Shown: in pieces, positions 1 to 64,000 of the stretch
Layout: each line of letters opens with the position of its first letter
How positions within the stretch are numbered: position 1 is the first letter of the stretch
Assembly: GCA_016845365.1 (NCBI GenBank)
Contig: JAERST010000001.1
Coordinates: 79,666 to 143,665, forward strand
Length of the DNA stretch: 64,000 nucleotides
Reading direction: 5' to 3'
Origin: Methanobacteriota archaeon
GTDB lineage: Archaea; Thermoplasmatota; Poseidoniia; Poseidoniales; Thalassarchaeaceae
Program-made: the position numbers and the translations under genes
Notes under the pieces: generated by a model
Databases searched by the model: none
The model's input: the letters and a program-made list of their open reading frames with translations, nothing else
Told to the model about the DNA's origin: nothing

Positions 1-9
1 CTCGTCGGC

Positions 10-1068
10 TTGGTTGGGGTGGGTAGCGCGGGATTCAAGCGGAATGGGCGTCCCGCGCTGAATGTGAAATTGCATTACGACTGGCGTTTGGCCCGCGTCG
101 TCGATGACGAGGGTGTCGTTCACGACGAGGTGGTTTGGACGGGCAAGCGCTCAGCTGGCGCGGTTGCTGACCGGTTGTGGGATTTGCAACGCGGGCGTTT
201 GAGCCCCGAGGCGAGGACGCTTGCTGAGCGATTTCCCGACGCGCAGGCCGATGCATTCGGAGCGATGTCCGATGCGGATTGGCCTGCGCTCGATGATGAA
301 GAATCAAAATTATTCGAGGCGGCTGCCCCACTGCTCGCAAAGCGAGGGGTTGCAGATGCGGCAGGTGATACCGACCGCCGCCTCGACATGCTCGTGTCCG
401 CCGCAGCAGAGTTGCGGGCGGCTTGGACGACGAGCGAGGCGCGTTGCGTAGAATGGACCGGACTATTCCTGTCCGAGGTCGATTTAGATGGGCAACGCGA
501 TGACATTCCTGCGGCGGTTGCTGGAGCCGATTCAATCGAGTCCGCCGCCACCGCTCTGGGTGTCAATCCGCCTGCACACTCGCCCTCGGAGGTCGAGTGG
601 CAGGCACTTTGCGACCACGCCACCGGCGTGGTCGAACTAACAGAGAGACTAGCTGCTCACGAGGACGCAATCCGCGACCTCGCCAACCAACACGTTCCGA
701 GCCTCGCAGCCCTCGTGGGCCCGCTCGGCGCCGCCCGACTAGTCACTCTCGCGGGCGGGCGGGAGCGCCTCGCCCGCATGCCATCCGGTTCACTGCAAGT
801 TCTCGGTGCGCACGCCGCAATGGCGGCGCACCGCCGTGGCGCAGCACCGCCGAAGCACGGAGCCATCCTGTTCAGCATGCCACAGATTTCCCGCTCCCCG
901 CGATGGGTCCGAGGAAAAATCGCTCGCTTCCTCGCGGGCAAGGCCTCCATCGCTGTTCGCTGCGACCATTTCGGCGGCGAGCCGTGGGGCGAGGAAAAGG
1001 TAGCAGAAATCCACAAGGAAACCGAGGCGATCAAGGCAAAATTCCCCAGACCTCCAAAGCGCAGGTGA
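10..1068 (+). CDS. nop5: Nop56/58 (Nop5) C/D-box sRNP core protein; N-terminus may lie upstream of the window
   Basis: Nop-domain signature LVGPLGAARLVTLAGGRERLARMPSGSLQVLGA...PKHGAILFSMPQI...RGKIARFLAGKASIAVRCD. Immediately followed by fibrillarin, the conserved archaeal nop5-flpA pair. Confidence 0.85.
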   Translation: MVGVGSAGFKRNGRPALNVKLHYDWRLARVVDDEGVVHDEVVWTGKRSAGAVADRLWDLQRGRLSPEARTLAERFPDAQADAFGAMSDADWPALDDEESKLFEAAAPLLAKRGVADAAGDTDRRLDMLVSAAAELRAAWTTSEARCVEWTGLFLSEVDLDGQRDDIPAAVAGADSIESAATALGVNPPAHSPSEVEWQALCDHATGVVELTERLAAHEDAIRDLANQHVPSLAALVGPLGAARLVTLAGGRERLARMPSGSLQVLGAHAAMAAHRRGAAPPKHGAILFSMPQISRSPRWVRGKIARFLAGKASIAVRCDHFGGEPWGEEKVAEIHKETEAIKAKFPRPPKRR

Positions 1069-1072
1069 GCGA

Positions 1073-1789
1073 ATGGCAAAGCCCACAAAACTCGCTTGGG
1101 GCATCCTCAGAGAGGGCCGAAACCTTTGGTCACGCAACGCCGTCAAAGGAGTCTCAGTTCGTGGCGAGCGGCGCAAAAAAGACGGGCGGAATGAGTGGCG
1201 CCGCTGGGACCCAACCCGCTCAAAAGTGGCTGCGAGCCTGCTCAAAACCAAGGGCTCAGCAGCGGCGCTATTGCCCGATTCGGGTTCGACCTGCCTCTAT
1301 CTTGGAGCATCCTCTGGTGGCACGGTCAGTCACATCCATGACAATGTCTGCGGGGCTGGAAACCATCACGGTGGGCAGGTCGTCGCCGTCGATATTTCTC
1401 CGAGGATGATGCGTGATTTGGTCAAACTTGCCGAGCGTCGCCCCGGCCTCGTTCCGGTGTTGGGCGACGCTCGAAATCCGCTCGCAATCGCTCCCTACTT
1501 ACGCGGCAAAGCCGATTGGTTGCATCAAGACCTCAGCATCGGCGACCAAGCCGAGACTTTCGTCCGAATGACTGGCGCCTTCCTCGCTGAAGGCGGAACC
1601 GCTCTCCTCTCACTCAAAGCCGCCAGCGAGCGCTGGATGGAAGGCGGCGATGACGCCAGATTCCAACACACCAAAGGCGTCATCGAAGAGTGCGAACACC
1701 TCGAACTCATCGAGGTCATCGATATCTCGGTATTCGAGGAACAACACGCTGTCTTCCACTGCATCAAAAAATCAAGCCATCTCGCCTGA
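1073..1789 (+). CDS. flpA: fibrillarin-like rRNA/tRNA 2'-O-methyltransferase
   Basis: 238 aa. SAM-MTase motif LYLGASSGGTVSHIHD and KLAERRPGLVPVLGDAR. GGTGA Shine-Dalgarno-like box 4 nt upstream of the ATG. Confidence 0.9.
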   Translation: MAKPTKLAWGILREGRNLWSRNAVKGVSVRGERRKKDGRNEWRRWDPTRSKVAASLLKTKGSAAALLPDSGSTCLYLGASSGGTVSHIHDNVCGAGNHHGGQVVAVDISPRMMRDLVKLAERRPGLVPVLGDARNPLAIAPYLRGKADWLHQDLSIGDQAETFVRMTGAFLAEGGTALLSLKAASERWMEGGDDARFQHTKGVIEECEHLELIEVIDISVFEEQHAVFHCIKKSSHLA

Positions 1790-2056
1790 ACTAATCAATA
1801 AGGCGAGCAAGCCGAAGTAGAGCACTAGAACGAGAAGCGCAATAATTCCCATAACGATACCAATCCAACCCACAACTTGCGCTGCTTTTGCCATTCCATG
1901 ATCGGGGTGACCAGGGTATTGACTAGTAGTCTCAATAGCAGTATTTGCCATCATCAAGCCAGGAATCGCTGTGCACAGTCCACATCCAAATGCGATGGAG
2001 AGGATTGAGAGAACTAGGGCGACCGTCGCTTGGGTTTCGGGGAATTGACCAACCAT
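1772..2056 (-). CDS. small membrane protein (DUF4190-like, two TM helices)
   Basis: 94 aa with two hydrophobic helices flanking YPGHPDHGMAKAAQ. Paralogous to the C-terminal half of 2195..2596. Confidence 0.5.
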   Translation of the reverse strand: MVGQFPETQATVALVLSILSIAFGCGLCTAIPGLMMANTAIETTSQYPGHPDHGMAKAAQVVGWIGIVMGIIALLVLVLYFGLLALLISSGEMA

Positions 2057-2194
2057 ACCTGGATTGCTAATCCCCTGAACATAGAGGACTTACTGCTGAT
2101 TCGCGGCCCCTGCCTGTCCCTTGTCGTCTGATTCCATCCTTAGCGAGGATTCTAACTTTGGATAATTAGATTCCTATTCTGAATTATGCGAAAA

Positions 2195-2596
2195 TCAGTA
2201 GGCATATGGGTCGGAAGCGAGAATTCCGATGAATACAACCATGAAGATTACAATCAGCGCTCCGATGATTAAACTGATGATATTGATGATGAAGGCTGCA
2301 TTCACCATTCCTTTGTCTGGATGACTTGGATTAGCAGCCATTATCTTGCGGTCACCAACCCCCAAAACCACTCCCGGAATTGAAAGACAGATATTGCAAC
2401 CTGGAAGAACCAAGAGCGAGAGAAGTGCCAAAATTCCGAGGACCAAACTTGCTATCGCATTGGTGGATTGCTGCATGCCCATCGCAACTTGTGGTCCGGC
2501 TTGATTGACGTAAATCGGTGCAGGTTCGCCGGAGAATGTTGCTGGTTCACCGGAGAGTTCCTTGTTTTCTGGTGGTGACTCTGTTGACTCGGTCAT
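2195..2596 (-). CDS. small membrane protein, paralog of 1772..2056 with a Pro/Glu-rich N-terminal tail
   Basis: ORF trimmed to the internal Met (ATG at 2596) because the longer form overlaps the fpg upstream region. Shares the motif NPSHPDKGMVNAA between two TM helices. Confidence 0.5.
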   Translation of the reverse strand: MTESTESPPENKELSGEPATFSGEPAPIYVNQAGPQVAMGMQQSTNAIASLVLGILALLSLLVLPGCNICLSIPGVVLGVGDRKIMAANPSHPDKGMVNAAFIINIISLIIGALIVIFMVVFIGILASDPYAY

Positions 2597-2745
2597 AGGT
2601 TTTGGTTGGAGGGGTCGACCTTGAATGCTTCTCCGGAATTGTGGTTGGATGGTTCTTCGGAATGCGGTTTGAATGCTTAAGCGAATTGTGGGAAATCGAT
2701 GGATATGCTCATCGCCCTGTGGAACTTGGTCTTGCCATGCCCGAG

Positions 2746-3585
2746 ATGCCGGAGGTTGAAACCGTGCGTCGTGGGCTCGTGCCACACTGGGTGGGCCGGC
2801 GGATTAGCTTCGTTGATTTACGCCGGCCCGACTTGCGTTTTCCTTTTCCCGATGGCTTCGAGGAGGGCTTGACCGGGGCTCGCGTGGAAGGCATCGGGCG
2901 AGCCTCGAAGTATCTGTTGATTCGGCTCGATAATGGCTTGACTTGGTTGAGTCATTTGGGGATGACTGGGGTTTGGACTATCGATGCTGCTGGGGATGGT
3001 AAACACGACCATGTCTATGTTGAGTTCGACGATGGTGCGCTGACTGCGACCTATACTGACCATCGTCGATTTGGGATTATGGATTTGTTCGAGACGGCGA
3101 GCGAGTTTGAACACAAATTGCTCGCTGGATTGGCCCCGGAACCGCTTACCGATGAGTTCACGCCCGAGTCACTGAAGGCAGGATTACACGGGCGGCGCAG
3201 CCCGATCAAGACCGTGCTGCTCGACCAGCGCGTGGTCGCTGGGCTCGGCAATATTTACGTCAGCGAAATCCTCCACCGCGCTGGTATTTCACCGCTCAAA
3301 TCCGCGGCGGAAGTGTCGGGGAAGAGTGGGCGTATCGTGGGCGCAGTACAGCGAATGTTCGAGCAAACGAACGAGGTGATTTTCGAGGCGATCGAGGCTG
3401 GCGGTTCGACGATTTCTGATTTCCGCGGAGTCGATGGCTCGGGTGATTTGGGCTACTTTCCGCACCAATTTACCGTATTCAATCGTGAGGGCGAAGGATG
3501 CAAACGCGAGGGTTGTGGAGGGACTGTTCGACGGATTGTTCAGTCTGGGCGTTCCACCTTTTACTGCCCTCGTTGCCAGCGCTGA
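2746..3585 (+). CDS. mutM: formamidopyrimidine/8-oxoguanine DNA glycosylase (Fpg/Nei family)
   Basis: Start placed at MPEVETVRRGL (catalytic Pro2/Glu3 of Fpg/Nei). C-terminal zinc finger CKREGCGGTVRRIVQSGRSTFYCPRCQ. Confidence 0.85.
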   Translation: MPEVETVRRGLVPHWVGRRISFVDLRRPDLRFPFPDGFEEGLTGARVEGIGRASKYLLIRLDNGLTWLSHLGMTGVWTIDAAGDGKHDHVYVEFDDGALTATYTDHRRFGIMDLFETASEFEHKLLAGLAPEPLTDEFTPESLKAGLHGRRSPIKTVLLDQRVVAGLGNIYVSEILHRAGISPLKSAAEVSGKSGRIVGAVQRMFEQTNEVIFEAIEAGGSTISDFRGVDGSGDLGYFPHQFTVFNREGEGCKREGCGGTVRRIVQSGRSTFYCPRCQR

Positions 3586-3599
3586 GTCGAAGCATTGGC

Positions 3600-4370
3600 T
3601 CAGGATAGAAGGCGTCCGACGACAGGGAGTTGCAACCTTACCGGAGTCATTCTGACGAGTAGCGGAAGACCCTTGTTCATCCAACCCGGAATGACCTCGC
3701 GCCGACCCCTCCGCATGGCTTTGACCGCTGCCTTTGCGACACTGCTAGCAGGAACTGCTCCGGCCATCTCGAGTTTGCCGAATTCGATACCGGCGACCTC
3801 TTGGAAGCCGGTGGCGACAAAGCCCGGGCATAGTGCGGTTACACTGACCTTTGAGCGCTTCAACTCGGCATGCAAAGCACGCGTGTACGAGAGAACGTAC
3901 GCCTTGGTTGCGCAATAAACTGCCATATTTGGGCCGGGCTGGTATCCTGCTACGGATGCAACATTGAGGATTCGGCCCGAGCCGCGCGCCTTCATCACAG
4001 CACTGTAATGGCGCGCGAGGTGAGTGAGAGCACGGACATTGAGGTCGATCATATTCAATTGGCCGGCTTGGTCGAGATTTGCGTGTTGACCCATGAAGCC
4101 AAAGCCGGCATTATTGACGAGAATGTCGACCTCGTCAGACTCCTTGATGACATTCTCGACGCCGACCTCGTCGGTGAGGTCGGAGATAACCACTTTCACC
4201 TCGATTCCATGAGCGCTCGCGAGTTCCTCGGCGAGCGCTTCGAGCGGAGCTCGGCGGCGCGCAGTGATTACCAAATCACAGCCCTGCGCGCCCAAAACTC
4301 GCGCAATCTCACGACCAATTCCGCTCGACGCGCCGGTGACCAGCGCCCTCTCCCGCTGCTTCGATATCAT
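3600..4370 (-). CDS. short-chain dehydrogenase/reductase (SDR)
   Basis: TGASSGIGREIA cofactor motif, NNAG, catalytic YCATKAYV (Y..K). 256 aa. Confidence 0.85.
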   Translation of the reverse strand: MISKQRERALVTGASSGIGREIARVLGAQGCDLVITARRRAPLEALAEELASAHGIEVKVVISDLTDEVGVENVIKESDEVDILVNNAGFGFMGQHANLDQAGQLNMIDLNVRALTHLARHYSAVMKARGSGRILNVASVAGYQPGPNMAVYCATKAYVLSYTRALHAELKRSKVSVTALCPGFVATGFQEVAGIEFGKLEMAGAVPASSVAKAAVKAMRRGRREVIPGWMNKGLPLLVRMTPVRLQLPVVGRLLS

Positions 4371-4561
4371 GACATTGCCATGAGCACCGGGTAATTCAAT
4401 TGATTCTACGAGGGGAGGGGGTGGTCAGAGTGAATATGAAAGTGAAATCGAAGCGAAAAAAACTGGCTCAAAAAACAACTCTTCAAATACCCTGAGATGC
4501 ATGTAAGATATTACCGCCGAGCGAAAACCGCTGGCAGGGCATTCTGACTCCTCGAACACGG

Positions 4562-5245
4562 ATGAACGAATGCCCAGTTCCAGCCCGATTCCTTCTCGGT
4601 TTCGAACATCTGGGGCTGAAAAAAATGGGTACTGACACAATAGGAAACCAAAGCTGGACACTGACCGTGGTTCGCGACTACAAGTCGGCGAACGATAACG
4701 ACATCGCGGAAGCAAAGTTCGCCTACGGGCGAACCGCTTCCGAGCTGGAAGACGAGGACCGTTGCTCGGCTCTCCTTCCAACTGGACTAATGCATCTTCT
4801 CACTCGAGCCGAACTAACCCGCGAGGCTCTCGAATCTGGCTTCATCGCGGAAATGTCGGCTCGCCCTCAGCGCGGCGAGGAATGGGTTTGCTTCGAGCGA
4901 GCCGCGGTGTGCACCCACGAAATCCCCGGTCTCCACTTCGGTCCAACCGTGGCTTTCTACGCCCTTGAGGACGGCGAGGAGTTCTTCGAAATGGTCGAAT
5001 TAGGTATGGCCAGAGAAGACACAACCCTGCCACTGCGAGTCTGGTTACGCGTTAGCGAAATGGACGGCGGAACGCTGGCATGGGTAATCGACTCCGAGCT
5101 TCTGAAAGGCGATGAAATGCACCAAACCTCCCTCGATGTGTGGTTCGACTTGGAAGAATTCACCTCAATGAAAGGTAAGGAACCGTGGAAGCGAAAGTCG
5201 CTTTCTTTGCCCGGCCCTCCTTCTCAGCCCTACGAATTCCGCTGA
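4562..5245 (+). CDS. hypothetical protein (alternative start ATG 4625, MGTDTIG)
   Basis: Long ORF in an otherwise empty interval; no motif recognised. Confidence 0.4.
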   Translation: MNECPVPARFLLGFEHLGLKKMGTDTIGNQSWTLTVVRDYKSANDNDIAEAKFAYGRTASELEDEDRCSALLPTGLMHLLTRAELTREALESGFIAEMSARPQRGEEWVCFERAAVCTHEIPGLHFGPTVAFYALEDGEEFFEMVELGMAREDTTLPLRVWLRVSEMDGGTLAWVIDSELLKGDEMHQTSLDVWFDLEEFTSMKGKEPWKRKSLSLPGPPSQPYEFR

Positions 5246-5290
5246 GCGCGCGCGAGAATGTTCATGGGCGTCCGGTTTTGGGCAGGATGT

Positions 5291-5926
5291 ATGTCTGAGC
5301 ATACTTTGCAACACAAGCTGATAGCCGAATTCATCGGGACCTTCTTTCTGGCGCTGACGATTTGTACCGCTGCCGTTCACGGTTCTGCGGGTGACTACGC
5401 TCCCTTCGCCATCGCCGCCACCCTCATGGTGATGATCTACGGACTTGGGCACGTCTCCGGGGCACACTTCAACCCAGCAGTTACTGTTGCAATTTGGTTG
5501 CGCGGCGCGTGTGAGAAGGATGAGGTCGCGCCGTACATCGCGGCACAGGTAATCGCTGGTGCTGCCGCGGCTCTGGTGTCTGCGAACGTTCTGTTCACAG
5601 AGGCTGATGTATCTGCTCTTGAGATGGAACTGGTTCCTGCAGTTGGGGCTGAATTCCTCTACACTTTCGCGCTCGTCTTCGTGATTCTGAATGTGGCGAC
5701 GAGCGAGGCGACCGCCGGCAATGGATACTACGGTGCGGCGATCGCTTTCGTGGTTCTTGCTGGTGCTCTGACCGTCGGTGGAATTTCTGGTGGTTCGTTC
5801 AACCCTGCTGTGACCGGTGCGCTGTTCACCAGCGGAGTCATCGAGGCTGCTGACCTGTGGATGCATCTAGTCCCACAATTCGTGGCTGGTGTCCTCGCTG
5901 TGTACGCCTTCCGTGCAACTCAGTGA
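5291..5926 (+). CDS. MIP-family channel (aquaporin/glycerol facilitator)
   Basis: Two NPA boxes (GAHFNPAVT and GGSFNPAVT) and six hydrophobic segments. Start placed at MSEHTLQHKLIAEFIGTFF. Confidence 0.85.
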   Translation: MSEHTLQHKLIAEFIGTFFLALTICTAAVHGSAGDYAPFAIAATLMVMIYGLGHVSGAHFNPAVTVAIWLRGACEKDEVAPYIAAQVIAGAAAALVSANVLFTEADVSALEMELVPAVGAEFLYTFALVFVILNVATSEATAGNGYYGAAIAFVVLAGALTVGGISGGSFNPAVTGALFTSGVIEAADLWMHLVPQFVAGVLAVYAFRATQ

Positions 5927-5935
5927 GTGTTTTTC

Positions 5936-6104
5936 CTCTCGCAGAGCACGCCGCGAGCGCAGCCACTGAGCACACGAGGCACACGGTCAGAATGTGCGCA
6001 CTGGCCGCTGGGCGACCACTGAACCCTTCACTTCGTGACGATTGAACAAGCCTCTTTCTGATACATCAAGCGACAGAAATGCCGCTTCAGTCATCGTTTT
6101 TCAC
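5936..6104 (+). repeat. intergenic repeat, family 1 copy A (GCACACGG-type module)
   Basis: ctctcgcagagcacg...gagcacacgaggcacacgg...cttcacttcgtgacgattgaa...gatacatcaagcgacagaaatgccgc aligns by eye with 6703..6880 and, in reverse, with 24638..24792. Confidence 0.7.
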
Positions 6105-6138
6105 CACGTAGAATAGTGGCGTTTTCACAACCATTATA

Positions 6139-6150
6139 CCCCCCCCCCCC
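6139..6150 (+). repeat. homopolymeric C12 tract 15 nt upstream of the 6166 ATG
   Basis: Twelve consecutive C directly read at 6139-6150. Confidence 0.95.
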
Positions 6151-6165
6151 TTCGGAAAGCCTGAG

Positions 6166-6579
6166 ATGCCGATGAAAAATGGAATTGTGTTTCTAATGCT
6201 TATGTGCGCGATGTTAAGTGGTTGTACGGGAGAAGAAGGCCCCTCAGCATACGCTGATGAAATTCATGTGTTTGTGGACGGGACCCTGAGCGATGAAACC
6301 ATATGTTCTGGTGCAGTTGTCATCAAGTCAGAATCGTATTATTCCTGCAGCTTTACATTGAATGAAGATGCATGGATCGGTATTGAACTTGTACTTGCAG
6401 ACGGAAGCCCACTTGTTGATTTAATCACCTTCGATGATTTGAACTATCAAGCGTGGTTAGATGACGACGAGTATTACTACATGGTTGATGTTACAGATTT
6501 CGAAACGAGTGGTGGGACTTATTCGTCCGAAGGTAATTTGGATGCTGGCGAATGGGTTGTAATCGTGTACAACCCTTGA
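6166..6579 (+). CDS. small secreted lipoprotein-like protein
   Basis: Signal peptide with lipobox MLSGC. Acidic, Tyr-rich 137-aa product. A+T-rich gene. Confidence 0.5.
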   Translation: MPMKNGIVFLMLMCAMLSGCTGEEGPSAYADEIHVFVDGTLSDETICSGAVVIKSESYYSCSFTLNEDAWIGIELVLADGSPLVDLITFDDLNYQAWLDDDEYYYMVDVTDFETSGGTYSSEGNLDAGEWVVIVYNP

Positions 6580-6583
6580 AATG

Positions 6584-6978
6584 ATGCCCGAGTCATCCAT
6601 TTTCAATCAGAGCGAGATTGAATGAAATCGGCGGCTCTGCCGCCCTCTTGTAGCGATGTCGCGGCCTCGGTCGGTCGGCTGCGAGCCTCCCACCGAATAC
6701 ATCTCTCGCTGAGCACGCTGCCCGCCCACCACCGAACATGCCTCACACGGAGCACACGGGGCACACGGTTAGACAGTGCGCACTGACCGCCTGGCGACCA
6801 TTTTTCCCTTCACTTCGTGACCATTGAATCGGTCTCTTATGGATACATCAAGCGATAGAAATGCCGCCCGAGTCTTTCACTATCAATCCAAGCGAGGGCG
6901 AGTTCAATCGGCGACGAAGTCGCCCTCTTTGAGCGCTGTCGGCGCCGAGTGGCGCCGACGGATGAAAGACTCGGGCGG
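6584..6978 (+). repeat. repeat-dense intergenic region: partial family-2 module, family-1 copy B (6703..6880), complete family-2 module (6864..6978)
   Basis: Family-1 alignment to 5936..6104. Three tandem 9-mers (a/g)GCACACGG at 6743-6768. Perfect 16-bp inverted repeat ccgcccgagtctttca (6864-6879) / tgaaagactcgggcgg (6963-6978) enclosing hairpins ggcgac-gaa-gtcgcc and gtcggcgcc-gagt-ggcgccgac. Confidence 0.7.
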
Positions 6979-9900
6979 TTACATGTTTCTTCTGAATTTG
7001 CCACCGGTTTCGAATAGTGCTTGAGTCACTTGCCCAACCGAGCAATATTCGACGATATCCATCATTACTTCGAACAGATTTCCACCATCTCTTGCGACCT
7101 GCTTGAGCCGAGCAAGCCCTTCCTCAGCCTTTGCCGCGTGCTCGGCTCGGAATGCCTCATTGCGCTCGATGACCATCATTCGTTCAGCTTCATCCGAGCG
7201 CGTAACATCAACATCGAAAGCATCGGCTTCATCAGCCGATAGGCTCGCAGCATCCGGATTGATGAAGGTGTTAACACCGACGATCGGCAACTCCCCAGAG
7301 TGCTTTCGATGCTCGTAAACCATCGATTCATCCTGAATGCGGTTGCGTTGGTAATTCACTTCCAATGAGCCTAGCACACCGCCGCGTCGATGCATCTCCT
7401 CGAAGATGCGCAGAATTTCCTCCTCGACTTGGTCGGTCAACCAAGTCGAGAGATGCGAGCCTTGCATCGGATTCTCATTGGCGAGCAATCCGTATTCCTT
7501 TGAGAGAATCATCTGGATCGCCATCGAATCGCGCACCGTCTCCTCGGTAGGAGTCCCAAACGCCTCATCGCGCGAATTCGTATGCAATGAGTTGGCATTG
7601 TCAGCCAGCGCGTAGAGAGCCTGTAAAGTCGTCCTGTAATCGTTGAAAGTGAACTCCTGAGCGTGCAGACTTCGCCCACTCGATTGAATGTGATATTTCA
7701 GCTGTTGACCGCGATGCCCAACCCCGTAGATATCCCGCATCGCGATCGCCCAAATCCTGCGCGCGACACGACCAATCACAGCGTATTCAGGGTCCATTCC
7801 ATTGGAGAAAAACCAACTGAAATTGCGCAGGAATTTGTCAGGGTCGAGCCCACGGGCTCGGAACAATTCGACATAAGTCAGGCCGTTGCTCAGCGTCAGC
7901 GCAGCCTGCGTAATCGGGTTCGCACCGGCCTCTGCAATATGGTAGCCCGAGATCGAGACGAAGTAGTGGTTGCGGACGTTGTTTTGGACGTAGAATTCAG
8001 CGACATCACCCATCATTCTGAGGGCCGTGTCGAGGTTGAAAACCAGTGTGTTTTGCCCCATCGATTCCTTGAGTTGGTCTGCCTGAACCGTACCGCGTAC
8101 CGTGCTCAACGCCGTCGCCTTCAACTCCGCCTTCTCCGCATCGTTCGGGGGCCGTCCGTTCTGCTGCTCAAATTGTCGAATCTGCTGGCGGATTGCGACG
8201 TTGAAGAATGCCGCCAGGTGCCACCAATAATTTCCATTGATGGTTTTCGAGGTGGACGTGTTCGGGGCGCACAAGTCGAACCCTTCGAAGAGCAGGTCCA
8301 TCTCGTCTACCGTGCTAATCGATACGCCGGATTCGCAGACTTTTCCGAAGATATCGAGTCGGGTTTGGGGGTCTCTACCGTAGAGGGATGGTGAATCGAA
8401 GGCCGTGCTGAGTCGGTTGAATGGCTGGCCTTCGGAGAGGAAGTGAAATCGCTTGTTGGTGCGCTCGGCGCTGCCTTCTCCAGCGAACATTCTGATTGGG
8501 ATTTCATCCTCGCGCTTGAAGGGGAAGACTCCTGCCGTGAAGGGGAATGCGCCGGGGACATTTTCGGCGCGAATCCACGCCATTTTCTCTCCCCAGTCTT
8601 GGGTGTCGGGGAGTGCCACTCTGGGCATGTCGAGGCCGCTGAGCGTCTCGGTTGTGGTTTCTACCGGGATGTCCTTGCCTCGAACCGTGTAGGATGCCTG
8701 TCCTGAGCGGTAGGCTGCTGCGCGCTCGTCGAACTCTTTGAGCATCTCCCAGGCACTTGCCGGGACTCGCTTGCGGACTTCTTCGGCTTCTGCTGTGAGG
8801 TCTGCTGCCGAGGTGAGTCGGTTGGACTTGCGCATTTGCTGGGCTGCGGCTTCGAGTTGCTGGACGAGGCGCACGTTGCGGGATGCTTCTTGCGTGCGCG
8901 CGTGGTAATCTCTTACTGACGCTGCAACTTCTGCGAGGTAGCCTTGGCGCTCGGGCGGGATGGGTGCCGAGCGGTGTGGGAGACCGTCGGGGCCGAGTCG
9001 TGCTTCTGCTGCTTCGAATGCTTGGCCGTGTTGTTCGTTTAGCTGGGTTGCGAGCTTTTGCCAGAGTTGGTCGACTCCGGCGTCTGCGAATTGGCTCGCT
9101 ATCGTCGGGATGACTGGCAGGTCCTCGTTCTTGGCGTCCCACATCTCGCGGTTGCGCTTGAATTGCTTGCGGATTTCTGTGAGTGCGTCCTCGGCTCCGG
9201 GGCGGTCGAATTTGTTGAGGACGACGATGTCTGCGAAGTCGAGGGCGGCTAACTTCTCGAGTTGGCTTGGTGCTCCGTATTCCCTTGTCGTGACGTACAT
9301 CGATAGGTCGGCTACCTCGGTTATCGCGTCGTTGCCTTGGCCTATTCCGCTGGTTTCTACGAGGATGAGGTCGAAGCCTACCGCTTGGCAGGCTTCGATT
9401 GCGCGGTCGATGCAATCGGCTATCTCTCGACCGCTTGCTCGGCTTGCGAATGAGCGCATGAATAGGTTATCGTCGGCGAGGCTATTCATGCGGATTCTGT
9501 CGCCGAGCAGGGCCCCACCGGTTCGCTTTCTGGTTGGGTCAGTGGCGAGCAGTGCTACCTTTGCTCCTGGATTGTCGCGCTGGATTCTGAGCATTAGCTC
9601 GTCAGTGAGGCTGGATTTTCCTGCGCCTCCGGTGCCGGTTAGGCCGACGACTGGGCTGGCTTTGCTTTGCTCGACTGAGCGCACTCGCTTGAGGACGGTT
9701 CGGAAATGCTCGTCGTCGGCATTTTCGGCAAGGGTCAGCAACTTTGCAACCGCTCCGTGTTGGTCGGCTGAAACTGGTCCTGAAAGTGAATTGAAGCGAG
9801 CGGAGGCGAGCAGGTCTGTTCCGCTCGCTTCGGCGATGGCATCGCCAACCATCCCGGTCAAGCCCATCTCTCGCCCGTCATCGGGCGAGTAGATTCGGGC

Positions 9901-10284
9901 GATTCCATCGTCGCGTAACTTCTTGATTTCCCACGGCAGGATTGTCCCGCCACCGCCTCCGCAAAGGAATACGTGGTCGAATCCTGCCTCATCGAGGAGT
10001 TCCTTGGTGTGGGTGAACATCTCGACCGCGCCGCCTTGGTAGGATGTGATTGCAATCGCATGAGCATCCTCCTGAATCGCTGCCCGCGCCACCTCATCGG
10101 CGCCGCGGTCGTGGCCGAGGTGGATGACTTCGCAACCCATCGATTGGAAGATTCGCCGGAAGATTCCGATTGCAGCATCATGTCCGTCGAAGATCGCCGC
10201 TGCGGTCACAACCCGCAGCGGCGTGCTCGGCTCAGCCTCCGCCTTCTCTGAAGGCGAATCTGGGGCCTGAGCCTCGCTCACCAT
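6979..10284 (-). CDS. icmF: IcmF-type fused acyl-CoA mutase (B12-binding domain - MeaB-like GTPase - mutase TIM-barrel domain)
   Basis: 1101 aa. N-terminal B12 domain (AAIFDGHDAAIGIF...ITSYQGG), P-loop GLTGTGGAGKSSL plus NKFD of the MeaB/ArgK GTPase, and a C-terminal methylmalonyl-CoA-mutase-like catalytic domain. This domain order is diagnostic of IcmF rather than a split MCM. Confidence 0.8.
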   Translation of the reverse strand: MVSEAQAPDSPSEKAEAEPSTPLRVVTAAAIFDGHDAAIGIFRRIFQSMGCEVIHLGHDRGADEVARAAIQEDAHAIAITSYQGGAVEMFTHTKELLDEAGFDHVFLCGGGGGTILPWEIKKLRDDGIARIYSPDDGREMGLTGMVGDAIAEASGTDLLASARFNSLSGPVSADQHGAVAKLLTLAENADDEHFRTVLKRVRSVEQSKASPVVGLTGTGGAGKSSLTDELMLRIQRDNPGAKVALLATDPTRKRTGGALLGDRIRMNSLADDNLFMRSFASRASGREIADCIDRAIEACQAVGFDLILVETSGIGQGNDAITEVADLSMYVTTREYGAPSQLEKLAALDFADIVVLNKFDRPGAEDALTEIRKQFKRNREMWDAKNEDLPVIPTIASQFADAGVDQLWQKLATQLNEQHGQAFEAAEARLGPDGLPHRSAPIPPERQGYLAEVAASVRDYHARTQEASRNVRLVQQLEAAAQQMRKSNRLTSAADLTAEAEEVRKRVPASAWEMLKEFDERAAAYRSGQASYTVRGKDIPVETTTETLSGLDMPRVALPDTQDWGEKMAWIRAENVPGAFPFTAGVFPFKREDEIPIRMFAGEGSAERTNKRFHFLSEGQPFNRLSTAFDSPSLYGRDPQTRLDIFGKVCESGVSISTVDEMDLLFEGFDLCAPNTSTSKTINGNYWWHLAAFFNVAIRQQIRQFEQQNGRPPNDAEKAELKATALSTVRGTVQADQLKESMGQNTLVFNLDTALRMMGDVAEFYVQNNVRNHYFVSISGYHIAEAGANPITQAALTLSNGLTYVELFRARGLDPDKFLRNFSWFFSNGMDPEYAVIGRVARRIWAIAMRDIYGVGHRGQQLKYHIQSSGRSLHAQEFTFNDYRTTLQALYALADNANSLHTNSRDEAFGTPTEETVRDSMAIQMILSKEYGLLANENPMQGSHLSTWLTDQVEEEILRIFEEMHRRGGVLGSLEVNYQRNRIQDESMVYEHRKHSGELPIVGVNTFINPDAASLSADEADAFDVDVTRSDEAERMMVIERNEAFRAEHAAKAEEGLARLKQVARDGGNLFEVMMDIVEYCSVGQVTQALFETGGKFRRNM

Positions 10285-10328
10285 GCAACTGCGACCTCCA
10301 AATCACAAATGAATGAACCGACGAGGAT

Positions 10329-10961
10329 TCAATCGGTCCGTAGGACCGATTCCTCGTCGTATTTCTCGAGGAATGCGTCTGAAAGCAAATTTAGCCGATT
10401 CTCCAAAGCAGCATCTTTGTAACCCGATTCAGCCAACACATCCTCGGCATCCTTAATCTCTCGAAGATGATCCATTTGACTCCCCACTTTTTGGACGGTT
10501 TCAGACCAGCGGCCGTATAGTTCGGTATTCTCGTAGACCGTGGCGAAGAAAGCATCGAGAGTTTTTTTCTCTGCCAATTCAGAACTTGTTTTTACTTCAA
10601 AACAATTCAATTCTTCATTAATTCCGATATGAGAACCAAAAGTCCCAATCGCGTTCCGATCATTTAGCCGTTCCAAGGCTTGAGTCATCAATGGAGTATC
10701 CTCGTTCTCGATAGTCCACCGGGATCTCGAACTTACTAGAAAATCAGATTTATCATGAAATTTAACTTCCATTTCCCATTTTTCAAAATCATTTTCAAAG
10801 GGCGTAATAAACGCTTGATTTCTATTATCTACAAGAATATCCCAATTTCTTTTTCGTAATTGAGTAGCCAATGATTTGAACCCCCGAATCTCCCCAGATG
10901 CACCTGATTGAACCATTGTACCGCTAAGAAATTCAAACTCCTCTCTTTTGGGTCTTTCCAA
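10329..10961 (-). CDS. hypothetical protein (A+T-rich gene at the island edge)
   Basis: 210-aa ORF with no motif recognised. Composition clearly differs from the neighbouring icmF. Confidence 0.5.
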   Translation of the reverse strand: MERPKREEFEFLSGTMVQSGASGEIRGFKSLATQLRKRNWDILVDNRNQAFITPFENDFEKWEMEVKFHDKSDFLVSSRSRWTIENEDTPLMTQALERLNDRNAIGTFGSHIGINEELNCFEVKTSSELAEKKTLDAFFATVYENTELYGRWSETVQKVGSQMDHLREIKDAEDVLAESGYKDAALENRLNLLSDAFLEKYDEESVLRTD

Positions 10962-11200
10962 GACCCGTATCTCTTTTCACTTTCATTTTGAGTGGTTATA
11001 AAGACACAACAAGGGGGTTTCTGAGAGGGTCGAGAATTCGCAAATTCCTGTCACGACGGGCCGACGAGGGGCACAGACAGGGCGAAAACTCGTTCCTTCA
11101 TATACACTGGAAGTAGATGATAGGTTATGCTGCAGAGCACAGAGACGAAAACACACGCGTCGATTGGGATGCACGCATCGGTTGAAGACAAGGAGGTAGT

Positions 11201-11419
11201 TTGGTGAGCGAAGTCACAACAGACGTGATGATCGCCGACCGTACGGGCCATACCACCCTCCAACTCACCCAGCAGGAGACCCTTGACAGGGTCGCTGGGA
11301 TGGAGGGTGCCTGGGTCTTCGCAGGAGACAGGATGGTGCAGCCAGCTGAGCTGGCGAACACCGACTGGGGTACTGTGGGGACTGTCAGGGTGGTGCCTGG
11401 ACTAGTCGGTGGTAACTGA
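11201..11419 (+). CDS. ubiquitin-like / ThiS-MoaD-like beta-grasp protein ending ...VVPGLVGG-N
   Basis: 72 aa (TTG 11201 or GTG 11204 start). AGGAGG at 11191-11196. The C-terminal diglycine is followed by a single Asn and then the stop codon. An E1::JAB gene lies 110 nt downstream. Confidence 0.6.
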   Translation: MVSEVTTDVMIADRTGHTTLQLTQQETLDRVAGMEGAWVFAGDRMVQPAELANTDWGTVGTVRVVPGLVGGN

Positions 11420-11436
11420 CGGTCTTCAACCGATCC

Positions 11437-11499
11437 GGCGACTCTGTCGCCGCAGATCCACGTAAGGCGCCGCACAGTTGGAGCAATCCGACTGTGCGG
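11437..11499 (+). promoter_or_regulatory. two hairpins in the Ubl-E1 spacer
   Basis: ggcgac-tct-gtcgcc (11437-11451) and ccgcacag-N14-ctgtgcgg (11470-11499), followed by GGAGAGTGA and the ATG at 11530. Confidence 0.3.
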
Positions 11500-11529
11500 T
11501 TGCCGCGAAAACATAGGAGAGTGAATTGA

Positions 11530-12738
11530 ATGAGGTCATATGAACAGAATGCTTGGACAAAGGGTGAGATTGTAATTACGGTAATTGGAGCCGGTGGAAT
11601 TGGCTCAAATCTTGTGCCGCACCTCGCGCGCGCGTTGCGTTGTGGTGAGTTGATCGGCAAGGTCGGTCCGGTGAGATTGCGAGTTATCGATGGTGATTAT
11701 GTTGAGGAACGCAATCTTCAGCATCAGAATTTCACATCGGAAAATGTCGATTCTTACAAGACCGAATCAATCGTCAGACCTCTTTGGAATTGTCATCATA
11801 CCTTATTCACAATCGAATCGATTCCCGAAAATGTTCGAACTCCAACTTTCATCGCGACTTCTGACCTCGTCCTCGTCGCTGTAGATTCGATGGAAGTTCG
11901 TCGTCTGGTTCATCGGTACGCAGACACTTGGTTGGACTTGCGCTGCCAAGGCGATGGTTACATCGCTCTTGACCACAGAGTTGACCCTGTAATCGTCTCA
12001 AAGCTCACGCCGCTGAATGGGGAGTCGACCTCTTGCCAATTGCCAGGGGCTCTCAAGTCTGGCAACATTCAGTTCGGCCATCTTCTCGCGGGGGCTCATG
12101 GTGCGCAGTGGGTACTGCAGTATCTCCGCTACTTCGCTGGTGAGGTGAACGCTCAACCTCCTGCGCCGCAGACTGCGAACATTACCTTCGGAACGCTCGG
12201 TCGCTTCGAACTACACTCTCCAAACCTCGAACCTCGCACAGACGTTGAACCGCAGATTCACAGCGATGATTTGTTGGAGATATTTGTCGAATCGGAGGAG
12301 CATGATTCCGTACCGATTCGGGAGACTCTTACGGCTCACGCAGTGAGCCGCGATTACCAGAGTCTGTGGAACCTCGCGGACCGTCTGGGCCGCGAGGTCA
12401 GCATCCTCTTCGATGCTGACGACAAGGTGTGGGTTGATGTTGGTACAGCCGGACAAGTCCGGCTAGCTCCTCCAGAGGGTGCGCGGATTCCGTTCAAGTT
12501 GTGGATTCACACGCATCCGCGCGATGCATATTGGAGCGCCACAGACCAAGATTCATTGCTCAGATTCAGCGGAATCCTGCAAGAGGCTCTGGTCCTCGGC
12601 CATGACCATCTGAAGAGGGCGGTCCATCTTGCCGAGCCGACAGATGAGTGCATCGAGAAAGGCTCGGCACTCGAATTCTGGACTGACGAGGAAATCACAC
12701 TCTACAGTGAGATGGAGGTAGTCGCAGATGGATCCTGA
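11530..12738 (+). CDS. E1-like (ThiF/MoeB/UBA adenylation domain) fused to a C-terminal JAB/MPN+ (JAMM) metallopeptidase
   Basis: N-half has GAGGIGS (GxGxxG), IDGDYVEERNLQHQ (DxDxV...NLxxQ) and VAVDS. C-half has E289 (GREVSILF) and H327-T-H329-PRDAYW-S336-AT-D339 (nt 12508-12546). No CxxC zinc pairs of the MoeB/UbaA type. Confidence 0.75.
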   Translation: MRSYEQNAWTKGEIVITVIGAGGIGSNLVPHLARALRCGELIGKVGPVRLRVIDGDYVEERNLQHQNFTSENVDSYKTESIVRPLWNCHHTLFTIESIPENVRTPTFIATSDLVLVAVDSMEVRRLVHRYADTWLDLRCQGDGYIALDHRVDPVIVSKLTPLNGESTSCQLPGALKSGNIQFGHLLAGAHGAQWVLQYLRYFAGEVNAQPPAPQTANITFGTLGRFELHSPNLEPRTDVEPQIHSDDLLEIFVESEEHDSVPIRETLTAHAVSRDYQSLWNLADRLGREVSILFDADDKVWVDVGTAGQVRLAPPEGARIPFKLWIHTHPRDAYWSATDQDSLLRFSGILQEALVLGHDHLKRAVHLAEPTDECIEKGSALEFWTDEEITLYSEMEVVADGS

Positions 12739-12967
12739 GATCTCCGCAGCCATGCTCCGAGTCCAGCGAGCGCTGGACGCTCGAGAGCCGAATCAAGTCG
12801 GCTTGAAAATTCCAGCTTTGGTCAATGCGATCATCGATGAGGAAGCAGATGAGGAACTCATCGATCTTGTCCGGTCAGCCATGAGTTCAAAAGAGACGCC
12901 TGTCACTATGCCTGAGGTGATTGAAGGGGTCCTTGGTCTGGTCCGCTGGCGTCAGTCCGCGGCCTAA
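12728..12967 (+). CDS. small acidic helical protein, overlaps the E1::JAB stop by 11 nt
   Basis: 79 aa with no Cys. The overlap suggests translational coupling. A hairpin follows at 12985-13000. Confidence 0.45.
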   Translation: MDPEISAAMLRVQRALDAREPNQVGLKIPALVNAIIDEEADEELIDLVRSAMSSKETPVTMPEVIEGVLGLVRWRQSAA

Positions 12968-12984
12968 GGCCGCGACGCGTGAGA

Positions 12985-13000
12985 GGCCCGGAAACGGGCC
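12985..13000 (+). terminator. GC hairpin ggcccg-gaaa-cgggcc after the Ubl/E1 operon; T-rich run about 100 nt downstream
   Basis: Perfect 6-bp stem with a GAAA loop read directly. Located 18 nt after the stop at 12967. Confidence 0.35.
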
Positions 13001-13172
13001 GAAAACCACCTGATGTGATGGGCAATACTGCCTACCATTATAGGCTAGTAGGGGGCCGGTGATAATCCGGCTCGGGGCAGGAACCTCTCGGAGCAGTTAT
13101 TTTTACCCCAATAATAAGACAAATCCGATATTTCCTGCAATTAGCCAACAAAAGAAATTAGAGGTCATTTAC

Positions 13173-14153
13173 ATGCCAAATTGCTATATTTGTAACAGTA
13201 TTGAAGTAAGAATCGAGAATGATTTGTTCATTTGTTCAGCCTGTGGGTTTGAACAGAATTTGAACTCAACAGAATCTGACTGGGAAAGCGGTCAACGAAT
13301 ACCGAACATCAATCAGTTGACCGCGGTAAATCCCAATCAACTTGGGGGGGCGAGAATCGATGCCAACCACCCCGACGCTCGGCGTAATAGAGTTCTTCGC
13401 CGCCTAATCAGAGCAGAACGAATTGCAGGCGATGGTCAATCCAAACGATTCCTCTCCGAGATACTCGATGAGGTGACTAAACTCGACCTTTCAATCGAGA
13501 TTAAGCAGCGAATCGTCAGGATGTTGCACGAGATAATCAGGTTGCATGGGAAAGGTCTGGGTTGGATTCGTCACCGACCACAGGGAGTGATGACCAAGGA
13601 GGAGTACGAATTGATGACGCGACGTGCATTCATATTGATAGCAATGCAGAAGCTAAACGAAATCGAAGTACCAATAAACGTGCTTCAATACGAGCAAGAA
13701 TGGCAGGTCGAGCCAATCTTCTTCAATCGTGTGAAGAAGGTTCTGGATAAGGCATTGAAATTGGCCGGGAACGGTGGCGCGGCACCCGAAAAGTGTGGAA
13801 TTCGCGAAGCCAATGAGAGGCGACGTCAACAACTCTTGAATCATTTGAACTCCTTGAGAGACTTGGTAGCAAAGCATCTCGGCCATTCGACCGCCAGCAG
13901 GGTTTACACTCAGTCCATTTCCTTACTCAAACAACTCGGCGAACCGATGGATGGTTCTGATTTTGAGAACCTCGGCGAGACTTGCAATATGAAGCCGACC
14001 AAGCTTATTCCCCAAGTCATTGATGCAGCAATGTACATCCTCAACATTCCTTCCCATGACATTCGTCAGGTACGCCGCGAACTCAATCTCCCGAACCGTC
14101 GAGTTCCAGATGCGATGAAGTGGCTGACATCTGCCGATGTAGAAGAAGAGTGA
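13173..14153 (+). CDS. divergent TFB/TFIIB-like protein (N-terminal zinc ribbon plus helical, cyclin-like body)
   Basis: Start placed at MPNCYICNS...FICSACGF (CxxC-x13-CxxC ribbon). At 326 aa it matches TFB length. Helical repeats such as LDLSIEIKQRIVRMLHEIIRLHGKG...AFILIAMQKLNEIEVPINVL resemble TFB cyclin-fold segments. Confidence 0.45.
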   Translation: MPNCYICNSIEVRIENDLFICSACGFEQNLNSTESDWESGQRIPNINQLTAVNPNQLGGARIDANHPDARRNRVLRRLIRAERIAGDGQSKRFLSEILDEVTKLDLSIEIKQRIVRMLHEIIRLHGKGLGWIRHRPQGVMTKEEYELMTRRAFILIAMQKLNEIEVPINVLQYEQEWQVEPIFFNRVKKVLDKALKLAGNGGAAPEKCGIREANERRRQQLLNHLNSLRDLVAKHLGHSTASRVYTQSISLLKQLGEPMDGSDFENLGETCNMKPTKLIPQVIDAAMYILNIPSHDIRQVRRELNLPNRRVPDAMKWLTSADVEEE

Positions 14154-14217
14154 ACCTCCTCTTCACGCCCTCGCGTTCTCGTAGACTCGCCGACCGGCCA
14201 CTAGCCGCGTTCGTGGT

Positions 14218-16125
14218 TCATTCGTCTAGAGGCCGGTTTAGGATCTCACCCAATTGTCCAACTCCTGGGTCCATGCGCTCAAAGTTGGCCCAAGCAGGAC
14301 CGGGCATCAGGCGCATCCTCTGTCTGATGGTAATCAGCGGTTCGAGTAACTCGCCGAATTGATGTACAAATTCACCTAAATCTCTCTGCGGGAATCTAAC
14401 TCGAGTGAACATGTCTCTCCTAGGTCGGCGTACGCCGTGTTCATTGACGTCCTCCACTCTCTCCCAACCAGCTGCTCGAAGCATAGTTTCACTGAGTTCA
14501 TGCTCCAATACGTTTCTAATCCTCAAGGTTGTGTCACATTCGGCAAATTCGATTCGGTACATATCATCACCCCTGCCATCAGCGAAAGCTAGTCTTGAGT
14601 TGAGAGGAAGGCGCAGAAGAACACTCCAAAATCGTGGGAAAATCACTGTAGCTCGAACTGCCATTCGTTCTGCCTGATTACGAGCTCGTATCTCTTCATC
14701 CAGCTCTTGGTCGTCCACTCTCGCTCGGTCCCGGTCTCTCCTCGCTCTATTCTCCACACGTTGGAAATTTTCATTCATAATCTGTCGAAGAACAGGCTGC
14801 AGAGTATCGATGTGAGCAGCGGAGCCGATATCATCGAGAAGACTGAGGATGACCGTACCAATCGCATCACCGAGGACTAAGGCTCGTAATTCATCAGTCT
14901 CTACTACGCAGAGGTGTTCTCGTGGGTGACTCGTTCGAGCGGAATGGCCATTGATTTCCCGTGGGCGAACTCTGAACCTACTCCCATGCGGGCCAGGACC
15001 TGGTGTAACGCTCCAGAGAACACCGGAAATGCCGCGTACCATGAATTGATTATTCTCTGAGTCAATTCGTACTTTCTCATTGTCGGTAATCGCACGAAGG
15101 AATTCGACGCCTCTCCGGTTCTCCTCATCCAAATGTAAGTCTGGAGGCGTCAGGAGACCATACTGCAAACATCGTAGGAATTGATGTTCGGGATGTGCGA
15201 CCGGTGAGAGTGCCCAGTTTAGTATCCTGGCGATCAGAATTGGGTCTGCAGGAAGTCTGCGAGTCATCCATTTCATTCCATTGCGCATTTTCAGCAATAA
15301 GCGTCCCTTCTTGATTGAGAAGCTGAGGCAAACAAGAGGCCTCCTTTCACCATAATTAGCATGTGAAATTGTCCCATCCCATCGTTTGAACCACTCGAGA
15401 TTCTCAATAAGGGAGCGGGGAATGCCGATTTCCATTCCTCGATTCATGCGGTTTAGGTAGGCTCTGTTAGGTTCTGTTCCCTCATCGAAGCGTGAAGGTT
15501 TGAGATAGAAGGTAACCGGATGATAAGAAATCTCTCTACCGTATTCCCCCTGCCTTCCTCTGAATTGTCGCAAACGCATCTGATTCGGAGAAAAACGCGA
15601 GGAAGCCACATTCATTGATACTAACAACGCCTTCCAATTGATTTGGTCAGCATCGTGGCGCTCTAGCATTTTCTCAAGTGTTAGGTATGGGACTGAGAGT
15701 GGAACTCCATCGAGCCAAAATTGATCATCGGCCCAAGTCAAGTAACTTCCATCTGGAAGAATGCCGCCACGTTGTAATCTCCTTCGCGCCGAAAAATCAT
15801 CCGAGAATATCCGTCCGCGCTCGATTTCAGCCTTCATCTCATCATCGAGCGCCCAAGGTTGAGGTGGATCGATTATCCAATGAGAGTCAGCAAGCTTCTG
15901 CGGATTGAGAACCCACCAGATATCGGTGCCTTCAGAGGAGTCGAGGGCAGACCAGAATTCACCCCTGTGGCCGCGCTCAAGTCGGATGCTAGCCGCGGCC
16001 TCATCCATCGAATTTTCATCGGGCATCAATTCCATCGAGCGCCCATGAAGGGCGGGAATGAGGATATGGCAAATATCACAGAAGGTATCTCCCGAGTCTA
16101 CTCCACAGCCTTTACACGAACTCAT
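14218..16125 (-). CDS. large Zn-knuckle protein, paralog A (635 aa), with a UBC-like H-P...C segment
   Basis: N-terminal CKGC-x9-CDIC-H. Internal TSHPREHLCVVETDELRALVLGDAIGTVILSLLDD (Cys406 codon at 14908-14910). Start overlaps the stop of the upstream paralog (ATGA at 16122-16125). Confidence 0.65.
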   Translation of the reverse strand: MSSCKGCGVDSGDTFCDICHILIPALHGRSMELMPDENSMDEAAASIRLERGHRGEFWSALDSSEGTDIWWVLNPQKLADSHWIIDPPQPWALDDEMKAEIERGRIFSDDFSARRRLQRGGILPDGSYLTWADDQFWLDGVPLSVPYLTLEKMLERHDADQINWKALLVSMNVASSRFSPNQMRLRQFRGRQGEYGREISYHPVTFYLKPSRFDEGTEPNRAYLNRMNRGMEIGIPRSLIENLEWFKRWDGTISHANYGERRPLVCLSFSIKKGRLLLKMRNGMKWMTRRLPADPILIARILNWALSPVAHPEHQFLRCLQYGLLTPPDLHLDEENRRGVEFLRAITDNEKVRIDSENNQFMVRGISGVLWSVTPGPGPHGSRFRVRPREINGHSARTSHPREHLCVVETDELRALVLGDAIGTVILSLLDDIGSAAHIDTLQPVLRQIMNENFQRVENRARRDRDRARVDDQELDEEIRARNQAERMAVRATVIFPRFWSVLLRLPLNSRLAFADGRGDDMYRIEFAECDTTLRIRNVLEHELSETMLRAAGWERVEDVNEHGVRRPRRDMFTRVRFPQRDLGEFVHQFGELLEPLITIRQRMRLMPGPAWANFERMDPGVGQLGEILNRPLDE

Positions 16126-17849
16126 CTTGCTTCCTCCAAGGCTTGGAGGTCGCCTCCGAATCTCTCGAATAATCGCTCGATTGCCTGCCGGAGATGTTCT
16201 TCGCTTTCATCCAATTCGCGTAGGTTTTCTTCCAACACATTTCGAGTAATTTCACGATTGTGTTCAACCACCTCTTCTCTCTCAAAATCGATATTATCCC
16301 AATCATAATCTTCCTCGTAATACTCATCTTCTTCGATCTCATCTTCATCCATCAAGAGCTCTTCATCGTCGGGGACTCCGTGGACATAATCGTCGACCAA
16401 ATGGTCCCACCAACACGGCGCTTCGACCCTCCTCTTCTGCCACCCCTTGTGCTTGCTCAGCAAATCCAGGAGGTGATGGAGAGTGATGATTCCCGTCTGA
16501 CTCTCGAGGTCGTTATGCAATGCCAAGAGATAGCTGGCGGCGACATCGCCGGTGGGGATGTCGTGTCCCGCTTGACTATCGATACAGATTTGCACGCCAC
16601 GTTCTATAGCATCTTCAAACATCGATTCGTGGGGAATCGCGTTGACGAGGAATTTCTTCGGGTCTGCTGTGGCAAGCAGAACATAGTGCAGACCGCTAGC
16701 CCCTTTGACTCGCAATCCGAGTTTGGTAGAGTCGACGCGCACTGGTTCCATCGAAGAGTGTTCACCGAGAGTCTCAACCGTCTTCTTGAGGAAGAGAACG
16801 GAATTCCGCTGACTCGAGGTTGGGACCCAGAATTCATCTTCTGAGTTCCAGCACCAAAACAAGTCATTCAACTTCTCAGAATGTTCTGTTCCTGGGGGCT
16901 CGAAGGTCCAAGCCATCAGCAAGCGCCAAACTCGAGGTTCGACCATCACAGGAATCGGGGTAGGCTTACCATCGACGAGCGCAAGTAGGCAAAAGCGCTC
17001 GTTGACAACGACGAGTTTGGGAGTGATGAAATGCCCAAGCAGGGTCACGATGGCGGCTTGACGGTCTTCTAGAATCTCCAGCCATGTTTCAGCAGCTCTG
17101 CCGCCTTGTTCCTCGATCAATTCGATATTTCCGTCAATCAATTCTCTGAGTGGTGCATCCCCACCGAGTTTATCTCTCTCGAGCAAGGTCAAAAATCGTA
17201 GGAATGGATGCATCAAATGTCTGACAGAGAAGTTGTCAGAGATTCCCATCATATGAGGCTCGACACCATGCCATGCATTGTGTCGGTACCACTCAGCCCA
17301 ATTGTCGATTGTCTCTGGATGGCAATCACGTAGGCAGCAAGACATCGCGAAGAGGAAATGTTTCCAATTTACAACCGACCCAACCCGAGCGGGATTTGAC
17401 ATCCATAGAGCGATGTCTCGCATCGGTAGTGGGCCCGGGAGTGTGATATCGTCAATCGAGATTTTGGAGTCGGCGCCAACTTTGAGAATGCTTCCTCCCG
17501 GCAGCGGCAGTCCGCCGTTACTGGTAATTCCGTGAAGGTTGAGAATCCGTCCGTACTGCCGCCACTGCTCAGCCGCTGCCTCGCTGAAATAAGGCGGTTG
17601 ACCACGCCGAGAGCGGAGAGCGCGAGGTAATTCGGAATCGATGGTCTCCGCCTCGGCGAGCATCATCAATCTCTGTTCATGAGTCAGCCCGCGGCCGGGT
17701 CTGAGAATCGCTTTCATTTCGGCTAAGTCGCCGGTCTGAGGGATATTTTGTTGGGACAATCCAGTGATTCCACGGGCAGTTAGGGAGCAGACCGCGCAGT
17801 CGTGAATGAAGTTAGAAGTAGCATGTCCACACCAGCAGAGATTAGGCAT
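16122..17849 (-). CDS. large Zn-knuckle protein, paralog B (575 aa), with a UBC-like segment and a hyper-acidic C-terminal region
   Basis: N-terminal CWC-x10-CAVC. Internal FLVNAIPHESMFEDAIERGVQICIDSQ...VAASYLLALHNDL (Cys422 codon at 16584-16586). Acidic DDEELLMDEDEIEEDEYYEEDYDWDNIDFEREE. Collinear similarity to the 635-aa protein. Confidence 0.65.
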   Translation of the reverse strand: MPNLCWCGHATSNFIHDCAVCSLTARGITGLSQQNIPQTGDLAEMKAILRPGRGLTHEQRLMMLAEAETIDSELPRALRSRRGQPPYFSEAAAEQWRQYGRILNLHGITSNGGLPLPGGSILKVGADSKISIDDITLPGPLPMRDIALWMSNPARVGSVVNWKHFLFAMSCCLRDCHPETIDNWAEWYRHNAWHGVEPHMMGISDNFSVRHLMHPFLRFLTLLERDKLGGDAPLRELIDGNIELIEEQGGRAAETWLEILEDRQAAIVTLLGHFITPKLVVVNERFCLLALVDGKPTPIPVMVEPRVWRLLMAWTFEPPGTEHSEKLNDLFWCWNSEDEFWVPTSSQRNSVLFLKKTVETLGEHSSMEPVRVDSTKLGLRVKGASGLHYVLLATADPKKFLVNAIPHESMFEDAIERGVQICIDSQAGHDIPTGDVAASYLLALHNDLESQTGIITLHHLLDLLSKHKGWQKRRVEAPCWWDHLVDDYVHGVPDDEELLMDEDEIEEDEYYEEDYDWDNIDFEREEVVEHNREITRNVLEENLRELDESEEHLRQAIERLFERFGGDLQALEEAR

Positions 17850-17975
17850 AATCAGATATCAACGTCGAGAGTATTTGAACTCGGAATTGGCGAACCCCTT
17901 TCCACACCTCGCACAGCGGGAATTCTCCACCCGCGCCGGGTGAGTATTGAAGGTAGGAGGCACATTCGATAGTCG

Positions 17976-18440
17976 ATGGCCGATCCGACTGAGGCACACA
18001 TCTGCCCGCGCGATGGCTCCCCCCTCGTGCCTCCAGCAGAGTCGGATCGCTCGGCTTACATCCGCCACGGAATCCACCACTGCGACACGTGCGCGGGCAT
18101 GCTTCTCAATGCCGAGGCCGCCGAGGACGCCATCTGTGCAACCAAGCTCGAAGAGATGCACGAAGGCTTCACTGAAGAGGGAACGCCAGTCGACATCGAT
18201 TGCCCATTCTGCGATGCGCAGATGCGAGTCCGCAATTTTGCTTTCCAGCGCATCGATGGCAGCCTCACCGAGCCGATTGAAATCGACGGCTGCCCAAATT
18301 GCACATCGTTTTGGTTAGACGCGGGCGAACTCCACAGATTGTCACCGCCCGCGAACGGCGATCGCACAGCTCGCGTCGAGGCCAACGCGCTCGCCGTCGT
18401 CCTCGAAATTCTCTTCCAATTGCCAATCGTCCTACTCTGA
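17976..18440 (+). CDS. double zinc-ribbon protein (zf-TFIIB / PF13453-like)
   Basis: CPRDGSPL...HHCDTCAGMLL and CPFCDAQM...CPNCTSFWLDAGELHRL; the C..C-WLD-GEL pattern is typical of this family. Divergent from the giant-paralog operon. Confidence 0.6.
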   Translation: MADPTEAHICPRDGSPLVPPAESDRSAYIRHGIHHCDTCAGMLLNAEAAEDAICATKLEEMHEGFTEEGTPVDIDCPFCDAQMRVRNFAFQRIDGSLTEPIEIDGCPNCTSFWLDAGELHRLSPPANGDRTARVEANALAVVLEILFQLPIVLL

Positions 18441-18529
18441 TGCGAAGTGCATAATCACGCACCGACCGACCAATCGTTCTGCTCTGACCGGCACGCGCAC
18501 AGGACCGACCAGTCTTTCGGAGAAGTCCC

Positions 18530-19102
18530 TCAGAGAATTCCCGTCGCAAGAAGCGCAGCGAAGAAGAACATCAGCACACCCATCGCGCCATCAATCAAGT
18601 GAGCCCGCGCACGCAATTTGTCCACAGCCCCAGAATCCGAGAGCACGGTCGCAACACCGACATACCAAGTCCCATCGATTGCCAGCCCAAGAGCACCCAT
18701 CCCAACAAGGGTCTGAAAACTCGCCCCCGGCTCAATGAAAGGAGCATAAATCGCCATCATCCAAGCCAAAATCTTCGGATTGAACAGCGCGATCAAGAAT
18801 CCTTGAACAAAACCCGCCCGTTCAGCATGACCATGGCTCTCAGCAGACAATTCCGCCGGCGGACCAGCCCGCGCATGCCTCAGAAAAACAAACCCGAGAT
18901 AGATCAGAAGAAGCATCCCGCCCCAGCGAAGCACCTCCTCGGTGGCGGGATGAGCGGCAAGAGCAATCGACAGCCCAGCCGCAGTCGAGAAGGCGTAAAT
19001 CCCGAAACCAATCCCATGACCAATCCCAGTAGCAACACCCATCCGCTTACCGCCAGCCATGGTATTTCGAATCACCACAGCAACCGAAGGACCAGGAGAC
19101 AT
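18530..19102 (-). CDS. LysE/RhtB-family amino-acid exporter (true start probably upstream, see findings)
   Basis: SPGPS...GIGHGIGFGIYAFSTAAGL, typical of the LysE family, with multiple TM helices. Confidence 0.75.
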   Translation of the reverse strand: MSPGPSVAVVIRNTMAGGKRMGVATGIGHGIGFGIYAFSTAAGLSIALAAHPATEEVLRWGGMLLLIYLGFVFLRHARAGPPAELSAESHGHAERAGFVQGFLIALFNPKILAWMMAIYAPFIEPGASFQTLVGMGALGLAIDGTWYVGVATVLSDSGAVDKLRARAHLIDGAMGVLMFFFAALLATGIL

Positions 19103-19209
19103 CGCTCCCAGAATTAGGACCGCAGCAAGCCCAAGCCAAGCCTCAGGAGTCAGCTCGAAGCCCCCAATTTACAGGCCGAAATGCAGGCAGGCAACGCCAG
19201 CCCAAGACC

Positions 19210-21003
19210 TCAAGCATCAGCGTACATGCTGTCGATGACATCAGCCCAATTCTCGCGAATTTGCTTCCGGCGAATCTTCAGAGTCGGAGTCAATTCACCA
19301 TCATCGACGGTCAAGTCGCGAGGCAAAATTGCGAACTTCTTCAATTGCTCAGGATTGCTGAACTGACCATTCAACTCGTCAACGGCAGCTTGAATCTCAG
19401 CTCGAACTTCAGCACTGCCGGTGAAATCAGACAGCGAGGAACCCAAGGATTCCAACATAGCCAATTGTTCAGCAGGGTCCTTCGGGATATCGTTCGGGTC
19501 TTGGCCGAACTTGTCGCGAATAATCGCCCCAGCATCGAGAGTAAACAACGCACTGCAGTACTTTCGTCCGTCCCCAACGAGGAAACATTGGGAGATAATT
19601 GGAATCGATTTCATCGTCTCCTCGATGACGAGCGGTGCGATATTCTTGCCTCCGCTCGAGACATAAATCTCCTTCTTGCGACCGGTGATGAAAACGAAGC
19701 CATCATCATCGATTCGGCCGACATCACCAGAATGCAACCAACCGTCCGAATCAATCGTCTCAGCGGTCGCCTCCGGATTGTTGTAGTAACCCTTCATCAC
19801 GTGGTCACCGCGCATCAGAATCTCACCGTCGCCAGCGATCATCATCTCGGTGCCCGGGAAGGCCTTTCCAACCGAGCCGATGCGCATTGCGCCCGGCGCG
19901 TTCAACGTTGCACCAGCAGTATCCTCAGTCATCCCGTAACCCTCGAAAATCGGAATGTCAAGAGAGTGGAATAAGCGCAGAATATCGTGATTAATCGGCG
20001 CCGCGCCAGTAATCGCAAAGCGGCAATTAGCAAAGCCGATTTTCGCCTTCAACTTCCCCTTAATCTTGCCATTGATTCCTGGAATCTTCAGCAGAATTCT
20101 AAGAATAGCCTTAGCATCTAACGCCGCCTTCACATTCGAGTAAATCTTCTCGTAGATTCGTGGAACACCGATGAATAGGTGAGGCTGAACCTCCTTCGCA
20201 TAATCCACAACGTGAATCGGCGAATCAACAACGTGCATGTGCATCGCCTGTCGAACGCAATAGCCGCAGTCGACCAATTGCCCGAAAACGTGCGCCAGCG
20301 GCAACCAAGAGACGTATTTTTCGCCCTGCTCATACGTGAAAATTTGCGCAACAGCGTCCAATTCGAACTCCATATTGCGGTGCGTCAACATGACTCCCTT
20401 CGGATTCCCAGTCGTCCCGCTCGTGTAAATCAGAGAAGCCACATCGTCTCCCTGAATCGCGTCCGCTCGCTCCGTAACCACCGAATCAGCAAGCGAATTG
20501 CCCTTCGAGTAAAATTCGGACCAACTCATCATCTTTGGATGGTCCAAAACCTCGACCCCGTCGAACACAATAACATGCTCGACCGAATCCAAGTTCGCCA
20601 GCGCCTCGTGGAGTCGATGGACTGGCATCTTCGAAGTATCGCCCCCGTCCATCGGGTTGTCACCAACAAAGACAATCCTCGACTCCGAGTTGCCGACAAC
20701 CCACTCAACCTCTTCCGGAGAACAGGTGTGGTAGACCCCGACGACCGCCCCTCCGGCCATTTGACCAGCAGCGTAGCAGGTGTACCACTCCGAGCGATTG
20801 TAGGAGTAAATCGAGAGATTTTCGCGAGCCTCGTAGCCTAAAGCGATGAGCGACTTTGCGATATTCATTGCATTTGCATTGTACTCACCCCAGCTCATCG
20901 TCTCCCAATCGCCAGCATCATTCTTCCAAGAAATCGCGGGCTCGTTCTCGTATTCTGCTGCATTCTTCATCAGATGTTGCGGTATGAACATGGAATCAAC
21001 CAA
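19210..21003 (-). CDS. long-chain acyl-CoA synthetase (AMP-forming ligase)
   Basis: AMP-binding signature IYTSGTTGNPKGVMLTHRN, plus GYGMTE and a GWLHSGDVGRIDDDGF..GRKK tail. Confidence 0.85.
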   Translation of the reverse strand: MVDSMFIPQHLMKNAAEYENEPAISWKNDAGDWETMSWGEYNANAMNIAKSLIALGYEARENLSIYSYNRSEWYTCYAAGQMAGGAVVGVYHTCSPEEVEWVVGNSESRIVFVGDNPMDGGDTSKMPVHRLHEALANLDSVEHVIVFDGVEVLDHPKMMSWSEFYSKGNSLADSVVTERADAIQGDDVASLIYTSGTTGNPKGVMLTHRNMEFELDAVAQIFTYEQGEKYVSWLPLAHVFGQLVDCGYCVRQAMHMHVVDSPIHVVDYAKEVQPHLFIGVPRIYEKIYSNVKAALDAKAILRILLKIPGINGKIKGKLKAKIGFANCRFAITGAAPINHDILRLFHSLDIPIFEGYGMTEDTAGATLNAPGAMRIGSVGKAFPGTEMMIAGDGEILMRGDHVMKGYYNNPEATAETIDSDGWLHSGDVGRIDDDGFVFITGRKKEIYVSSGGKNIAPLVIEETMKSIPIISQCFLVGDGRKYCSALFTLDAGAIIRDKFGQDPNDIPKDPAEQLAMLESLGSSLSDFTGSAEVRAEIQAAVDELNGQFSNPEQLKKFAILPRDLTVDDGELTPTLKIRRKQIRENWADVIDSMYADA

Positions 21004-21071
21004 AGGTTGTATGACGATGATTCACTTAAGGAGATTCTCTATGGTGATAAATTGCCGCTGATTCATGCGTT

Positions 21072-21818
21072 TCAAGGCAATACTGCTCTGACATTTGCGC
21101 GCCAATCGGCCCCGCCGTTGCGGTTGGCGAGGGGAGAGGCGGGGCTTGGATGCCAGCAGGTTGTGACCTCGACATCGGTGTTGGATAGGGCTGCAGCAGC
21201 ACGTTTTTCGGAGTAGCGGCCTACTCCGATTACGCGCTCGATGTCGAGTATATCGACCACCTCGCGGAGGTGGTCGTCGCACCTCTCGAGCAGGGCGCGA
21301 GCGGTGGGACCAGCGATTTTGTCGGGCGTGATATTGGTTGCTCTCTCGCCCGCGAATAGCATCAGCGGGCAATGATTGACGATGAAAACCCGCTGAAAAA
21401 TTGACGCGGCATCGCCATAATGGTCAGCCAAAAGGCCCCAAAGGCGAGTGCCGCTGACTTCCTCTTTTGGCCAATCGAGCCCGCTCACGGCTCGCTTGGG
21501 GTGCGGATTCCGCGGCTGGTCAACTGGGAGATCGCGGATTCCGAGCAAGTCCCGCACGACGCTGGTTGCGGCGAATGGAATCCCCATTTGCCCCATCCCG
21601 TGCGGGCCTGGATTCATTCCAAGAAGCAGTGTTTTCGCACCGCCGCCAGCCGCCATTTCGACAAAGGCCCGGTGCGGCTCCCACGCGTAAGAGAGGGGAT
21701 TGTACACAGCATCGACCGAACCCTCTGCCACCAGTGCGTCGGCAAAGGGTTCGACCTCGTCGCGCAGTCGAGTGGAAGCGGCGACCATCCGCGCGACGAT
21801 ATCACCCGTCTCCGACAT
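21072..21818 (-). CDS. SMUG1-like (family 3) uracil-DNA glycosylase
   Basis: Motif 1 LLLGMNPGPHGMGQMGIPFA and motif 2 CWHPSPASPLANR closely match the SMUG1 signatures GMNPGPFGMAQTGVPF / HPSPRNPQAN. Confidence 0.8.
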   Translation of the reverse strand: MSETGDIVARMVAASTRLRDEVEPFADALVAEGSVDAVYNPLSYAWEPHRAFVEMAAGGGAKTLLLGMNPGPHGMGQMGIPFAATSVVRDLLGIRDLPVDQPRNPHPKRAVSGLDWPKEEVSGTRLWGLLADHYGDAASIFQRVFIVNHCPLMLFAGERATNITPDKIAGPTARALLERCDDHLREVVDILDIERVIGVGRYSEKRAAAALSNTDVEVTTCWHPSPASPLANRNGGADWRANVRAVLP

Positions 21819-21826
21819 CGGCTCAC

Positions 21827-22336
21827 CTACTGCTTGACATCGCCGACTGTCGCGCCCGAGATGCTCTGCAACTCGGCCGGAGAAATCGGAAATACGGTCT
21901 TGGCCGAGCCACCAGCTCCCCAGACCGTCTCGTAGAGAAATAGGTCCTCATCCATCAGAACGGTGCAGGGTTTGGTGTGACCAAATGGAGGCACACCACC
22001 GGGTGCATAACCGGTATTTTCGAGGATGTATTCAGCATCGGTCATGCTCGGTTTGTAGCCGAGCAATCGCTTGATTTTCCGCTTTCGATTCACCCGATTC
22101 GCACCGCTGGTGATAACCACAACCGCACCCTCCTCGCCCGCGAAAACAATCGATTTAGCGATGTGAGCTACATCGCAGCCGAGTTGGTTAGCCGCATCCT
22201 CGCTCGTGCGCGTACCATCTTCGTAGAGGTGAGTGTCCGGCTCGTAACCGATTTGCGCGCACTGGGCAAGCCACAACTCATGCCCATCCATGCCTCCCGA
22301 TAGTGGCAGCCCGACTTCATCATTGGGGCATCGCAT
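21827..22336 (-). CDS. ybaK: YbaK/EbsC-type aminoacyl-tRNA deacylase domain protein (alternative start at 22291)
   Basis: IAKSIVFAGEEGAVVVITSGANRVNRKRKIKRLLG...GYAPGGVPPFGH. Confidence 0.7.
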   Translation of the reverse strand: MRCPNDEVGLPLSGGMDGHELWLAQCAQIGYEPDTHLYEDGTRTSEDAANQLGCDVAHIAKSIVFAGEEGAVVVITSGANRVNRKRKIKRLLGYKPSMTDAEYILENTGYAPGGVPPFGHTKPCTVLMDEDLFLYETVWGAGGSAKTVFPISPAELQSISGATVGDVKQ

Positions 22337-22363
22337 TGAAGCGACGAACCCCGAGGCCGAAGC

Positions 22364-23137
22364 GTGGACAGACTGCTCGAACCGCTGATGATTCGGCGCG
22401 TCGGCGTCGCGATGGCGACTGTTTGGGCGGCGACGCTCGCAACCGTCTACGCGATATGGTTAAGCGACGGTTGCCAAGCATTCATGCCATTCATTTCGGA
22501 CACGGATGTCTATCCGGGAACCGACCTCGCCTTCACCATCGGACTCACCCTCGCCGGCGCCTTGATGCTGCTCAGCTCATGGCAAATCGGAACCTACAGA
22601 GGTCATTGGCTCGAAGCCTCAGGCGTCGAGCCAAAATGGGTCACAGTCAATCGATTTGGAATGATGGCCGGAATGGCCGCCGCCATCTGCGTTATCTGGA
22701 TAGCCGACACTCCGTGGAATGAGAATCTCTACCTCCACATTGCCCAAGCCTTCGTCATCTTCGGCGGTGGACTCACCTTCATCTTCTGCCAAACTCTCCT
22801 AACAGATCCGATGGCTCAAATCGAGCCGCGATTCGAGTCACTGAAGAAGCCGCGGCTCACCTTCCTCATCCTGACGATAGCGAGCATCTGTCTAATCTTC
22901 CTCAACTTCCTCAAGATGTCAGCAGCGACAGACGACATCTCATTCACGGGCATCCGCTCGATAATGGACGCACATTTCACCGAGGTCGAAACCTGCACCA
23001 CACTCACCCACCAAGCCCTCTCCGAGGCCGCTTTCTTCGAATGGACGATGACCGCCGGCCTCGGCCTCTCACTCCTAACAGTCCTGCCAGAAATCTCCAT
23101 CCTGACATCATCCACCTCCGACGATTCAGAGGAGTGA
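22364..23137 (+). CDS. multi-pass membrane protein, unknown function
   Basis: 257 aa with about six hydrophobic helices and an acidic C-terminus. Confidence 0.5.
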   Translation: MDRLLEPLMIRRVGVAMATVWAATLATVYAIWLSDGCQAFMPFISDTDVYPGTDLAFTIGLTLAGALMLLSSWQIGTYRGHWLEASGVEPKWVTVNRFGMMAGMAAAICVIWIADTPWNENLYLHIAQAFVIFGGGLTFIFCQTLLTDPMAQIEPRFESLKKPRLTFLILTIASICLIFLNFLKMSAATDDISFTGIRSIMDAHFTEVETCTTLTHQALSEAAFFEWTMTAGLGLSLLTVLPEISILTSSTSDDSEE

Positions 23138-23170
23138 CGACACCCAAAGGGTGTCGGCCCCAAAGCACCG

Positions 23171-24634
23171 TTGAGTTCATCACCAAAGCGCCGACCAGCG
23201 CGCCCCATGCAGTGGCCCATCGGCCCGTACGGAACGGCGATGTTCGCTCTCCTCGCGCTCACCATACCAGTCCAGCGCTTCCTCTCTCGCGACGAGCCCC
23301 ACATGCGCGTTCGCCTCGCAGAAATCCCCCGCGAAATCCGCGAGAAGGGCTACTGGTGGCACATCGCCTTGTACGCTGCAATGTTCATCTTCAAGGCCTG
23401 GATTGACCACCATAACGAGCCGATGAAAGCCCGCGTTGGGGGTTATACACATTGGATTCACGACATTGAAGGGGCGTGGACAGCGACCGTGCAGGAGGCG
23501 TTTTTGAACGACCTTTTGACCGATGTTTTGAGCGCACATTACCTCTTCATGTACCTCTTTATGATCTGGTTTTCGCCGATGTATTACATCCTCACGAAGG
23601 ACGAAATCATGGCCGACAAAGCCGCTCTCAACTACTTCGTAATCTACCTCCTCGCCGTGCCTCTTTACCTCTTCATGAACGTCGAGGTGACCAGCAGTTA
23701 TCTGCCCGGAGTCGATGCACTGCTCTACCATGACGCGTTCACGTTGGAGTTTTTCACAGCCAATGACCCGATGGATAATTCCGTGCCCAGCCTCCACATT
23801 GGGCTACCGATTTCCCTCCTGATTCTCAACAGACTACACTGCCGTTCTCAAGGGATTTCTATCAAGGAATGGCGGCACCGAGAATTCGACATTTTTGTGA
23901 TGGCGAATGTGGCGATTTACGCATTCTCAATTCAGTATCTCGGCATCCACTGGGTTGTGGATATCTTGCCGGGATTGTTGATGGCGGTGATTTGTGCCGC
24001 ATTCTGCCACGCGGTGCAGCCGGTGGTTCGAGCGCGAGGGGAAAATGGCTGGTCCAGTCTTCTTCCAGATAAGCGCCAGACGGCTGTCGCGCTCGTCTCG
24101 ATGTTATTGTTCAGCGGTTGGTTGGTCGTCGGCGCGGTCGATGGACCGGGCGCCGACGAAGACCTGCCGAACTATCGGTTCGGGCAGGGCGATGTGAATT
24201 TGGATACCATCGAGGTCCACTCATTGTGGGATCCGGTTGATGTCGATGTGGTGAATGTTGGCGAGTGGACCGTCGAAGTGATGTTGGTGAAATTGGATGT
24301 GGTCGAGCCTCATGCGAGTCGAGGCCACATCGATTGGGATGCTTTCGCCAGCTATGGTGAAGTGCATGCTCTGAAGGCTGGCGAAGCTGTGGAATTCGAG
24401 GTATTGACCGAGAGCCTGCGCGATATCTCATACGTTCTGATGCGGCTCTCACCCGCCGACCCAGCAACACCTACAGATGGGGTCGGCGAATTACGAATCA
24501 CACCGCACTACGTCGATGACGAACTCATCTGGAGTGCGGTGCTCGCAAGTTGGCCGGCCTTCATCATCTTCGGAATTTCTGTCGAAGGCCTCATCTTCCG
24601 AGAGGTAGAGGAAGCGGATGCTTCTACTCTGTGA
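23171..24634 (+). CDS. PAP2-superfamily (PAP2_3 / IPC-synthase-like) membrane protein with a soluble C-terminal domain of about 150 aa
   Basis: NSVPSLHIGLP (PSGH-like) and GIHWVVDILPG (HxxxD) in a polytopic membrane domain. The start codon is uncertain. Confidence 0.5.
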   Translation: MSSSPKRRPARPMQWPIGPYGTAMFALLALTIPVQRFLSRDEPHMRVRLAEIPREIREKGYWWHIALYAAMFIFKAWIDHHNEPMKARVGGYTHWIHDIEGAWTATVQEAFLNDLLTDVLSAHYLFMYLFMIWFSPMYYILTKDEIMADKAALNYFVIYLLAVPLYLFMNVEVTSSYLPGVDALLYHDAFTLEFFTANDPMDNSVPSLHIGLPISLLILNRLHCRSQGISIKEWRHREFDIFVMANVAIYAFSIQYLGIHWVVDILPGLLMAVICAAFCHAVQPVVRARGENGWSSLLPDKRQTAVALVSMLLFSGWLVVGAVDGPGADEDLPNYRFGQGDVNLDTIEVHSLWDPVDVDVVNVGEWTVEVMLVKLDVVEPHASRGHIDWDAFASYGEVHALKAGEAVEFEVLTESLRDISYVLMRLSPADPATPTDGVGELRITPHYVDDELIWSAVLASWPAFIIFGISVEGLIFREVEEADASTL

Positions 24635-24637
24635 ATT

Positions 24638-24792
24638 AACCACAGAGGCACAGAGAACGCAGAGTGTAATCGACATACTCGTCGGCGAGCAATGTCACGC
24701 TGTGTGCCTTGTGTGCTCCGTGTGATGCTTGCTCGGTGGTGGGTGGGCAGCGAGCACAGCGGCTGCGTCCGCCGCGTTCTCAGCGAGAGGTC
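24638..24792 (-). repeat. intergenic repeat, family 1 copy C (reverse orientation, with an internal inverted part)
   Basis: The reverse complement reads cctctcgctgagaacgc...gctgcccacccaccaccgagcaagcatcacacggagcacacaaggcacac, matching 6703-6770. Lies between convergent genes. Confidence 0.65.
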
Positions 24793-24821
24793 ACGGACAG
24801 CGCCTGGAGATCGACGCAGTT

Positions 24822-25229
24822 TCACAGGTAGATGTGCGACAGGATGCCTCCGATGAAGAGGCCTGAGACCGTTCCGAGTCCAATCCATAAACCCACTCGG
24901 AACGGTGGATAATTCCGCTGCCAAATGACAGTGCTCTGATGAATCCAAAGCAGAATCATCGGGATGAACCAAACGAAGAAAATCAACTGCGGCAAGAAAG
25001 CAAAGAGCGCTCCAACATACATCCCGCCGATCAACTCAGCCTTGCGCCCGTCGCCAGCCTGAGGGTAGAAGGCAAATTGCAGCACCAATATCATAGTCAG
25101 CAGAAAGGGCGCAAGCAAGGAACCCTCGGTGAAGAAGGAATGCTCAACAAGATACGGAAGGGCCGCAGCGACCATTCCAAGAAGCAAGGGACCGAAGACC
25201 AACGTGCGCGGAAGAGAGTCCCACTTCAT
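24822..25229 (-). CDS. small four-helix membrane protein
   Basis: 135 aa, almost entirely hydrophobic helices. Confidence 0.5.
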   Translation of the reverse strand: MKWDSLPRTLVFGPLLLGMVAAALPYLVEHSFFTEGSLLAPFLLTMILVLQFAFYPQAGDGRKAELIGGMYVGALFAFLPQLIFFVWFIPMILLWIHQSTVIWQRNYPPFRVGLWIGLGTVSGLFIGGILSHIYL

Positions 25230-25335
25230 GGCGCTGGGGCCTCCTCAACACCAATGAACACTGCGAATCCAACCCCAGAACGCCAACTCGATTCATCCGA
25301 AAGGTATTCTTTAGATTTCCAGACCTCACAGGTTC

Positions 25336-26250
25336 ATGGCGGACGGTCAGAAGGGTCAGATTGTAGCGGGTTGCCTTGCTCCTCACCCCCCTCATCTCGT
25401 ATACGCGGACAACCCCCCCGAGAACGAGGCCTACTCCGAAGGTGGTTGGGAAACCCTGCGCTGGGGCTATCAACGCCTGGCTCGTAAATTGAAGAATATC
25501 GATTACGACGCTATCGTCATTTTCACGCCGCATTGGCAGACCTATATCGGGACTCATTTCCTAGGTCTGCCCCAATTCAAATCAAAGTCCGTCGACCCGG
25601 TTTTTCCCAATCTATTCCGCTACAATTACGATCTGACGGTCGACGTCGAATTAGCCCAAGCGATGCACGATGAGGCAGCCGCGCAGGGCATCATCACCAA
25701 GATGATGAAAAATCCAGATTTCAGAGTCGATTACGGCACCATAACCAGTTGCCATCTGCTAAACCCAGAATGGGACAAGCCAATCGTGACGATTTCCAGT
25801 AATCGCAACACCCACTATTACTCGCCTGAAGTCATGGTCGAGCAGGCGACCGCGCTTGGCCGAGCTTGTGCAAAAGCCATCGAGGAGAGCGGCAAGCGCG
25901 TCGTGCTCGTAGCCAGCCACTCACTTTCCCACAGGCACTTTGTGGAGGAAGCACCACTGCCCGAGGACATGAGTCGGGAGCATATCTACAACCATAGCCA
26001 GTACGTTTGGGACATGAAAATAATCGAAATGATGCGCGAGGGCAAGAGCCGCGAAGTCATCGATATCATGCCAGAATTTACCGAGCAAACAATCGCAGAA
26101 ACCGAGGGCGGCGGCCTCATTTGGATGCTCGGAGCGATGGGTTATCCAGAATTCCCCGCCGAGATTTACGGCTACCAATCGGTCATCGGAACAGGCAATG
26201 TCGTCGCTTGCTGGGACCCGAATGACGAGACGCGGGAGTACGTCCTGTAG
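25336..26250 (+). CDS. class III extradiol ring-cleavage dioxygenase, LigB/AmnB-like catalytic subunit
   Basis: N-terminal IVAGCLAPHPPHLVY (His ligands), ...FTPHW..., ...ASHSLSHRHF...; 304 aa. Confidence 0.7.
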   Translation: MADGQKGQIVAGCLAPHPPHLVYADNPPENEAYSEGGWETLRWGYQRLARKLKNIDYDAIVIFTPHWQTYIGTHFLGLPQFKSKSVDPVFPNLFRYNYDLTVDVELAQAMHDEAAAQGIITKMMKNPDFRVDYGTITSCHLLNPEWDKPIVTISSNRNTHYYSPEVMVEQATALGRACAKAIEESGKRVVLVASHSLSHRHFVEEAPLPEDMSREHIYNHSQYVWDMKIIEMMREGKSREVIDIMPEFTEQTIAETEGGGLIWMLGAMGYPEFPAEIYGYQSVIGTGNVVACWDPNDETREYVL

Positions 26251-26258
26251 GTGATTGA

Positions 26259-27194
26259 ATGAGCGAATCAAACGAACCTGAGATCCTCTTCGGCATCTAC
26301 TGCCCACCTCATCCTCAACCGCTTCTTTCTCCCGACGCCAGCGCCGGATATGGCAAGTTGCGAGCGGCATTCGATGAGTGCCGTCGGCGGATTGAGGAGA
26401 GCGAGGCGGACATCATCCTAGTTTATTCGACGACTTGGGCGAGCATCATTGGGCATCAAATTCAGGCGCTCGAGAAGGCGGTTTGGACCCACGTCGACGA
26501 TGATTTCCATTATCTGGGCAGCATGCCGTACGAATTTGCGATGGATACTGAGTTTGCCCACGCGATGAAGGCGAATTGTGAGAAGCGTGGGCTGGAAGCG
26601 CGAACCGTCGAATACGAAGGATTCCCAATCGATACGGGTTCGGTAGTTGCTTTGCAATTGCTGAATCCTGAGAATCGGATTCCTGCTTGCATTCTTTCGA
26701 GCAATATGTATGCGAATCGAGCCGAGACGATTGTTCTCGGAAAGGCGGCTCGCGATACCTTGGCGGCTCAAGGCAAGAAGGCGGTCGTCGTCGTTGTCTC
26801 GAGTCTCTCGAATCGTATGTTTACCGAGCATATCGATCCTGCAGAGGACCGCATTCACTCGCAGAAAGATGATGATTGGAATCGCAAGATTCTCGAGTTC
26901 TTCGGAGATGGACGATTGGAGGATTTGAGTCAATTGAGTCGAGATATTCACGGTCAGATTCGTGTTCAGAAAGTCGTCGCCTACAAGCCAGCTTGGTGGA
27001 TGGCGGCGACGATGGGCCAGCACAATAACTACGATGGAGAAGTGCTGGCTTACGAAGCGCTTCACGGCAGCGGCGGAGCGGTCATCACCCTCACGCCGGC
27101 GAGCGGTTCGGTCGGCGACAAGGAATTCGATGAGGACGATGTCGAGTTTTATCGTGGCGACCGAAACGTGCTCGATAAGGGGATGTTGGAATGA
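26259..27194 (+). CDS. LigB-family paralog (AmnA-like non-catalytic partner subunit?)
   Basis: Collinear with 25336..26250 (ILFGIYCPPHPQPLL, VYSTTWASIIGH, VVSSLSNRMF), but the first His-His pair is degenerate. Confidence 0.6.
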   Translation: MSESNEPEILFGIYCPPHPQPLLSPDASAGYGKLRAAFDECRRRIEESEADIILVYSTTWASIIGHQIQALEKAVWTHVDDDFHYLGSMPYEFAMDTEFAHAMKANCEKRGLEARTVEYEGFPIDTGSVVALQLLNPENRIPACILSSNMYANRAETIVLGKAARDTLAAQGKKAVVVVVSSLSNRMFTEHIDPAEDRIHSQKDDDWNRKILEFFGDGRLEDLSQLSRDIHGQIRVQKVVAYKPAWWMAATMGQHNNYDGEVLAYEALHGSGGAVITLTPASGSVGDKEFDEDDVEFYRGDRNVLDKGMLE

Positions 27195-27856
27195 GCGAGG
27201 ATGCACAGACAGAGCCGGAGGATGAAGGCTCGACTTTCATGCATCGTCTGGAGATGATTCTCGACCTCATCGAAGCACCCGATGAGGTCATCGATGCGAT
27301 TTACGAAAATTATGGCAAATCGATGGTTAGCGCCGCTGGCGGCGCCGTCGGCGCAGCGGCTGGAGTCGCTGTCGCCGGTCCAGTCGGTGGAATGTTAGGC
27401 GGAGTCGTCGGAAAGCGAACGGCTGGCAAATTAACCAATGAGGACGGCCCAATCATGTCGGAAAATGCTCCCCAGGCCGTCGGTGCATATCCGCACGCTT
27501 TCCGCGTTGGAAATCTGATTTTTGTTAGCGGAATCGGACCGCGCCAGCCCGAGACCGATGAGATTCCTGGCGGGCCGATTCGCGACGCGGATGGTAATCC
27601 ACTCGATTACGACATCCGTGCCCAAACCAAGGCTGTCATCGAGAATATCAAGACGATTCTCGAAGATGCTGGCTCATCCCTCGACAAGGTGGTTGATTGC
27701 CACTCATTCCTTGTCGATATGGACCGCGATTTCGCTGGATACAACGAGGTCTACGCTGAGTATTTCTCAGATATCAGATGCGCTCGCACGACCGTTGCCG
27801 TGCGAGCCCTCCCGACCCCAATCGCGGTCGAACTCAAGGTCATCGCCAAGGCCTAA
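27191..27856 (+). CDS. RidA/YjgF/L-PSP family deaminase with an N-terminal extension of about 85 aa
   Basis: C-terminal APQAVGAYPHAFRVGNLIFVSGIGP...TKAVIENIKTILEDAGSSLDKVV...ARTTVAVRALPTPIAVELKVIA. ATGA overlap with the upstream gene. The extension contains a Gly/Ala-rich hydrophobic stretch. Confidence 0.8.
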   Translation: MSEDAQTEPEDEGSTFMHRLEMILDLIEAPDEVIDAIYENYGKSMVSAAGGAVGAAAGVAVAGPVGGMLGGVVGKRTAGKLTNEDGPIMSENAPQAVGAYPHAFRVGNLIFVSGIGPRQPETDEIPGGPIRDADGNPLDYDIRAQTKAVIENIKTILEDAGSSLDKVVDCHSFLVDMDRDFAGYNEVYAEYFSDIRCARTTVAVRALPTPIAVELKVIAKA

Positions 27857-27900
27857 TTTGGGCGATTTCAGGCCTAATTTCGGCGATCTCAAATCGCACT

Positions 27901-28278
27901 TCAAGAATCGGCGAAGACCTTGTAATCCTCACTCAAGGGAGTTGCTCCCGTCTCGGTTAGAATGACTTGTCCATCCTTGAATCGGTGAAAACTCAGAACC
28001 GCTTCTGATGTGGAGCCATTGGCAAAATGCACAATCGAATGTTCGACGCCGACATCATCATTCTCAAACAGGATTCGGTAATTTTCTACCTTTATCCCTC
28101 CGCTACCTGCGAAACCAATCATATCTGATTTTGTAATCTCAGTGCCGGAGGCATGGGAAATGAATCGATAATCGTCGTGGAAAAGTTGCTTCATAATTTC
28201 AATATCGAGGTTTTCAAACGCCTCGCGCATCATCTCTAATTTACTCATTGAATCGGAGAGATGTCCAACGCGTATCAT
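27901..28278 (-). CDS. SnoaL/NTF2-like small protein
   Basis: Trimmed to Met28 to avoid overlap with the upstream gene. Carries an LFHDDYRFISHASG...VLSFHRFKDGQV pattern. Confidence 0.4.
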   Translation of the reverse strand: MIRVGHLSDSMSKLEMMREAFENLDIEIMKQLFHDDYRFISHASGTEITKSDMIGFAGSGGIKVENYRILFENDDVGVEHSIVHFANGSTSEAVLSFHRFKDGQVILTETGATPLSEDYKVFADS

Positions 28279-28312
28279 GGTTTCGTAGCGAATTTGGCCC
28301 AGCCAAAATCCT

Positions 28313-29332
28313 TCAATTCCCGTCGCCAATTCGTTCCACAGTACATCCGGCCGGTGCACTCACAGGATTGCAAGCCACCGGCCCATTCGGCACCTCGACC
28401 CAGTAATCGATGCCATCGACCGGTGCCGGATAATCGGTAGAAACCGAGTGCGCGCCAACCGCAAAGGCAGCATCGCGCCTCGCCGTATCATTATCATCAG
28501 CCTCACCATCTTCGGCATTATCCGCACGCGAGCGAACGATGTAACCCTCCTCGACCAAGCGAGTGATCTCTTCGCCCATCCCCAAAGGGTTAGTCTCAGA
28601 ATAAATCGCAGCGGTATCGCTCGCCTCATCATTCATCGTAAACATCAGCGAGCCATTCAACCCGGGATACGCAGAAACGTAAGCATCCCGCACATCCCCA
28701 TCAGCGAGCAGAATGAACATCGCCTTCCCGCGAGAATCATCCAACAAAGGCCAACCAACCTCGGTCACAGCCTCGCGCAAAGTCGCAGACTCTCCCCTAA
28801 CATCTTCGGGAGTAATCGTTTTCTCACGAGGCCAAAATTCTGCGATTTCGGCCTCGATTTTCTCGAGCATCTCCTGTAATTCAAGCACAACCGTCTCGTC
28901 GGTGCTCGACCTCACCCATTCCTTCGGCTCAACCCATATCATCAGAGGGACATGAGAGGGGTTGTCGTTCGACCAAGAAAGCAGGGTGCCAAGGCATTCT
29001 TCGAAGGTTGCGCAATTGCTGCGGAAATCGTATTGATTATGGTAGACATACAACTGCCCACGCGGGTCCCACCAAACGTCCAACTCAAACTGCCTAACGT
29101 GGTACTCCTCCGCTTGCACGTCCAATGGTTCGTGTGAATAATCGTAAGCGCGAATGGTCGGCCCGAACGGCTTCAAGTGGTAGGAATTGTGCGTGCCGAG
29201 AACCTGAATGTGATTGATTCTGAGTGGCTCGGGGGCGTCTGAGGCGGCGCCGCCGGGGCTGAAAATGTCGATGCAACCGGCGGCGGGTGCGCTGAGCATC
29301 AGCAAACACAGGGCGAGCGCGGTGGACCTCAT
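28313..29332 (-). CDS. secreted PI-PLC-like phosphodiesterase (lipobox signal peptide)
   Basis: Signal peptide ...SAPAAGC. Catalytic-type motif HIQVLGTHNSYH. Confidence 0.65.
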   Translation of the reverse strand: MRSTALALCLLMLSAPAAGCIDIFSPGGAASDAPEPLRINHIQVLGTHNSYHLKPFGPTIRAYDYSHEPLDVQAEEYHVRQFELDVWWDPRGQLYVYHNQYDFRSNCATFEECLGTLLSWSNDNPSHVPLMIWVEPKEWVRSSTDETVVLELQEMLEKIEAEIAEFWPREKTITPEDVRGESATLREAVTEVGWPLLDDSRGKAMFILLADGDVRDAYVSAYPGLNGSLMFTMNDEASDTAAIYSETNPLGMGEEITRLVEEGYIVRSRADNAEDGEADDNDTARRDAAFAVGAHSVSTDYPAPVDGIDYWVEVPNGPVACNPVSAPAGCTVERIGDGN

Positions 29333-29418
29333 TCTCGATTGAGCGAGATTGGCTCGACGGGATGAAAGGTTCGTTGATTAACAACGAGTCGAGGTTGCGA
29401 CGATGAGTGGCTCCCGGA

Positions 29419-29472
29419 GGATGAATCGTTCCCAGGGGATGGATCGTTCGCAGGGGAAGAATCGTTCGCAGA
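29419..29472. repeat. three tandem 18-nt direct repeats
   Basis: GGATGAATCGTTCCCAGG / GGATGGATCGTTCGCAGG / GGAAGAATCGTTCGCAGA, located 87-140 nt upstream of the PI-PLC-like start at 29332. Confidence 0.9.
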
Positions 29473-29501
29473 GTTAGCACCGGATTCGCTGGATGAGCGA
29501 A

Positions 29502-29990
29502 TCAGTGGTGGTGGCCGCCAGGGCCGTGGACGTGACCGTGGGAAAGCTCCTCGGCCTCGGCTGCGCGGACATCGACTACCTCGACGCTGAATCGCAGCGT
29601 CTTGCCAGCCATCTGGTGGTTGAAGTCGACGGTGACGATGTCGTCTTCGACCGCGGTGATTGTGAATGGTAGCGGACCTTGGTCGGTCTGAGCTGCCATC
29701 ATGACGCCAATCTCGATTGGCATCTCAGGAGGGAATTGGTCGCGAGGAACTTGCTGGATTGCTCCATCGTCGCGCTCGCCGTATGCACGGTCTGGGGTGA
29801 GTGTGAACTCACGCTTCTCGCCGACTGCGGCTCCCATCATTTCTTCCTCAAATCCAGGAATCATCTGGTTGTGGCCAACCAGATAGTGAAGGGGCTGGCG
29901 CCCCTCGCTGCTGTCGAATACTTCTCCATCGGGGAATGTACCTGTGTAGTGTACTGCCGCGACCATGTCCTTCTCGATGACTGCTGTCAT
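29502..29990 (-). CDS. slyD: FKBP-type peptidyl-prolyl isomerase, SlyD-like, with a His-rich tail
   Basis: VHYTGTFPDGEVFDSS...LVGHNQMIPGFEEEM, an IF-domain insert, and a C-terminal HGHVHGPGGHHH. Start trimmed to MTAVIEKD. Confidence 0.85.
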   Translation of the reverse strand: MTAVIEKDMVAAVHYTGTFPDGEVFDSSEGRQPLHYLVGHNQMIPGFEEEMMGAAVGEKREFTLTPDRAYGERDDGAIQQVPRDQFPPEMPIEIGVMMAAQTDQGPLPFTITAVEDDIVTVDFNHQMAGKTLRFSVEVVDVRAAEAEELSHGHVHGPGGHHH

Positions 29991-30132
29991 GGCTCGGTCG
30001 CGGCGCGCACCCCTTCTAACTCTGATGGTTGGGAGAAATACGAATTTTCTAGTCAGCACAGCGTTATTCGTCGAATTCAGAGGTACGCTGGAACGAAGTA
30101 ACGTTCAACACAGTCGGTTTGTTGGCGCGACC

Positions 30133-31797
30133 ATGCCCAATCGAAGTCCCAAGGACTTGGTCGGAATTGTTCTGCAGCCATTGGAGATGGTCACGGAGAC
30201 CTTCGAGAGGCGCTTGGGCTTGTTCGCGGTAGTCATCATCTCGCTGCCTGTCGGCTCTGGATTGTTCATCTTGCCTTCCTTGGCGATGAAGGAGATGGGC
30301 GGAGGGGTGCCGATCGGTGGTGTTTGGTTGGCTTATCTCATATCCGCCCTCGTCGTCCTTCCCGGAGCCCTTTCGAAGGCTGAGTTGGCTGCTTCGATGC
30401 CGACTTCGGGTGGCTCGTATGTGTATATTCAACGAACCTATGGTCCATTACTTGGAACGATTTCTGGTCTTGGATTATGGGCTAGTTTCATGCTGAAGTC
30501 GGCATTCGCTCTGATTGGATTCAAGGCTTATCTTTGGGTGATGGAGGACCTTGTTGGGGTTTCCATCAATATCGAATACGCAGCCTTGGTTTTACTTCTG
30601 TTAATCGTCTGGATTAACATTCTCGGGGTCAAGAAAATCAAGACGGTTCAGACCCCGATTATTCTGCTATCGATGGGTTTCTTGCTAGCGATTTGTTTCT
30701 GGGCGATGGCAACCATGCCGATGAATTGGGATAATGTGTTCAGTCGTGAGGCATTTGGAACGGATTGGAATGCCATCGCCAAAACTTCGGCCTTCGTTCT
30801 CGTCGCATATGCCGGTGTGACAAAGGTCGCCGCCGTCGGTGGAGAGATCAAGAAACCAGGTAAGAATCTGCCATACGGGATTTTGCTATCTCTGCTCTTC
30901 TCCGCCGCCCTCTACATCTTCGTCACCATGGTGATGGCGGCGACATTGGAGCCATCCGCCTACATGGCGGCAGATGGCCACCACGCACGCGAGGACCCAG
31001 TCTACATCTTTGCGCAAGCCGTAGGAGGCGATTTGGTGGGAGAAGCCGCCGCAATTCTCGCAATCGCAACGGTGACCTCGATGGCGCTTGCAGGAATCAT
31101 GGCCTCCTCACGATTCCCATTCGCCATGGCGCGTGACCAACTCCTTCCTCAGATTCTTGAAGACGTCCACGCGCGCTACGAAACTCCTCACTGGGCAATC
31201 CTTCTGACCGGGGGCTCAATGGCTGCTGCGATCACTTTCCTGCCGGTGCACGATGTCGCAGAACTCGCCTCAGGATTCCAGATCATGATATTCGTCGCAA
31301 TCAATGCCTGCGTCATCGTTCTGCGACGCTCATTGAAGTCTCATAATTGGTACAAACCAGAGTGGAAATCCCCGCTATACCCCGCAGTTCAGTTCTTCGG
31401 CATCATCTCTGGTACCTTCCTTTTCGTGATGATGGGAGAGAAGGCTTTCATCGGCGGAGCAGCGGCTGTAATCCTCGGATTCATCATCTTCAAGACCTAC
31501 GGAGAGAGACATTTCTCGACTGAAATCACCCCTTGGGAGACTTTCCGATTGATGTTCAGAGACCCTGACGAGGCCGAACACCGCCGCCGTCTCGCAGCAT
31601 TCCACGCCGCCGACCGAGGCCGAAACAACCACCTAACGCTCTACGAATTCATCGGCGCGATGGAAGCCTTGGAGTGCTGCGATGAAGGACCAGACGCTCT
31701 GCGCGAATATTTCCATGCGGCTGACGAGGATGAGGACGGAGTAATCGATATCGAGACCTTCCTCAATAGTGTGGAAATCCACGGCTCATCAGAGTAA
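30133..31797 (+). CDS. APC-superfamily amino-acid permease fused to a C-terminal EF-hand pair
   Basis: About 12 TM helices (SGGSYVYIQRTYGP motif). C-terminal DEDEDGVIDIETF is a canonical EF-hand loop (31723-31758), preceded by a degenerate one (DRGRNNHLTLYEF). Confidence 0.8.
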   Translation: MPNRSPKDLVGIVLQPLEMVTETFERRLGLFAVVIISLPVGSGLFILPSLAMKEMGGGVPIGGVWLAYLISALVVLPGALSKAELAASMPTSGGSYVYIQRTYGPLLGTISGLGLWASFMLKSAFALIGFKAYLWVMEDLVGVSINIEYAALVLLLLIVWINILGVKKIKTVQTPIILLSMGFLLAICFWAMATMPMNWDNVFSREAFGTDWNAIAKTSAFVLVAYAGVTKVAAVGGEIKKPGKNLPYGILLSLLFSAALYIFVTMVMAATLEPSAYMAADGHHAREDPVYIFAQAVGGDLVGEAAAILAIATVTSMALAGIMASSRFPFAMARDQLLPQILEDVHARYETPHWAILLTGGSMAAAITFLPVHDVAELASGFQIMIFVAINACVIVLRRSLKSHNWYKPEWKSPLYPAVQFFGIISGTFLFVMMGEKAFIGGAAAVILGFIIFKTYGERHFSTEITPWETFRLMFRDPDEAEHRRRLAAFHAADRGRNNHLTLYEFIGAMEALECCDEGPDALREYFHAADEDEDGVIDIETFLNSVEIHGSSE

Positions 31798-31902
31798 GAC
31801 GACCCCATCATCAGCCAATCAATCGCCCTCAGCCCACGAAATCCACCGTCGGTTGATTGAAGGCGAGCACCACGCTCGCAAACTCCCCGAGGTGCTCCCA
31901 AG

Positions 31903-32718
31903 ATGGCAATCGCGAGCCGCGCCAAGAAGGTCACAACCCACACCCTTCAGGAAATGAAGGAGGCGGGCGAGAAGATCACCATGCTGACCTCGTACGACTA
32001 CTCGCTAGCCCGCCTAGTCGACGCCGCCGGCATCGATGTAATCCTCGTCGGCGACTCAGCATCAAACGTCATGGCGGGCAATGAAACCACAGTCCCAATC
32101 ACCCTCGACCACATGATTTACCACGCTCAGTGCGTCGTCAACGGAGTCGACCGAGCCCTAGTCGTAGTCGACATGCCATTCGGCAGTTACCAAGGCGATT
32201 CCAAGACGGCGCTAGACTCAGCAATCCGCATCATGAAGGAATCCGGCGGCCACGCCGTCAAACTCGAAGGAGGCGCAGAAGTCGCAGAATCCATCGAACG
32301 AATAGTCAGCGCAGGCATCCCAGTCCAAGGTCACCTCGGACTCACACCCCAATCAATCTACAAGTTCGGCACCTACACAGTCCGTGCCAAGGAGGAGGCG
32401 GAAGCCGCTAAACTCCTCGAGGACGCGAAGGCGATTGAGGCCGCAGGATGCTTCTCAATCGTCTTCGAAAAAATTCCCGCCAACCTCGCAGCCGAGGTCA
32501 GCGCTCAGCTAAATATCCCCACAATCGGCATAGGAGCTGGCCCGGATTGTGACGGACAGGTTTTGGTTTTGCACGATATGTTAGGCATCACTAAGGATTT
32601 CAGTCCACGATTCCTTCGTCGATACGCAGATCTCGGTGAGTCAATCGACGGCGCAGTCAAGCAATACATCGCAGACGTTCGCAGCAAAGATTTCCCAAGC
32701 GCGGATGAGTCCTATTGA
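31903..32718 (+). CDS. panB: 3-methyl-2-oxobutanoate hydroxymethyltransferase
   Basis: [33 protein letters not shown]...[10 protein letters not shown]...VKLEGG. Confidence 0.9.
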
Positions 32719-32781
32719 AGCCCGCTCGCGCGTCGTAGGCAACCTTCAAGGACACTCGATTCCCGATGCTGAGGGACGACC

Positions 32782-33738
32782 ATGAGCGAGATGTGGGTTG
32801 AGCGACATCGCCCGCGGACAGTGGCCGACATCAAAGGTCAGAGAGCGGTGGTCGACCGGCTCAAGGCATACGCTGAGAAACGCACCTTTCCTCACCTTCT
32901 ATTCGCTGGACCTCCTGGTACTGGAAAGACGACTGCAGCGCTTGCACTCACTCGCGATGTCTTCGGTGAAAGTTACCGAATGAACCTCTTGGAAATGAAC
33001 GCGAGTGACGAGCGCAAGCTCGAATCGATTCGAACCAAAGTCAAGGGATTCGCCAAGACGGCCCCGGTTCCGGGGACGTCTTTCAAAGTGATTTTTCTCG
33101 ACGAAGCCGACGCCTTGACACCGGACGCCCAAGGCGCGCTTCGTCGAATAATGGAGCAACATTCGCAGACTTGCCGATTCATTCTCTCTTGCAATTATTC
33201 ATCGAAAATCATCGAAGCGATTCAATCACGCTGCGCGGTTTTCAGATTTCGCCCACTTGCCGAAGACCAAGTGGGCGAGATGATTAGCAGCGTGGCGGCC
33301 GCCGAAGATATCACGCTCGAACAAGAGGCGGCCGATGCAATCGTCCACGTTAGCCTCGGCGACCTACGCAAAGCCATCACCGCTTTGCAGGTCGCCGCCT
33401 CGCTGTCGTCAACGGTAACTCGCGACCTCATCTACGAGACGACAGCGACCGCCCCGCCAGAGGAACTTCACGGCTACTTGCTCGCCTGCCGAGAAGATGG
33501 ATTCCAACCGGCTCGGCGCAGGCTCAAGGGCCTTCTCGACAAGTATGGATTGGCGGGCACGGATATGGTCAACCAACTTCATCGAGGGCTCGGTGATGTC
33601 ACATTCCTCGATGAAAAGCAAAAACTCGCCGTCACCGAAGCGATGGCCGAGACAGACTTCCGCATGGTCGAAGGTGGCGGCGAAGCCCTGCAACTCGATG
33701 CAATGACAGCAACGATTTGCTCACTTCTCAGAAATTGA
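32782..33738 (+). CDS. rfcS: replication factor C small subunit
   Basis: WVERHRPRTVADIKGQ, Walker A FAGPPGTGKTT, DEAD box IFLDEADALT, SRC motif QSRCAVFRF. Confidence 0.9.
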   Translation: MSEMWVERHRPRTVADIKGQRAVVDRLKAYAEKRTFPHLLFAGPPGTGKTTAALALTRDVFGESYRMNLLEMNASDERKLESIRTKVKGFAKTAPVPGTSFKVIFLDEADALTPDAQGALRRIMEQHSQTCRFILSCNYSSKIIEAIQSRCAVFRFRPLAEDQVGEMISSVAAAEDITLEQEAADAIVHVSLGDLRKAITALQVAASLSSTVTRDLIYETTATAPPEELHGYLLACREDGFQPARRRLKGLLDKYGLAGTDMVNQLHRGLGDVTFLDEKQKLAVTEAMAETDFRMVEGGGEALQLDAMTATICSLLRN

Positions 33739-33786
33739 GCCTCGACCGCCAATCCGATCCCCCGACCGCTAAATCAGCCGGTCGCA

Positions 33787-34671
33787 TCAAGAGGTCGCAA
33801 CTTGAACGATGACAATCGTGTAAGTCCGCTCCCAGACATTCTCTTCCCAAGGATCGCCAACCTCGGACAATCGAATCTTGATTTGGTGCTCACCCGGACC
33901 CATCGTACCGAGGTCCCAAGCCAGCCCGATGTCCAAATCATGTGTCGCAACCAGAGAATTTCCACTCTTAGAAACACGTTCCCAAGCCTCGACAGAATCG
34001 AACGCAGCCCGATCATCAACCAAATTAGAAGCCGTATCATTAGCCAATTCGTCGACCATGGCCCCATGATACCAATGACTCACAACTACCGTCGCAACCT
34101 CTGCATCGACATTGTCACGAATAGCCATCCCCAGAGTTACATCAACCGTATTCTGGTCCAATTTGATGGTGTAAGTTCCACCATTCCAAGTGGTATCCAC
34201 AACACCCTCGGTCTCGGCGATGTCAATCCCACCCGCCAGCGTCGGCGGAGCAATATCAGCGAGCGGCGGGTTCACCAAAAGGAAAGAGATCGCGAGCCAA
34301 GTGAAGACGTAGAGAAAACTGGCTCGAAACCAATTACCTTTGTCATAACGGTCCGACCATTTGTTCGGAATAACCGCCCGGTGAAGCGTAGGTAGAATGA
34401 CCACGAGGGAGAGCGGGAGGACCCAGAGAATCTTCTCGGGTTGCGTCAAAGTTGGCATGAAAACATAGCGCATCAATAGCCCAATCGACAGTCCCAAAAT
34501 GATGACTAACCACATCGAAAAGGCGTCGGCCTTCTCCTTCTCAAATGCCTCAACGGGGTCGAAAGGCTCGATTTTTCGGCTCTTTTTATCCTCCGCCTTG
34601 TCAGCCTGACCCTTCGGTCTCTTCTTGCCTGAATAGGCGCTTGCGCGCAGGGCGGAGTCGACGTCGACCAC
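33787..34671 (-). CDS. membrane-anchored protein with an extracytoplasmic C-terminal domain, unknown function
   Basis: Lys-rich N-terminus, 3-4 TM helices, then a soluble domain of about 150 aa. Confidence 0.45.
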   Translation of the reverse strand: MVDVDSALRASAYSGKKRPKGQADKAEDKKSRKIEPFDPVEAFEKEKADAFSMWLVIILGLSIGLLMRYVFMPTLTQPEKILWVLPLSLVVILPTLHRAVIPNKWSDRYDKGNWFRASFLYVFTWLAISFLLVNPPLADIAPPTLAGGIDIAETEGVVDTTWNGGTYTIKLDQNTVDVTLGMAIRDNVDAEVATVVVSHWYHGAMVDELANDTASNLVDDRAAFDSVEAWERVSKSGNSLVATHDLDIGLAWDLGTMGPGEHQIKIRLSEVGDPWEENVWERTYTIVIVQVATS

Positions 34672-34776
34672 GCCACGGCGACGTGCCGGTGTTCATCAAG
34701 GGTATGGGCGGGGTCGAGTCGCGGAATCCTTTGGATTCCGAGAAATGGTTATGCGATTCGGGGGGTTGGTTCGGCT

Positions 34777-36027
34777 GTGGAGAAGCGAAGTTCCCTGTTC
34801 TCGCCTGTACTGATTACGGGTTGTGTGATACTTCTGATCGGCTTTGCCATCCGCGCTTCCTTCGGAGTTTTCCAGATTCCGATTCAGGATGATTACGGCT
34901 GGGCGCGGACAGAGTTCAGTCTTGCGATTGCGATTCAGAATCTTGCTTGGGGCTTCGGAGCGCCGTTTTTTGGAGCGATGGCCGAGAAGATGGGAGACCG
35001 CAAGGCGATAATTCTCGGCGCGATTTTGTATTCGCTCGGACTGGTTTTGTCGACTGGCGCGACCAGTGCTTGGCAGATTCAAGCGCTTGAGGTGATGGTC
35101 GGATTCGGAATCGCTGGAACTGGTTTTGGGGTGATTTTGGCGATTGTTGGGCGAGCGAGTGCTCCCGAGCACCGCTCGATGAGTATGGCGATTGCCACCG
35201 CGGCCGGCTCGGCGGGTCAAGTCGTCGGGCCGATAGCCGCGGTTTGGTTGCTCGAAATTATGGTCTGGCAATCGGTATTCTTGGTCTTCGCCGCATCGAT
35301 TCTCGCAGTCCTACTGATGTTACCATTCCTGCGAGCACCCGACGTCGCTGGCAAGGAAGACCTCGAAGAGAGCCTTTCAGACGTCCTCAAGTTGGCTTTC
35401 AAGGACCCATCTTACTCGATGATATTCGTCGGCTTCTTCTCGTGCGGTTACCAACTCGCATTCATCACCGCACACTTCCCCGCTCTTGTCACCGAGATGA
35501 GCGCACCGATAGACCCGCTCAGTTGGTGCGGCGACCTCGGCATCGAATCCACCGCAGTGCTCGGTGGATTCGCAATTTCAGTAATCGGATTAGCAAATAT
35601 TCTCGGAACATTAGCATCTGGCTGGGCCGGTAAAAGGTACAGCCGCAAATGGTTGCTTTCAGGCATTTATGCAGGCCGCGCTATCGCCGCGGCCTGGTTC
35701 ATCATGACCCCAATCACCGCCAATACGATCCTCGTCTTCTCATTCGCGATGGGCTTCCTGTGGCTGGCGACCGTGCCGCTCACCAGCGGTCTCATCGCCC
35801 ACATCTACGGCTTGCGTTACATGGCGACGCTGTACGGAATCGTGTTCTTTTCGCACCAGATGGGCAGCTTCGTGGGGGTCTACCTCGGGGGTGTGCTCTA
35901 CGACATGACCGGGAGTTACACGACGGTTTGGTGGCTCGGTATCGCAGTGGGGGTTTTCTCCGCGCTGGTGCACATTCCGATCCGCGAGGAGTCCAGATTC
36001 TCAGTTCCTCAAGTAGCTCCAGCTTGA
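34777..36027 (+). CDS. MFS transporter
   Basis: 416 aa with 12 predicted helices and the typical MFS loop GAMAEKMGDRKAI. Confidence 0.75.
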   Translation: MEKRSSLFSPVLITGCVILLIGFAIRASFGVFQIPIQDDYGWARTEFSLAIAIQNLAWGFGAPFFGAMAEKMGDRKAIILGAILYSLGLVLSTGATSAWQIQALEVMVGFGIAGTGFGVILAIVGRASAPEHRSMSMAIATAAGSAGQVVGPIAAVWLLEIMVWQSVFLVFAASILAVLLMLPFLRAPDVAGKEDLEESLSDVLKLAFKDPSYSMIFVGFFSCGYQLAFITAHFPALVTEMSAPIDPLSWCGDLGIESTAVLGGFAISVIGLANILGTLASGWAGKRYSRKWLLSGIYAGRAIAAAWFIMTPITANTILVFSFAMGFLWLATVPLTSGLIAHIYGLRYMATLYGIVFFSHQMGSFVGVYLGGVLYDMTGSYTTVWWLGIAVGVFSALVHIPIREESRFSVPQVAPA

Positions 36028-36111
36028 CCCGCTCCCGCTACGCATCTCACCTCTCAAATTGCCCTTGCTCGACTGCAACGCTCAAATGGGGGTCGTCGGT
36101 GGCGCGGCATA

Positions 36112-36260
36112 GCCGGGGTGGCGTAGTTGGTAGCGCGTCGGACTCATAGGGTACAGTTGACGGGATTTTTCCTGTCGACGCGATCGATGAGCGCACAAGC
36201 CTAGCCGAGAATGTCTGAGACATCCGAAGGTCGCGGGTTCGAGTCCCGCTCCCGGCACCA
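36112..36260 (+). tRNA. tRNA with CAT anticodon (elongator Met or Ile2) carrying a 73-nt intron at 37/38; CCA encoded
   Basis: Manual fold: acceptor GCCGGGG/TCCCGGC, D-arm GCGT-AGTTGGTA-GCGC, anticodon stem TCGGA/TCCGA, loop CTCATA|intron 36149-36221|A, T-arm GCGGG-TTCGAGT-CCCGC, then ACCA. G1:C72 and a non-GGG anticodon stem argue against an initiator. Confidence 0.85.
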
Positions 36261-36307
36261 CACACTCAATCGATTCCAGTGGTGCCGGTCGCGGTTCGGG
36301 CTCTGAC

Positions 36308-36341
36308 GGCGAGTCGGGCTGGCCAAGCCAGCCGACTCGCC
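36308..36341. terminator. long GC hairpin between the tRNA and the convergent gene
   Basis: ggcgagtcgggctgg-ccaag-ccagccgactcgcc (14 bp with one bulge). Confidence 0.4.
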
Positions 36342-36409
36342 TCGCTAATCCTAAGATTCACTTCTTCTATTGATATCGTAATCCTTAGAAGGAGTTTTAG
36401 AAATCTCAA

Positions 36410-37546
36410 TCACTCCACGTTTACTACCGGAATCAGTTGGTAGTAAATCACATATCGATACAAGTAGTCTTCATCCATGTCTATATGGTGATGGCCTGCT
36501 ATTGTGATGATAGTCTCCTCACTTCCCCCTACCATTCCGTGTCCGCAATAATAGTAGTCTCCGTAGGCAAACTTTGTCGTTTGATCGTTATACCAACTGA
36601 AGGTATCCCAGTATCCAGTTCCGGGGCGGAAGCTACTATTTCCAGATCCACCGCTATTCCATCGATATAACGACTCAGAGGCATAACTTCCGCCACCGCC
36701 GTAATTCCTGTATAGACAGGCAAATGCATAGCCCTCAGGTACTGTGATTTCAGCAAGGATTAGATCGCTGGTTCCCGAAGTGTCCTGAAGAAAATTCTCG
36801 TCGCAGACAACTCTAACGTGGTAATCATAGTCAGGCGCCGGATAGTAGTCGTAGGCTGCTTCCTGGAGCATGTTGGCAATAGTTTGGTTATACTGATCGA
36901 CCCAAGCATTCCAGTAGTTACTACTATCCTCCCAGTATGACACTTCAAAACTGCTGTTTGATGATTGGCTCCCAACCAGATAGTAGTCACTACACTGGAT
37001 GTTGAAAATATCAGTTCTCTCAGAGTTTGTAAGATAATCATAATACTCATACTCATAATCAATTGAACTGTTCCTGTAGTCCGGATCGGGCTCCGGTTGA
37101 GGTAGAACATCAGCAACAGTAAATGTGATATCAATCATGTAGATGATGCCACCGGTACTTCCATTGACACCTACAACAGAGCCTCCAAGTGAGTAGTTGG
37201 AGGATGAATAGTCATATTCTTCGTAGTAATTGTGTACCTCACCACCATCTAGGTTTGTGGTATTATTGTAGTGATTACTAGTGATATCTTGGTACGTGCT
37301 ATCATCGATTACGTACGTCGTATTATTGTGATAGTGAATCTCTTGATTCACAGTTACAGTCGTGTTATTGATGAAGTCTTGGAGGTTGTCTTCGATCATC
37401 TGATTCAGCGTATCAGTATCAATTCCAATTCCCCCATCTCCATCGGGGTCGCCGGAAGTACATCCGGCAAGACTGGCGGTCAGCATCAGTAGAACCATGG
37501 GCAGCGCGATTGCTCTCATTGACCGCCGAACCACGGAGGGTGCCAT
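36410..37546 (-). CDS. secreted Asn/Tyr/Asp-rich lipobox protein, unknown function
   Basis: Signal peptide ...LTASLAGC. Many N-x-T/S sequons (NNTT, NYS, NGS, NSS). A+T-rich gene. Confidence 0.55.
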   Translation of the reverse strand: MAPSVVRRSMRAIALPMVLLMLTASLAGCTSGDPDGDGGIGIDTDTLNQMIEDNLQDFINNTTVTVNQEIHYHNNTTYVIDDSTYQDITSNHYNNTTNLDGGEVHNYYEEYDYSSSNYSLGGSVVGVNGSTGGIIYMIDITFTVADVLPQPEPDPDYRNSSIDYEYEYYDYLTNSERTDIFNIQCSDYYLVGSQSSNSSFEVSYWEDSSNYWNAWVDQYNQTIANMLQEAAYDYYPAPDYDYHVRVVCDENFLQDTSGTSDLILAEITVPEGYAFACLYRNYGGGGSYASESLYRWNSGGSGNSSFRPGTGYWDTFSWYNDQTTKFAYGDYYYCGHGMVGGSEETIITIAGHHHIDMDEDYLYRYVIYYQLIPVVNVE

Positions 37547-37567
37547 AAATTTGAGGCCGGCGCAGAT

Positions 37568-37891
37568 TCAATCATTGGCTGCGCTCTCTCGAGCACGCTC
37601 GACTTTCTTCCACGAACCGCCATTGTAGGCTTCTACCCCAGCACTTTGCAACATCTTTGCCGCATTACCAGACCTTCCACCAGTTGCACAGCAGGTGATG
37701 ATGACCTTGTTTTGTTTCTTCAACCCATTAATTTTGGATTGGAAATTTTGCACCGGAATATTCCTCGAGTCCTTGCCATGACCGCGACTATACTCATTTT
37801 GACTTCGAACGTCGATTATTACCGCACCATTCCGAATCAACTCTGCCAAATCGGGACCACCGCCCCCAAGAATCTTGTTTAGAAAACTCAT
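37568..37891 (-). CDS. single-domain rhodanese sulfurtransferase
   Basis: VIIDVRSQNEYSRGH...ITCCATGGRSGNAAKML (active-site Cys loop). Start trimmed to MSFLNKIL. Confidence 0.8.
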   Translation of the reverse strand: MSFLNKILGGGGPDLAELIRNGAVIIDVRSQNEYSRGHGKDSRNIPVQNFQSKINGLKKQNKVIITCCATGGRSGNAAKMLQSAGVEAYNGGSWKKVERARESAAND

Positions 37892-38009
37892 GAAAATCAC
37901 TCCTCTGCTACCTTGCCGCCAAGACCTCAACGGCATGGCTCGGTATTCTGTGTGAGGTTCACCTCGTCCAAAACTATGCCGATTTGACCGAAGGCGTCCC
38001 GGGAAAATG

Positions 38010-38393
38010 TCAATCGTCGTTATCCGAGTGAAGAACGCATTTGTTCCCTTCACTATCGAGAATAATTCCGCGGAAACCATGCTCGCCGATTTGGTGCACC
38101 GGCTCGACGATGAGTCCTCCTAATTCTTCGACCAAACCCATCGCTTCGGCGAGCCGACCATTGCAATTATGGTAGATGAGCGGACCTTTTTGTGTAATCA
38201 AATCCGCATGAGGAATCAAAGTTCCACCGTTGCCATCATGATGGTCGAGAACGGTGAAAGAGAAATTCTCCATCTCGATCACATGACACTCGATATCGAG
38301 CACGCCACCGTAGAATCTGTTCGCGCGCTCGAGGTCAACAACAGGAATATCGACCCAAACAATCCTATTCTTCTCGGAGTTGAAGCCTGGCAT
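38010..38393 (-). CDS. VOC/glyoxalase-family protein, copy 1
   Basis: 127 aa with IVWVDIPVVDLERANRFYGGVL typical of the VOC fold. Differs at 6 of 127 residues from the copy at 41930..42313. Confidence 0.8.
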   Translation of the reverse strand: MPGFNSEKNRIVWVDIPVVDLERANRFYGGVLDIECHVIEMENFSFTVLDHHDGNGGTLIPHADLITQKGPLIYHNCNGRLAEAMGLVEELGGLIVEPVHQIGEHGFRGIILDSEGNKCVLHSDNDD

Positions 38394-38448
38394 GAAGCCG
38401 CCTCAACTCCGTCTTTCAAAGAAGTGCCGACGCACCGGTCAGCCCCAA

Positions 38449-39504
38449 CTATTCTTCTGGTTCGACGTCCTTTGAGTATTGACTGATGAAATCCCAAACG
38501 ATGTAACTAGACTGAACCAAACCTTGGGTTCCGATGAAGACATTTCCGAAGAGGGTCCCATCGTCGAAGTCATTCGCGTAAGGATTGTGCTGGCCAGCAT
38601 AAATTGTCATCAAGCGAACCGAGGTGCCATTATCACAGTCATCAAAACCCTGAATGGAATACAGTCCATTTAACTCGAAAGTCTCCAACGAACCCGAACA
38701 GCCATTGTGACTTCCCCATTCATACATATTCTCAATTGCACCGGTGTCATACGATTCAGGATTTGTCCACATTTCTCGATTAAACGGAACACTTTCCGCA
38801 CTGGTTTCGTAAAGTACGACTTGATCTAGAAATCCGTGAACTTCCATAATCGGAATAGGAGAGTACGAATCCACAGGTTCGGTCAGAAGGTAAAATGCCA
38901 TACATCCGACAGCGGCGAAGATATGGCTCGATTCCATTGCCAATCTCTGCGCCATCGAACAACCATTCGACCAGCCTGATGCGTAGATTCGGTTTTCGTC
39001 AATATTGTGAATTTCAAGTGAGACGTTGACGAGTTGCTCGATGAAGCCGACGTCGTCTACATCGTCGCGAGCCGAGTGTGCGCAACACCAACCCGAGTTC
39101 CAAGCTTGATTTTGCTCAAGATCCCACTCGCCGTTATTCCCCACTGCTCCATCTGGATAAATCACGATTGCACCTTCCTCGTCGGCGATGTCGTCGAAGG
39201 AAGAGAGCCCCATCTGTTCAGAAGAAGTCGAGGCATAGCCGTGCAGGTCGATAATGAGGGGTACGGGTTCGTTTGGGTCAAGATTGTCAGGGATATGTGT
39301 CAGCCAGCACCTTGTCAGATTATCGTGTTCAATGCAGGTGAAATCTCCGTCCTGAAAGTAGGGTAATGGCTCTTCAGGCTCATCATTTGCATCTGAAGAA
39401 TCGCCATCGCCTACAGTACATCCTGCGAGGCTGGTGGTCAGCAGGAGCAGAACCGTGGCTGGGACGAAAGCCTTCACTGGTTGCCCAGCCTCGAAGCAAC
39501 GCAA
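38449..39504 (-). CDS. secreted PHB-depolymerase-family esterase (LpqC-like)
   Basis: Lipobox ...TSLAGC. LIIDLHGYASTS, AIVIYPDG, and nucleophile elbow IYASGWSNGCSMAQRLA. Confidence 0.7.
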   Translation of the reverse strand: MRCFEAGQPVKAFVPATVLLLLTTSLAGCTVGDGDSSDANDEPEEPLPYFQDGDFTCIEHDNLTRCWLTHIPDNLDPNEPVPLIIDLHGYASTSSEQMGLSSFDDIADEEGAIVIYPDGAVGNNGEWDLEQNQAWNSGWCCAHSARDDVDDVGFIEQLVNVSLEIHNIDENRIYASGWSNGCSMAQRLAMESSHIFAAVGCMAFYLLTEPVDSYSPIPIMEVHGFLDQVVLYETSAESVPFNREMWTNPESYDTGAIENMYEWGSHNGCSGSLETFELNGLYSIQGFDDCDNGTSVRLMTIYAGQHNPYANDFDDGTLFGNVFIGTQGLVQSSYIVWDFISQYSKDVEPEE

Positions 39505-39539
39505 TAAATCCTGTCACTGCGCAGTGTTAGCAATCGCCC

Positions 39540-40742
39540 TCAGGCCTCAACCTGCCGCTGAGCACTGCGCTCTGAGAGAACCAACCAGCCCACCGAAGCG
39601 GCAGCTAGCAGCAAACCTGGCGTCATAGCATACTGCACGTATTCCCAACCCCACTCGTGCAGAATCACGCCAGAAGCCAGAGAGGCCGCCGCGACCAAGC
39701 CTGCGACGAGGGTGTCATTCACACCCTGCATCTTCGCTCGTTCCTCTTCGGTATGAGCGGTAGTGAGCAGACTTGTCGAGCCGATGAAAGCGAAATTCCA
39801 ACCGAGGCCGAGCGCAATCAATCCTGCATAAAAGAACTCGAGTTCCACACCGTAAGATGCGATAGCGGCCGAGGCTGCAAGAATCAGCAAACCGCTAGAA
39901 ATTACTTTGACATGGCCGAATCTATTGATGAGAGAGCCGGTGAAGAAACTCGGAGCAAACATCGCTACGATGTGCCATCGAACCACATCAGCAGCCATTG
40001 CCGTGGTGAAGCCATGAGTTGACATTGCGAGACTGGTCGAGGTCATCACTAGAGTCATGGAAGCGTAGGAAATCATCCCGCAGAGCACTGCCACAAATGC
40101 CGTTGGTTGCCTCAGAATTTGCCGCACAGGACGACCGACCTGCACCCCCTTTGGCTTAGGTTCTGAGGTAGGGATATCGAGGAAAAATAGACCGAACGAG
40201 CCGACGACATTGATCACCATGACAGCCAGAAATGCGCCTGCATACTGAGTCGAGCCGATCGCATCGGCCGTTTGGCGGACGATTTCTGGGCCGATGATTG
40301 CACTGACTAATCCTCCTGCTAAAACTAGTGAAATCGCCTTCGGTTTGAACTCTTCAGAAGCCATATCGGCGGCGGCGAATCTGAAGTATCCCGCCGTCGA
40401 TCTGAAGATACCAATGAAGGCGGAACCAATGAGTAGCACCTCGAATCTACCTATGTATAGACCGAGGGCACAGAATCCGCCGCCGAGGAATCCTGCGGCT
40501 GCGCCGAGGAGGAATCCGTTTCGCCTGCCGAATCGCCCCATAAAGAGGGAAATTGGGCTGGCGAAAATCATTGAAGTCAGCAAAGTAACCGAGATTGGGA
40601 GTGTTGCAAGAGCCTTTGCGCCGGCTAGAGCGTAGCCGGCGAGGCCGCCAAGAATCATGTTGATTGAGCCTTGGCTGCCAAGAATCGCTTGAGTGTAGAA
40701 AAGGACCGCAACATTCCGTTTGGCGATGCGCTCATCACTCAT
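39540..40742 (-). CDS. MFS transporter
   Basis: 400 aa with 12 helices and a GRFGRRNGFL loop motif. Confidence 0.75.
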   Translation of the reverse strand: MSDERIAKRNVAVLFYTQAILGSQGSINMILGGLAGYALAGAKALATLPISVTLLTSMIFASPISLFMGRFGRRNGFLLGAAAGFLGGGFCALGLYIGRFEVLLIGSAFIGIFRSTAGYFRFAAADMASEEFKPKAISLVLAGGLVSAIIGPEIVRQTADAIGSTQYAGAFLAVMVINVVGSFGLFFLDIPTSEPKPKGVQVGRPVRQILRQPTAFVAVLCGMISYASMTLVMTSTSLAMSTHGFTTAMAADVVRWHIVAMFAPSFFTGSLINRFGHVKVISSGLLILAASAAIASYGVELEFFYAGLIALGLGWNFAFIGSTSLLTTAHTEEERAKMQGVNDTLVAGLVAAASLASGVILHEWGWEYVQYAMTPGLLLAAASVGWLVLSERSAQRQVEA

Positions 40743-40820
40743 CGAATGGAGAGCGTGCGCCGAACCTCCATCAATGTGCTTCTCAATATCTCCAAATTTC
40801 AGGAGAGCCGGCGGCTCGGG

Positions 40821-41828
40821 TCAATGGTTATGTTCGTCCGAGCCGACCGAATCGTCATCTTCGCTTTCAGAGCCGTCGCCTGAGGAATCTTCGCCAGAGT
40901 CACCGTGCCCATCGTGTCCACCCGAGTCATCGGAGCCGCCGTCGGAGCCGTTGTCAGAGCCATCGTCTGAGGAATCTTCGCCAGAGTCTCCGTGCCCATC
41001 GTGGCCAGCGTGCCCTCCATCCTCGGGCCCGTGCATCGCATCCATCCAGCACTGCTCAGCCTCGTCGTGGATGGGGCCGTCCTCGCTCAGGCATGGATGG
41101 TGGTTGGCGAATACGTCGTATTGCTGTAGCCAAGGTTCGAGAATCCACGCATGCACCATCCAGAAATCGCCGAGAATCACATTCGTGCCTTGACGTTGGT
41201 CGCAGGTTTCGTCGTCGATATCCTCACCCATCGTTAGGAAAGAGGCGTTGTTGAAGCAGAGGCTCTCGTGTCGGTGCCACCAGTCGTTATCGCCCGCGAA
41301 GCCGTAGGGGGGGTTTTGGGGGTCTGACTTGACGTACCAGGCGAAGCCCACGAGTTCGGAGTCAGGGTCGGTGCCTGCATACATCAGGAATTCCGGTTTG
41401 TCGTACTCAAAAACGCGGTCCATTCTGGTTCCCGGGAACTCTGGGTCCTCCCGGTCAAAGTCTTGGTTTCCGTCCATCCAGAAGTCATTGAGGCGCACAT
41501 GGTGGGTTCCCATTCCTTCGACGTAATCCACCGCCATGTGCCAGCCGTCTGCTTCGGCGGCGCTGATGTTGGGCCACTGCATGGCCCATTCGAGTGCCGC
41601 CGCGAATTGCAAAGTTACGATTGAGCAGTCGGTCTGCGAGAATTCGCCTTTCGTCGAATTCTCGTAGACCGGGTCGATGTGGTGCCCTCCGGTGCCGCTC
41701 GAGTTGCAGAACCACGGTGGAGTGAATTCGGGTTCTGGTTCTTCTTCGTCTTCGCTATCGGGGGCGAGGCAGCCGGCCGTTGGAGCGAGCAGCATTAGGC
41801 CGGCTAGAAGCAGAACCAGGCTTTTCAT
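40821..41828 (-). CDS. secreted lipobox protein with a His/Asp/Ser/Gly-rich repetitive C-terminal tail
   Basis: Signal peptide ...APTAGC. The tail carries GHDGHGDSGEDSS.DGS twice, encoded by near-identical DNA segments about 87 nt apart. Confidence 0.55.
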   Translation of the reverse strand: MKSLVLLLAGLMLLAPTAGCLAPDSEDEEEPEPEFTPPWFCNSSGTGGHHIDPVYENSTKGEFSQTDCSIVTLQFAAALEWAMQWPNISAAEADGWHMAVDYVEGMGTHHVRLNDFWMDGNQDFDREDPEFPGTRMDRVFEYDKPEFLMYAGTDPDSELVGFAWYVKSDPQNPPYGFAGDNDWWHRHESLCFNNASFLTMGEDIDDETCDQRQGTNVILGDFWMVHAWILEPWLQQYDVFANHHPCLSEDGPIHDEAEQCWMDAMHGPEDGGHAGHDGHGDSGEDSSDDGSDNGSDGGSDDSGGHDGHGDSGEDSSGDGSESEDDDSVGSDEHNH

Positions 41829-41929
41829 CGATAAAGCGAGCCGTGTGTTTCGATAATAACGCGATTGGCTCGTCGCATTTGTCAGGATTGATTGGAATCG
41901 GCGGAAATCAGTTGTCAGCCAAAGAATTT

Positions 41930-42313
41930 TCAGTCGTCATTATCCGAGTGAAGAACACATTTATTCCCTTCACTATCCAAGATTATTCCACGAAAACCAT
42001 GCTCGTCGATTTGGTGCACCGGCTCGACGATGAGGCCACCTAAATCTTCGACTAAGCCCATCGCTTCGGCGAGCCGACCATTGCAATTGTGATAGACGAG
42101 CGGTCCCTTTTGTGTAATCAAATCGGCATGAGGAATCAGAGTTCCACCGTTGCCATCGTGATGGTCGAGCACGGTGAAAGAGAAATTTTCCATCTCAATT
42201 ACATGGCATTCGATACCGAGCACGCCACCGTAGAAACGGTTCGCGCGCTCGAGGTCAACAACAGGAATATCGACCCCAACAATCCTATTCTTCTCGGAGT
42301 TGAAGCCAGTCAT
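41930..42313 (-). CDS. VOC/glyoxalase-family protein, copy 2
   Basis: See copy 1. The DNA duplication spans 41930-42356. Confidence 0.8.
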   Translation of the reverse strand: MTGFNSEKNRIVGVDIPVVDLERANRFYGGVLGIECHVIEMENFSFTVLDHHDGNGGTLIPHADLITQKGPLVYHNCNGRLAEAMGLVEDLGGLIVEPVHQIDEHGFRGIILDSEGNKCVLHSDNDD

Positions 42314-42469
42314 GCGTCCGCCTCAACTCCGTCTTTCAAAGAAGTGCCGACGCACCATCCACCACCATCCAGCATCATCCTGCAACCCCACTCAACCCCA
42401 TTCATCTGCCCCTTCTTCGCGGCCATCCGGTGCGTCGCATTCATGGAGTGAATCTCCTCCTCACGCTTC

Positions 42470-43816
42470 ATGGGAGACTGGCCCAGCCCGGGGACGCCGG
42501 TGAAGGTGGTCGTCAAGACGTGGTCGGGGAAGGTCGAGCACGAGGGTTTGGCTCTGCCGCCGGCGGGTCCGAATTTGGTGACGCTGAAGTTGGCAAATGG
42601 CTACAATGTGAGCTATCCAGAGGCTTACGTCGAATCGGTCGAGGTCCTCGATGAGGTGGAAATGGCCGAGGAAGAGGCCCCCACCCCAATCGAACAGGAC
42701 GACTCTCTCCCCCTCGTTCACCTAATCCACACAGGCGGGACCATCGCTAGCAAGGTGGACTATGCAACGGGTGCGGTTGTCGCGAGGTTCGAGCCGCATG
42801 AGCTGCTGGAATCGGTGCCGGAATTGCGCTCGGTGGCTCGTCTTCGGGTTGTCAAGTTGGGCAATATGTGGTCTGATGATATTCGGCCTCGGCATTGGAA
42901 TCGGATGCTTCGGGCGACTGAGGAAGCATTTGCCGAGGGCGCTGTTGGTGTTGTGATTACTCATGGTACGGATACGCTTCATCTGAGTGCGGCGGCCATG
43001 GCCTATGGTTGGGCTGGAAATGGTGGCCGTCCGCCGGGGCGGATTGTGGTTACTGGGTCGCAACGCTCGCCGGACCGCGGTTCGAGCGATGCTGCTGAGA
43101 ATTTGGTTGCGGCAGTTCATTGGGCCGCGCACGGTCCTGAGCCGAGCGGTTATCGGGATTCGAGCGTGGTGATTTTGCATGCTGATTCTTCGGATGGGCG
43201 CTGTGCTGTCTTGCCCGGTGTTGCTTGCCGCAAGTACCACTCTTCGAGGCGTGATGCCTTCAAGCCGATCAATCAGGGTCCGCTGGCTTGGGTGCTGAAT
43301 GATGGTAGTGGGCCGAGCATCGAGATGGCCGAACACGAGCCTGCCGATGCTCGGGTCGAGGCGATTGCGCCGATGCTGTTTGATGAGGATGTGCGAATCG
43401 CCCAATTCATCGCTGATTCTCACTTGCAACCTGAATTAGTCAAGGCTGGAATCGAGGGTGATTTCGATGCACTGCTCTTCCATGGGACGGGGCTCGGGCA
43501 TCTGCCGATAGCCGACCCGCAGGAGGATTCGCAGGAGAATACGATTCTGCGTTTGATGCTGGAGGATTACTGCGCCAATGATGGTGTGGTGGTTGTGGTG
43601 GCGCAGACGATTCACGGCCCGATGAACATGAATGTGTACGCGAAGGGCCGTGAACAACAAGCGATGGGAATCATCGGTCATGGCTCGCTTTGCCCGCCGA
43701 GTTCGGCTTTGGTTAAGCTGCACCATTTGTTGAGCCGAGGCGGTGGGCGCGAGACGGTCGCCGCAGGTTGGCTCGACGACCTCTGCGGCGAGAATCCAAA
43801 CGATTCGATGGAGTGA
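42470..43816 (+). CDS. gatD: Glu-tRNA(Gln) amidotransferase subunit D
   Basis: N-terminal AANH-like extension plus an asparaginase fold (IHTGGTIASKVDYATGAV, VITHGTDT). Confidence 0.85.
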   Translation: MGDWPSPGTPVKVVVKTWSGKVEHEGLALPPAGPNLVTLKLANGYNVSYPEAYVESVEVLDEVEMAEEEAPTPIEQDDSLPLVHLIHTGGTIASKVDYATGAVVARFEPHELLESVPELRSVARLRVVKLGNMWSDDIRPRHWNRMLRATEEAFAEGAVGVVITHGTDTLHLSAAAMAYGWAGNGGRPPGRIVVTGSQRSPDRGSSDAAENLVAAVHWAAHGPEPSGYRDSSVVILHADSSDGRCAVLPGVACRKYHSSRRDAFKPINQGPLAWVLNDGSGPSIEMAEHEPADARVEAIAPMLFDEDVRIAQFIADSHLQPELVKAGIEGDFDALLFHGTGLGHLPIADPQEDSQENTILRLMLEDYCANDGVVVVVAQTIHGPMNMNVYAKGREQQAMGIIGHGSLCPPSSALVKLHHLLSRGGGRETVAAGWLDDLCGENPNDSME

Positions 43817-43869
43817 ATCGGAGGCTTGGGATGACCGAGCCTGAGCGGACTTTGGTCGGGTGTTGAGAG

Positions 43870-44958
43870 ATGGCTGGACCGAGTGATTCCTTCCGTTTTC
43901 CGCGCACGGGCCACGAGGTGCCGAATCGTGCGGTCGTGGCGGCGATGACCAACAAACAAAGCCACGAGGATGGGAGGCTTTCAGATGCTGAGATCGAGTG
44001 GCTGCGCCGTCGTGCCGAGGGTGGCTTTGGTATCGTCACAACTGCGGCTTCGCACGTTGTTCGCGAGGGTCAAGGATGGGAGGGCGAAATGGGCGTCTGG
44101 GGCGACCATCAATTGCCCGGGCTCGAGCGGATGGCTGCTGGAATACAGGCTCACGGTGCTCTCGCTTTGGCGCAGATTTTCCACGGCGGGATGCGCTGTC
44201 CTCAGCGCTTGACTGGGGTTCAGCCGGTTTCTGCCAGCGTCAATGAGACGAGCGATTCGGATTCGGGGGCGACTCGCGCGTTGGAGGGTTCGGAGGTTGA
44301 AGCGCTCGTCGAGGCCTTCGCGGACGCGGCTGTGCGATGCGAGAAGGCCGGCTTCGATGGAGTCGAAATTCACGGTGCCCACGGATATCTCATCTGCCAA
44401 TTCCTCGGCACCGGAACGAACCGGCGTAGCGACGGCTGGGGCGGTTCGTTGGAGAATCGCGCGCGCTTCCTGCTGGAGATTATATCGCGCGTGCGAGAAA
44501 AGACGGGCGAGAATTTCCTCGTCGGAGTTCGCATCTCGCCCGAGTACAGAAAAATCGGCGTAACTCTGGAGGATTCGCTCGACCTCGTCGACCTCATCGT
44601 CGATGCAGGAGTCGACTACTTGCACATCTCCTGCTGGGATTGCTTCGCTCCGCCAGCCCACGCCGATGATTCGCGAATGTTGACCGAGATTTTCGCTGAG
44701 CGACTGGCTTCTCGGCTTCCCTTGATTTCATCGGGCGCCATCTGGTCGACGGCGCAGGCCCAAGAGGTGATGGAACAGGGTGCGGACTTGCTGGCGGTGG
44801 CGCGCTCAGCAATCGGTCATGCGGATTGGGCGAGCCATTTGGGTGAGGCCGACTACGAACCAACTCGACCGCCCTTTACTGCTGAACATCTCGAATCCCA
44901 AGGGCTCAGTCCGGTCTTCGTAGAGTACATGCGCGCCTGGCGGGGCTTCGTCGAGTGA
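43870..44958 (+). CDS. Old Yellow Enzyme-family NADH:flavin oxidoreductase
   Basis: NRAVVAAMT..., GFDGVEIHGAHGYLICQFL, RxSP. Confidence 0.8.
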   Translation: MAGPSDSFRFPRTGHEVPNRAVVAAMTNKQSHEDGRLSDAEIEWLRRRAEGGFGIVTTAASHVVREGQGWEGEMGVWGDHQLPGLERMAAGIQAHGALALAQIFHGGMRCPQRLTGVQPVSASVNETSDSDSGATRALEGSEVEALVEAFADAAVRCEKAGFDGVEIHGAHGYLICQFLGTGTNRRSDGWGGSLENRARFLLEIISRVREKTGENFLVGVRISPEYRKIGVTLEDSLDLVDLIVDAGVDYLHISCWDCFAPPAHADDSRMLTEIFAERLASRLPLISSGAIWSTAQAQEVMEQGADLLAVARSAIGHADWASHLGEADYEPTRPPFTAEHLESQGLSPVFVEYMRAWRGFVE

Positions 44959-45047
44959 ACGCAGGTTCGTCGAGTGAACCTCACAGACAGCCAAACACCT
45001 CCAATGCCGGGGTCATCTTTATGGTCGCGAACTAGGTTTTCGAGTCA

Positions 45048-45473
45048 ATGGAAGTACACGGTGGCCCCGAATACGTAGGAAGACCTGCACAGATGATTGG
45101 ATTCCCTGATGCGGTAAAGAAAGCAGTTTTGGAGAATTATGTCAATTTCAGTGGCAGGGCATCGCGCTCCGAATACTGGTGGTTCCAACTGGCAGTATTC
45201 ATCTTGGGAATCATCACTGCAGTTCTCGACGGCATAATTTTCGGCTTCGAATTTGATGATCCAACCGTTCTCTCATGGATTGCTCAAATTGGTTTGTTTT
45301 TGCCCTCGCTCGCTCTTGTTGTTCGGAGACTGCATGACTTAGGCCGAAGTGGCTGGTGGTTCTTGATTGCCTTTGTTCCCTGTATTGGAATCATCGTCTT
45401 GTTCGTCTTCTTGGTCCAGGACGGACAACCTCACCACAATGAATACGGCGAAGTTCCCACGAACACTCTGTGA
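45048..45473 (+). CDS. DUF805-family inner-membrane protein
   Basis: FSGRASRSEYWWFQL...RRLHDLGRSGWW. Confidence 0.75.
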   Translation: MEVHGGPEYVGRPAQMIGFPDAVKKAVLENYVNFSGRASRSEYWWFQLAVFILGIITAVLDGIIFGFEFDDPTVLSWIAQIGLFLPSLALVVRRLHDLGRSGWWFLIAFVPCIGIIVLFVFLVQDGQPHHNEYGEVPTNTL

Positions 45474-45522
45474 GTCCCAGCCCCCGCTTCTATGAATAAC
45501 CGCGAGCGGCTTCGAGTATGTC

Positions 45523-47073
45523 ATGGCGGGCGCATCGCACTCCGATGACTTGGACGCGATGCGCCGCGACGCGGTGAATGCTGCCGACCGGATTAGCATG
45601 GAAGAACTGCGTAAATCCGGTCGCCAAACCGCCCGAGAACGCATCTCAATGCTCCTCGATGCTGACTCATTCGTCGAAGTCGACGCCTTCGTCCAGCATC
45701 GCTCGGGTGACTTCAACATGCATCTCCACCGACCATTAGGCGACGGCGTCGTAGCCGGCCACGGCAAGATCGACGGTCGCCGCGTAGTCTGCTTCGCGCA
45801 GGATTACGCCGTCTTCGACGGCACAATGGGAGAGATGCACGCGCGAAAAATCGCCAAAGTCGCCGAGTTCGCCGAGAAAGCCCAACTCCCACTAATCGGC
45901 ATCTGGGACGGCGATGGCCAACGCGTCCAAGACGGCGTCCCAGCACTCGGCGCCACAGGCGAACTCCTCGACATCCTCGTCGCCTGCTCCGGCCGCATCC
46001 CGACATTCTCCATCATCCTCGGAACAGTCGCAGGTGTCAGTGCGCTCGCGGCCGGCCTCTCTGACTTCGTCATCCTCTCCGACGACCACGGCCAGATGTT
46101 CATGCGCTCGCCGCATTTCATCCCCGAAATCGCCAGCGGCGAATTAGACCAACAAAGCCTCGGCGGAGCCGACGCCCACGCCTCGCGCTCGGGCGTCGCC
46201 TGCATGGTAGCAGAAGACGAAGAGGATGCGATTCTAACCGCCTGCGAAATCCTCGCATATCTGCCGGACCACACGCTCGCCGAAGCGAATCTCCTACCGA
46301 GCCCTGACCCGGCAAACCGAGTCTGCGACAACCTCATCGACATCGTTCCAGCAGACTCGAACCGACCATACGACATCAGAAAAGTCGTCGAAGAAATAGT
46401 CGATGAAGGGCGATTCCTCGAACTCTTCGCAACCTACGCTGAGAACATAATAATTGGATTCGCCCGACTCGACGGCCAATCGGTTGGAATCGTCGCGAAT
46501 CAACCGAAAGTGCTCGCGGGCTGCCTCGACATCGACGCCTCAATCAAGGCAGCCCGATTCATCCGAACCTGTGATATTTTCAACATACCAGTTGTGACCT
46601 TTGTCGACGTGCCCGGTTTCTTGCCAGGGACCGTTCAGGAGTGGGGAGGCATCATTCGGCATGGGGCAAAACTGCTGTACGCGTACGCTGAGGCAACGGT
46701 TCCGAAGCTAACGGTGGTAACGCGCAAGGCATACGGTGGGGCCTACCTCGCAATGTCCTGCAAACACCTCCGCTCCGACTACAACATCGCCTGGCCGACA
46801 GGGGAATTGGCAGTCATGGGGGCTGAAGGTGCTGTGAATATCATTCATCGACGCGAATTGGCCGAGGCCGCTGACCCGGCCTCGACTCACGTTGAATTGG
46901 TGGATGAATATCGCCGCAAGTTTGGTGATCCATACGTCGCTGCTCGCAACGGCTGGCTGGATGATGTCATCGAGCCGGGCGAGACGCGACGCAAATTGAT
47001 TCAGGCGCTTCGCCCGCTACGCAGCAAGCGCGAATGGGTGCCGCCGAAGAAGCACGGTAACATTCCACTTTGA
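45523..47073 (+). CDS. pccB: acyl-CoA (propionyl-CoA) carboxylase carboxyltransferase beta subunit
   Basis: 516 aa with the carboxyltransferase N and C halves (GRLTARERISxLLD-like RQTARERISMLLD; GGAYLAMSCKHL...). Confidence 0.9.
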   Translation: MAGASHSDDLDAMRRDAVNAADRISMEELRKSGRQTARERISMLLDADSFVEVDAFVQHRSGDFNMHLHRPLGDGVVAGHGKIDGRRVVCFAQDYAVFDGTMGEMHARKIAKVAEFAEKAQLPLIGIWDGDGQRVQDGVPALGATGELLDILVACSGRIPTFSIILGTVAGVSALAAGLSDFVILSDDHGQMFMRSPHFIPEIASGELDQQSLGGADAHASRSGVACMVAEDEEDAILTACEILAYLPDHTLAEANLLPSPDPANRVCDNLIDIVPADSNRPYDIRKVVEEIVDEGRFLELFATYAENIIIGFARLDGQSVGIVANQPKVLAGCLDIDASIKAARFIRTCDIFNIPVVTFVDVPGFLPGTVQEWGGIIRHGAKLLYAYAEATVPKLTVVTRKAYGGAYLAMSCKHLRSDYNIAWPTGELAVMGAEGAVNIIHRRELAEAADPASTHVELVDEYRRKFGDPYVAARNGWLDDVIEPGETRRKLIQALRPLRSKREWVPPKKHGNIPL

Positions 47074-47805
47074 TCATAATTCTGAGAGGATTTGACCCAG
47101 ACTTGGGAGTTCGTCAGCGATGCTTGGGGCGTAGAGTCGCTTCCAAGCCTCGAGATGCTGAGCCGCGACCATGATTACTGCGAAGTCTTCACTGGTCGCG
47201 TCCTCTCCGTAGGAAATCGAGACCTGCCGCTTTGCCGGCAGGTCGACTGAATCGCCGCCGCCAGCGGCGGCGTCTAAATCGATGGCGAGGTCGGCTTCGA
47301 GACCTTCGCCATCGGCAATAATCGCTTCATCCCAAGGGCCGCTGAGCAATGCTCGCCGGCCTTCAACAGGGATGATTCGGCCGCCCTCAGCGGCCCACGC
47401 GGCGGCAATCGCTCGCGCTGCAGAACCTCCGCCGCGCATCCGCAATATACTGCCATTCGGCTCAACACCGATGTGGCGACAAGCAGCAACAAAGCCAACC
47501 CCATCGGTGCTCGTCCCAGACCAAACACCATCAATCCGCTTCAACTGATTAACCGCATTCACGCCCTCTGGCCCAGAAACCCCGAGCCGCGCTTGAGGAG
47601 AGTGTTTCAGCGGCGCGGTACAACTCAGCCAGAGGTCGCCGTCGAGCCGCTCGATATTCCCCTCAAACTCAGCCATCGAGCCCGCCTCGACGAAAACACA
47701 CTGAGCATCAAGCCCAACTTCCCCGCCCACGAGTGTGAACAGACGAGGGGTCAACGAGTGTGCGATGGGGTAGCCAGCGATTCCCCAGTAAGCCGGAGCA
47801 GACAC
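47074..47805 (-). CDS. aroE: shikimate 5-dehydrogenase (GTG start)
   Basis: YWGIAGYPIAHSLTPRLF (G.IG.PI.HS.SP motif). The ORF was trimmed to the in-frame GTG at 47805 because the upstream part overlaps fhs. Confidence 0.65.
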   Translation of the reverse strand: MSAPAYWGIAGYPIAHSLTPRLFTLVGGEVGLDAQCVFVEAGSMAEFEGNIERLDGDLWLSCTAPLKHSPQARLGVSGPEGVNAVNQLKRIDGVWSGTSTDGVGFVAACRHIGVEPNGSILRMRGGGSAARAIAAAWAAEGGRIIPVEGRRALLSGPWDEAIIADGEGLEADLAIDLDAAAGGGDSVDLPAKRQVSISYGEDATSEDFAVIMVAAQHLEAWKRLYAPSIADELPSLGQILSEL

Positions 47806-47868
47806 TATGCGGCGCTCCGAATTCTCCGCAATGAAGGTTTCAAGTCGGTTGGGACGGCGCCAAAGACG

Positions 47869-49584
47869 ATGGACAGCGACCTCGATATCGCTCGACGAGC
47901 CACGATTCGCCCTATTGAAGAGGTGGCGGACACGCTCGGACTTGCTCGCAGTGACTTGATTTTGCAAGGGCCTGCAATCGCGAAAGTTTCGTGGGATCGA
48001 TTGAAGGAAGCTGGAAATGAAGAGCAAGGTTTCCTGATTTTGGTTACAAGCGTCAACCCGACACCATTCGGCGAAGGAAAGACGGTGACGACAATCGGAT
48101 TGAATCAGGGTTTGAATCGACGCGGGCACAATGCGACCTGTGTGATTCGTGAGCCGTCGATGGGGCCGGTTTTCGGAATCAAGGGGGGTGCTGCGGGGGG
48201 AGGCTTCTCGCAGGTGCTGCCGATGGAGGAAATCAACCTCCACTTCACCGGTGACCTACACGCTGTTACGATGGCGCACAACCTTTGCTCGGCCATGCTC
48301 GATAATCACCTCCACAGGGGTAACACGCTAGATTTGGATTTGAATCGGATTTTGTGGCCGCGGGTGATTGACATGAACGATCGGAGCCTTCGCGAGGTGA
48401 CGATTGGACTTGGCGGGAAGGCGAACGGAATTGTTCGGACTGATCGCTTCGATATTACCGCGGCCAGCGAGGTCATGGCGATTCTCGTTTTGTCGAAGGA
48501 TTACGCCGATTTGCGGGCGAGGCTGGGCCGGATTGCGATTGGGGTTTCACGTTCTGGTGGACTTGTGACCGCCGATGACCTCGGCTGTGCTGGTGCCATG
48601 GCTTTGCTTCTGCGCAATGCTTTGTTGCCTAATTTGGTTCAGACTCTGGAGGGTGACCCTGCCTTCATTCATGGTGGGCCATTTGCTAATATCGCGCACG
48701 GGAATTCTTCAATTATTGCTGATTCGCTTGCGCTTTCGTGCGCGGATTATGTGGTTACTGAGGCTGGATTCGGTGCCGATATGGGTGCTGAGAAGGCTTT
48801 GCAGATTAAGGCTGAAGCGGCTGGAAAGGTGCCTGATTGTGTGGTCATCAATGTCACCGTTCGTTCGATGAAATTGCATGGTGATGGCTTCTCGACCGGT
48901 GGTGGAAAGCGGCCGCCGGTTGAGGAATTGGAGGCTGAGAATGTCGATGCTACTCGTGCCGGTGCTGCTAGCAATTTGAGGCGGCACGTTCGCAATTTGT
49001 CTGATACTGGGATTCCGGTTATCGTCTCGATTAATCGCTTTGCTAGTGATACCGATGCTGAGATTGCGGCGATTCGCGAGGAGGCTGTTGCCGCTGGAGC
49101 TCGCGATGTGGTTCTGTTCGAAGGTCACGCCAAAGGCGGGACGGGTGCTGGTGAGCTGGCCGATGCGGTTGTTGCTGCATGTGCTGCGCATGATGGGGCG
49201 GGCCGTCCTTACTCGCCGATTGTCGAGCCGGGACTGCCCGCCGACCAGACGATTTTGCGTGTAGCGACCAATGTTTACGGGGCACACACGGTTGACTTCT
49301 CACCGCAGGCTCACAAGACTCTGGAGTCGTTGCGCGAGTGGGGGCTTGACACGCTTCCGGTTTGCATGGCCAAGACTCAATATTCGTTTAGCCACGAGCC
49401 CACCGCGCTCGGTTCTCCTACTGGATTTACAATGCCGATTCGTGAATTGCGGCTCAATTCTGGGGCTGGGTTCATCGTTGCGATTTGTGGTTCGATGATG
49501 ACTATGCCTGGTTTGCCGATTCGGCCAGCCGCCATGGATATGGATATGGACGAGGATGGCCGCCTGACCGGCGTCTTTAGTTGA
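47869..49584 (+). CDS. fhs: formate-tetrahydrofolate ligase
   Basis: Start at MDSDLDIARRATIRPIEEVA. Motifs TSVNPTPFGEGKTVTTIGL and EAGFGADMGAEK. Confidence 0.9.
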   Translation: MDSDLDIARRATIRPIEEVADTLGLARSDLILQGPAIAKVSWDRLKEAGNEEQGFLILVTSVNPTPFGEGKTVTTIGLNQGLNRRGHNATCVIREPSMGPVFGIKGGAAGGGFSQVLPMEEINLHFTGDLHAVTMAHNLCSAMLDNHLHRGNTLDLDLNRILWPRVIDMNDRSLREVTIGLGGKANGIVRTDRFDITAASEVMAILVLSKDYADLRARLGRIAIGVSRSGGLVTADDLGCAGAMALLLRNALLPNLVQTLEGDPAFIHGGPFANIAHGNSSIIADSLALSCADYVVTEAGFGADMGAEKALQIKAEAAGKVPDCVVINVTVRSMKLHGDGFSTGGGKRPPVEELEAENVDATRAGAASNLRRHVRNLSDTGIPVIVSINRFASDTDAEIAAIREEAVAAGARDVVLFEGHAKGGTGAGELADAVVAACAAHDGAGRPYSPIVEPGLPADQTILRVATNVYGAHTVDFSPQAHKTLESLREWGLDTLPVCMAKTQYSFSHEPTALGSPTGFTMPIRELRLNSGAGFIVAICGSMMTMPGLPIRPAAMDMDMDEDGRLTGVFS

Positions 49585-49597
49585 TGGAAGTGAGGAA

Positions 49598-50656
49598 TTG
49601 CGCCAACTGAAAGCCTCCGAAGAGGGTGTCCGGCTGCGCATCGACGATGCTGATGACCTCTGGACTCTGGCGCAGATTTGTCGGGCCGGAGCAAATCTTG
49701 GGATGCTTTCTCATCGACGTGATTCTACTACAGGAACACAGGAAGGCGGCCGAGCGAAGTCGGCCGAGCGCAAGCCAATGTGGATTGAAATCGAAGTTGT
49801 CGAGTGCGCCTTTCAGCCATTCAGCGACAATCTTCGCGTACACGGAGTGATTTCAGAGGCGAAGATAGACACCGGATCGCACCACACTCACTTGGTATCA
49901 CCAGGTGACGAGGTCGAGGTATCTTTCGAGGGAGGTCTTCCAGAGGTTGACCGCGCGTTGATTCGAACCGCTCTGGCTGCGGGGGCTCAACCAAAGTCGG
50001 GGCTTGTGGTGGTCGAGAACGATGAGGTGCTAATCTTCGAGGTATCGGCTCACGGAATCCGCGACGTGTCATCATTTTCCATGCGCGGGGGCGGCAAGCG
50101 CGCTGACGATTCTACAGGGGTTCGGCGCGGATTTTTCGAGCGTGTTGCTCGTGAGACTAAACTCGTGTTTCCGGACCGAATTCCATTGGTCATCTGCGGT
50201 CCGGGGATGGCGCGCGAGCAGTTTGAAGGGATGCTTCGCGCGCTCGGTGCGCAGAATCAGATTCTCAATGCTGCGACTTCAATCGGTGGTCGCGCAGCTG
50301 CGAATGAGGTGCTCGCCGGAGGGGCTGCTGATGCGGTTCTTGGCGAGCACGAATTGGTTCGTCAGGTTCGCGCTATCGAGGATGGATTGACGCGGATTTC
50401 TATCAGCGGTGCAGTGTCCTACGGTGCTGCTGCCATCGCTGATGCTGCCGAACAAGGTGCTGTTGAGACCTTGGTGATCGATGCCTCGCTTTTGCGCTCG
50501 GAGGATAGGTCGCTTCGTGCGCATTGGGAAGGCGTTACTTCTGCTGTTGCGACCAATCGCGGTGAGGTAATTCAGGCCTCGGTCGACCACGATGCTGGGC
50601 AACAGCTCATCGGAATGGGCGGTGCTATCGCCTTGCTTCGCTGGAAGGTCGATTGA
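49598..50656 (+). CDS. pelA: Pelota (mRNA surveillance / ribosome rescue factor)
   Basis: N-terminal Sm-like domain (IDDADDLWTLAQI) plus eRF1 domains 2 and 3. 352 aa. Confidence 0.85.
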   Translation: MRQLKASEEGVRLRIDDADDLWTLAQICRAGANLGMLSHRRDSTTGTQEGGRAKSAERKPMWIEIEVVECAFQPFSDNLRVHGVISEAKIDTGSHHTHLVSPGDEVEVSFEGGLPEVDRALIRTALAAGAQPKSGLVVVENDEVLIFEVSAHGIRDVSSFSMRGGGKRADDSTGVRRGFFERVARETKLVFPDRIPLVICGPGMAREQFEGMLRALGAQNQILNAATSIGGRAAANEVLAGGAADAVLGEHELVRQVRAIEDGLTRISISGAVSYGAAAIADAAEQGAVETLVIDASLLRSEDRSLRAHWEGVTSAVATNRGEVIQASVDHDAGQQLIGMGGAIALLRWKVD

Positions 50657-51277
50657 ATGGAAACCGCCGTTCGGTGCGTCGGTTTTGGGGCCGGTTCGGT
50701 TCCTGATGTTCTCGCTTCTGCCGAATCTGCTTCGGTTGATTTTGTCGTGGTTGCTGACCTGTCTGATTTCAGTCATGGTGAGATTGATTGGCGAGGCCGA
50801 CTGGAGCATGCGCATTGGTTGGTTTTGTCGGCCTCGACTGTGCTCGCGGGAGATAATGCCCGTAGCGCGCAAGGCGCGGGCATGACCTTCGCTGAATTCG
50901 AAGGCCCGCGCGTTGTGATGATTGTTGATGAGCCCGAAGACCCAACTCGGCTGGCCGAGGCTTGGGGCTTCGTCATCGAGCGCATCCGCCAGATTCACAT
51001 TTTGTTTCTGAGCGAGGATGCGCTACCGCTCATCGCCGCTCTCGAAGAGATGGACGAAGACCAACTTCTTCGAGAGATTCGACTCCGCGGAATGGTGCCT
51101 CAAGTCATCGCTTGTGAGCCGGCCAACAACGCCGTCCGAATCGAACATTCCCTCGGCGCTCATGCCGGCTCGACCGCGGCCGATTCAACCGCTGGATGGC
51201 TCGGCCGCTACCTCTGCGAATTGCCGCGGCAAGGCCCGGGAGCAGACGGTATCGCCGCCGCCGCAAATCGCTGCTAA
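50657..51277 (+). CDS. hypothetical protein, starts directly after the pelota stop codon
   Basis: The ATG abuts the TGA of pelA. No confident motif. Confidence 0.4.
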   Translation: METAVRCVGFGAGSVPDVLASAESASVDFVVVADLSDFSHGEIDWRGRLEHAHWLVLSASTVLAGDNARSAQGAGMTFAEFEGPRVVMIVDEPEDPTRLAEAWGFVIERIRQIHILFLSEDALPLIAALEEMDEDQLLREIRLRGMVPQVIACEPANNAVRIEHSLGAHAGSTAADSTAGWLGRYLCELPRQGPGADGIAAAANRC

Positions 51278-51402
51278 TCAGCGAATTTTTCCACCCGAAT
51301 CCTTTGGATTCGCTTCACTTTTACTTTCACTTCTCCACACCTCTCCCGAATACCCCTTTAGTAGGGACACCCCTTCGGCCCGACCCGCGAGGAGCGAAGC
51401 CT

Positions 51403-52590
51403 ATGCCACTCAGACTCGGACCAGCCGGTGTTCCGCTCTCTTGCAAGGGCCGAACTATCGTTGAAGGAATGGACGATATCACGGTTCTCGGACTTGAAAC
51501 TATGGAGATTCAAACCGTCCGTCAGGTTCAGCCGCATCACTTCGATCAGTATTGGCAGGCTGGCATTCTCAGCCACAAAGCCGAGTTCGAAATGAACGTG
51601 CACGGGCCGTACTATGGGGAACTCTTGGGGAGCATGCGGGAGCGCAATCGAACGCTGTCGAAGATGGAGTCGAGCATGCAGGTCGGGAAGATTGTGAATG
51701 CTCGGCACATGGTGTGTCATGTTGGGCCATACGGCGAATACGACCCCGGTACCGAGGCCAACGAACAGGTTGCCAATGTCTTCGCAGGTGTTGTTGACCG
51801 CGTCCGCTCGATCTGGGGTAACGAAGAGGAAGAGGAGGAATACTCCGCCTTCCCTTGGGTTCACGAGGCGGAGCCGACCCTCGTGGGCATCGAGACGTCG
51901 GGTCAGCAGGAACTCTGGGGCACAGTCGAAGAGGTCCTCGAGGTCGTCAACCACGTCGAAGGAACCGTTCCAGTCCTGAACATGGCTCACATCCACGCTC
52001 GTGGTCACGGTCGCCTGAAGACGTCCGAAGATTATGCTGAGTTATTCGACCAAGTTCGCGAGACCATCGGCGGCAAGAAATTCTACTGCCACTTTGCCGG
52101 GGTTGAGCACCGAATGGGTAATGCTCAGCACTATACTCAAATCAAGAAATCTGACCTCAAATTCGAGCCGTTTGCTGAATATTTGGCCGAAGAGGGCGAT
52201 TGGATGGATATCACAATCATTTCTGATTCGCCATTGCTCGAGCACGATGCGATGTACATGGCTCAGCACTACGAAAAGGCGCGCCAGCGCCTGCTTGAGA
52301 TTCGTGCTCGCGATGAGCGCCGATTGAAGCTCGCGGCCGAGGCTGGAATCGATGTCGAGGAATTGGCTCGGCGCGAGAAGGAGCAGGCTGAGGCGCGAAA
52401 GAAATCGCTTGAATCCGAGAAGGATAAGAAGGTCGCCGCTCAAGAGAAGAAGGAAGCAATCGCTGCCAAGGTGGCTGAGAAGAAAGCGGCCGACGAGAAG
52501 GCTGCAAAGAAGCCGGCCACCAAGAAGGACGATGGCAAGATGATGTCAATCGATGGCGATGATGACGAAGATTTCGACGACTTATTCTAA
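51403..52590 (+). CDS. AP-endonuclease-2 / endonuclease IV-like TIM-barrel protein with a Lys/Glu-rich tail
   Basis: Start at MPLRLGPAGVP. Metal-ligand-like blocks VHGPYY, CHVG, IETSG, NMAHIHARG, CHFAGVEH. A charged tail of about 90 aa ends DDDEDFDDLF. Confidence 0.6.
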   Translation: MPLRLGPAGVPLSCKGRTIVEGMDDITVLGLETMEIQTVRQVQPHHFDQYWQAGILSHKAEFEMNVHGPYYGELLGSMRERNRTLSKMESSMQVGKIVNARHMVCHVGPYGEYDPGTEANEQVANVFAGVVDRVRSIWGNEEEEEEYSAFPWVHEAEPTLVGIETSGQQELWGTVEEVLEVVNHVEGTVPVLNMAHIHARGHGRLKTSEDYAELFDQVRETIGGKKFYCHFAGVEHRMGNAQHYTQIKKSDLKFEPFAEYLAEEGDWMDITIISDSPLLEHDAMYMAQHYEKARQRLLEIRARDERRLKLAAEAGIDVEELARREKEQAEARKKSLESEKDKKVAAQEKKEAIAAKVAEKKAADEKAAKKPATKKDDGKMMSIDGDDDEDFDDLF

Positions 52591-52591
52591 T

Positions 52592-52713
52592 CCGACTTGT
52601 TCTGATTGGGTCGGCTCCCTAGAGCCGACCATCGCTCGATGGTGTCGTCGCCCGAGGGCGGTCGACTCCGATTGAATTCGAACTCGCTCTGATTTCTGGT
52701 CAGAACAAGTCGG
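52592..52713 (-). repeat. family-2 structured element closed by a 14-bp inverted repeat, abutting a stop codon
   Basis: ccgacttgttctga (52592-52605) / tcagaacaagtcgg (52700-52713). Internal hairpin ggtcggctc-ccta-gagccgacc. The reverse complement carries aatcagagcgagttcgaattcaatcgg, like 6885-6910. Confidence 0.65.
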
Positions 52714-52823
52714 GCAATTCATTCGATCTTACTGAGTGAGAGGATATGCCGTTGTCGGATATGGTTTGTTTTCGACTGCCATCGGGGTTCACGACATTCC
52801 TCACCGTGTGTGGGAGTGAATGG

Positions 52824-52899
52824 TGGTGGGACTGGCCGGACTTGAACCAGCGGCCTCCGCATCTTCAGTGCGGCGCTCTCCCAGCTGAGCTACAGTCCC
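52824..52899 (-). tRNA. tRNA-Phe (GAA), CCA encoded
   Basis: Manual fold of the reverse complement: GGGACTG-TA-GCTC-AGCTGGGA-GAGC-G-CCGCA-CTGAAGA-TGCGG-AGGCC-GCTGG-TTCAAGT-CCGGC-CAGTCCC-A-CCA. Confidence 0.9.
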
Positions 52900-52954
52900 C
52901 GTAGCGCTCTCGCCACTCCGCCTTCCACTTCAATTCTTCCGAGGCGGAGTCGTC

Positions 52955-53782
52955 TCATTCGACGCCGTCGAGGACGCTGGTTTGCATTTTGTTGAGGGTG
53001 GCGACGCCCGCTGTTGCTGCCTCGAGAAGGGCGTCGAGTTCCTCGCGGGTGTAGGTGAATTCTTCGCCTGTTCCTTGGACCTCGACGAACTTTCCGTCGG
53101 CGGTCATGACCACGTTCATGTCGACGTCGGCATTGCTATCGAGGATGTAGTCGAGGTCTGTGTAAACCTCGCCTTCGATTAGACCGACGCTGATTGCGGC
53201 GAGGTCGTGCGGCAGGACTGCATTTTCGTGCGCTGCCGCCTCTTCTGCTGAGAGGGTAGGTGCTTCGACTCCAGCCTTGACTTGGTCATGGGTTAGTCGC
53301 TTGTCTGCTGGTAGGCATCGGCCTGCGGCGATTAGCCGGCGAATGCAAAGGCGCAGGGCGATATTTGCGGCTGTGATTGAAGCGCAGCGTGTTCCGCCAT
53401 CTGCGTTGAGTACATCGCAATCTACGGTTATGGCGATTGGGCCGAGCGCCTCGAGGTCGATGGCTCCGCGAAGGCTGCGAGCGACGAGGCGCTCGATCTC
53501 CTGCGTTCGACCCTTTGCTCCATTGCGCTCTCGGCGGAAGCGAGAATCGGTCGAACCGGGCAGGAGGGAATACTCCGCGTGAACCCAGCCACGGTCGGCA
53601 TCACGAGGGAACCATCGTGGAAGGGATGCTGCGACGGTTGCGCAGGCGAGCACCATTGTGTCGCCCTGTCGGTAGAGCACCGATGCATCGGCGTTCGGAG
53701 TAAAATCGAGGCTGACGTCGATATCTCTGATTTCGTCCGCCGCTCTATCCGATGCGATCTCGCCCGACTTCATCTTGGCCAT
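52955..53782 (-). CDS. rph: ribonuclease PH (bacterial type) with an internal insertion
   Basis: GWVHAEYSLLPGST..RFRRE, GRTQEIERLVARSLR, DCDVLNADGGTRCASITAA. 275 aa, against about 240 for a typical RNase PH. Confidence 0.8.
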   Translation of the reverse strand: MAKMKSGEIASDRAADEIRDIDVSLDFTPNADASVLYRQGDTMVLACATVAASLPRWFPRDADRGWVHAEYSLLPGSTDSRFRRERNGAKGRTQEIERLVARSLRGAIDLEALGPIAITVDCDVLNADGGTRCASITAANIALRLCIRRLIAAGRCLPADKRLTHDQVKAGVEAPTLSAEEAAAHENAVLPHDLAAISVGLIEGEVYTDLDYILDSNADVDMNVVMTADGKFVEVQGTGEEFTYTREELDALLEAATAGVATLNKMQTSVLDGVE

Positions 53783-53857
53783 GGCTCGTCGGCCTGAGTC
53801 GCCCGTTAATATGTAACGCGGGATTAATCCCCGCCCGCACGCGAGGCAAATCGGCGC

Positions 53858-54403
53858 TCAACGACGAGCGTGCGGGGGGCGAAATGCGTCGATGACGGAT
53901 GCATCGGTGGTGATGTACGGGCCGCCGATGAGGTCGATGCAGTAGGGAACGGCGGCGAATATTTCGTCGAGAATTTCTCTAATTGACCGAGGCGAGCCGG
54001 GCAGATTGAGAATTAGGCTCGAGCCTCGAATTCCTGCTGTCTGGCGAGAGAGAACTGCCGTTGGGACATGCTTGAGAGAAATTGCTCGCATCTGCTCACC
54101 GAATCCTGGCAACATACGCTCGCAAACGGCTTCAGTCGCCTCCGGAGTCACGTCCCGTGGTGCTGGGCCTGTGCCTCCGGTGGTGATAATCAGCGAGCAG
54201 CCCTCCTCGCAGAGGTCGATTAGGGCCTGCTCGATGGATTGTTGTTCATCTTCGACGAGGCGGCGTGAGACGCGCCAAGGTGAGGTCAGCGCCTCGTCGA
54301 GAAAGGCTTCAATCGCCGGCCCGCTGAGATCTTCATACTCGCCGGCGCTAGCCCTGTCGGAGGCCGTCAGAACGCCAATTCGACAGGGCTCACCAGCGCT
54401 CAT
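53858..54403 (-). CDS. mog: molybdopterin adenylyltransferase MogA/MoaB family
   Basis: IGVLTASDRASAGEYEDLSGP...LIITTGGTGPAPRDVTPEAT. Confidence 0.85.
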   Translation of the reverse strand: MSAGEPCRIGVLTASDRASAGEYEDLSGPAIEAFLDEALTSPWRVSRRLVEDEQQSIEQALIDLCEEGCSLIITTGGTGPAPRDVTPEATEAVCERMLPGFGEQMRAISLKHVPTAVLSRQTAGIRGSSLILNLPGSPRSIREILDEIFAAVPYCIDLIGGPYITTDASVIDAFRPPHARR

Positions 54404-54642
54404 CGCTCCGCCACAACAGCGCTGGGATGAAAACCCAGTCGGTCCGAAATCCTCGCCTCGGGATGGCTATCTTCAAAGACCTCCGAGACTGGAAGTGTGT
54501 CCCCGGAGGCGATGTGGTGTCGAGCCTACCCCAACCCACACTGAGCAGCATCGCGCTCACGGACGTTTCGCAATCACGCGATTCGGCTGGAACCTTGGTT
54601 CAAGTAGGCTCGATACATTGCCTCTGAACGATAGGTGAGCCG

Positions 54643-56334
54643 ATGAGTGAAGATGGAAGATATGCAGCACAGATTGCTGTTGTGAAACAGGAGTGCGAAG
54701 GCGCGGATGAAGCGGAGATAATCAAGGAGTTTAGACGGTACGAGGAGGAGTTCCTGATTCCCCCGGAAGATGCTCTACGCTCGGTGGTTCGCAAGTTCCA
54801 AATCGCTGCGGGAAAGGATGTCTCGCAAATTTCCACCCAACGCAGGGCTGCGCCGGCTGAGAAGAAGGCTACTCGGTTCTCCGAGTTAGGAGAGGAAGAC
54901 AAGAATGTCACCATCGAAGTAGCCGTTGTCTCCTATATTCCGAAAATCCAGACCGTGCGTGGCGAAGAACGCCAAATCGCCTACGGCTGGATTGAGGACA
55001 GTCCGTGGGAGGGCGAGCGCGAGCGCTGGGACTTCACGGACTGGGGTGACCATGCAGAGAATTTGACGCCCGGCTCAGTTGTTCGACTCGAGGGCGTATC
55101 AGTCAATTTCTGGAATGACCGCCGCTCGATCAACATCAATCGTCCGAGCCGGGTTACGGTTCTGAAAGAAGGCGGTCAGCCGGTAACCAAGATTTCCGAC
55201 GAACCAGTCCCGATTGCCGATGCTGGGAAGGCGGAAGGAATCGTCAGCATCGTCGCTCGTATTCTCTCAAAGAAGGACGACCAGATTGTCAAGAAGGACG
55301 GTAGCGGAACACTCGACATCGTCCGCGGTCGCCTCGCCGACCCCTCGGGAACGATTGGATTCATCTCGTGGCGCGAGTTCAATCACGAGGTCGGCTCATT
55401 GGTCAAGATTGACCGCGCGCAGGTTCGCCGATTCCGCGATACGCCGGAAATCAACATCGGCGACCTTACCAAAATTGAGCCATTCCATGACAATGCATTC
55501 GCGAGTATGGATGACCTCAAATCGGCCACTCGCTCAAAGATTGCGGACCTGCGCGACGGAGCTCGAGATATCGAAATCACCGTCCAAGTCGAGAATTGGC
55601 AGGCTCGTACCTTCACCAATGCCAATGGGGAGGAGAGGACTGTTCGCAGCGGCGATGTGATGGATCCAACCGGCCGCTGCCGTCTGACTTCATGGGGTGA
55701 ATTGAATCCCGAGCCTGGCTCATTCCTACACCTAACTGGGGCTCGAGTTCAATTTTGGCAGGGCTCGCCCGACCTTGTCATCGACTCGGCAGAGCAGGTC
55801 ATCGACCTCGCCGACCCACCTTGGGAGAAAATCGACCCCGCGGACCATTGGGTCGAGGTCGACCTTACTACTCTGCTCAATGGAGGCTCGCGACGAGGAA
55901 TCAGAACCTCTGGAACCATCGTCGCAATCGGCAATAATTCGGGAATCATCGAGCGTTGCCCAGAGTGCCGAAGAGTTCTGCGCGACGGGGCTTGTGCCGA
56001 CCACGGGCCGCAGCGCGGAACCGAGGATGTTCGGCTGCGCTTCGTTCTCGACGACGGCGTCTCAAACTCCTCGCTCCTCATCGGAAAAGAGGCAACTGAG
56101 GCATTCACAGGAATGGACCAAGATCAGATCAAGGACGCGATTAATGCCAATACGCACGCGGGATATATCTCGACTCTCCGCGAGCGATTCCTCGCCCGCA
56201 AACTGAATGTCAACGGGCGAGCGATGGTCGACGGACAAGGAGCCATCCTGATGGCTGATTCCGTCGAACTGGACACGACGACTGCCGAAGAAGCAGCCAG
56301 AGACGTCATGTCTCGCTGGGGGGTGATTTTGTGA
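54643..56334 (+). CDS. rpa: replication protein A (multi-OB-fold ssDNA-binding protein with a zinc finger)
   Basis: Repeated OB-fold-like blocks and a CPECRRVLRDGACADHG zinc motif. 563 aa. Confidence 0.75.
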   Translation: MSEDGRYAAQIAVVKQECEGADEAEIIKEFRRYEEEFLIPPEDALRSVVRKFQIAAGKDVSQISTQRRAAPAEKKATRFSELGEEDKNVTIEVAVVSYIPKIQTVRGEERQIAYGWIEDSPWEGERERWDFTDWGDHAENLTPGSVVRLEGVSVNFWNDRRSININRPSRVTVLKEGGQPVTKISDEPVPIADAGKAEGIVSIVARILSKKDDQIVKKDGSGTLDIVRGRLADPSGTIGFISWREFNHEVGSLVKIDRAQVRRFRDTPEINIGDLTKIEPFHDNAFASMDDLKSATRSKIADLRDGARDIEITVQVENWQARTFTNANGEERTVRSGDVMDPTGRCRLTSWGELNPEPGSFLHLTGARVQFWQGSPDLVIDSAEQVIDLADPPWEKIDPADHWVEVDLTTLLNGGSRRGIRTSGTIVAIGNNSGIIERCPECRRVLRDGACADHGPQRGTEDVRLRFVLDDGVSNSSLLIGKEATEAFTGMDQDQIKDAINANTHAGYISTLRERFLARKLNVNGRAMVDGQGAILMADSVELDTTTAEEAARDVMSRWGVIL

Positions 56335-57287
56335 TGTCCCAACCAGCACGCCGCAGTCGCCAGACCGCTATCCGCCTCTTCGCGCAGGAATACATGGATG
56401 CGAATCTGCCCGAGGAAGGAGCCGGCGAATACGACCCCTCCTTCGTAATCACCAAACTAGGAGCCAAGGTCAACCGCGCTCTGGTTGGTGGAGTCATCGA
56501 CCGAGTGGAGCGCCGCGAGGCGGACTCGGGCTCATTCTACACCGCTCACCTGCGCGACCCGACTGGAACCCATCGCTTCGAGGTCGCATCATTCCAGCCG
56601 GAATTGCACGCAGATATCGAGGAGATTCTCAACCGCTTCGAGGCGGGCGACCGCTTCCTAATGCTCATCGTCGGTCGCGCCCGATGGTTCGAGACCGAGG
56701 ACGGCGGAGTCTACACCTCATTCCGCGCCGAGGAATTCACCATCGTCGACAAGGAACGCTACACCCATTGGTTGGTCGAGACGGCCGAAGCCACCCTTCG
56801 CCGTCTCGATGCTTTCGAGGCCTCGATGGAATCCGACCTGACTCCAGCTGCCCTCGAGGCCTCGGGAGTCCCCGCAGATTTGACCGACGGAATGATTCTT
56901 GCACGAGGTCATTACGGAGAATTTGACACTGAAAATTACCGAGTCGGAGTCTTGCAGGGTCTGTCTATGGCGACCGGTTCAGACATCGTTATCGAAGCTC
57001 CACCGGCCACCCAACCAACTCTTGCCGAGACACCTTCCGACTCCGCCGAATCCGGCGAATCTGCTCCAGCCGCCGCAGCACCAACAGGAGATGTGGGCGA
57101 AATCCTCCTTGAGACGATTCGAGCCAAGGATTCGGGTGACGGCGTGGATTACGATTCACTGGTCCACGCTGCAGTAATGGCTGGCCACAGCCGCGAAGCG
57201 GCCGAAGATGCAATCGATAATCTGCGAGACATCGAGGGTTCAATCATCGAGCCAAGATTCAGTTTCTTCCGCCTAACGCCTGAGTAA
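56334..57287 (+). CDS. RPA-associated OB-fold protein (COG3390-like)
   Basis: The ATG overlaps the rpa stop (TGATG). OB-fold segment VITKLGAKVNRALVGGVIDRVERRE...YTAHLRDPTG. Confidence 0.55.
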   Translation: MSQPARRSRQTAIRLFAQEYMDANLPEEGAGEYDPSFVITKLGAKVNRALVGGVIDRVERREADSGSFYTAHLRDPTGTHRFEVASFQPELHADIEEILNRFEAGDRFLMLIVGRARWFETEDGGVYTSFRAEEFTIVDKERYTHWLVETAEATLRRLDAFEASMESDLTPAALEASGVPADLTDGMILARGHYGEFDTENYRVGVLQGLSMATGSDIVIEAPPATQPTLAETPSDSAESGESAPAAAAPTGDVGEILLETIRAKDSGDGVDYDSLVHAAVMAGHSREAAEDAIDNLRDIEGSIIEPRFSFFRLTPE

Positions 57288-58292
57288 TCAGCGCAGGCCA
57301 GTAATCAATTGCTCAGCCTCGGTCATCTTGGCTCGAATGCGAGAAATAGCATCCGAATCCGCGACAGAGGTTCGAGGTGCACTTACCGGCGTCGCCCCGA
57401 CCTGTTGGAAGACGACATCGCGAGCCCCCTTTGCTTCGGCTAAGCGAGCAGCGACGAGTAGCAGACGAGTTTGAACAACCTCATCATCAATTGGCCAGCC
57501 ACGCCTAGCTGAAATGCGCAAGAACAAATCCTCTTCAGGCGCAGACCATCGACCCCCGTGGCTGTTCAGAATAGTACCAATCATCCGCTCGATATCCCCT
57601 ATCATCCCAGCCAGAATCTGCAATGCCGAGGAGTCGCCCTTCCCCTCAGATTTCGAGAGCATATCTGTTGCATCCTCCAGCAAATGTGCAGGCACAGGCG
57701 CAAGGAAATCAACCGGCTCATCAGGAACCTCGATTACAATCACATCATCATCATCAATATCTTGCTCAACCACAGGCGAATGAACCGCCACAGGAGAATC
57801 ACCCTTCACATCGGGCAAACCATTTCGTCGCAGAGAGCGCTTGATTTGCCCCCAACCGCGGCCTTGACTAGCCAAAACTCCGGCAACTCGCCCCATCAGA
57901 ACGGTGCGGGTTCCAGTCAATTGCAACTCCAATTTCCGACAAAGGGAATGCAATTTCTCTCGCTCCATCTCGGCGAGATTCTCAACAGTCAAACGCCGAG
58001 AGTCATGATTGAGATGCAACCACAGGCGCTGCCGACGCTCTTTGTGAGAGCCTGACGACTTGATCCCGAAAATCTTCAATGTCTCACCAAGTTCCTGATG
58101 CGACATCGCTTGAATCCCATCCCAACTCAAATCGTAATCTCCCATAACTTGAGTTCGAATCAATCGAGCGCGTACGACTTCGACGGAGCCATTCTTTGGC
58201 AATCCTGCAGATTCAGCGCGCTCGCGCAACTCGACCAAGCGAGCCCGATACAATTGGTCGAGCAATACCCGGTCAACAGACATCAGAACCAC
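57288..58292 (-). CDS. protein with three SAP-like helix-extended-helix motifs
   Basis: LVELRERAESAGLPKNGSVEVVRARLI; LGETLKIFGIKSSGSHKERRQRLWLHL; LHSLCRKLELQLTGTRTVLMGRVAGVL. Confidence 0.55.
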   Translation of the reverse strand: MVLMSVDRVLLDQLYRARLVELRERAESAGLPKNGSVEVVRARLIRTQVMGDYDLSWDGIQAMSHQELGETLKIFGIKSSGSHKERRQRLWLHLNHDSRRLTVENLAEMEREKLHSLCRKLELQLTGTRTVLMGRVAGVLASQGRGWGQIKRSLRRNGLPDVKGDSPVAVHSPVVEQDIDDDDVIVIEVPDEPVDFLAPVPAHLLEDATDMLSKSEGKGDSSALQILAGMIGDIERMIGTILNSHGGRWSAPEEDLFLRISARRGWPIDDEVVQTRLLLVAARLAEAKGARDVVFQQVGATPVSAPRTSVADSDAISRIRAKMTEAEQLITGLR

Positions 58293-58466
58293 CGATTCAA
58301 CCCAAGCCGCAACTCAGCCGTATTATCGCTTGCCCATCGGAATCGCACGACGAGCGCGATTCTGAACCACTCAATCATCCGCCGAATCAACGGCCAACAT
58401 CCGCCGAATCAGCAGGCAACTTCCCCCGAATCAGCGGCCAACAACCGCCGTCAGCGGCAGCATCAA

Positions 58467-59537
58467 TCATTTTTCGAGGTCAATCCAAGCAGAAGTAGCC
58501 GGTCCCTCGCGCGGATGAGCTGGCAAATCAGAGCCAACACTCTCGATCATTTTGTCCCAATCGTGCGAAAGCGAGACGGTCGCACTCTCAACATTCGCAA
58601 GCGCAACCACGCGCTCAGCAGAAAGCGTGTGCCAACCGTTGTCTGAAATCAATTCTATTCGAATCTCGACGTGAACATCTGAGAAAACCATATCTCCCTC
58701 AGGGTCATGGAATGTAGATTCCATCGCCAAATCGAAATTTTCCTCGGCCTGACGCATCAATGCACCGACTTGGCGATGACGAACCAACAAAGCGACCCTG
58801 TCGAGTAAAGCGGCACTCAGACCACCAATCAGATTGTCGTGCACCCACCAAACAGTTTCACCCTCGACCTCCGACAAGCGGTCCACTAGGGTTCGTGGGT
58901 AACCCGTCCGAGCAATCAACACAATCAGGTCAGCATAAGGAACTGGAAGGTATCGGTCACCCTCACGCTCAGCAGGGTCAACCCCCAAAACGTGGCGTCG
59001 AGCACTGCTCCGAATGGAATCGTAAACCTCTCGCGAAGTCACGAACCCGTCTATCTCGCCACGCCTCCGTAAGTCCTCCATCCAACGCGCAACCCCAAGG
59101 GAATCCTCAGGCAAATCATCCATCGAATGAATTCCAGCGAAGGCAGTAGGCGAAAGCACCCTCAAGCCTCGACGAGACCGCCGAAGCTGACGACGAATAA
59201 TTCGCTCAGCACACAGAATGATTCCACCCTTCGGCTGATACCAAACCTTGTCCTCGCTCACCAAAACGCGAGCAAGCCGGTGTGGAGTCCGAGCACCAAC
59301 AACCTGACACCCAGCAGAAAGCACGTCAATTTGACGACCGTGAATCAGCGCAGCAGGAACCGCAAGAAGGTCGACTTCACCCTCTCCAAGAATTGCCAAA
59401 CCCTCCTCCAAAGAGGACACGGCGGCCAATTCTAACTCGAGTTCGGCCGCCGCCTCACTCGCTGAAAAATCTTCCAGACGCCTCGATGTGATGCAGTGCG
59501 GGTGGTCCAGAGTAGCGACATTGAGTCGGTTTTCCAC
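58467..59537 (-). CDS. hypothetical protein (GTG start at 59537 or 59546; the longer ORF overlaps idsA)
   Basis: The long ORF was trimmed because its first ~98 codons are antisense to idsA. No confident motif. Confidence 0.4.
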   Translation of the reverse strand: MENRLNVATLDHPHCITSRRLEDFSASEAAAELELELAAVSSLEEGLAILGEGEVDLLAVPAALIHGRQIDVLSAGCQVVGARTPHRLARVLVSEDKVWYQPKGGIILCAERIIRRQLRRSRRGLRVLSPTAFAGIHSMDDLPEDSLGVARWMEDLRRRGEIDGFVTSREVYDSIRSSARRHVLGVDPAEREGDRYLPVPYADLIVLIARTGYPRTLVDRLSEVEGETVWWVHDNLIGGLSAALLDRVALLVRHRQVGALMRQAEENFDLAMESTFHDPEGDMVFSDVHVEIRIELISDNGWHTLSAERVVALANVESATVSLSHDWDKMIESVGSDLPAHPREGPATSAWIDLEK

Positions 59538-59626
59538 AGCGTCCACCTCAGGGGGGGAGCACGCAACGTGCCCAGCCGCGGGGCCGCACACCCGTTGATA
59601 TAGGCAACCCCTCACGACGAAACGCC

Positions 59627-60607
59627 ATGGTCTCACTTCGAAACGCTCGCCGCAGCCTAGAGCAGCGTCGCGACCGAGTAGAGGAAGCACTGGAGAATCT
59701 AGTGCAAGAGCGCTTGACCAAGAGCGACGCGCCTGCGATGAGCCTTGCTCGCGATATTCTGCTGGCGGGAGGCAAGAGGATTCGGCCGGTATTGGCTTTG
59801 GTAGCATACGAGGCCGCCGGCGGCGATGACGTTGATTCGGTGATGGATTTGGCACTCGCCGCCGAGTTAATTCACACAGCAACTTTGGTTCACGACGATA
59901 TTTACGACCAGTCGAAGACACGCAGGGGAGTTCCTACTCTGCACTCTTCTCATGGGATTTCGCATGGGATAATCGCAGGAGACTACCTTTTCGTGCTTGG
60001 TTTTTCATTGGGTGGCAGGTGTGAGGAGAGAATCGTAAATCGTATGGGGGAATCCGCTGCGAACATCGCTACTGGAGAGCTATTGCAACACAAGCACATT
60101 GGCGACCTCGGGACGACTCCAGAGGATTACTATGCGATTATCGATGGCAAAACCGCAGGGCCATTCGCGAGTGCCTGTGCTTGCGCGGCGATGTTCGCCG
60201 AGGCTTCTGAGGGCGTCGTTGAAACTCTCAGCGAGTTTGGTTGGGAGGTCGGCAGGGCCTTCCAATTGGTCGACGATTTGTTGGATTTGACCGGCGACCC
60301 TTCGATGGGCAAGCCGCGTGGGACTGATGTTCACGATGGCAAGATGACCCTGCCGATTATTCACGCTCTGACGATGCTTCATGGTGTTGAGCGTGAGCAA
60401 CTCGCCGATGTATTGCAGAATTTCAGTGATGACCGCTGGGGCGAGTTGACCGAATTATTGGAGAGTGCTGGTTCATTCGATTATACTCGACAATTGATTC
60501 AAAATCACATCGAAAGAGCGCACGCCTCGCTTGATATTTTGCCAGATTCCGAGGCGAAATCACTGATGATTGAACTCGCTAAGCGATCTCAGCGTCGCCG
60601 AATCTGA
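59627..60607 (+). CDS. idsA: polyprenyl (geranylgeranyl) diphosphate synthase
   Basis: FARM LVHDDIYD and SARM FQLVDDLLD. Confidence 0.85.
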   Translation: MVSLRNARRSLEQRRDRVEEALENLVQERLTKSDAPAMSLARDILLAGGKRIRPVLALVAYEAAGGDDVDSVMDLALAAELIHTATLVHDDIYDQSKTRRGVPTLHSSHGISHGIIAGDYLFVLGFSLGGRCEERIVNRMGESAANIATGELLQHKHIGDLGTTPEDYYAIIDGKTAGPFASACACAAMFAEASEGVVETLSEFGWEVGRAFQLVDDLLDLTGDPSMGKPRGTDVHDGKMTLPIIHALTMLHGVEREQLADVLQNFSDDRWGELTELLESAGSFDYTRQLIQNHIERAHASLDILPDSEAKSLMIELAKRSQRRRI

Positions 60608-60647
60608 GGTGTCAGGCTGGCGAGCGCCGAAATTGGTGGGCGAGAAA

Positions 60648-61778
60648 ATGGTTGAGCGAGGCGAGTCGACGCAAGGCGAGTCTGAGCGAACCGACTGGGA
60701 TGTCATCGTGATAGGCGGTGGGCCTGCCGGTTCGACGGCCGCCCGTTACGTGGCCGAGGGAGGGCGCGACGTTCTGGTCATCGATGGGCGTGAATCCATC
60801 GGCTCGCCTCTGCAATGTGGCGAATTGGTGCCGACCAATGATGAGATGCGTCGGCTTTGCCCCGATGTTCCTGACCTCGATGATTTACTGCAAACTCCCG
60901 AGCGGGCGATATCGCTACGCATGAGCGAAATGCACCTTGTTCCTCCTTCGGGCAAGCCACTTCGTTACCCCTTCGAGGGACTGATGCTCAACCGTGTCGC
61001 TCACGACGAATGGTTGGTCGAGCTGGCGAAATCGAAGGGGGCAGAATATCTGACGAGCGCACGCGTAGAGTCGGTTGAAGGCGAGCGCGTCGTACTGCGC
61101 GATGGACGTGAGTTTAGCGCGCGAGTCATCGTCGGCGCAGGCGGGCATAATGACCCACTGCGCCGCAGTCATTGGAATGAATCAAGCCTCAAAATCCCCG
61201 TAAAATTCGTCTTGATGAACGGCGATTTTGGCGATGCAGTCGAACTCCATTTCGGAGGCATGGCTCCGGGAGGTTACGCGTGGATGTTCCCCAAATCAGG
61301 TGGTGCGAATATTGGCGTAGGTATCCAGAATAAGTTTGCTAAGGGGCGTTCATTGAATCTCTTCACAGAGGATTTCGTCGGGCGCTATTCGGGTGAAATC
61401 ACGTTCACCGGTGCGGGTTCTCTCCCAATGTCGGGAACCATCGATTCCTTCGTCAAGGGAAACCACCTACTCGTTGGCGACGCCGCGGGAATGGTCCTGC
61501 CCTCAAACGGGGCTGGGATAACCATCGCCATGATCGGTGGGCGAATCGCTGGCAAAGCGATAGTCGCCCACCTCGATTCCGGCGCATCACTTCACGAATA
61601 CGAGGCTGAGTGGAAGCGACAGATGGGTGCCGTGATGCGCAATTCGAAGCGCTCATTCCGAATTGGCAGCTGGATTATGCGACTTCCGGATTGGGTGCTA
61701 AACCTCGCCTTCAATCCGCTGACCAAGCCATTCGTCTGGCGCTTCGTCACCTGCCGAAAACCATTCTTCATCTACTAA
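60648..61778 (+). CDS. geranylgeranyl reductase family flavoprotein (archaeal lipid saturation)
   Basis: WDVIVIGGGPAGSTAARYVAEGGRDVLVID FAD fold, plus LVGDAAG. Directly downstream of idsA. Confidence 0.85.
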   Translation: MVERGESTQGESERTDWDVIVIGGGPAGSTAARYVAEGGRDVLVIDGRESIGSPLQCGELVPTNDEMRRLCPDVPDLDDLLQTPERAISLRMSEMHLVPPSGKPLRYPFEGLMLNRVAHDEWLVELAKSKGAEYLTSARVESVEGERVVLRDGREFSARVIVGAGGHNDPLRRSHWNESSLKIPVKFVLMNGDFGDAVELHFGGMAPGGYAWMFPKSGGANIGVGIQNKFAKGRSLNLFTEDFVGRYSGEITFTGAGSLPMSGTIDSFVKGNHLLVGDAAGMVLPSNGAGITIAMIGGRIAGKAIVAHLDSGASLHEYEAEWKRQMGAVMRNSKRSFRIGSWIMRLPDWVLNLAFNPLTKPFVWRFVTCRKPFFIY

Positions 61779-61793
61779 TTAGATAGGATGCAC

Positions 61794-62579
61794 TCATCTG
61801 GAACTGTAATGCTGCTCATTAGCGATTTCCATCATCCCTGACATTAGTGCAGCAATATATTCCATCTCTGGCTCATAAACCACCCCAAGTCCACCGATTG
61901 GTAAAATAAATTCATCATCTATTACTACAGCAAGGGAGTTTGTCCCCATTGGGCCATCCATAGTGCAAACTCCTGTCATACTGGAATCGCCAATTCTCCA
62001 AGGAAGACCTCCATATTGCCAATGTCCTCTCCAAAAAACCCCTAAATTGGTAATCATTAGTCCATTTTTAGGAGCGAAAATAGCCGTTTTTTCATCTAAT
62101 ATAGCGAATACATCTGTTTCCTTAAACATACCATTTACGCGGAATCGGTCATTGGAAATCCCATTATTGAGTTTCTTTGCAGGAATATTAGGTGCTAGAT
62201 ATAGATTGCAATTCTTTACCGGCCTCTGTCCCATAAGGCTGACTTTAGGAAAATCTGGAGCAGTTGATAGCACAGTATTTACTGAATCATCAAAGACTAA
62301 TTCTTGAATATCTTCCTGCAAGAATAATTGATGATCAATGTCTTCACCATCTGGAGTAAGGAAAAATGTCCATTCTGAATATTTTGACAACATATGTTGA
62401 CCTAATTCATCTGGATCTTCGAATGGGTCTTGGAAATCTGCAACGGGACCTAATTCGAAAACAGCTTGGCATTGAGGACCTTGCATCACGTTAATGTAAT
62501 GATAGATTTGGTAGCTGAGTTTCATTAATTCTTCTTCACTTGGTTCATCCTCGCTCGGTGAATCCTCAGCAGCGACCAT
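61794..62579 (-). CDS. hypothetical protein in the A+T-rich terminal segment
   Basis: 261-aa ORF with an acidic N-terminus and no motif recognised. Confidence 0.45.
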   Translation of the reverse strand: MVAAEDSPSEDEPSEEELMKLSYQIYHYINVMQGPQCQAVFELGPVADFQDPFEDPDELGQHMLSKYSEWTFFLTPDGEDIDHQLFLQEDIQELVFDDSVNTVLSTAPDFPKVSLMGQRPVKNCNLYLAPNIPAKKLNNGISNDRFRVNGMFKETDVFAILDEKTAIFAPKNGLMITNLGVFWRGHWQYGGLPWRIGDSSMTGVCTMDGPMGTNSLAVVIDDEFILPIGGLGVVYEPEMEYIAALMSGMMEIANEQHYSSR

Positions 62580-62833
62580 ACCATGTGTTACTCATGGATA
62601 GAAATAAGGATGTTGCCGGCATCTAATTCTGATTGACATTTCAGACAATCACAATATAATCAATTATCAGACAAATCAATGGGTTTGCAGCCCGCCGTTT
62701 CACAGGGTACCCTTTAGATCGAGATAAATCGATGATAAATCAGAGGGTTTCTGGCAACATATTCCAAACCTATTGCATTGTATTGTAAGTAATTTTGGAG
62801 ATTATGATATGGTATTGCAACTGATGACTCCGC

Positions 62834-64000
62834 ATGGAATCAGTCATTAGAGGTGCTCGGAATGTCAAAAGAAAACCAGTTAGAAGCATCGGAGTAATCA
62901 TAATCATCGGATTTTCACTCGCGATTTTCCTGACATCGAGCATCGTTGCATCAAGCATTGAGGCACAAGCAGCAGCTCTGGAAGATAGCCTCGGTAGGAA
63001 GGTAATTATCACCAGTTCGGACGCGAGTTTCGACAGTTCTGCTTCAATTGACGAAGATATTCTCAGCCTTACCAATAACATAAGTGCGATTGAATCCGTT
63101 CAAACATTTGTAACGGATATCGATAGGTCCGGAATTAATGATCTTCTTGCTCAAGGAGGTCCTCCTAATCCAGAGGCCCTACGAGCAGCGGTTAGGTTCA
63201 TTTCTGGCCAGAACCTAAGTTCGGAGTTGGAAGGATTTGTTTCTGAAGAGTTGGTTTTAGTAAATGGCAGAATGCTCAATGATTCTGATGCCGGTTTGAA
63301 CAACGTATTGTTAGGAGTAGATAGCGCTCTCGCAAATGGGATTTTAGTAGGCGACTCTATTCAACTGAATGGTATTTCTCTAAATGTAGTCGGCTTAGTT
63401 TCTGGAGATGTTTTTCAGACAAACGCTACAATTTTGATGAGTGTCGAAATGGCACAAATAATTACAGAAACATCAGGATTTGACAAGGTCGTTGTGACAA
63501 TTGAATCAATAGAATTGGTCGATGATGTGATGAATATTTTGCAATCTGAATATGGTGATGAGTTGACAATTCAGACTGCATCGGAACAGGAGGGAGATGA
63601 TATCGCTCAATCAATTGATACGATTGGTGGAAACGCAGATTTAGGCGCGATGGCTGCCCTTTTTGCCTCTATGTTAGTTGTAGGTTTCATAATGGTAATC
63701 ATTACCAAAGAAAGGGTAAATGAAATTGGTGTTCTGAAAGCCATTGGCCTACCTAATACTAAAATTGTGACACAGTTTTTGAGTGAGTCAATTTTCATGG
63801 CCTCATTAGGATTTTTAGTTTGTATTGTAATAACTTTAGTGGCAGGTCCAATGATGCAAACGATGCTAATTGAATCTAGTTCTGATAATTCATCATCAAG
63901 TGAACAGGGATCAAGTCCGCAGTTCTCACCTGGTCAAATCCTCAACCCAACACCTGAATCATCATCAATGGATTCAATCACTTCGTTGGAGTTCTCTGTG
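62834..64000 (+). CDS. FtsX/MacB-like ABC transporter permease, 3'-truncated by the window end
   Basis: Not in the ORF track because no stop falls in the window. I translated it by hand from ATG 62834 with no stop through 64000. It has an N-terminal TM helix (SIGVIIIIGFSLAIFL), a large extracytoplasmic domain, then the FtsX core ERVNEIGVLKAIGLPNTKIVTQFLSESIFMA. Confidence 0.7.
   Translation, partial: MESVIRGARNVKRKPVRSIGVIIIIGFSLAIFLTSSIVASSIEAQAAALEDSLGRKVIITSSDASFDSSASIDEDILSLTNNISAIESVQTFVTDIDRSGINDLLAQGGPPNPEALRAAVRFISGQNLSSELEGFVSEELVLVNGRMLNDSDAGLNNVLLGVDSALANGILVGDSIQLNGISLNVVGLVSGDVFQTNATILMSVEMAQIITETSGFDKVVVTIESIELVDDVMNILQSEYGDELTIQTASEQEGDDIAQSIDTIGGNADLGAMAALFASMLVVGFIMVIITKERVNEIGVLKAIGLPNTKIVTQFLSESIFMASLGFLVCIVITLVAGPMMQTMLIESSSDNSSSSEQGSSPQFSPGQILNPTPESSSMDSITSLEFSV

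What the first reader, a model, noticed from the sequence alone, without database searches (positions are those of the whole stretch)
10329..18440. Candidate self-contained ubiquitin-like conjugation island (Ubl - E1::JAB - small ORF - TFB-like - two giant Zn-knuckle/UBC-like paralogs - double Zn-ribbon)
Seen: eight ORFs with no housekeeping assignment lie between icmF (ends at 10284) and lysE (18530), in DNA that is visibly more A+T-rich than the flanks. They are: (i) a 72-aa ORF with an AGGAGG box ending ...VVPGLVGGN; (ii) a 402-aa ORF with ThiF/E1 adenylation motifs (GAGGIGS, IDGDYVEERNLQHQ, VAVDS) fused to a JAMM motif (E289...HTHPRDAYWSATD); (iii) a 79-aa ORF overlapping (ii) by 11 nt; (iv) a 326-aa TFIIB/TFB-like protein; (v, vi) two paralogous proteins of 635 and 575 aa joined by an ATGA overlap, each with an N-terminal Cys4 knuckle and an internal H-P...(L/I)C(V/I) segment resembling the UBC active-site region; (vii) a divergently transcribed double zf-TFIIB-type protein; (viii) a 210-aa unknown. 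Established: Ubl + E1 + JAB (+/- E2) are the defining parts of ubiquitin-type conjugation. Examples are archaeal SAMP/UbaA/JAMM1, the Caldiarchaeum Ub-E1-E2-RING-Rpn11 operon, and the bacterial Bil/Bub and CBASS Cap2/Cap3 antiviral modules. Inference: this is a compact Ubl system in which the deconjugating/processing peptidase is fused to the E1, and the E2-like activity, if real, is embedded in two giant Zn-finger proteins. I do not recognise that arrangement from any described system. An island location without mobility genes fits an accessory (defence or regulatory) role. Alternative: a sulfur-carrier pathway of the CysO/Mec+ or QbsE/QbsD/QbsC type, which also uses a JAB to trim a GG-extended carrier. 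No biosynthetic or rhodanese partner lies inside the island.
Basis: partly seen in the sequence, partly recalled or inferred. Interest (0 to 1): 0.9.

Follow-up and report, generated by a model that had tools for sequence, protein, structure and literature searches.

The report
Ubiquitin-like tagging module of marine archaea
A conserved gene cluster of the abundant, uncultured ocean archaea Poseidoniales (Marine Group II) encodes a ubiquitin-like protein, an activating enzyme fused to a trimming or removing peptidase, and a previously undescribed family of cysteine proteins that may act as the carrier, and viruses of these archaea carry their own copies of three of these parts.

Summary
Six genes (11204-17849) form a real module.

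- **Ubl:** about 71 aa, family ending in GG plus 0-2 variable residues. Its weak profile matches are to ubiquitin itself.
- **E1::JAB:** 402 aa. The ThiF domain passes Pfam's threshold. The JAMM residues E289/H327/H329/S336/D339 are invariant, and every PDB profile hit is a JAMM deubiquitinase.
- **Small helical protein:** 79 aa.
- **TFIIB-type zinc-ribbon protein:** 326 aa. Only the ribbon is TFB-like.
- **Two paralogs:** 635 and 575 aa, sharing a core with one invariant Cys and two invariant Asp.

It is not an island. The module sits in the same icmF-lysE position in relatives with only 47% E1 identity, and it occurs across both Poseidoniales families. The 210-aa and 154-aa flanking ORFs are only neighbours.

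E1-JAB fusions are already known in bacteria (Iyer 2006 operon types 6a-6e; Bub type I). The E2 claim is unproven: there is no Pfam or PDB sequence match, and fold searches rank UBC-fold proteins first only at E about 1.

New here: magrovirus-like contigs encode the Ubl, the E1 and the Cys-family protein, with no JAB found within 10 kb. The best reading is a thioester-based Ubl conjugation system, possibly tied to virus-host conflict.

The parts
11191..11196 (+). AGGAGG ribosome-binding box of the Ubl gene
   Evidence: Read directly. It lies 7 nt upstream of GTG 11204.
11204..11419 (+). Ubiquitin-like protein precursor, 71 aa (72 aa from TTG 11201), ending ...VVPGLVGG-N
   Evidence: Across 13 family members (A4) the C-terminus is [IV]xPGL[VT]GG plus 0-2 variable residues. 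A profile search of the PDB returns mostly ubiquitin, in register up to the GG; single ubiquitins score E about 0.05-1. hhalign against ubiquitin gives P 0.0035. The gene lies next to the E1 in host, mobile-element and viral versions.
11417..11529 (+). Highly structured Ubl-E1 spacer with two hairpins
   Evidence: RNA fold -53.6 kcal/mol, z -5.7, 0 of 200 shuffles as stable. Relatives have a hairpin at the same place with unrelated sequence. A role as attenuator or 3' stabiliser is inferred.
11530..12219 (+). E1-like adenylation domain of the 402-aa protein (about residues 1-230); candidate catalytic Cys169 is codon 12034-12036
   Evidence: Pfam ThiF 5.6e-14, 52.3 bits against a cut-off of 28.1. 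A PDB profile search hits MccB, ThiF-type proteins and UBA6 at 2e-7 to 1e-5. GAGGIG, D54, D56, N62, Q66, K77, D119, R124, W134-D136-L137-R138 and S168-C169-Q170 are invariant across host and viral E1s.
12262..12738 (+). JAMM/MPN+ (JAB) metallopeptidase domain fused to the E1 (about residues 245-402); E289, H327, H329, S336, D339
   Evidence: These residues are invariant in 15 diverse domain sequences and in 15 full-length proteins. All 17 PDB hits of the domain profile are JAMM deubiquitinases (AMSH-LP at 0.0036, Sst2, Rpn11-like, BilC), with HxH..S..D aligned. No Pfam JAB hit. In many relatives this domain is a separate, overlapping gene.
12728..12967 (+). 79-aa acidic helical protein, translationally coupled to the E1::JAB gene (11-nt overlap)
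   Evidence: It follows the JAB-encoding sequence in both Poseidoniales families and in most layouts. It has no family match and no invariant residue apart from the start Met. Function unknown.
13173..14153 (+). 326-aa protein: TFIIB-type zinc ribbon (C4, C7, C21, C24) plus about 290 aa of unknown fold
   Evidence: The four Cys are invariant. The PDB profile hits Brf2 residues 4-79 (3e-4) and the P. furiosus TFIIB ribbon (5e-4), and nothing beyond the ribbon. A relative hits Pfam 'TFIIB zinc-binding' at 1e-4, below threshold. It co-occurs with the module in three layouts.
14218..16125 (-). F: 635-aa Zn-knuckle protein of the new Cys-domain family; core about 14716-15117; Cys406 is codon 14908-14910
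   Evidence: It is a paralog of G and the family HMMs align it end to end. It keeps the invariant Cys/Asp/Asp set. No Pfam, PADLOC or NCBIfam match.
16122..17849 (-). G: 575-aa Zn-knuckle protein of the same family; core domain residues 335-492 = 16374-16847; Cys422 is codon 16584-16586; Asp435, Asp447
   Evidence: C422, D435 and D447 are invariant in 19, 48 and 24 divergent members. The AF2 core model has pLDDT 84 and pTM 0.79, with helix, beta-meander, Cys and helices in order. Foldseek against the PDB ranks FANCL and Ubc9 first at E 0.8-1.2, which is not significant. The family has only 148 clusters among 1.84 billion proteins.
10329..10961 (-). 210-aa unknown ORF: a neighbour, probably not part of the module
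   Evidence: Homologs occur only in the icmF context and are absent from L030, L026-29, L039 and the viral versions. GC 0.414, the lowest gene in the region.
17976..18440 (+). 154-aa double zinc-ribbon protein with a hydrophobic C-terminus: a neighbour, probably not part of the module
   Evidence: Pfam Zn_ribbon_TFIIB 4e-10, two stretches. It stays next to lysE in L024/L025, where E, F and G are missing, and it is absent where the module lies elsewhere. It is 59-62% identical between genera, like the housekeeping flanks.

Best explanation
Genes 11204-17849 encode a ubiquitin-like protein-conjugation system specific to Poseidoniales (Marine Group II archaea).

**Proposed cycle**
1. The roughly 71-aa Ubl is made with one extra residue after its Gly-Gly.
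2. The JAMM domain fused to the E1 removes that tail, and can later remove the Ubl from targets.
3. The E1 domain adenylates the exposed glycine and takes the Ubl onto its invariant Cys169.
4. The Ubl passes to the invariant Cys (C422 in G, C406 in F) of the two translationally coupled Zn-knuckle paralogs.
5. These act as E2-like carrier/ligases, and their large, fast-evolving remainder selects targets.

The 79-aa helical protein and the TFIIB-ribbon protein are accessory parts (adaptor, regulator or substrate).

**Shown here**
- The domain identities of the E1 and JAB.
- The GG-plus-tail C-terminus of the Ubl family.
- The invariant Cys in the E1 and in F/G.
- Co-inheritance of the genes.

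**Inferred**
- Every chemical step.
- The E2-like role of F/G.
- The biological role. I lean towards virus-host conflict, because the module proteins diverge much faster than their neighbours and viruses of the same hosts carry their own Ubl, E1 and F/G-type genes.
For: **E1.** Pfam ThiF is above threshold and the PDB profile hits E1 enzymes. The nucleotide and Mg motifs and S168-C169-Q170 are invariant in host and viral versions.

**JAB.** E, HxH, S and D are invariant in 15 diverse domains. All 17 PDB hits are JAMM deubiquitinases.

**Ubl.** The family ends in GG plus 0-2 variable residues, the signature of a trimmed precursor. Its weak profile matches are to ubiquitin itself, in register to the GG.

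**F/G.**
- One Cys and two Asp are the only invariant residues over 48 divergent members.
- F/G-type genes accompany the E1 in five of the eight layouts, and the Ubl as well in four of these. This includes a minimal four-gene cluster (Zn-knuckle F/G, Ubl, E1, JAB; L039/41/42) and the viral trio.
- The secondary-structure order of the confident core model (helix, beta-meander, variable loop, Cys, three or four helices) is that of a UBC fold.
- UBC-fold proteins are the top PDB fold hits, though not significantly.

**Precedent.** A JAB-E1 fusion that trims and then adenylates its Ubl has been shown experimentally for BubCD (PMC11601596).

**Inheritance.** The synteny is kept at 47% E1 identity. 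There are 69 loci among species-representative genomes, nearly all Poseidoniales and from both families.

**Conflict signature.** Between the window and L003:
- Flanks: icmF 78%, AMP-ligase 63%, LysE 60%.
- Module: Ubl 50%, E1::JAB 47%, F and G 30%, the 79-aa protein 29%, the ribbon protein 24%.

Magrovirus-like contigs carry a Ubl ending GG-QN or GG-CY, an F/G homolog and an E1.
Against: - No experiment exists, and the organisms are uncultured.
The sequence evidence for it is weak: single-ubiquitin E 0.05-1, and hhalign probability 9%.
- No Pfam JAB model matches any of 15 family members.
- The F/G core shows no detectable relationship to E2s. More than 60 members have no relevant Pfam match, PDB profile searches were empty, and hhalign against four E2s gave probability 0.3%. 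Foldseek gave E 0.8-4 and TM 0.27-0.30.
- The HPN motif is absent.
- Archaeal SAMP conjugation is reported to need no E2, so F/G need not be carriers.
- In Poseidoniaceae no Ubl gene was found next to the E1-JAB-D-F/G cluster.
- Some lineages keep only E1::JAB plus the small protein (L024/L025).
- Nothing ties the chromosomal module directly to defence, and PADLOC gives only weak E1 matches.
Confidence: 0.6

Rival explanations
1. It is a Ubl conjugation system that needs no E2, as in haloarchaeal SAMP/UbaA. The E1::JAB alone activates and attaches the Ubl. The F/G proteins are substrates, scaffolds or target-recognition adaptors, and their invariant Cys has another role, for example metal binding, redox sensing or being the modified site.
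For: No test links the F/G core to E2s. Several layouts lack F/G altogether: L051/54/55 have E1, JAB, D, the ribbon protein and the Ubl, and L024/25 have only E1::JAB and D. From general knowledge of the SAMP system, sampylation is reported to require only the E1 UbaA.
Against: F/G-type genes follow the Ubl-E1 pair into viruses and into a minimal four-gene cluster. The only invariant residues over 48 divergent members are one Cys and two Asp in a compact domain, which points to catalysis rather than scaffolding. The secondary-structure order and the top-ranked fold hits point to UBC-like folds.
Confidence: 0.2
2. It is a sulfur-carrier pathway of the CysO/Mec+ or QbsE/QbsD/QbsC type. The JAB trims the GG-extended carrier, the E1 adenylates it, and the carrier becomes a thiocarboxylate that donates sulfur to a metabolite or tRNA.
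For: Trimming of a GG-plus-tail carrier by a JAB also occurs in those pathways. ThiF and MoeB models are among the sub-threshold NCBIfam hits of the E1.
Against: The E1 has no rhodanese domain. No cysteine synthase, ThiG/ThiH, MoaE or siderophore enzyme was seen in the neighbourhoods examined across the eight layouts. Iyer et al. note that E1s of the E1-JAB-E2 operon class never carry rhodanese, unlike the sulfur class. The Ubl profile hits ubiquitin and no ThiS or MoaD chain. Carriage by viruses and the fast divergence are not what a cofactor pathway would show.
Confidence: 0.07
3. It is an MccB/PaaA-like peptide-maturation system. The E1-like enzyme activates the C-terminus of a small precursor for chemical modification into a secreted compound, and the other genes serve processing or immunity.
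For: The best PDB sequence match of the E1 profile is MccB (2.3e-7), and PaaA also appears.
Against: That match covers only the generic nucleotide-binding half (residues 8-119). The small protein is a conserved domain of about 70 aa with ubiquitin-like sequence, not a short peptide. No exporter or immunity gene was noticed in the neighbourhoods examined, though this was not screened for specifically. A JAMM domain and a conserved-Cys partner are features of conjugation systems.
Confidence: 0.04

Closest known systems
Bacterial E1-JAB(-E2) operons of Iyer, Burroughs and Aravind 2006 (types 6a-6e), including the 6A-MBL system with an E2-E1-JAB triple-module protein
   Same: The E1-like domain lacks rhodanese and is fused to, or adjacent to, a JAB peptidase. 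It is linked to a small Ubl with a C-terminal Gly and to a conserved-Cys protein. Zn-finger proteins occur in the neighbourhood. As in type 6a, the JAB lies C-terminal to the E1. NCBIfam gives a weak hit to the 6A-MBL cap2_3 model (1.6e-4).
   Different: All matches are far below the family thresholds. There is no E2 domain on the E1 and no metallo-beta-lactamase gene. The host is an archaeal order, and the module is inherited vertically at a fixed chromosomal site rather than scattered on mobile elements. The Cys partner matches none of the Pfam Prok-E2 families.
Type I Bub (6E.1) pathway: BubCD, a JAB-E1 fusion, with BubAB and BubE (Ye et al. 2024 preprint, PMC11601596)
   Same: One polypeptide combines the peptidase that exposes the Ubl's C-terminal Gly with the minimal homodimer-type E1 that adenylates it. 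This is the mechanism proposed here.
   Different: The domain order is reversed: JAB is N-terminal in BubCD. BubCD and BubB lack catalytic Cys and work through oxyesters, whereas here both the E1 (C169) and F/G (C422) have an invariant Cys. The Ubl is not fused to the E2, and no DUF6527/BubE protein is present.
Bil (BilABCD) and CBASS Cap2/Cap3 antiphage conjugation modules
   Same: They have the same set of parts: Ubl or target, E1, E2 and a JAMM peptidase. There is no E3, and the E2 is proposed to choose targets. BilC appears among the JAB profile's PDB hits. PADLOC Cap2-type 'E1-E2' models give the only defence-library hits (about 2e-5).
   Different: The PADLOC hits cover only the generic E1 fold. 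BilD has tandem adenylation domains plus a Cys domain, and no such architecture was detected here (402 aa with a single ThiF match; not specifically tested). No cyclase or effector genes are present. The module is a fixed lineage trait, not a sporadic defence island.
Archaeal SAMP/UbaA/HvJAMM1 and the Caldiarchaeum Ub-E1-E2-RING-Rpn11 operon
   Same: These are archaeal Ubl conjugation systems with an E1 and a JAMM protease. The Caldiarchaeum Rpn11-like protein is among the JAB profile's hits. The Ubl's C-terminal half resembles ubiquitin.
   Different: The UbaA model scores 23 bits against a cut-off of 450. No canonical E2 or RING is present. The E1 is fused to JAB. The partner family is new and restricted to Poseidoniales and their viruses.

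Membership tests
E1-like / ThiF superfamily (PF00899) | Rossmann-type nucleotide-binding domain that matches the family model above its curated threshold | tested here: met
   Pfam ThiF 5.6e-14, 52.3 bits against a cut-off of 28.1. All 15 family members match.
E1-like / ThiF superfamily (PF00899) | Conserved GxGxxG, Mg/ATP-binding Asp and Arg/Lys residues | tested here: met
   GAGGIG, D54, D56, N62, Q66, K77, D119 and R124 are invariant across host and viral proteins.
E1-like / ThiF superfamily (PF00899) | Catalytic Cys in the crossover loop, required for E1s that form a thioester | tested here: inconclusive
   S168-C169-Q170 is invariant, 50 residues after D119. Its position in a crossover loop was not verified on a structure.
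JAMM/MPN+ (JAB) metallopeptidases | E...HxH...S..D zinc-binding and catalytic motif | tested here: met
   E289, H327, H329, S336 and D339 are invariant. The spacing after HxH is 6-7 residues. The motif aligns to the AMSH-LP catalytic motif.
JAMM/MPN+ (JAB) metallopeptidases | Match to a curated family model (Pfam JAB or Prok-JAB) | tested here: not met
   No JAB-family hit at E up to 1 in the window protein or in 15 relatives. The only support is the PDB profile search, best E 0.0036, in which all 17 hits are JAMM enzymes.
Ubiquitin-like beta-grasp modifiers | C-terminal Gly-Gly, exposed or followed by a removable tail | tested here: met
   11 of 13 family members end in GG plus 0-2 variable residues. 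The other two end in -YG and in AG plus two residues. The viral versions end GG-QN or GG-CY.
Ubiquitin-like beta-grasp modifiers | Beta-grasp fold | tested here: inconclusive
The profile against the PDB gives mostly ubiquitin hits, but weak ones per domain (single ubiquitin E 0.05-1.3). hhalign against ubiquitin gives P 0.0035 and probability 9%. No Pfam hit.
UBC/E2 superfamily (UQ_con and Prok-E2 families) | Sequence match to an E2 family model or to solved E2s | tested here: not met
   No E2-related Pfam match in F, G or the other family members scanned, more than 60 in all. No PDB sequence hit with the full or core profiles.
UBC/E2 superfamily (UQ_con and Prok-E2 families) | UBC fold: N-terminal helix, four-strand meander, active-site loop, then helices | tested here: inconclusive
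   The core model (pLDDT 84) has this order of elements. Foldseek ranks FANCL, Ubc9 and Ube2d2 in the top 10, but at E 0.8-3 and TM 0.27-0.30. CDC34 and FANCL are in the top 10 for the full-length model at E about 4.
UBC/E2 superfamily (UQ_con and Prok-E2 families) | Invariant catalytic Cys after the meander | tested here: met
   C422 is invariant in 19, 48 and 24 divergent members.
UBC/E2 superfamily (UQ_con and Prok-E2 families) | HPN motif upstream of the Cys (canonical E2s) | tested here: not met
   The segment before the Cys varies in length and sequence. HP occurs in F635 but is not conserved.
TFIIB/TFB | N-terminal Cys4 zinc ribbon of TFIIB type | tested here: met
   Four invariant Cys. 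The PDB profile hits Brf2 (3e-4) and the P. furiosus TFIIB ribbon (5e-4). A relative hits Pfam 'TFIIB zinc-binding' at 1e-4, below the gathering score.
TFIIB/TFB | Two cyclin-like core repeats (PF00382) | tested here: not met
   No Pfam TFIIB hit. No PDB hit beyond the ribbon, although many TFIIB/TFB chains are in the PDB. The fold was not modelled.
PRTRC system | PRTRC ThiF protein above the NCBIfam cut-off, with PRTRC A-F and ParB partners | tested here: not met
   TIGR03736 scores 52.9 bits against a cut-off of 144.75. No other PRTRC model hits any ORF.
SAMP/UbaA | UbaA-type E1 above the NCBIfam cut-off | tested here: not met
   NF047750 scores 23.2 bits against a cut-off of 450.
Type I Bub (6E.1) | N-terminal JAB fused to the E1; Ubl-E2 fusion; DUF6527 protease; no catalytic Cys | tested here: not met
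   Here the order is E1 then JAB, the Ubl is a separate gene, there is no DUF6527 hit, and Cys is invariant in both the E1 and F/G. The Bub features are taken from PMC11601596.
Sulfur-carrier pathways (CysO/Mec+, QbsCDE, ThiS/MoaD) | Rhodanese on or near the E1, or a sulfur-insertion enzyme in the neighbourhood | tested here: not met
   None was found in the window or in the neighbourhoods examined across the eight layouts.

The most novel reading that the evidence does not exclude
Poseidoniales have a ubiquitination-like system whose Ubl carrier/ligase is a new class of cysteine enzyme. This enzyme is either unrelated to UBC E2s or diverged beyond sequence and fold-search recognition. The system is one side of an arms race with magroviruses, which encode their own Ubl, E1 and carrier but apparently no deconjugating JAB. 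That would be the first virus-encoded Ubl activation and transfer set reported for archaeal viruses, and a new enzymatic solution for Ubl transfer.
Probability: 0.3. Interest if true: 0.85.

Novelty: new variant of a known kind. Interest (0 to 1): 0.72.

Why it matters
- **The module.** It is lineage-wide, has a sequence-level ubiquitin-like modifier and a thioester-capable E1 fused to its own peptidase, and includes a partner family restricted to these archaea and their viruses. That adds a distinct branch to the prokaryotic relatives of ubiquitination.
- **The partner family.** If the invariant-Cys proteins carry the Ubl, they are either the most divergent E2s known or a new kind of carrier. 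Either answer bears on how E2 function arose.
- **The viral copies.** They give a concrete, testable hypothesis of Ubl-based virus-host conflict in archaea, parallel to the bacterial Bil, CBASS and Bub systems.
- **Testability.** All parts are small and soluble-looking, so they can be tested in vitro without culturing the host.

Tried and rejected
- **Family libraries on all eight ORFs** (Pfam, NCBIfam, PHROGs, PADLOC). The significant matches were ThiF on the 402-aa ORF and Zn_ribbon_TFIIB on the 154-aa ORF. PADLOC, NCBIfam and PHROGs added only sub-threshold E1-type hits to the 402-aa ORF.
- **Third homolog search.** I used a 19-member F/G alignment to gather diverse sequences for structure prediction. 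The candidate cap returned almost the same 25 close orthologs, so the MSAs stayed shallow at 21 sequences.
- **Full-length G575 model** (pLDDT 71). The Foldseek search of the PDB gave nothing significant. I re-modelled the core alone (pLDDT 84), and that search was also non-significant. In the BFVD viral library the top two hits (probability 0.96 and 0.85, TM 0.46-0.48) are unnamed viral proteins of 416-441 aa. These are probably the viral homologs and add nothing on function.
The probability was 0.3%, although the Cys residues aligned. I do not count this as support.
- **F/G profile searches against PDB sequences** (whole protein and core). No hits.
- **Fusions of F/G family members to the Ubl, E1 or JAB.** None among 150 representatives. 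One member has a SAP domain.
- **Viral searches.** Scans of IMG/VR with the F/G alignment and with the host E1 alignment failed. A tblastn search of GenBank phages with the viral F/G protein found nothing. The same protein used as a single query in IMG/VR worked.
- **'Recent horizontally acquired island'.** Rejected on synteny at 47% identity. The GC dip is 3-4 points here and 1-2 points in relatives.
- **Bacterial occurrence.** Rejected. The contigs labelled as bacterial MAGs are short and carry the Poseidoniales gene order, or are the same sequence as IMG/VR viral contigs.
- **The 16-nt inverted repeat bracketing the Ubl ORF.** It is not conserved in relatives.
- **Literature.** Searches for Poseidoniales or Marine Group II with ubiquitin, and for magrovirus with ThiF or ubiquitin, found no description of this module.

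Full report
**1. The observation**

All eight ORFs exist at the stated coordinates, with the stated lengths, overlaps and motifs.
- The 79-aa ORF overlaps the 402-aa ORF by 11 nt.
- The 575-aa and 635-aa ORFs share an ATGA junction.
- AGGAGG lies at 11191-11196, 7 nt before GTG 11204. The small protein is therefore more likely 71 aa than 72, which is also the public gene call.
- The region is the lowest-GC 8.1-kb stretch of the window (0.512 against 0.550). The dip is small, and only 1-2 points in relatives.
- A 146-nt Rfam tRNA match that ARAGORN did not report, which suggests a tRNA with an intron, points to an archaeon. So do Nop56 and fibrillarin genes in syntenic loci.

**2. Whose genome, and is it an island?**

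The 402-aa protein has 216 relatives in 5.8 billion proteins. Most of those listed are about 400 aa long and come from marine metagenomes.

A scan of one genome per prokaryotic species returned 69 loci.
- Nearly all are labelled Poseidoniales: Thalassarchaeaceae, Poseidoniaceae (including the original MG-II chromosome CM001443), or 'Euryarchaeota/Methanobacteriota archaeon'.
- The closest named relative, at 65% identity, is a Thalassarchaeaceae MAG.

The module is not an island. In genomes whose E1 is only 44-50% identical, the order is kept: icmF, 181-aa ORF, Ubl, E1::JAB, about 77-aa ORF, ribbon protein, the two large paralogs, double-ribbon ORF, LysE, AMP-ligase. This is an old, vertically inherited locus.

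The module proteins diverge much faster than their neighbours. Against L003 the identities are as follows.

| Gene | Identity |
|---|---|
| icmF | 78% |
| AMP-ligase | 63% |
| LysE | 60% |
| 154-aa ORF | 59% |
| Ubl | 50% |
| E1::JAB | 47% |
| F and G | 30% |
| 79-aa ORF | 29% |
| ribbon protein | 24% |
| 210-aa ORF | 23% |

**3. Which genes belong together?**

Iterated HMM searches over the fetched loci show eight layouts.

| Layout | Loci | Gene content |
|---|---|---|
| i | the window type | Ubl, E1::JAB, D, E, F, G |
| ii | L030 | the same six functions with E1 and JAB as separate overlapping genes, in another chromosomal context next to Dus |
| iii | L026-29, L032 | Ubl, a short (175-280 aa) F/G-type protein, E1, JAB, D, E, F; next to a T7-like single-subunit RNA polymerase, with an integrase in L032 |
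| iv | L039/41/42/50 | minimal cluster: Zn-knuckle F/G-type (about 350-390 aa), Ubl, E1, JAB |
| v | Poseidoniaceae | E1, JAB, D, F/G-type (about 340-370 aa); no Ubl found nearby |
| vi | L051, L054, L055 (L056/57 carry at least the JAB) | E1, JAB, D, a CYTH-like gene, the ribbon protein, and a Ubl ending AG plus two residues |
| vii | L024/25 | only E1::JAB and D |
| viii | viral contigs | Ubl, F/G-type, E1 |

The 210-aa and 154-aa ORFs occur only in the icmF-LysE setting. The 154-aa gene remains where E, F and G are absent. I therefore treat both as neighbours, and take the module to be 11204-17849.

**4. The parts**

*E1.* The domain passes Pfam's ThiF threshold. Its PDB profile hits are MccB, ThiF-type proteins, UBA6, UBA7 and NAE1. 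No specific NCBIfam family is reached: PRTRC_ThiF scores 52.9 bits against a cut-off of 144.75, and UbaA 23 against 450. Across host and viral versions the nucleotide and Mg residues and S168-C169-Q170 are invariant, while C139 is not. C169 lies 50 residues after the AVDS aspartate and is my candidate thioester Cys. This is an inference, because its position was not checked on a structure.

*JAB.* No Pfam JAB model matches any of 15 family members. However, E289, H327, H329, S336 and D339 are invariant in diverse full-length and stand-alone versions. All 17 PDB sequences reached by the domain profile are JAMM deubiquitinases (AMSH-LP at E 0.0036, AMSH, Sst2, the Caldiarchaeum Rpn11-like protein, BilC), with the motif aligned. 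I accept the assignment.

*Ubl.* The family ends [IV]xPGL[VT]GG followed by nothing or by 1-2 variable residues: N, Q, F, L, I, E, Y or LC. This is what a precursor trimmed to an exposed Gly-Gly would look like. Its profile hits ubiquitin itself, in register to the terminal GG (WVFAGDRMV... against LIFAGKQLE...). The hits are weak: single-domain E 0.05-1.3, and hhalign P 0.0035 with probability 9%.

*Ribbon protein.* Four invariant Cys form a TFIIB/Brf-type ribbon. The remaining 290 aa or so match nothing.

*The 79-aa protein.* It appears helical and acidic and has no invariant residue beyond the start Met.

**5. The two large paralogs**

F and G share an N-terminal Cys4 knuckle, which is present in 50 of 82 long family members. 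They also share a core of about 130 aa.

An exhaustive HMMER search of 1.84 billion representatives found only 148 clusters. Across 48 divergent members the only invariant residues are one Cys and two Asp: C422, D435 and D447 of G. No member has a Pfam domain relevant to function.

The core model is confident (pLDDT 84, pTM 0.79). Its elements run in this order: helix, beta-meander, a segment that varies in length across the family, a short strand ending in the Cys, then three or four helices carrying the two Asp and a conserved T-L. That order is the order of a UBC fold. My recollection of UbcH5 spacing also fits, but that is memory, not a test.

The tests themselves are inconclusive or negative.
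- Foldseek against the PDB ranks FANCL first, Ubc9 second and Ube2d2 tenth, at E 0.8-3 and TM 0.27-0.30.
- The full-length model gives FANCL and CDC34 in the top 10 at E about 4.
- Profile searches of PDB sequences find nothing.
- hhalign against four E2s gives probability 0.3%.

So F/G is not a demonstrable member of the E2 superfamily. The genomic logic (section 3) and the invariant Cys still make it the best candidate for the Ubl acceptor.

**6. Viruses**

Two 'bacterial' MAG contigs (L068, L071) and three IMG/VR viral genomes of 37-88 kb (L076-78; L068 matches L076 at 100% over the F/G-type protein) carry three of the parts.
- A 68-70-aa Ubl of this family, ending ...AIVGG-QN or -CY.
- A 429-477-aa F/G-type protein.
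- A 183-185-aa E1 with the SCQ motif.

No JAB was found within 10 kb. The same stretch holds a class II ribonucleotide reductase, a Cpn60-type chaperonin and an RFC-like clamp loader. This is the gene content described for group B magroviruses of Marine Group II (PMC5434244). Three magrovirus papers do not mention ThiF or ubiquitin.

**7. Mechanism**

Shown here:
- the domain identities;
- the conserved residues;
- the co-inheritance of the genes.

Established elsewhere:
- a JAB-E1 fusion that first trims its Ubl and then adenylates it (BubCD);
- E1-JAB fusions linked to E2-like proteins and Ubls in bacteria (Iyer et al. 2006, types 6a-6e).

Inferred here:
- JAB trims the Asn;
- the E1 adenylates the Ubl and forms Ubl~C169;
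- the Ubl transfers to C422/C406 of a probable F-G pair (translational coupling);
- the Ubl is conjugated to targets chosen by the large, variable parts of F/G;
- JAB reverses the modification.

Unlike Bub, which uses oxyesters and lacks catalytic Cys, this system keeps a Cys at both steps.

The fast divergence and the viral copies suggest a role in virus-host conflict. A regulatory role, for instance on transcription factors given the TFIIB-type ribbon protein, is not excluded.

I put 0.6 on the model as a whole and about 0.8 on 'protein-conjugation system'.

Rivals:
- E2-independent conjugation with F/G as adaptors or substrates (0.2);
- a sulfur carrier (0.07), since no rhodanese or sulfur enzyme was seen in the neighbourhoods examined and the Ubl resembles ubiquitin rather than ThiS or MoaD;
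- MccB-like peptide maturation (0.04).

**8. Novelty**

The kind of system (Ubl, E1, JAB and a Cys partner) is known, and so is E1-JAB fusion. Four things appear to be new:
- the lineage, a whole order of abundant marine archaea;
- the fixed chromosomal inheritance;
- the partner family, which no library covers;
- the viral trio.

I found no paper describing any of this. I file it as a new variant of a known kind, with interest 0.72.

Noticed in passing
L068, L071, L076-L078 (e.g. L076: Ubl 5549-5755, F/G-type 10001-11365, E1 11927-12478): Magrovirus-like viral contigs of 37-88 kb (IMG/VR), with a class II RNR, a Cpn60 chaperonin and an RFC-like gene, encode a Ubl ending GG-QN or GG-CY, an F/G-family protein and a 183-aa E1. 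No JAB lies within 10 kb. Magrovirus papers do not mention this.
   Followed up: partly
L032 8-289 and 1836-5459; L026-L029 upstream of the module: A variant of the module with an extra short F/G-type gene sits next to a T7-like single-subunit RNA polymerase (PF00940, 3e-53). L032 also has a phage-type integrase, and the loci share small genes. This suggests a mobile element or provirus.
   Followed up: partly
window 11417-11529: The Ubl-E1 spacer folds into two strong hairpins (-53.6 kcal/mol, z -5.7). Relatives have a hairpin at the same place with unrelated sequences. It may be an attenuator or 3' stabiliser that sets the Ubl:E1 ratio.
   Followed up: partly
window 11174-11189 and 11422-11437: A 16-nt inverted repeat (15 of 16 complementary) brackets the Ubl ORF exactly. 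By my rough estimate about 0.03 such pairs within 300 nt would be expected in this region. It is not conserved in relatives.
   Followed up: partly
window 36112-36257: Rfam finds a 146-nt tRNA match (56.9 bits) that ARAGORN does not report. It is probably a tRNA with an intron, consistent with an archaeon.
   Followed up: no
L015, L026, L028, L032, L064, L068, L071; protein P0058: Contigs carrying this archaeal or viral module are filed in public MAGs named Verrucomicrobia, Acidiferrobacter, Acidimicrobiaceae, Gammaproteobacteria, Salinimicrobium, Altibacter, Maricaulis and Longimicrobiales. This is most likely binning error.
   Followed up: partly
L009 7-222 and 335-550: Two tandem copies of the Ubl gene lie upstream of the E1::JAB gene in one genome.
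   Followed up: no
L024 600-2014; L025 807-2215: Two lineages (UBA40, UBA181) keep only E1::JAB and the small helical protein between the flanking genes. The ribbon gene and the F/G genes are absent, and no Ubl gene was detected.
   Followed up: no
L051, L054, L055 (e.g. L055 9902-13860): Another layout: E1, JAB, the small protein, a CYTH-like gene (Pfam 1e-4, just below threshold), the ribbon protein, and a Ubl ending ...IVAG-RV or -RA instead of GG.
   Followed up: partly
alignment A7 (one of 48 F/G-family representatives): One divergent family member carries a SAP domain (1.1e-10), a nucleic-acid-binding module.
   Followed up: no
window 10329-10961: The 210-aa neighbour has GC 0.414, far below every other gene here. 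It is only 23-25% identical to its positional counterparts and matches nothing.
   Followed up: no

What the first reader, a model, noticed from the sequence alone, without database searches (positions are those of the whole stretch)
11201..11419. Ubl precursor with a one-residue C-terminal cap (…GG-N)
Seen: the ORF ends VVPGLVGG followed by a single Asn and then the stop codon. It has a strong AGGAGG box 4-7 nt before the TTG/GTG start. The alternating hydrophobic pattern (DVMIADRTG / HTTLQLT / helix QQETLDRVAGMEG / AWVFAGDRMV / TVRVVPGL) fits a beta-grasp. Established: ubiquitin, the Caldiarchaeum pro-Ub and the QbsE-type carriers are made with residues after the GG, which a JAB or DUB must remove before E1 activation. 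Haloarchaeal SAMPs usually end exactly at GG. Inference: the fused JAB of the adjacent E1 probably matures this protein, so activation would be gated by the same polypeptide.
Basis: partly seen in the sequence, partly recalled or inferred. Interest (0 to 1): 0.65.

Follow-up and report, generated by a model that had tools for sequence, protein, structure and literature searches.

The report
Capped ubiquitin-like protein of marine archaea
This is a real, conserved gene for a small ubiquitin-like protein made with one disposable residue after its reactive Gly-Gly end, sitting next to an enzyme that fuses the activating (E1) and trimming (JAB) activities, in a previously undescribed system of the abundant ocean archaea called Marine Group II.

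Summary
ORF 11201/11204–11419(+) encodes a 71–72-aa protein ending VPGLVGG-N-stop, with AGGAGG 4 nt before the TTG and 7 nt before the GTG start.

It is a real gene under purifying selection. It has 61 database homologues, plus 69 intact copies in 80 further metagenome loci. The Gly-Gly is almost invariant. It is followed by one variable residue (twelve different residues among the database homologues; F and Y also occur in the metagenome loci), sometimes two, and rarely none.

AlphaFold gives a confident β-grasp, and ubiquitin and Ubls are the best structural matches. The adjacent 402-aa protein is an E1 adenylation domain with an invariant loop cysteine, fused to a divergent JAMM/JAB domain whose E…HxH…S..D motif is invariant.

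The host is a Marine Group II archaeon (Poseidoniales). The genes lie in a fixed chromosomal block with an ~80-aa protein and two paralogous zinc-ribbon proteins that carry an invariant Cys. None of these partners matches a known family, and no UBC-type E2 is detectable.

Cap removal by the fused JAB is an inference. It has an experimental precedent in bacterial BubCD, a JAB–E1 fusion that cleaves its Ubl precursor after the conserved Gly.

Verdict: a new archaeal variant of a known kind of system.

The parts
11190..11196 (+). Shine-Dalgarno-like AAGGAGG upstream of the Ubl start
   Evidence: Read directly from the sequence. AGGAGG (11191-11196) lies 4 nt before the TTG at 11201 and 7 nt before the GTG at 11204.
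11204..11419 (+). Ubl precursor gene: 71 aa from the GTG (alternative TTG start at 11201). Mature end Gly-Gly at 11408-11413, one-residue Asn cap at 11414-11416, stop at 11417-11419.
   Evidence: ORF and sequence. 61 homologues with near-invariant VPGLVGG and a variable cap. Purifying selection. β-grasp model, pLDDT 86. Ubiquitin and Ubl structural hits. The only PDB sequence matches of the family profile are to ubiquitin, and they are weak. Census of 69 further capped copies.
11432..11504 (+). Two stable stem-loops in the Ubl-E1 spacer. The main 17-bp hairpin is at about 11466-11504.
   Evidence: MFE -53.6 kcal/mol, z = -5.3, 0 of 200 shuffles as stable. The hairpin is conserved in L001-L004, with 8 of 17 pairs showing compensatory double changes. 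Its function as an attenuator or stabiliser is inferred.
11530..12240 (+). E1 (ThiF-type adenylation) domain of the E1::JAB protein, residues 1-237. GxGGIG at residues 20-25; invariant Cys169 (12034-12036) in the predicted crossover loop.
   Evidence: Pfam ThiF E = 5.6e-14, above the curated cut-off. Foldseek ThiF 2.6e-10, then UBA5, MccB, Cap2, MoeB. Profile against PDB sequences hits E1s only. Invariant residues.
12241..12738 (+). JAB/JAMM metalloprotease domain of the same polypeptide, residues 238-402. E289 (12394-12396), H327 and H329 (12508-12516), S336 (12535-12537), D339 (12544-12546).
   Evidence: The motif is invariant in 47 homologues. Of the domain profile's 17 PDB sequence hits at E ≤ 10, the best 16 are JAMM deubiquitinases aligned on W-H-x-H-P..S..D; the best is CsRpn11, E = 1.2e-3. 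The domain is encoded as a separate gene next to E1 in L012, L014, L085 and L094.
12728..12967 (+). 79-aa acidic protein whose start overlaps the E1::JAB stop. It is a universal partner of unknown function.
   Evidence: A homologue follows the JAB in 72 of 72 contigs that extend at least 0.4 kb downstream. It is also present in the split-gene variant L014. It has no Pfam, PADLOC or NCBIfam match.
13059..14153 (+). Zn-ribbon plus helical protein (probable start at the ATG at 13173), a conserved neighbour
   Evidence: Orthologues in L005, L008 and L009. Found in 46 of 56 census contigs that extend far enough. Only a generic Zn-ribbon signal and no TFB match.
14218..16125 (-). 635-aa protein with an N-terminal CxxC..CxxC zinc ribbon and an orphan domain carrying an invariant Cys (Cys406, 'EHLCVVE'). 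It is a candidate Ubl acceptor or conjugating factor.
   Evidence: Paralogue of the next gene. The family has 215 cluster representatives. Among 95 with a full domain, Cys is kept in 99% and two Asp in 98-99%. Present in 38 of 40 census contigs with at least 3.5 kb downstream, and in the divergent loci L011, L013 and L014. No PDB, Pfam or E2 signal.
16122..17849 (-). 575-aa paralogue with the same zinc ribbon and invariant Cys ('QICIDS')
   Evidence: Two or more copies are present in 34 of 40 census contigs.
17976..18440 (+). 154-aa protein with two TFIIB-type zinc ribbons and a hydrophobic C-terminal tail, a conserved neighbour
   Evidence: 59-62% identical orthologues in L005-L008, carrying a weak Pfam Zn_ribbon_TFIIB annotation. 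Found in 14 of 19 census contigs that extend far enough.
10329..10961 (-). 210-aa protein transcribed divergently from the Ubl. It is a conserved neighbour, and its orthologues lack any conserved Cys.
   Evidence: Orthologues in L001, L002 and L004-L008. Found in 23 of 25 census contigs that extend far enough. No family match.

Best explanation
The ORF encodes the precursor of a ubiquitin-type β-grasp modifier that belongs to a self-contained Ubl system fixed in the chromosome of Marine Group II archaea.

Proposed sequence of events:
1. The protein is translated with one residue (here Asn) after its reactive Gly-Gly. This blocks the carboxylate that an E1 must adenylate.
2. The JAB/JAMM domain at the C-terminus of the neighbouring E1::JAB protein removes the cap. 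The same polypeptide's E1 domain then adenylates Gly70 and probably forms a thioester on the invariant loop Cys169.
3. The activated Ubl is most likely passed on for attachment to proteins. This could go through the invariant Cys of the two co-conserved zinc-ribbon proteins, or directly as in the archaeal SAMP/UbaA system.
4. The JAB domain also reverses the conjugates.

Shown here: the gene is real; the GG is conserved; the cap is short and variable; the fold is a β-grasp; the E1 and JAMM domains are present with intact motifs; and the genes are tightly linked.

Inferred: cap removal by this particular JAB, the thioester relay, and protein conjugation as the outcome.
For: - **Gene and cap.**. 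All 69 intact Ubl genes in 80 loci are capped, and GG changes only synonymously.
- **Fold.** (β-grasp; ubiquitin, ISG15, SUMO and NEDD8 are the top hits). In one search the family profile matches only ubiquitin among PDB sequences, end to end, although each single-domain score is weak.
- **E1.**. Cys169 is invariant within an S-C-Q motif, in a low-confidence loop of the model where E1 crossover loops lie.
- **JAB.**
- **E1-JAB linkage.** The two are fused in 73 of 80 loci and encoded as adjacent separate genes in 2 (E1 is off the contig in the other 5). L012 and L014 are further split examples.
- **No sulfur-transfer signals.** There is no rhodanese domain and no sulfur-metabolism gene in the conserved block.
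- **Partner with an invariant Cys** in 38 of 40 loci that extend far enough.
- **Precedents.**
  - BubCD, a JAB-E1 fusion, cleaves its Ubl precursor right after the conserved Gly (PMC11601596).
  - CsRpn11 removes nine residues after the GG of Caldiarchaeum pro-ubiquitin (PMC6043591).
  - Iyer et al. 2006 predicted that JAB domains fused or adjacent to rhodanese-less E1s both process and remove Ubls (PMC1779556).
Against: - No biochemical data exist for this system.
- The JAB domain is divergent. Pfam does not detect it (1 of 15 members at E = 0.054), its best PDB E-value is only 1.2e-3, and the spacer between H-x-H and Ser is 6 residues rather than the canonical 7.
- The E1 has an invariant His where canonical E1s have the ATP-binding Arg of NLxRQ.
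- No UBC-type E2 is detectable. hhalign gives 3-4% probability, and the Cys domain has no PDB or Pfam match.
- Uncapped Ubl copies exist (P0053, P0060, P0061; L014 has both kinds), so the cap is not obligatory.
- The window's Ubl has no lysine, so poly-Ubl chains through Lys are impossible for this copy.
Confidence: 0.6

Rival explanations
1. It is a sulfur-carrier system of the QbsE/CysO type. The JAB trims the cap, the E1 adenylates the Gly-Gly end, and the end is converted to a thiocarboxylate that donates sulfur to a small molecule or to tRNA. Protein conjugation is absent or incidental.
For: The E1's closest named relatives include ThiF and MoeB. JAB-trimmed capped sulfur carriers are established (QbsE/QbsD, and CysO/Mec+ which releases a single residue; own knowledge). 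Archaeal SAMPs do both jobs (PMC2948915). No E2 was detected.
Against: There is no rhodanese domain on the E1. No cysteine desulfurase, sulfurtransferase or biosynthetic enzyme lies in the block that is conserved across 80 loci. The Ubl's only sequence and fold matches are ubiquitin-type, not ThiS, MoaD or Urm1. The obligatory partners are zinc-ribbon proteins with an invariant Cys, not metabolic enzymes. Iyer et al. 2006 found that rhodanese-less E1s fused to JAB go with conjugation-type operons.
Confidence: 0.2
2. The JAB domain is only a deconjugating isopeptidase. The one-residue cap is removed by some other peptidase, or is functionally neutral.
For: Uncapped copies exist and sit in loci that still have the JAB (L012, L014), so the JAB must have a role beyond cap removal. 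The identity of the cap residue is unconstrained.
Against: Cap length is strongly constrained while both its codon and the stop codon vary: 62 of 69 have exactly one residue, 7 have two and 0 have none in the census. That is not neutral drift of a stop codon. JAMM enzymes that both process precursors and deconjugate are documented (CsRpn11; BubCD). No other peptidase is conserved in the block.
Confidence: 0.12
3. It is an MccB-like or RiPP-like system. The E1-like enzyme chemically modifies the C-terminal residue itself (here Asn, as in microcin C7 biosynthesis), rather than activating a Gly-Gly end.
For: MccB is among the best structural and sequence matches of the E1 domain, and the window's cap happens to be Asn.
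Against: The terminal residue is I, E, F, Y, Q, L, K, N and others in orthologues and is absent in some, so no Asn-specific chemistry can be conserved. The substrate is a folded 70-aa β-grasp with an invariant GG, not a short peptide. A JAMM peptidase is fused to the E1.
Confidence: 0.03

Closest known systems
Bacterial Bub (6E/DUF6527) type I pathway: BubAB with the BubCD peptidase-E1 fusion (Ye et al. 2024, PMC11601596)
   Same: One polypeptide combines a JAB/JAMM peptidase with a homodimer-type E1 adenylation domain resembling ThiF and UBA5. Experimentally, the peptidase cleaves the Ubl precursor immediately after the conserved Gly to expose the end that the same protein activates.
   Different: - The domain order is reversed: JAB is N-terminal in BubCD and C-terminal here.
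- The Bub Ubl is fused to its E2 and has one to three β-grasp domains. Here the Ubl is a stand-alone single domain with a 1-2-residue cap.
- BubCD lacks a catalytic Cys and works through oxyesters. This E1 has an invariant loop Cys.
- No DUF6527 or BubE protein and no UBC-type E2 was detected here.
- Bub is a sporadic bacterial system with defence-like context. This one is archaeal and chromosomally fixed.
Caldiarchaeum subterraneum ubiquitin operon: pro-CsUb with CsRpn11 (Fuchs et al. 2018, PMC6043591)
   Same: An archaeal ubiquitin-type Ubl is made with residues after the GG, and a JAMM protease cleaves exactly after Gly-Gly. CsRpn11 is the best PDB sequence match of this JAB domain.
   Different: CsUb has a nine-residue tail. 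Its operon encodes separate E1, UBC E2, RING E3 and Rpn11 proteins that are recognisably eukaryote-like. Here the cap is 1-2 residues, the JAB is fused to the E1, and no UBC or RING protein is recognisable.
Haloarchaeal SAMP / UbaA / HvJAMM1 system
   Same: It is an archaeal β-grasp modifier with a C-terminal GG, activated by a ThiF-type E1 without a known E2 and reversed by a JAMM protease.
   Different: - SAMPs are ThiS/MoaD-type and end at GG (own knowledge). This Ubl matches neither Pfam family.
- This E1 scores 23 bits against the UbaA model, whose cut-off is 450.
- In archaea, Jab genes are rarely next to Ubl genes (PMC2948915). Here Ubl, E1 and JAB are always together.
Bacterial 6a-type E2-E1-JAB triple-domain proteins, CBASS Cap2/Cap3 and PRTRC ThiF (Iyer et al. 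2006, PMC1779556)
   Same: These are rhodanese-less E1s with a JAB fused at the C-terminus or encoded next door. PRTRC_ThiF is the best NCBIfam hit and Cap2 is a structural match.
   Different: There is no N-terminal E2 domain here, because the Rossmann motif starts at residue 20. Scores are far below the family cut-offs (52.9 against 144.75 for PRTRC_ThiF). The bacterial systems sit on mobile or defence elements, whereas no relatives were found on viral contigs and synteny is fixed here.
Eukaryotic polyubiquitin precursors (own knowledge)
   Same: A single, variable, non-conserved residue follows the last Gly-Gly (for example Asn in yeast UBI4, Cys or Val in human UBB/UBC). It must be removed before activation.
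   Different: In eukaryotes the cap follows a head-to-tail polyubiquitin and is removed by cysteine-protease deubiquitinases, and no enzyme fuses E1 with a deubiquitinase.

Membership tests
Ubiquitin-like β-grasp modifiers (superfamily level) | β-grasp fold (ββαββ(α)β) | tested here: met
   AlphaFold2 model with pLDDT 86 and pTM 0.73, with the elements in β-grasp order. Nearly all of the Foldseek top 50 are ubiquitin, ISG15, SUMO, NEDD8 or UBL domains, with TM 0.40-0.56.
Ubiquitin-like β-grasp modifiers (superfamily level) | Conserved C-terminal Gly-Gly on a flexible tail, exposed directly or after processing | tested here: met
   VPGLVGG is near-invariant in 61 + 69 homologues. Tail residues 69-71 are disordered in the model.
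Ubiquitin-like β-grasp modifiers (superfamily level) | Dedicated E1 adenylating enzyme genetically linked | tested here: met
   E1 or E1::JAB lies immediately downstream in every locus that extends far enough.
Ubiquitin-like β-grasp modifiers (superfamily level) | Covalent attachment to targets, or thiocarboxylate formation | not testable with these tools
   Needs biochemistry or proteomics.
Ubiquitin family proper (Pfam PF00240) | Sequence match to the family model | tested here: inconclusive
   No Pfam hit for any of 40 members. The family profile's only PDB sequence matches are to ubiquitin, aligned end to end (TGxT.TL, FAG..GG). Each single domain scores about 13 bits (E 0.1-0.8), and the low E-values for polyubiquitin come from summing repeats.
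ThiS/MoaD/Urm1/SAMP sulfur-carrier Ubls | Sequence match to the ThiS, MoaD or Urm1 models | tested here: not met
   No Pfam or NCBIfam hit. No ThiS, MoaD, Urm1 or SAMP chain is among the PDB profile hits shown (best 60 of 112) or among the Foldseek top 50.
E1 / ThiF-type adenylating enzymes | Rossmann-type adenylation domain matching the ThiF model and fold | tested here: met
   PF00899 scores 52.3 bits against a cut-off of 28.1. Foldseek gives ThiF 2.6e-10, then UBA5, MccB, Cap2 and MoeB. The PDB profile hits are all E1s. GxGGIG and the Asp of 'AVDS' are invariant.
E1 / ThiF-type adenylating enzymes | ATP-binding Arg of the NLxRQ motif | tested here: not met
   An invariant His65 (NLQHQ) aligns with that Arg in the MccB alignment. 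The consequence for catalysis is unknown.
E1 / ThiF-type adenylating enzymes | Catalytic Cys in the crossover loop | tested here: met
   Cys169 is invariant in an S-C-Q motif across 47 homologues. It lies in a lower-confidence loop, residues 160-180, of the model. Its catalytic role is not testable here.
JAMM/MPN+ (JAB) metalloproteases | E...H-x-H-x(7)-S-x-x-D metal and catalytic motif | tested here: met
   E289, H327, H329, S336 and D339 are invariant in 47 homologues. The spacer between H-x-H and Ser is 6 residues, or 15 in a few members, instead of 7.
JAMM/MPN+ (JAB) metalloproteases | Sequence match to the family models or to solved members | tested here: inconclusive
   Pfam: only 1 of 15 members hits Prok-JAB, at E = 0.054. 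PDB profile search: the best 16 of the 17 hits at E ≤ 10 are JAMM deubiquitinases aligned on the catalytic segment, with a best E of 1.2e-3. A separate fold search of this domain was not possible, because E1 hits fill the list for the whole-protein model.
Bub (6E/DUF6527) pathway | JAB N-terminal to E1, a Ubl-E2 fusion or E2-E1 fusion, a DUF6527 serine protease, and an E1 without a catalytic Cys | tested here: not met
   Here the JAB is C-terminal, the Ubl stands alone, no DUF6527 or UBC hit was found, and the E1 has an invariant Cys. The system works like Bub in coupling peptidase and E1, but it is not a member.
SAMP-activating E1 UbaA (NCBIfam NF047750) | Score above the equivalog cut-off | tested here: not met
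   23.2 bits against a cut-off of 450.
UBC-fold E2 enzymes (considered for the zinc-ribbon/Cys-domain partners) | Detectable similarity to the UBC fold, with the catalytic Cys in an HPN...C context | tested here: not met
There are no PDB hits at E ≤ 10 or only noise, and no Pfam hit. No HPN motif is conserved.

The most novel reading that the evidence does not exclude
Marine Group II archaea carry a third kind of archaeal protein-modification pathway, distinct from SAMP/UbaA and from the Caldiarchaeum/Asgard ubiquitin operons. In it, a ubiquitin-type modifier is trimmed and activated by a single E1::JAB enzyme. It is then handed by thioester relay to a new, non-UBC class of conjugating enzyme: the zinc-ribbon proteins with one invariant Cys and two invariant Asp.
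Probability: 0.3. Interest if true: 0.8.

Novelty: new variant of a known kind. Interest (0 to 1): 0.6.

Why it matters
Marine Group II archaea are among the most abundant archaea in the surface ocean, and none has been cultured, so their cell biology is known only from sequence.

This block appears to be part of their core chromosome. It keeps the same neighbours in lineages whose E1::JAB proteins are only about 47% identical.

It encodes a ubiquitin-type modifier, rather than a ThiS/MoaD-type one, with a eukaryote-style disposable cap. It also encodes an enzyme that joins trimming and activation in one chain, and three orphan protein families that always travel with them.

If it is a conjugation system, it would add an independent archaeal example to the history of ubiquitin signalling. 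It would also point to a conjugating factor that is not a UBC E2.

The short cap may serve to keep this modifier from being activated by the cell's housekeeping E1. This idea is an inference. It parallels the cross-reactivity argument made for Caldiarchaeum in PMC6043591.

The system is small enough to reconstitute from synthetic genes.

Tried and rejected
1. **Defence or mobile island.** PADLOC gave only weak E1-E2 (Cap2) matches to the Rossmann part. There are no relatives on IMG/VR viral contigs. Synteny next to the IcmF-like mutase and the LysE and acyl-CoA ligase genes is fixed across MGII lineages. Rejected, even though the block has lower GC than its flanks.
2. **Bacterial origin.** One homologue is labelled 'Longimicrobiales', but its contig has the MGII gene order and is probably mis-binned.
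3. **UBC E2 in the large paralogues.** The 'ICID…LLALxND' segment looked like the E2 'ICLDIL…LLSI..LL.DPN'. Two profile searches against PDB sequences, Pfam scans and two hhalign runs gave nothing.
4. **TFB identity of the 364-aa zinc-ribbon protein.** There is no TFB or cyclin signal, although the divergent locus L013 has a true TFIIB next to its Ubl.
5. **Cap present only where E1 and JAB are fused.** Rejected by L014, L085 and L094.
6. **N-terminal extension of the L012 E1 (ending LPLLLGG) as a fused copy of this Ubl.** hhalign gives 2.5% probability.
7. **MccB-like chemistry on the terminal Asn.** Rejected because the cap residue varies.
8. **Single-sequence phmmer of the E1 domain against PDB sequences.** It found nothing at E ≤ 1e-3, so the family profile was needed.
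9. **Pfam on the proteins of the divergent loci.** Nothing beyond ThiF.
10. **Literature searches for this system in MGII/Poseidoniales.** No description was found in the held library. Grau-Bové 2015 reports RING and UCH genes in one MGII single-cell genome, not this system.
Full report
**The observation**

Its last codons are GGT GGT AAC TGA, giving Gly-Gly-Asn-stop. AGGAGG (11191-11196) lies 4 nt before the TTG and 7 nt before an in-frame GTG at 11204. The database gene call and the orthologue N-termini (M-x-x-x-T-T-x-V) favour the GTG, giving 71 aa.

**It is a real gene**

A search of 5.8 billion proteins found 61 homologues, nearly all from marine metagenomes. Against five Poseidoniales orthologue copies (L001-L004), nucleotide differences concentrate at codon position 3 (for example 11/4/34 at positions 1/2/3). 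Synonymous codon changes outnumber non-synonymous ones about 2-3 to 1. The more distant L014 copy shows a weaker bias (17/16/38).

**The Gly-Gly and the cap**

- 'VPGLVGG' (or 'MPGLTGG' in one lineage) is almost invariant.
- The two Gly codons vary only synonymously. The following codon (AAC, GAG, ATC…) and the stop codon (TGA, TAA, TAG) both vary, yet the stop stays one codon after GG.
- Among the database homologues, 46 have a one-residue cap, plus 5 more with a variant motif. Twelve different residues occur. Three end exactly at GG and five have longer tails.
- I then anchored a metagenome scan on the JAB domain and took a census of the 80 best loci out of 224 relatives. There were 69 intact Ubl genes: 62 with one cap residue, 7 with two and none bare.
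- So the cap's identity is free, but its presence and shortness are maintained. That is not what neutral drift of a stop codon would give.

**Fold**

AlphaFold2, run on a 40-sequence alignment, gives a confident model (pLDDT 86, pTM 0.73). The elements are in the order β-β-α-β-β-(short α)-β, and the last three residues are disordered.

Nearly all of the top 50 Foldseek matches against the PDB are ubiquitin, ISG15, SUMO, NEDD8 or UBL domains. The scores are modest (TM 0.40-0.56, best E = 1.5e-3), so this is a divergent β-grasp.

No Pfam, NCBIfam or PADLOC family matches it. The family profile's only PDB sequence matches are to ubiquitin itself. They align end to end: TGHT-TLQL with TGKTITLEV, FAGDRM with FAGKQL, and VRIVPGLVGG with LHLVLRLRGG. 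Each single domain scores only about 13 bits. The very low E-values for polyubiquitin come from summing repeated weak hits, so I treat this as a lean towards ubiquitin-type and not as membership. No ThiS, MoaD, Urm1 or SAMP structure appears in either list.

**The neighbouring enzyme**

ORF 11530..12738 (402 aa) has an N-terminal ThiF/E1 domain.
- Pfam PF00899 scores 52 bits against a cut-off of 28.
- The whole-protein model has pLDDT 85.
- Foldseek matches ThiF (2.6e-10), then UBA5, MccB, Cap2 and MoeB.
- Profile hits in PDB sequences are all E1s.

Across 47 homologues the invariant residues include GxGGIG, the Asp of 'AVDS', and Cys169 in an S-C-Q motif. Cys169 sits in the lower-confidence loop where E1 crossover loops lie. 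One departure from canonical E1s is an invariant His at the position of the ATP-binding Arg of 'NLxRQ'.

The C-terminal ~165 residues carry invariant E289, H327-x-H329 and S336-x-x-D339. This is the JAMM motif with a 6-residue spacer instead of 7. Pfam misses the domain. A profile of it matches 17 PDB sequences at E ≤ 10. The best 16 are JAMM deubiquitinases, all aligned on the catalytic segment. The best hit is the Caldiarchaeum Rpn11-like protease that processes pro-ubiquitin (E = 1.2e-3), followed by AMSH-LP, Sst2 and STAMBP. I accept it as a divergent JAB domain.

**Organism and context**

The closest genomic loci are titled Candidatus Poseidoniales or Thalassarchaeaceae. The window also carries a tRNA match of 146 nt at 36112-36257, found by Rfam and missed by ARAGORN. 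Its length suggests an intron, which would fit an archaeon; I did not follow this up. One GenBank homologue labelled 'Longimicrobiales' lies on a 5.4-kb contig with the same gene order and is probably mis-binned.

The gene order is the same in lineages whose E1::JAB proteins are only about 47% identical:
- IcmF-like mutase (−)
- a 170-210-aa protein (−)
- Ubl (+)
- E1::JAB (+)
- an ~80-aa protein that overlaps the E1 stop (+)
- a ~330-aa zinc-ribbon protein (+)
- two paralogous ~550-630-aa proteins (−)
- a 150-aa double zinc-ribbon protein (+)
- LysE (−)
- an acyl-CoA ligase (−)

Co-occurrence in the census, counting only contigs that extend far enough:

| Partner | Present / contigs |
|---|---|
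| ~80-aa protein | 72 / 72 |
| At least one large paralogue | 38 / 40 |
| Two or more large paralogues | 34 / 40 |
| 364-aa type | 46 / 56 |
| 210-aa type | 23 / 25 |
| 154-aa type | 14 / 19 |

No relatives occur on viral contigs. This is a fixed cellular block and not a mobile island, even though its GC content is lower than that of its flanks.

**Split and divergent versions**

In L012, L014, L085 and L094 the E1 and JAB domains are separate adjacent genes, with JAB-domain E-values down to about 1e-47. This fusion/fission pattern is classical evidence that the two act together.

It also shows that the cap does not depend on the fusion:
- L085 and L094 are split and their Ubls are capped.
- L014 has tandem Ubls, one ending GG-N and one ending GG.
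- L012 is split and its Ubl is uncapped.

Across all variants the shared core is Ubl + E1 + JAB + the ~80-aa protein + at least one zinc-ribbon/Cys-domain protein.

**The orphan partners**

The two large paralogues share three features:
- an N-terminal CxxC…CxxC ribbon;
- an 'RRLQRGGxLPDGS' motif;
- a ~190-residue domain with the pattern 'G-x-S-G-x-x-Y … C-I … GD … L-x-L-x-x-D'.

An exhaustive profile search found 215 cluster representatives. Among the 95 with a full domain, the Cys is kept in 99% and two Asp in 98-99%.

The segment looked E2-like to me, so I tested that idea. Two profiles against PDB sequences gave no hits or only noise. Pfam gave nothing, even for the 750-845-aa forms. hhalign against canonical E2s gave 3-4% probability.

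I therefore call it a candidate Ubl acceptor or conjugating factor, on the grounds of obligatory linkage and an invariant Cys. I do not call it an E2.

**How it most likely works**

- Shown: a ubiquitin-type precursor with a blocked GG, and beside it an enzyme carrying both an adenylation domain with a loop Cys and an intact JAMM site.
- Inferred: the JAB removes the cap. The E1 adenylates Gly70 and forms a thioester on Cys169. The Ubl is then attached to proteins, either through the partner Cys or directly as with the archaeal SAMPs. The JAB reverses the attachment.

The inference has direct precedents:
- BubCD, a bacterial JAB-E1 fusion, cleaves its Ubl precursor right after the conserved Gly, and this needs its JAMM residues (PMC11601596).
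- CsRpn11 removes nine residues after the GG of Caldiarchaeum pro-ubiquitin and also deconjugates (PMC6043591).
- Iyer et al. 2006 noted that rhodanese-less E1s in Ubl/E2-type bacterial operons are typically fused to a JAB or adjacent to one. They predicted both processing and removal roles (PMC1779556).

The main rival is a QbsE/CysO-type sulfur carrier. It is weakened by four points: there is no rhodanese domain, no sulfur enzyme lies in the conserved block, the Ubl is ubiquitin-type, and the partners are not metabolic enzymes. It is not excluded.

**Comparison and novelty**

The principle of a capped Ubl trimmed by a JAB that is fused to its E1 is known. This system is not a member of Bub, for four reasons: the domain order is reversed, the Ubl stands alone, the E1 has a Cys, and there is no DUF6527 protein. 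It is also not a member of the Cap2/6a type, because there is no E2 domain. It is not SAMP/UbaA, because the E1 scores 23 bits against a cut-off of 450 and the Ubl is not ThiS/MoaD-type. And it is not the Caldiarchaeum operon, because there is no UBC or RING protein.

In archaea, only one Jab-E1 fusion (methanogen RC-I) was noted in the 2010 survey, which also said that Jab genes are rarely next to Ubl genes (PMC2948915). I found no description of this MGII system in the held literature.

I rate it a new variant of a known kind, with interest 0.6. The Ubl finding itself is a solid but expected type of feature. The surrounding orphan machinery, in a globally abundant uncultured lineage, is what would interest a specialist.

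Noticed in passing
window 11432-11504 (spacer between the Ubl and E1::JAB genes): The spacer folds very stably (-53.6 kcal/mol, z = -5.3) into two stem-loops. The 17-bp main hairpin is flanked by conserved ACGTAAGG and GGTTGC. It is kept in L001-L004, with 8 of 17 pairs showing compensatory double changes. It may be an intercistronic attenuator or mRNA-end stabiliser that sets Ubl in excess over E1.
   Followed up: partly
window 14218-16125(-) and 16122-17849(-): These are two paralogous orphan proteins with an N-terminal CxxC..CxxC ribbon and a domain with an invariant Cys and two invariant Asp. The family has 215 cluster representatives and no Pfam or PDB match, and it is always linked to the Ubl/E1/JAB genes.
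   Followed up: yes
window 12728-12967(+): This 79-aa acidic protein ends in a conserved W-[RK] motif, and its start overlaps the E1::JAB stop. A homologue is present in 72 of 72 loci that extend far enough, including split-gene variants. Its function is unknown.
   Followed up: partly
window 11530-12738, residue His65 (11722-11724): The E1 family has an invariant His (NLQHQ) where canonical E1s have the ATP-binding Arg of NLxRQ.
   Followed up: partly
L003 1-550; L014 1780-2331; L026, L031: Some genomes carry two tandem Ubl genes with different caps: L003 has GG-I and GG-E, and L014 has GG-N and a bare GG.
   Followed up: partly
L016 228-527 (P0036); also P0029, P0055, P0051: These Ubl paralogues have long tails after the GG, some with Cys-rich segments (…GG-NEEGCEHLRVRTSCKECG…; …GGCEHGR…CKECGGY). 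The one on L016 sits next to a 744-aa cold-shock-domain protein with no E1 nearby.
   Followed up: partly
L012 1049-2053: In one split-gene variant the E1 has a ~110-residue N-terminal extension that ends in LPLLLGG just before the Rossmann motif. It is not detectably homologous to the Ubl (hhalign 2.5%).
   Followed up: partly
L013 (whole locus): The most divergent Ubl (ending at GG) sits next to a WYL-domain regulator, two Cys-domain proteins, a genuine TFIIB and an AAA ATPase. WYL regulators accompany some bacterial Bub operons.
   Followed up: no
L009 (GenBank JAPKER010000143.1, GCA_028821975.1): This contig is deposited as a 'Longimicrobiales bacterium' MAG, but it has the MGII archaeal gene order for this block and is probably mis-binned.
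   Followed up: partly
window 36112-36257(+): Rfam finds a tRNA match of 146 nt here that ARAGORN misses. Its length suggests an intron.
   Followed up: no
window 10001-18000 and 62001-64000: The Ubl block has lower GC (0.50-0.52) than its flanks (0.55-0.60), although it is syntenic across MGII. The last 2 kb of the window drop to 0.40 GC.
   Followed up: no
window 11204-11416: The window's Ubl contains no lysine at all, and Lys is not conserved in orthologues. Lys-linked chains of this modifier are therefore unlikely.
   Followed up: no
window 6979-10284(-): This is a 1101-aa fused B12-binding + MeaB GTPase + methylmalonyl-CoA-mutase protein (IcmF-like). It is the constant upstream neighbour of the block.
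   Followed up: no
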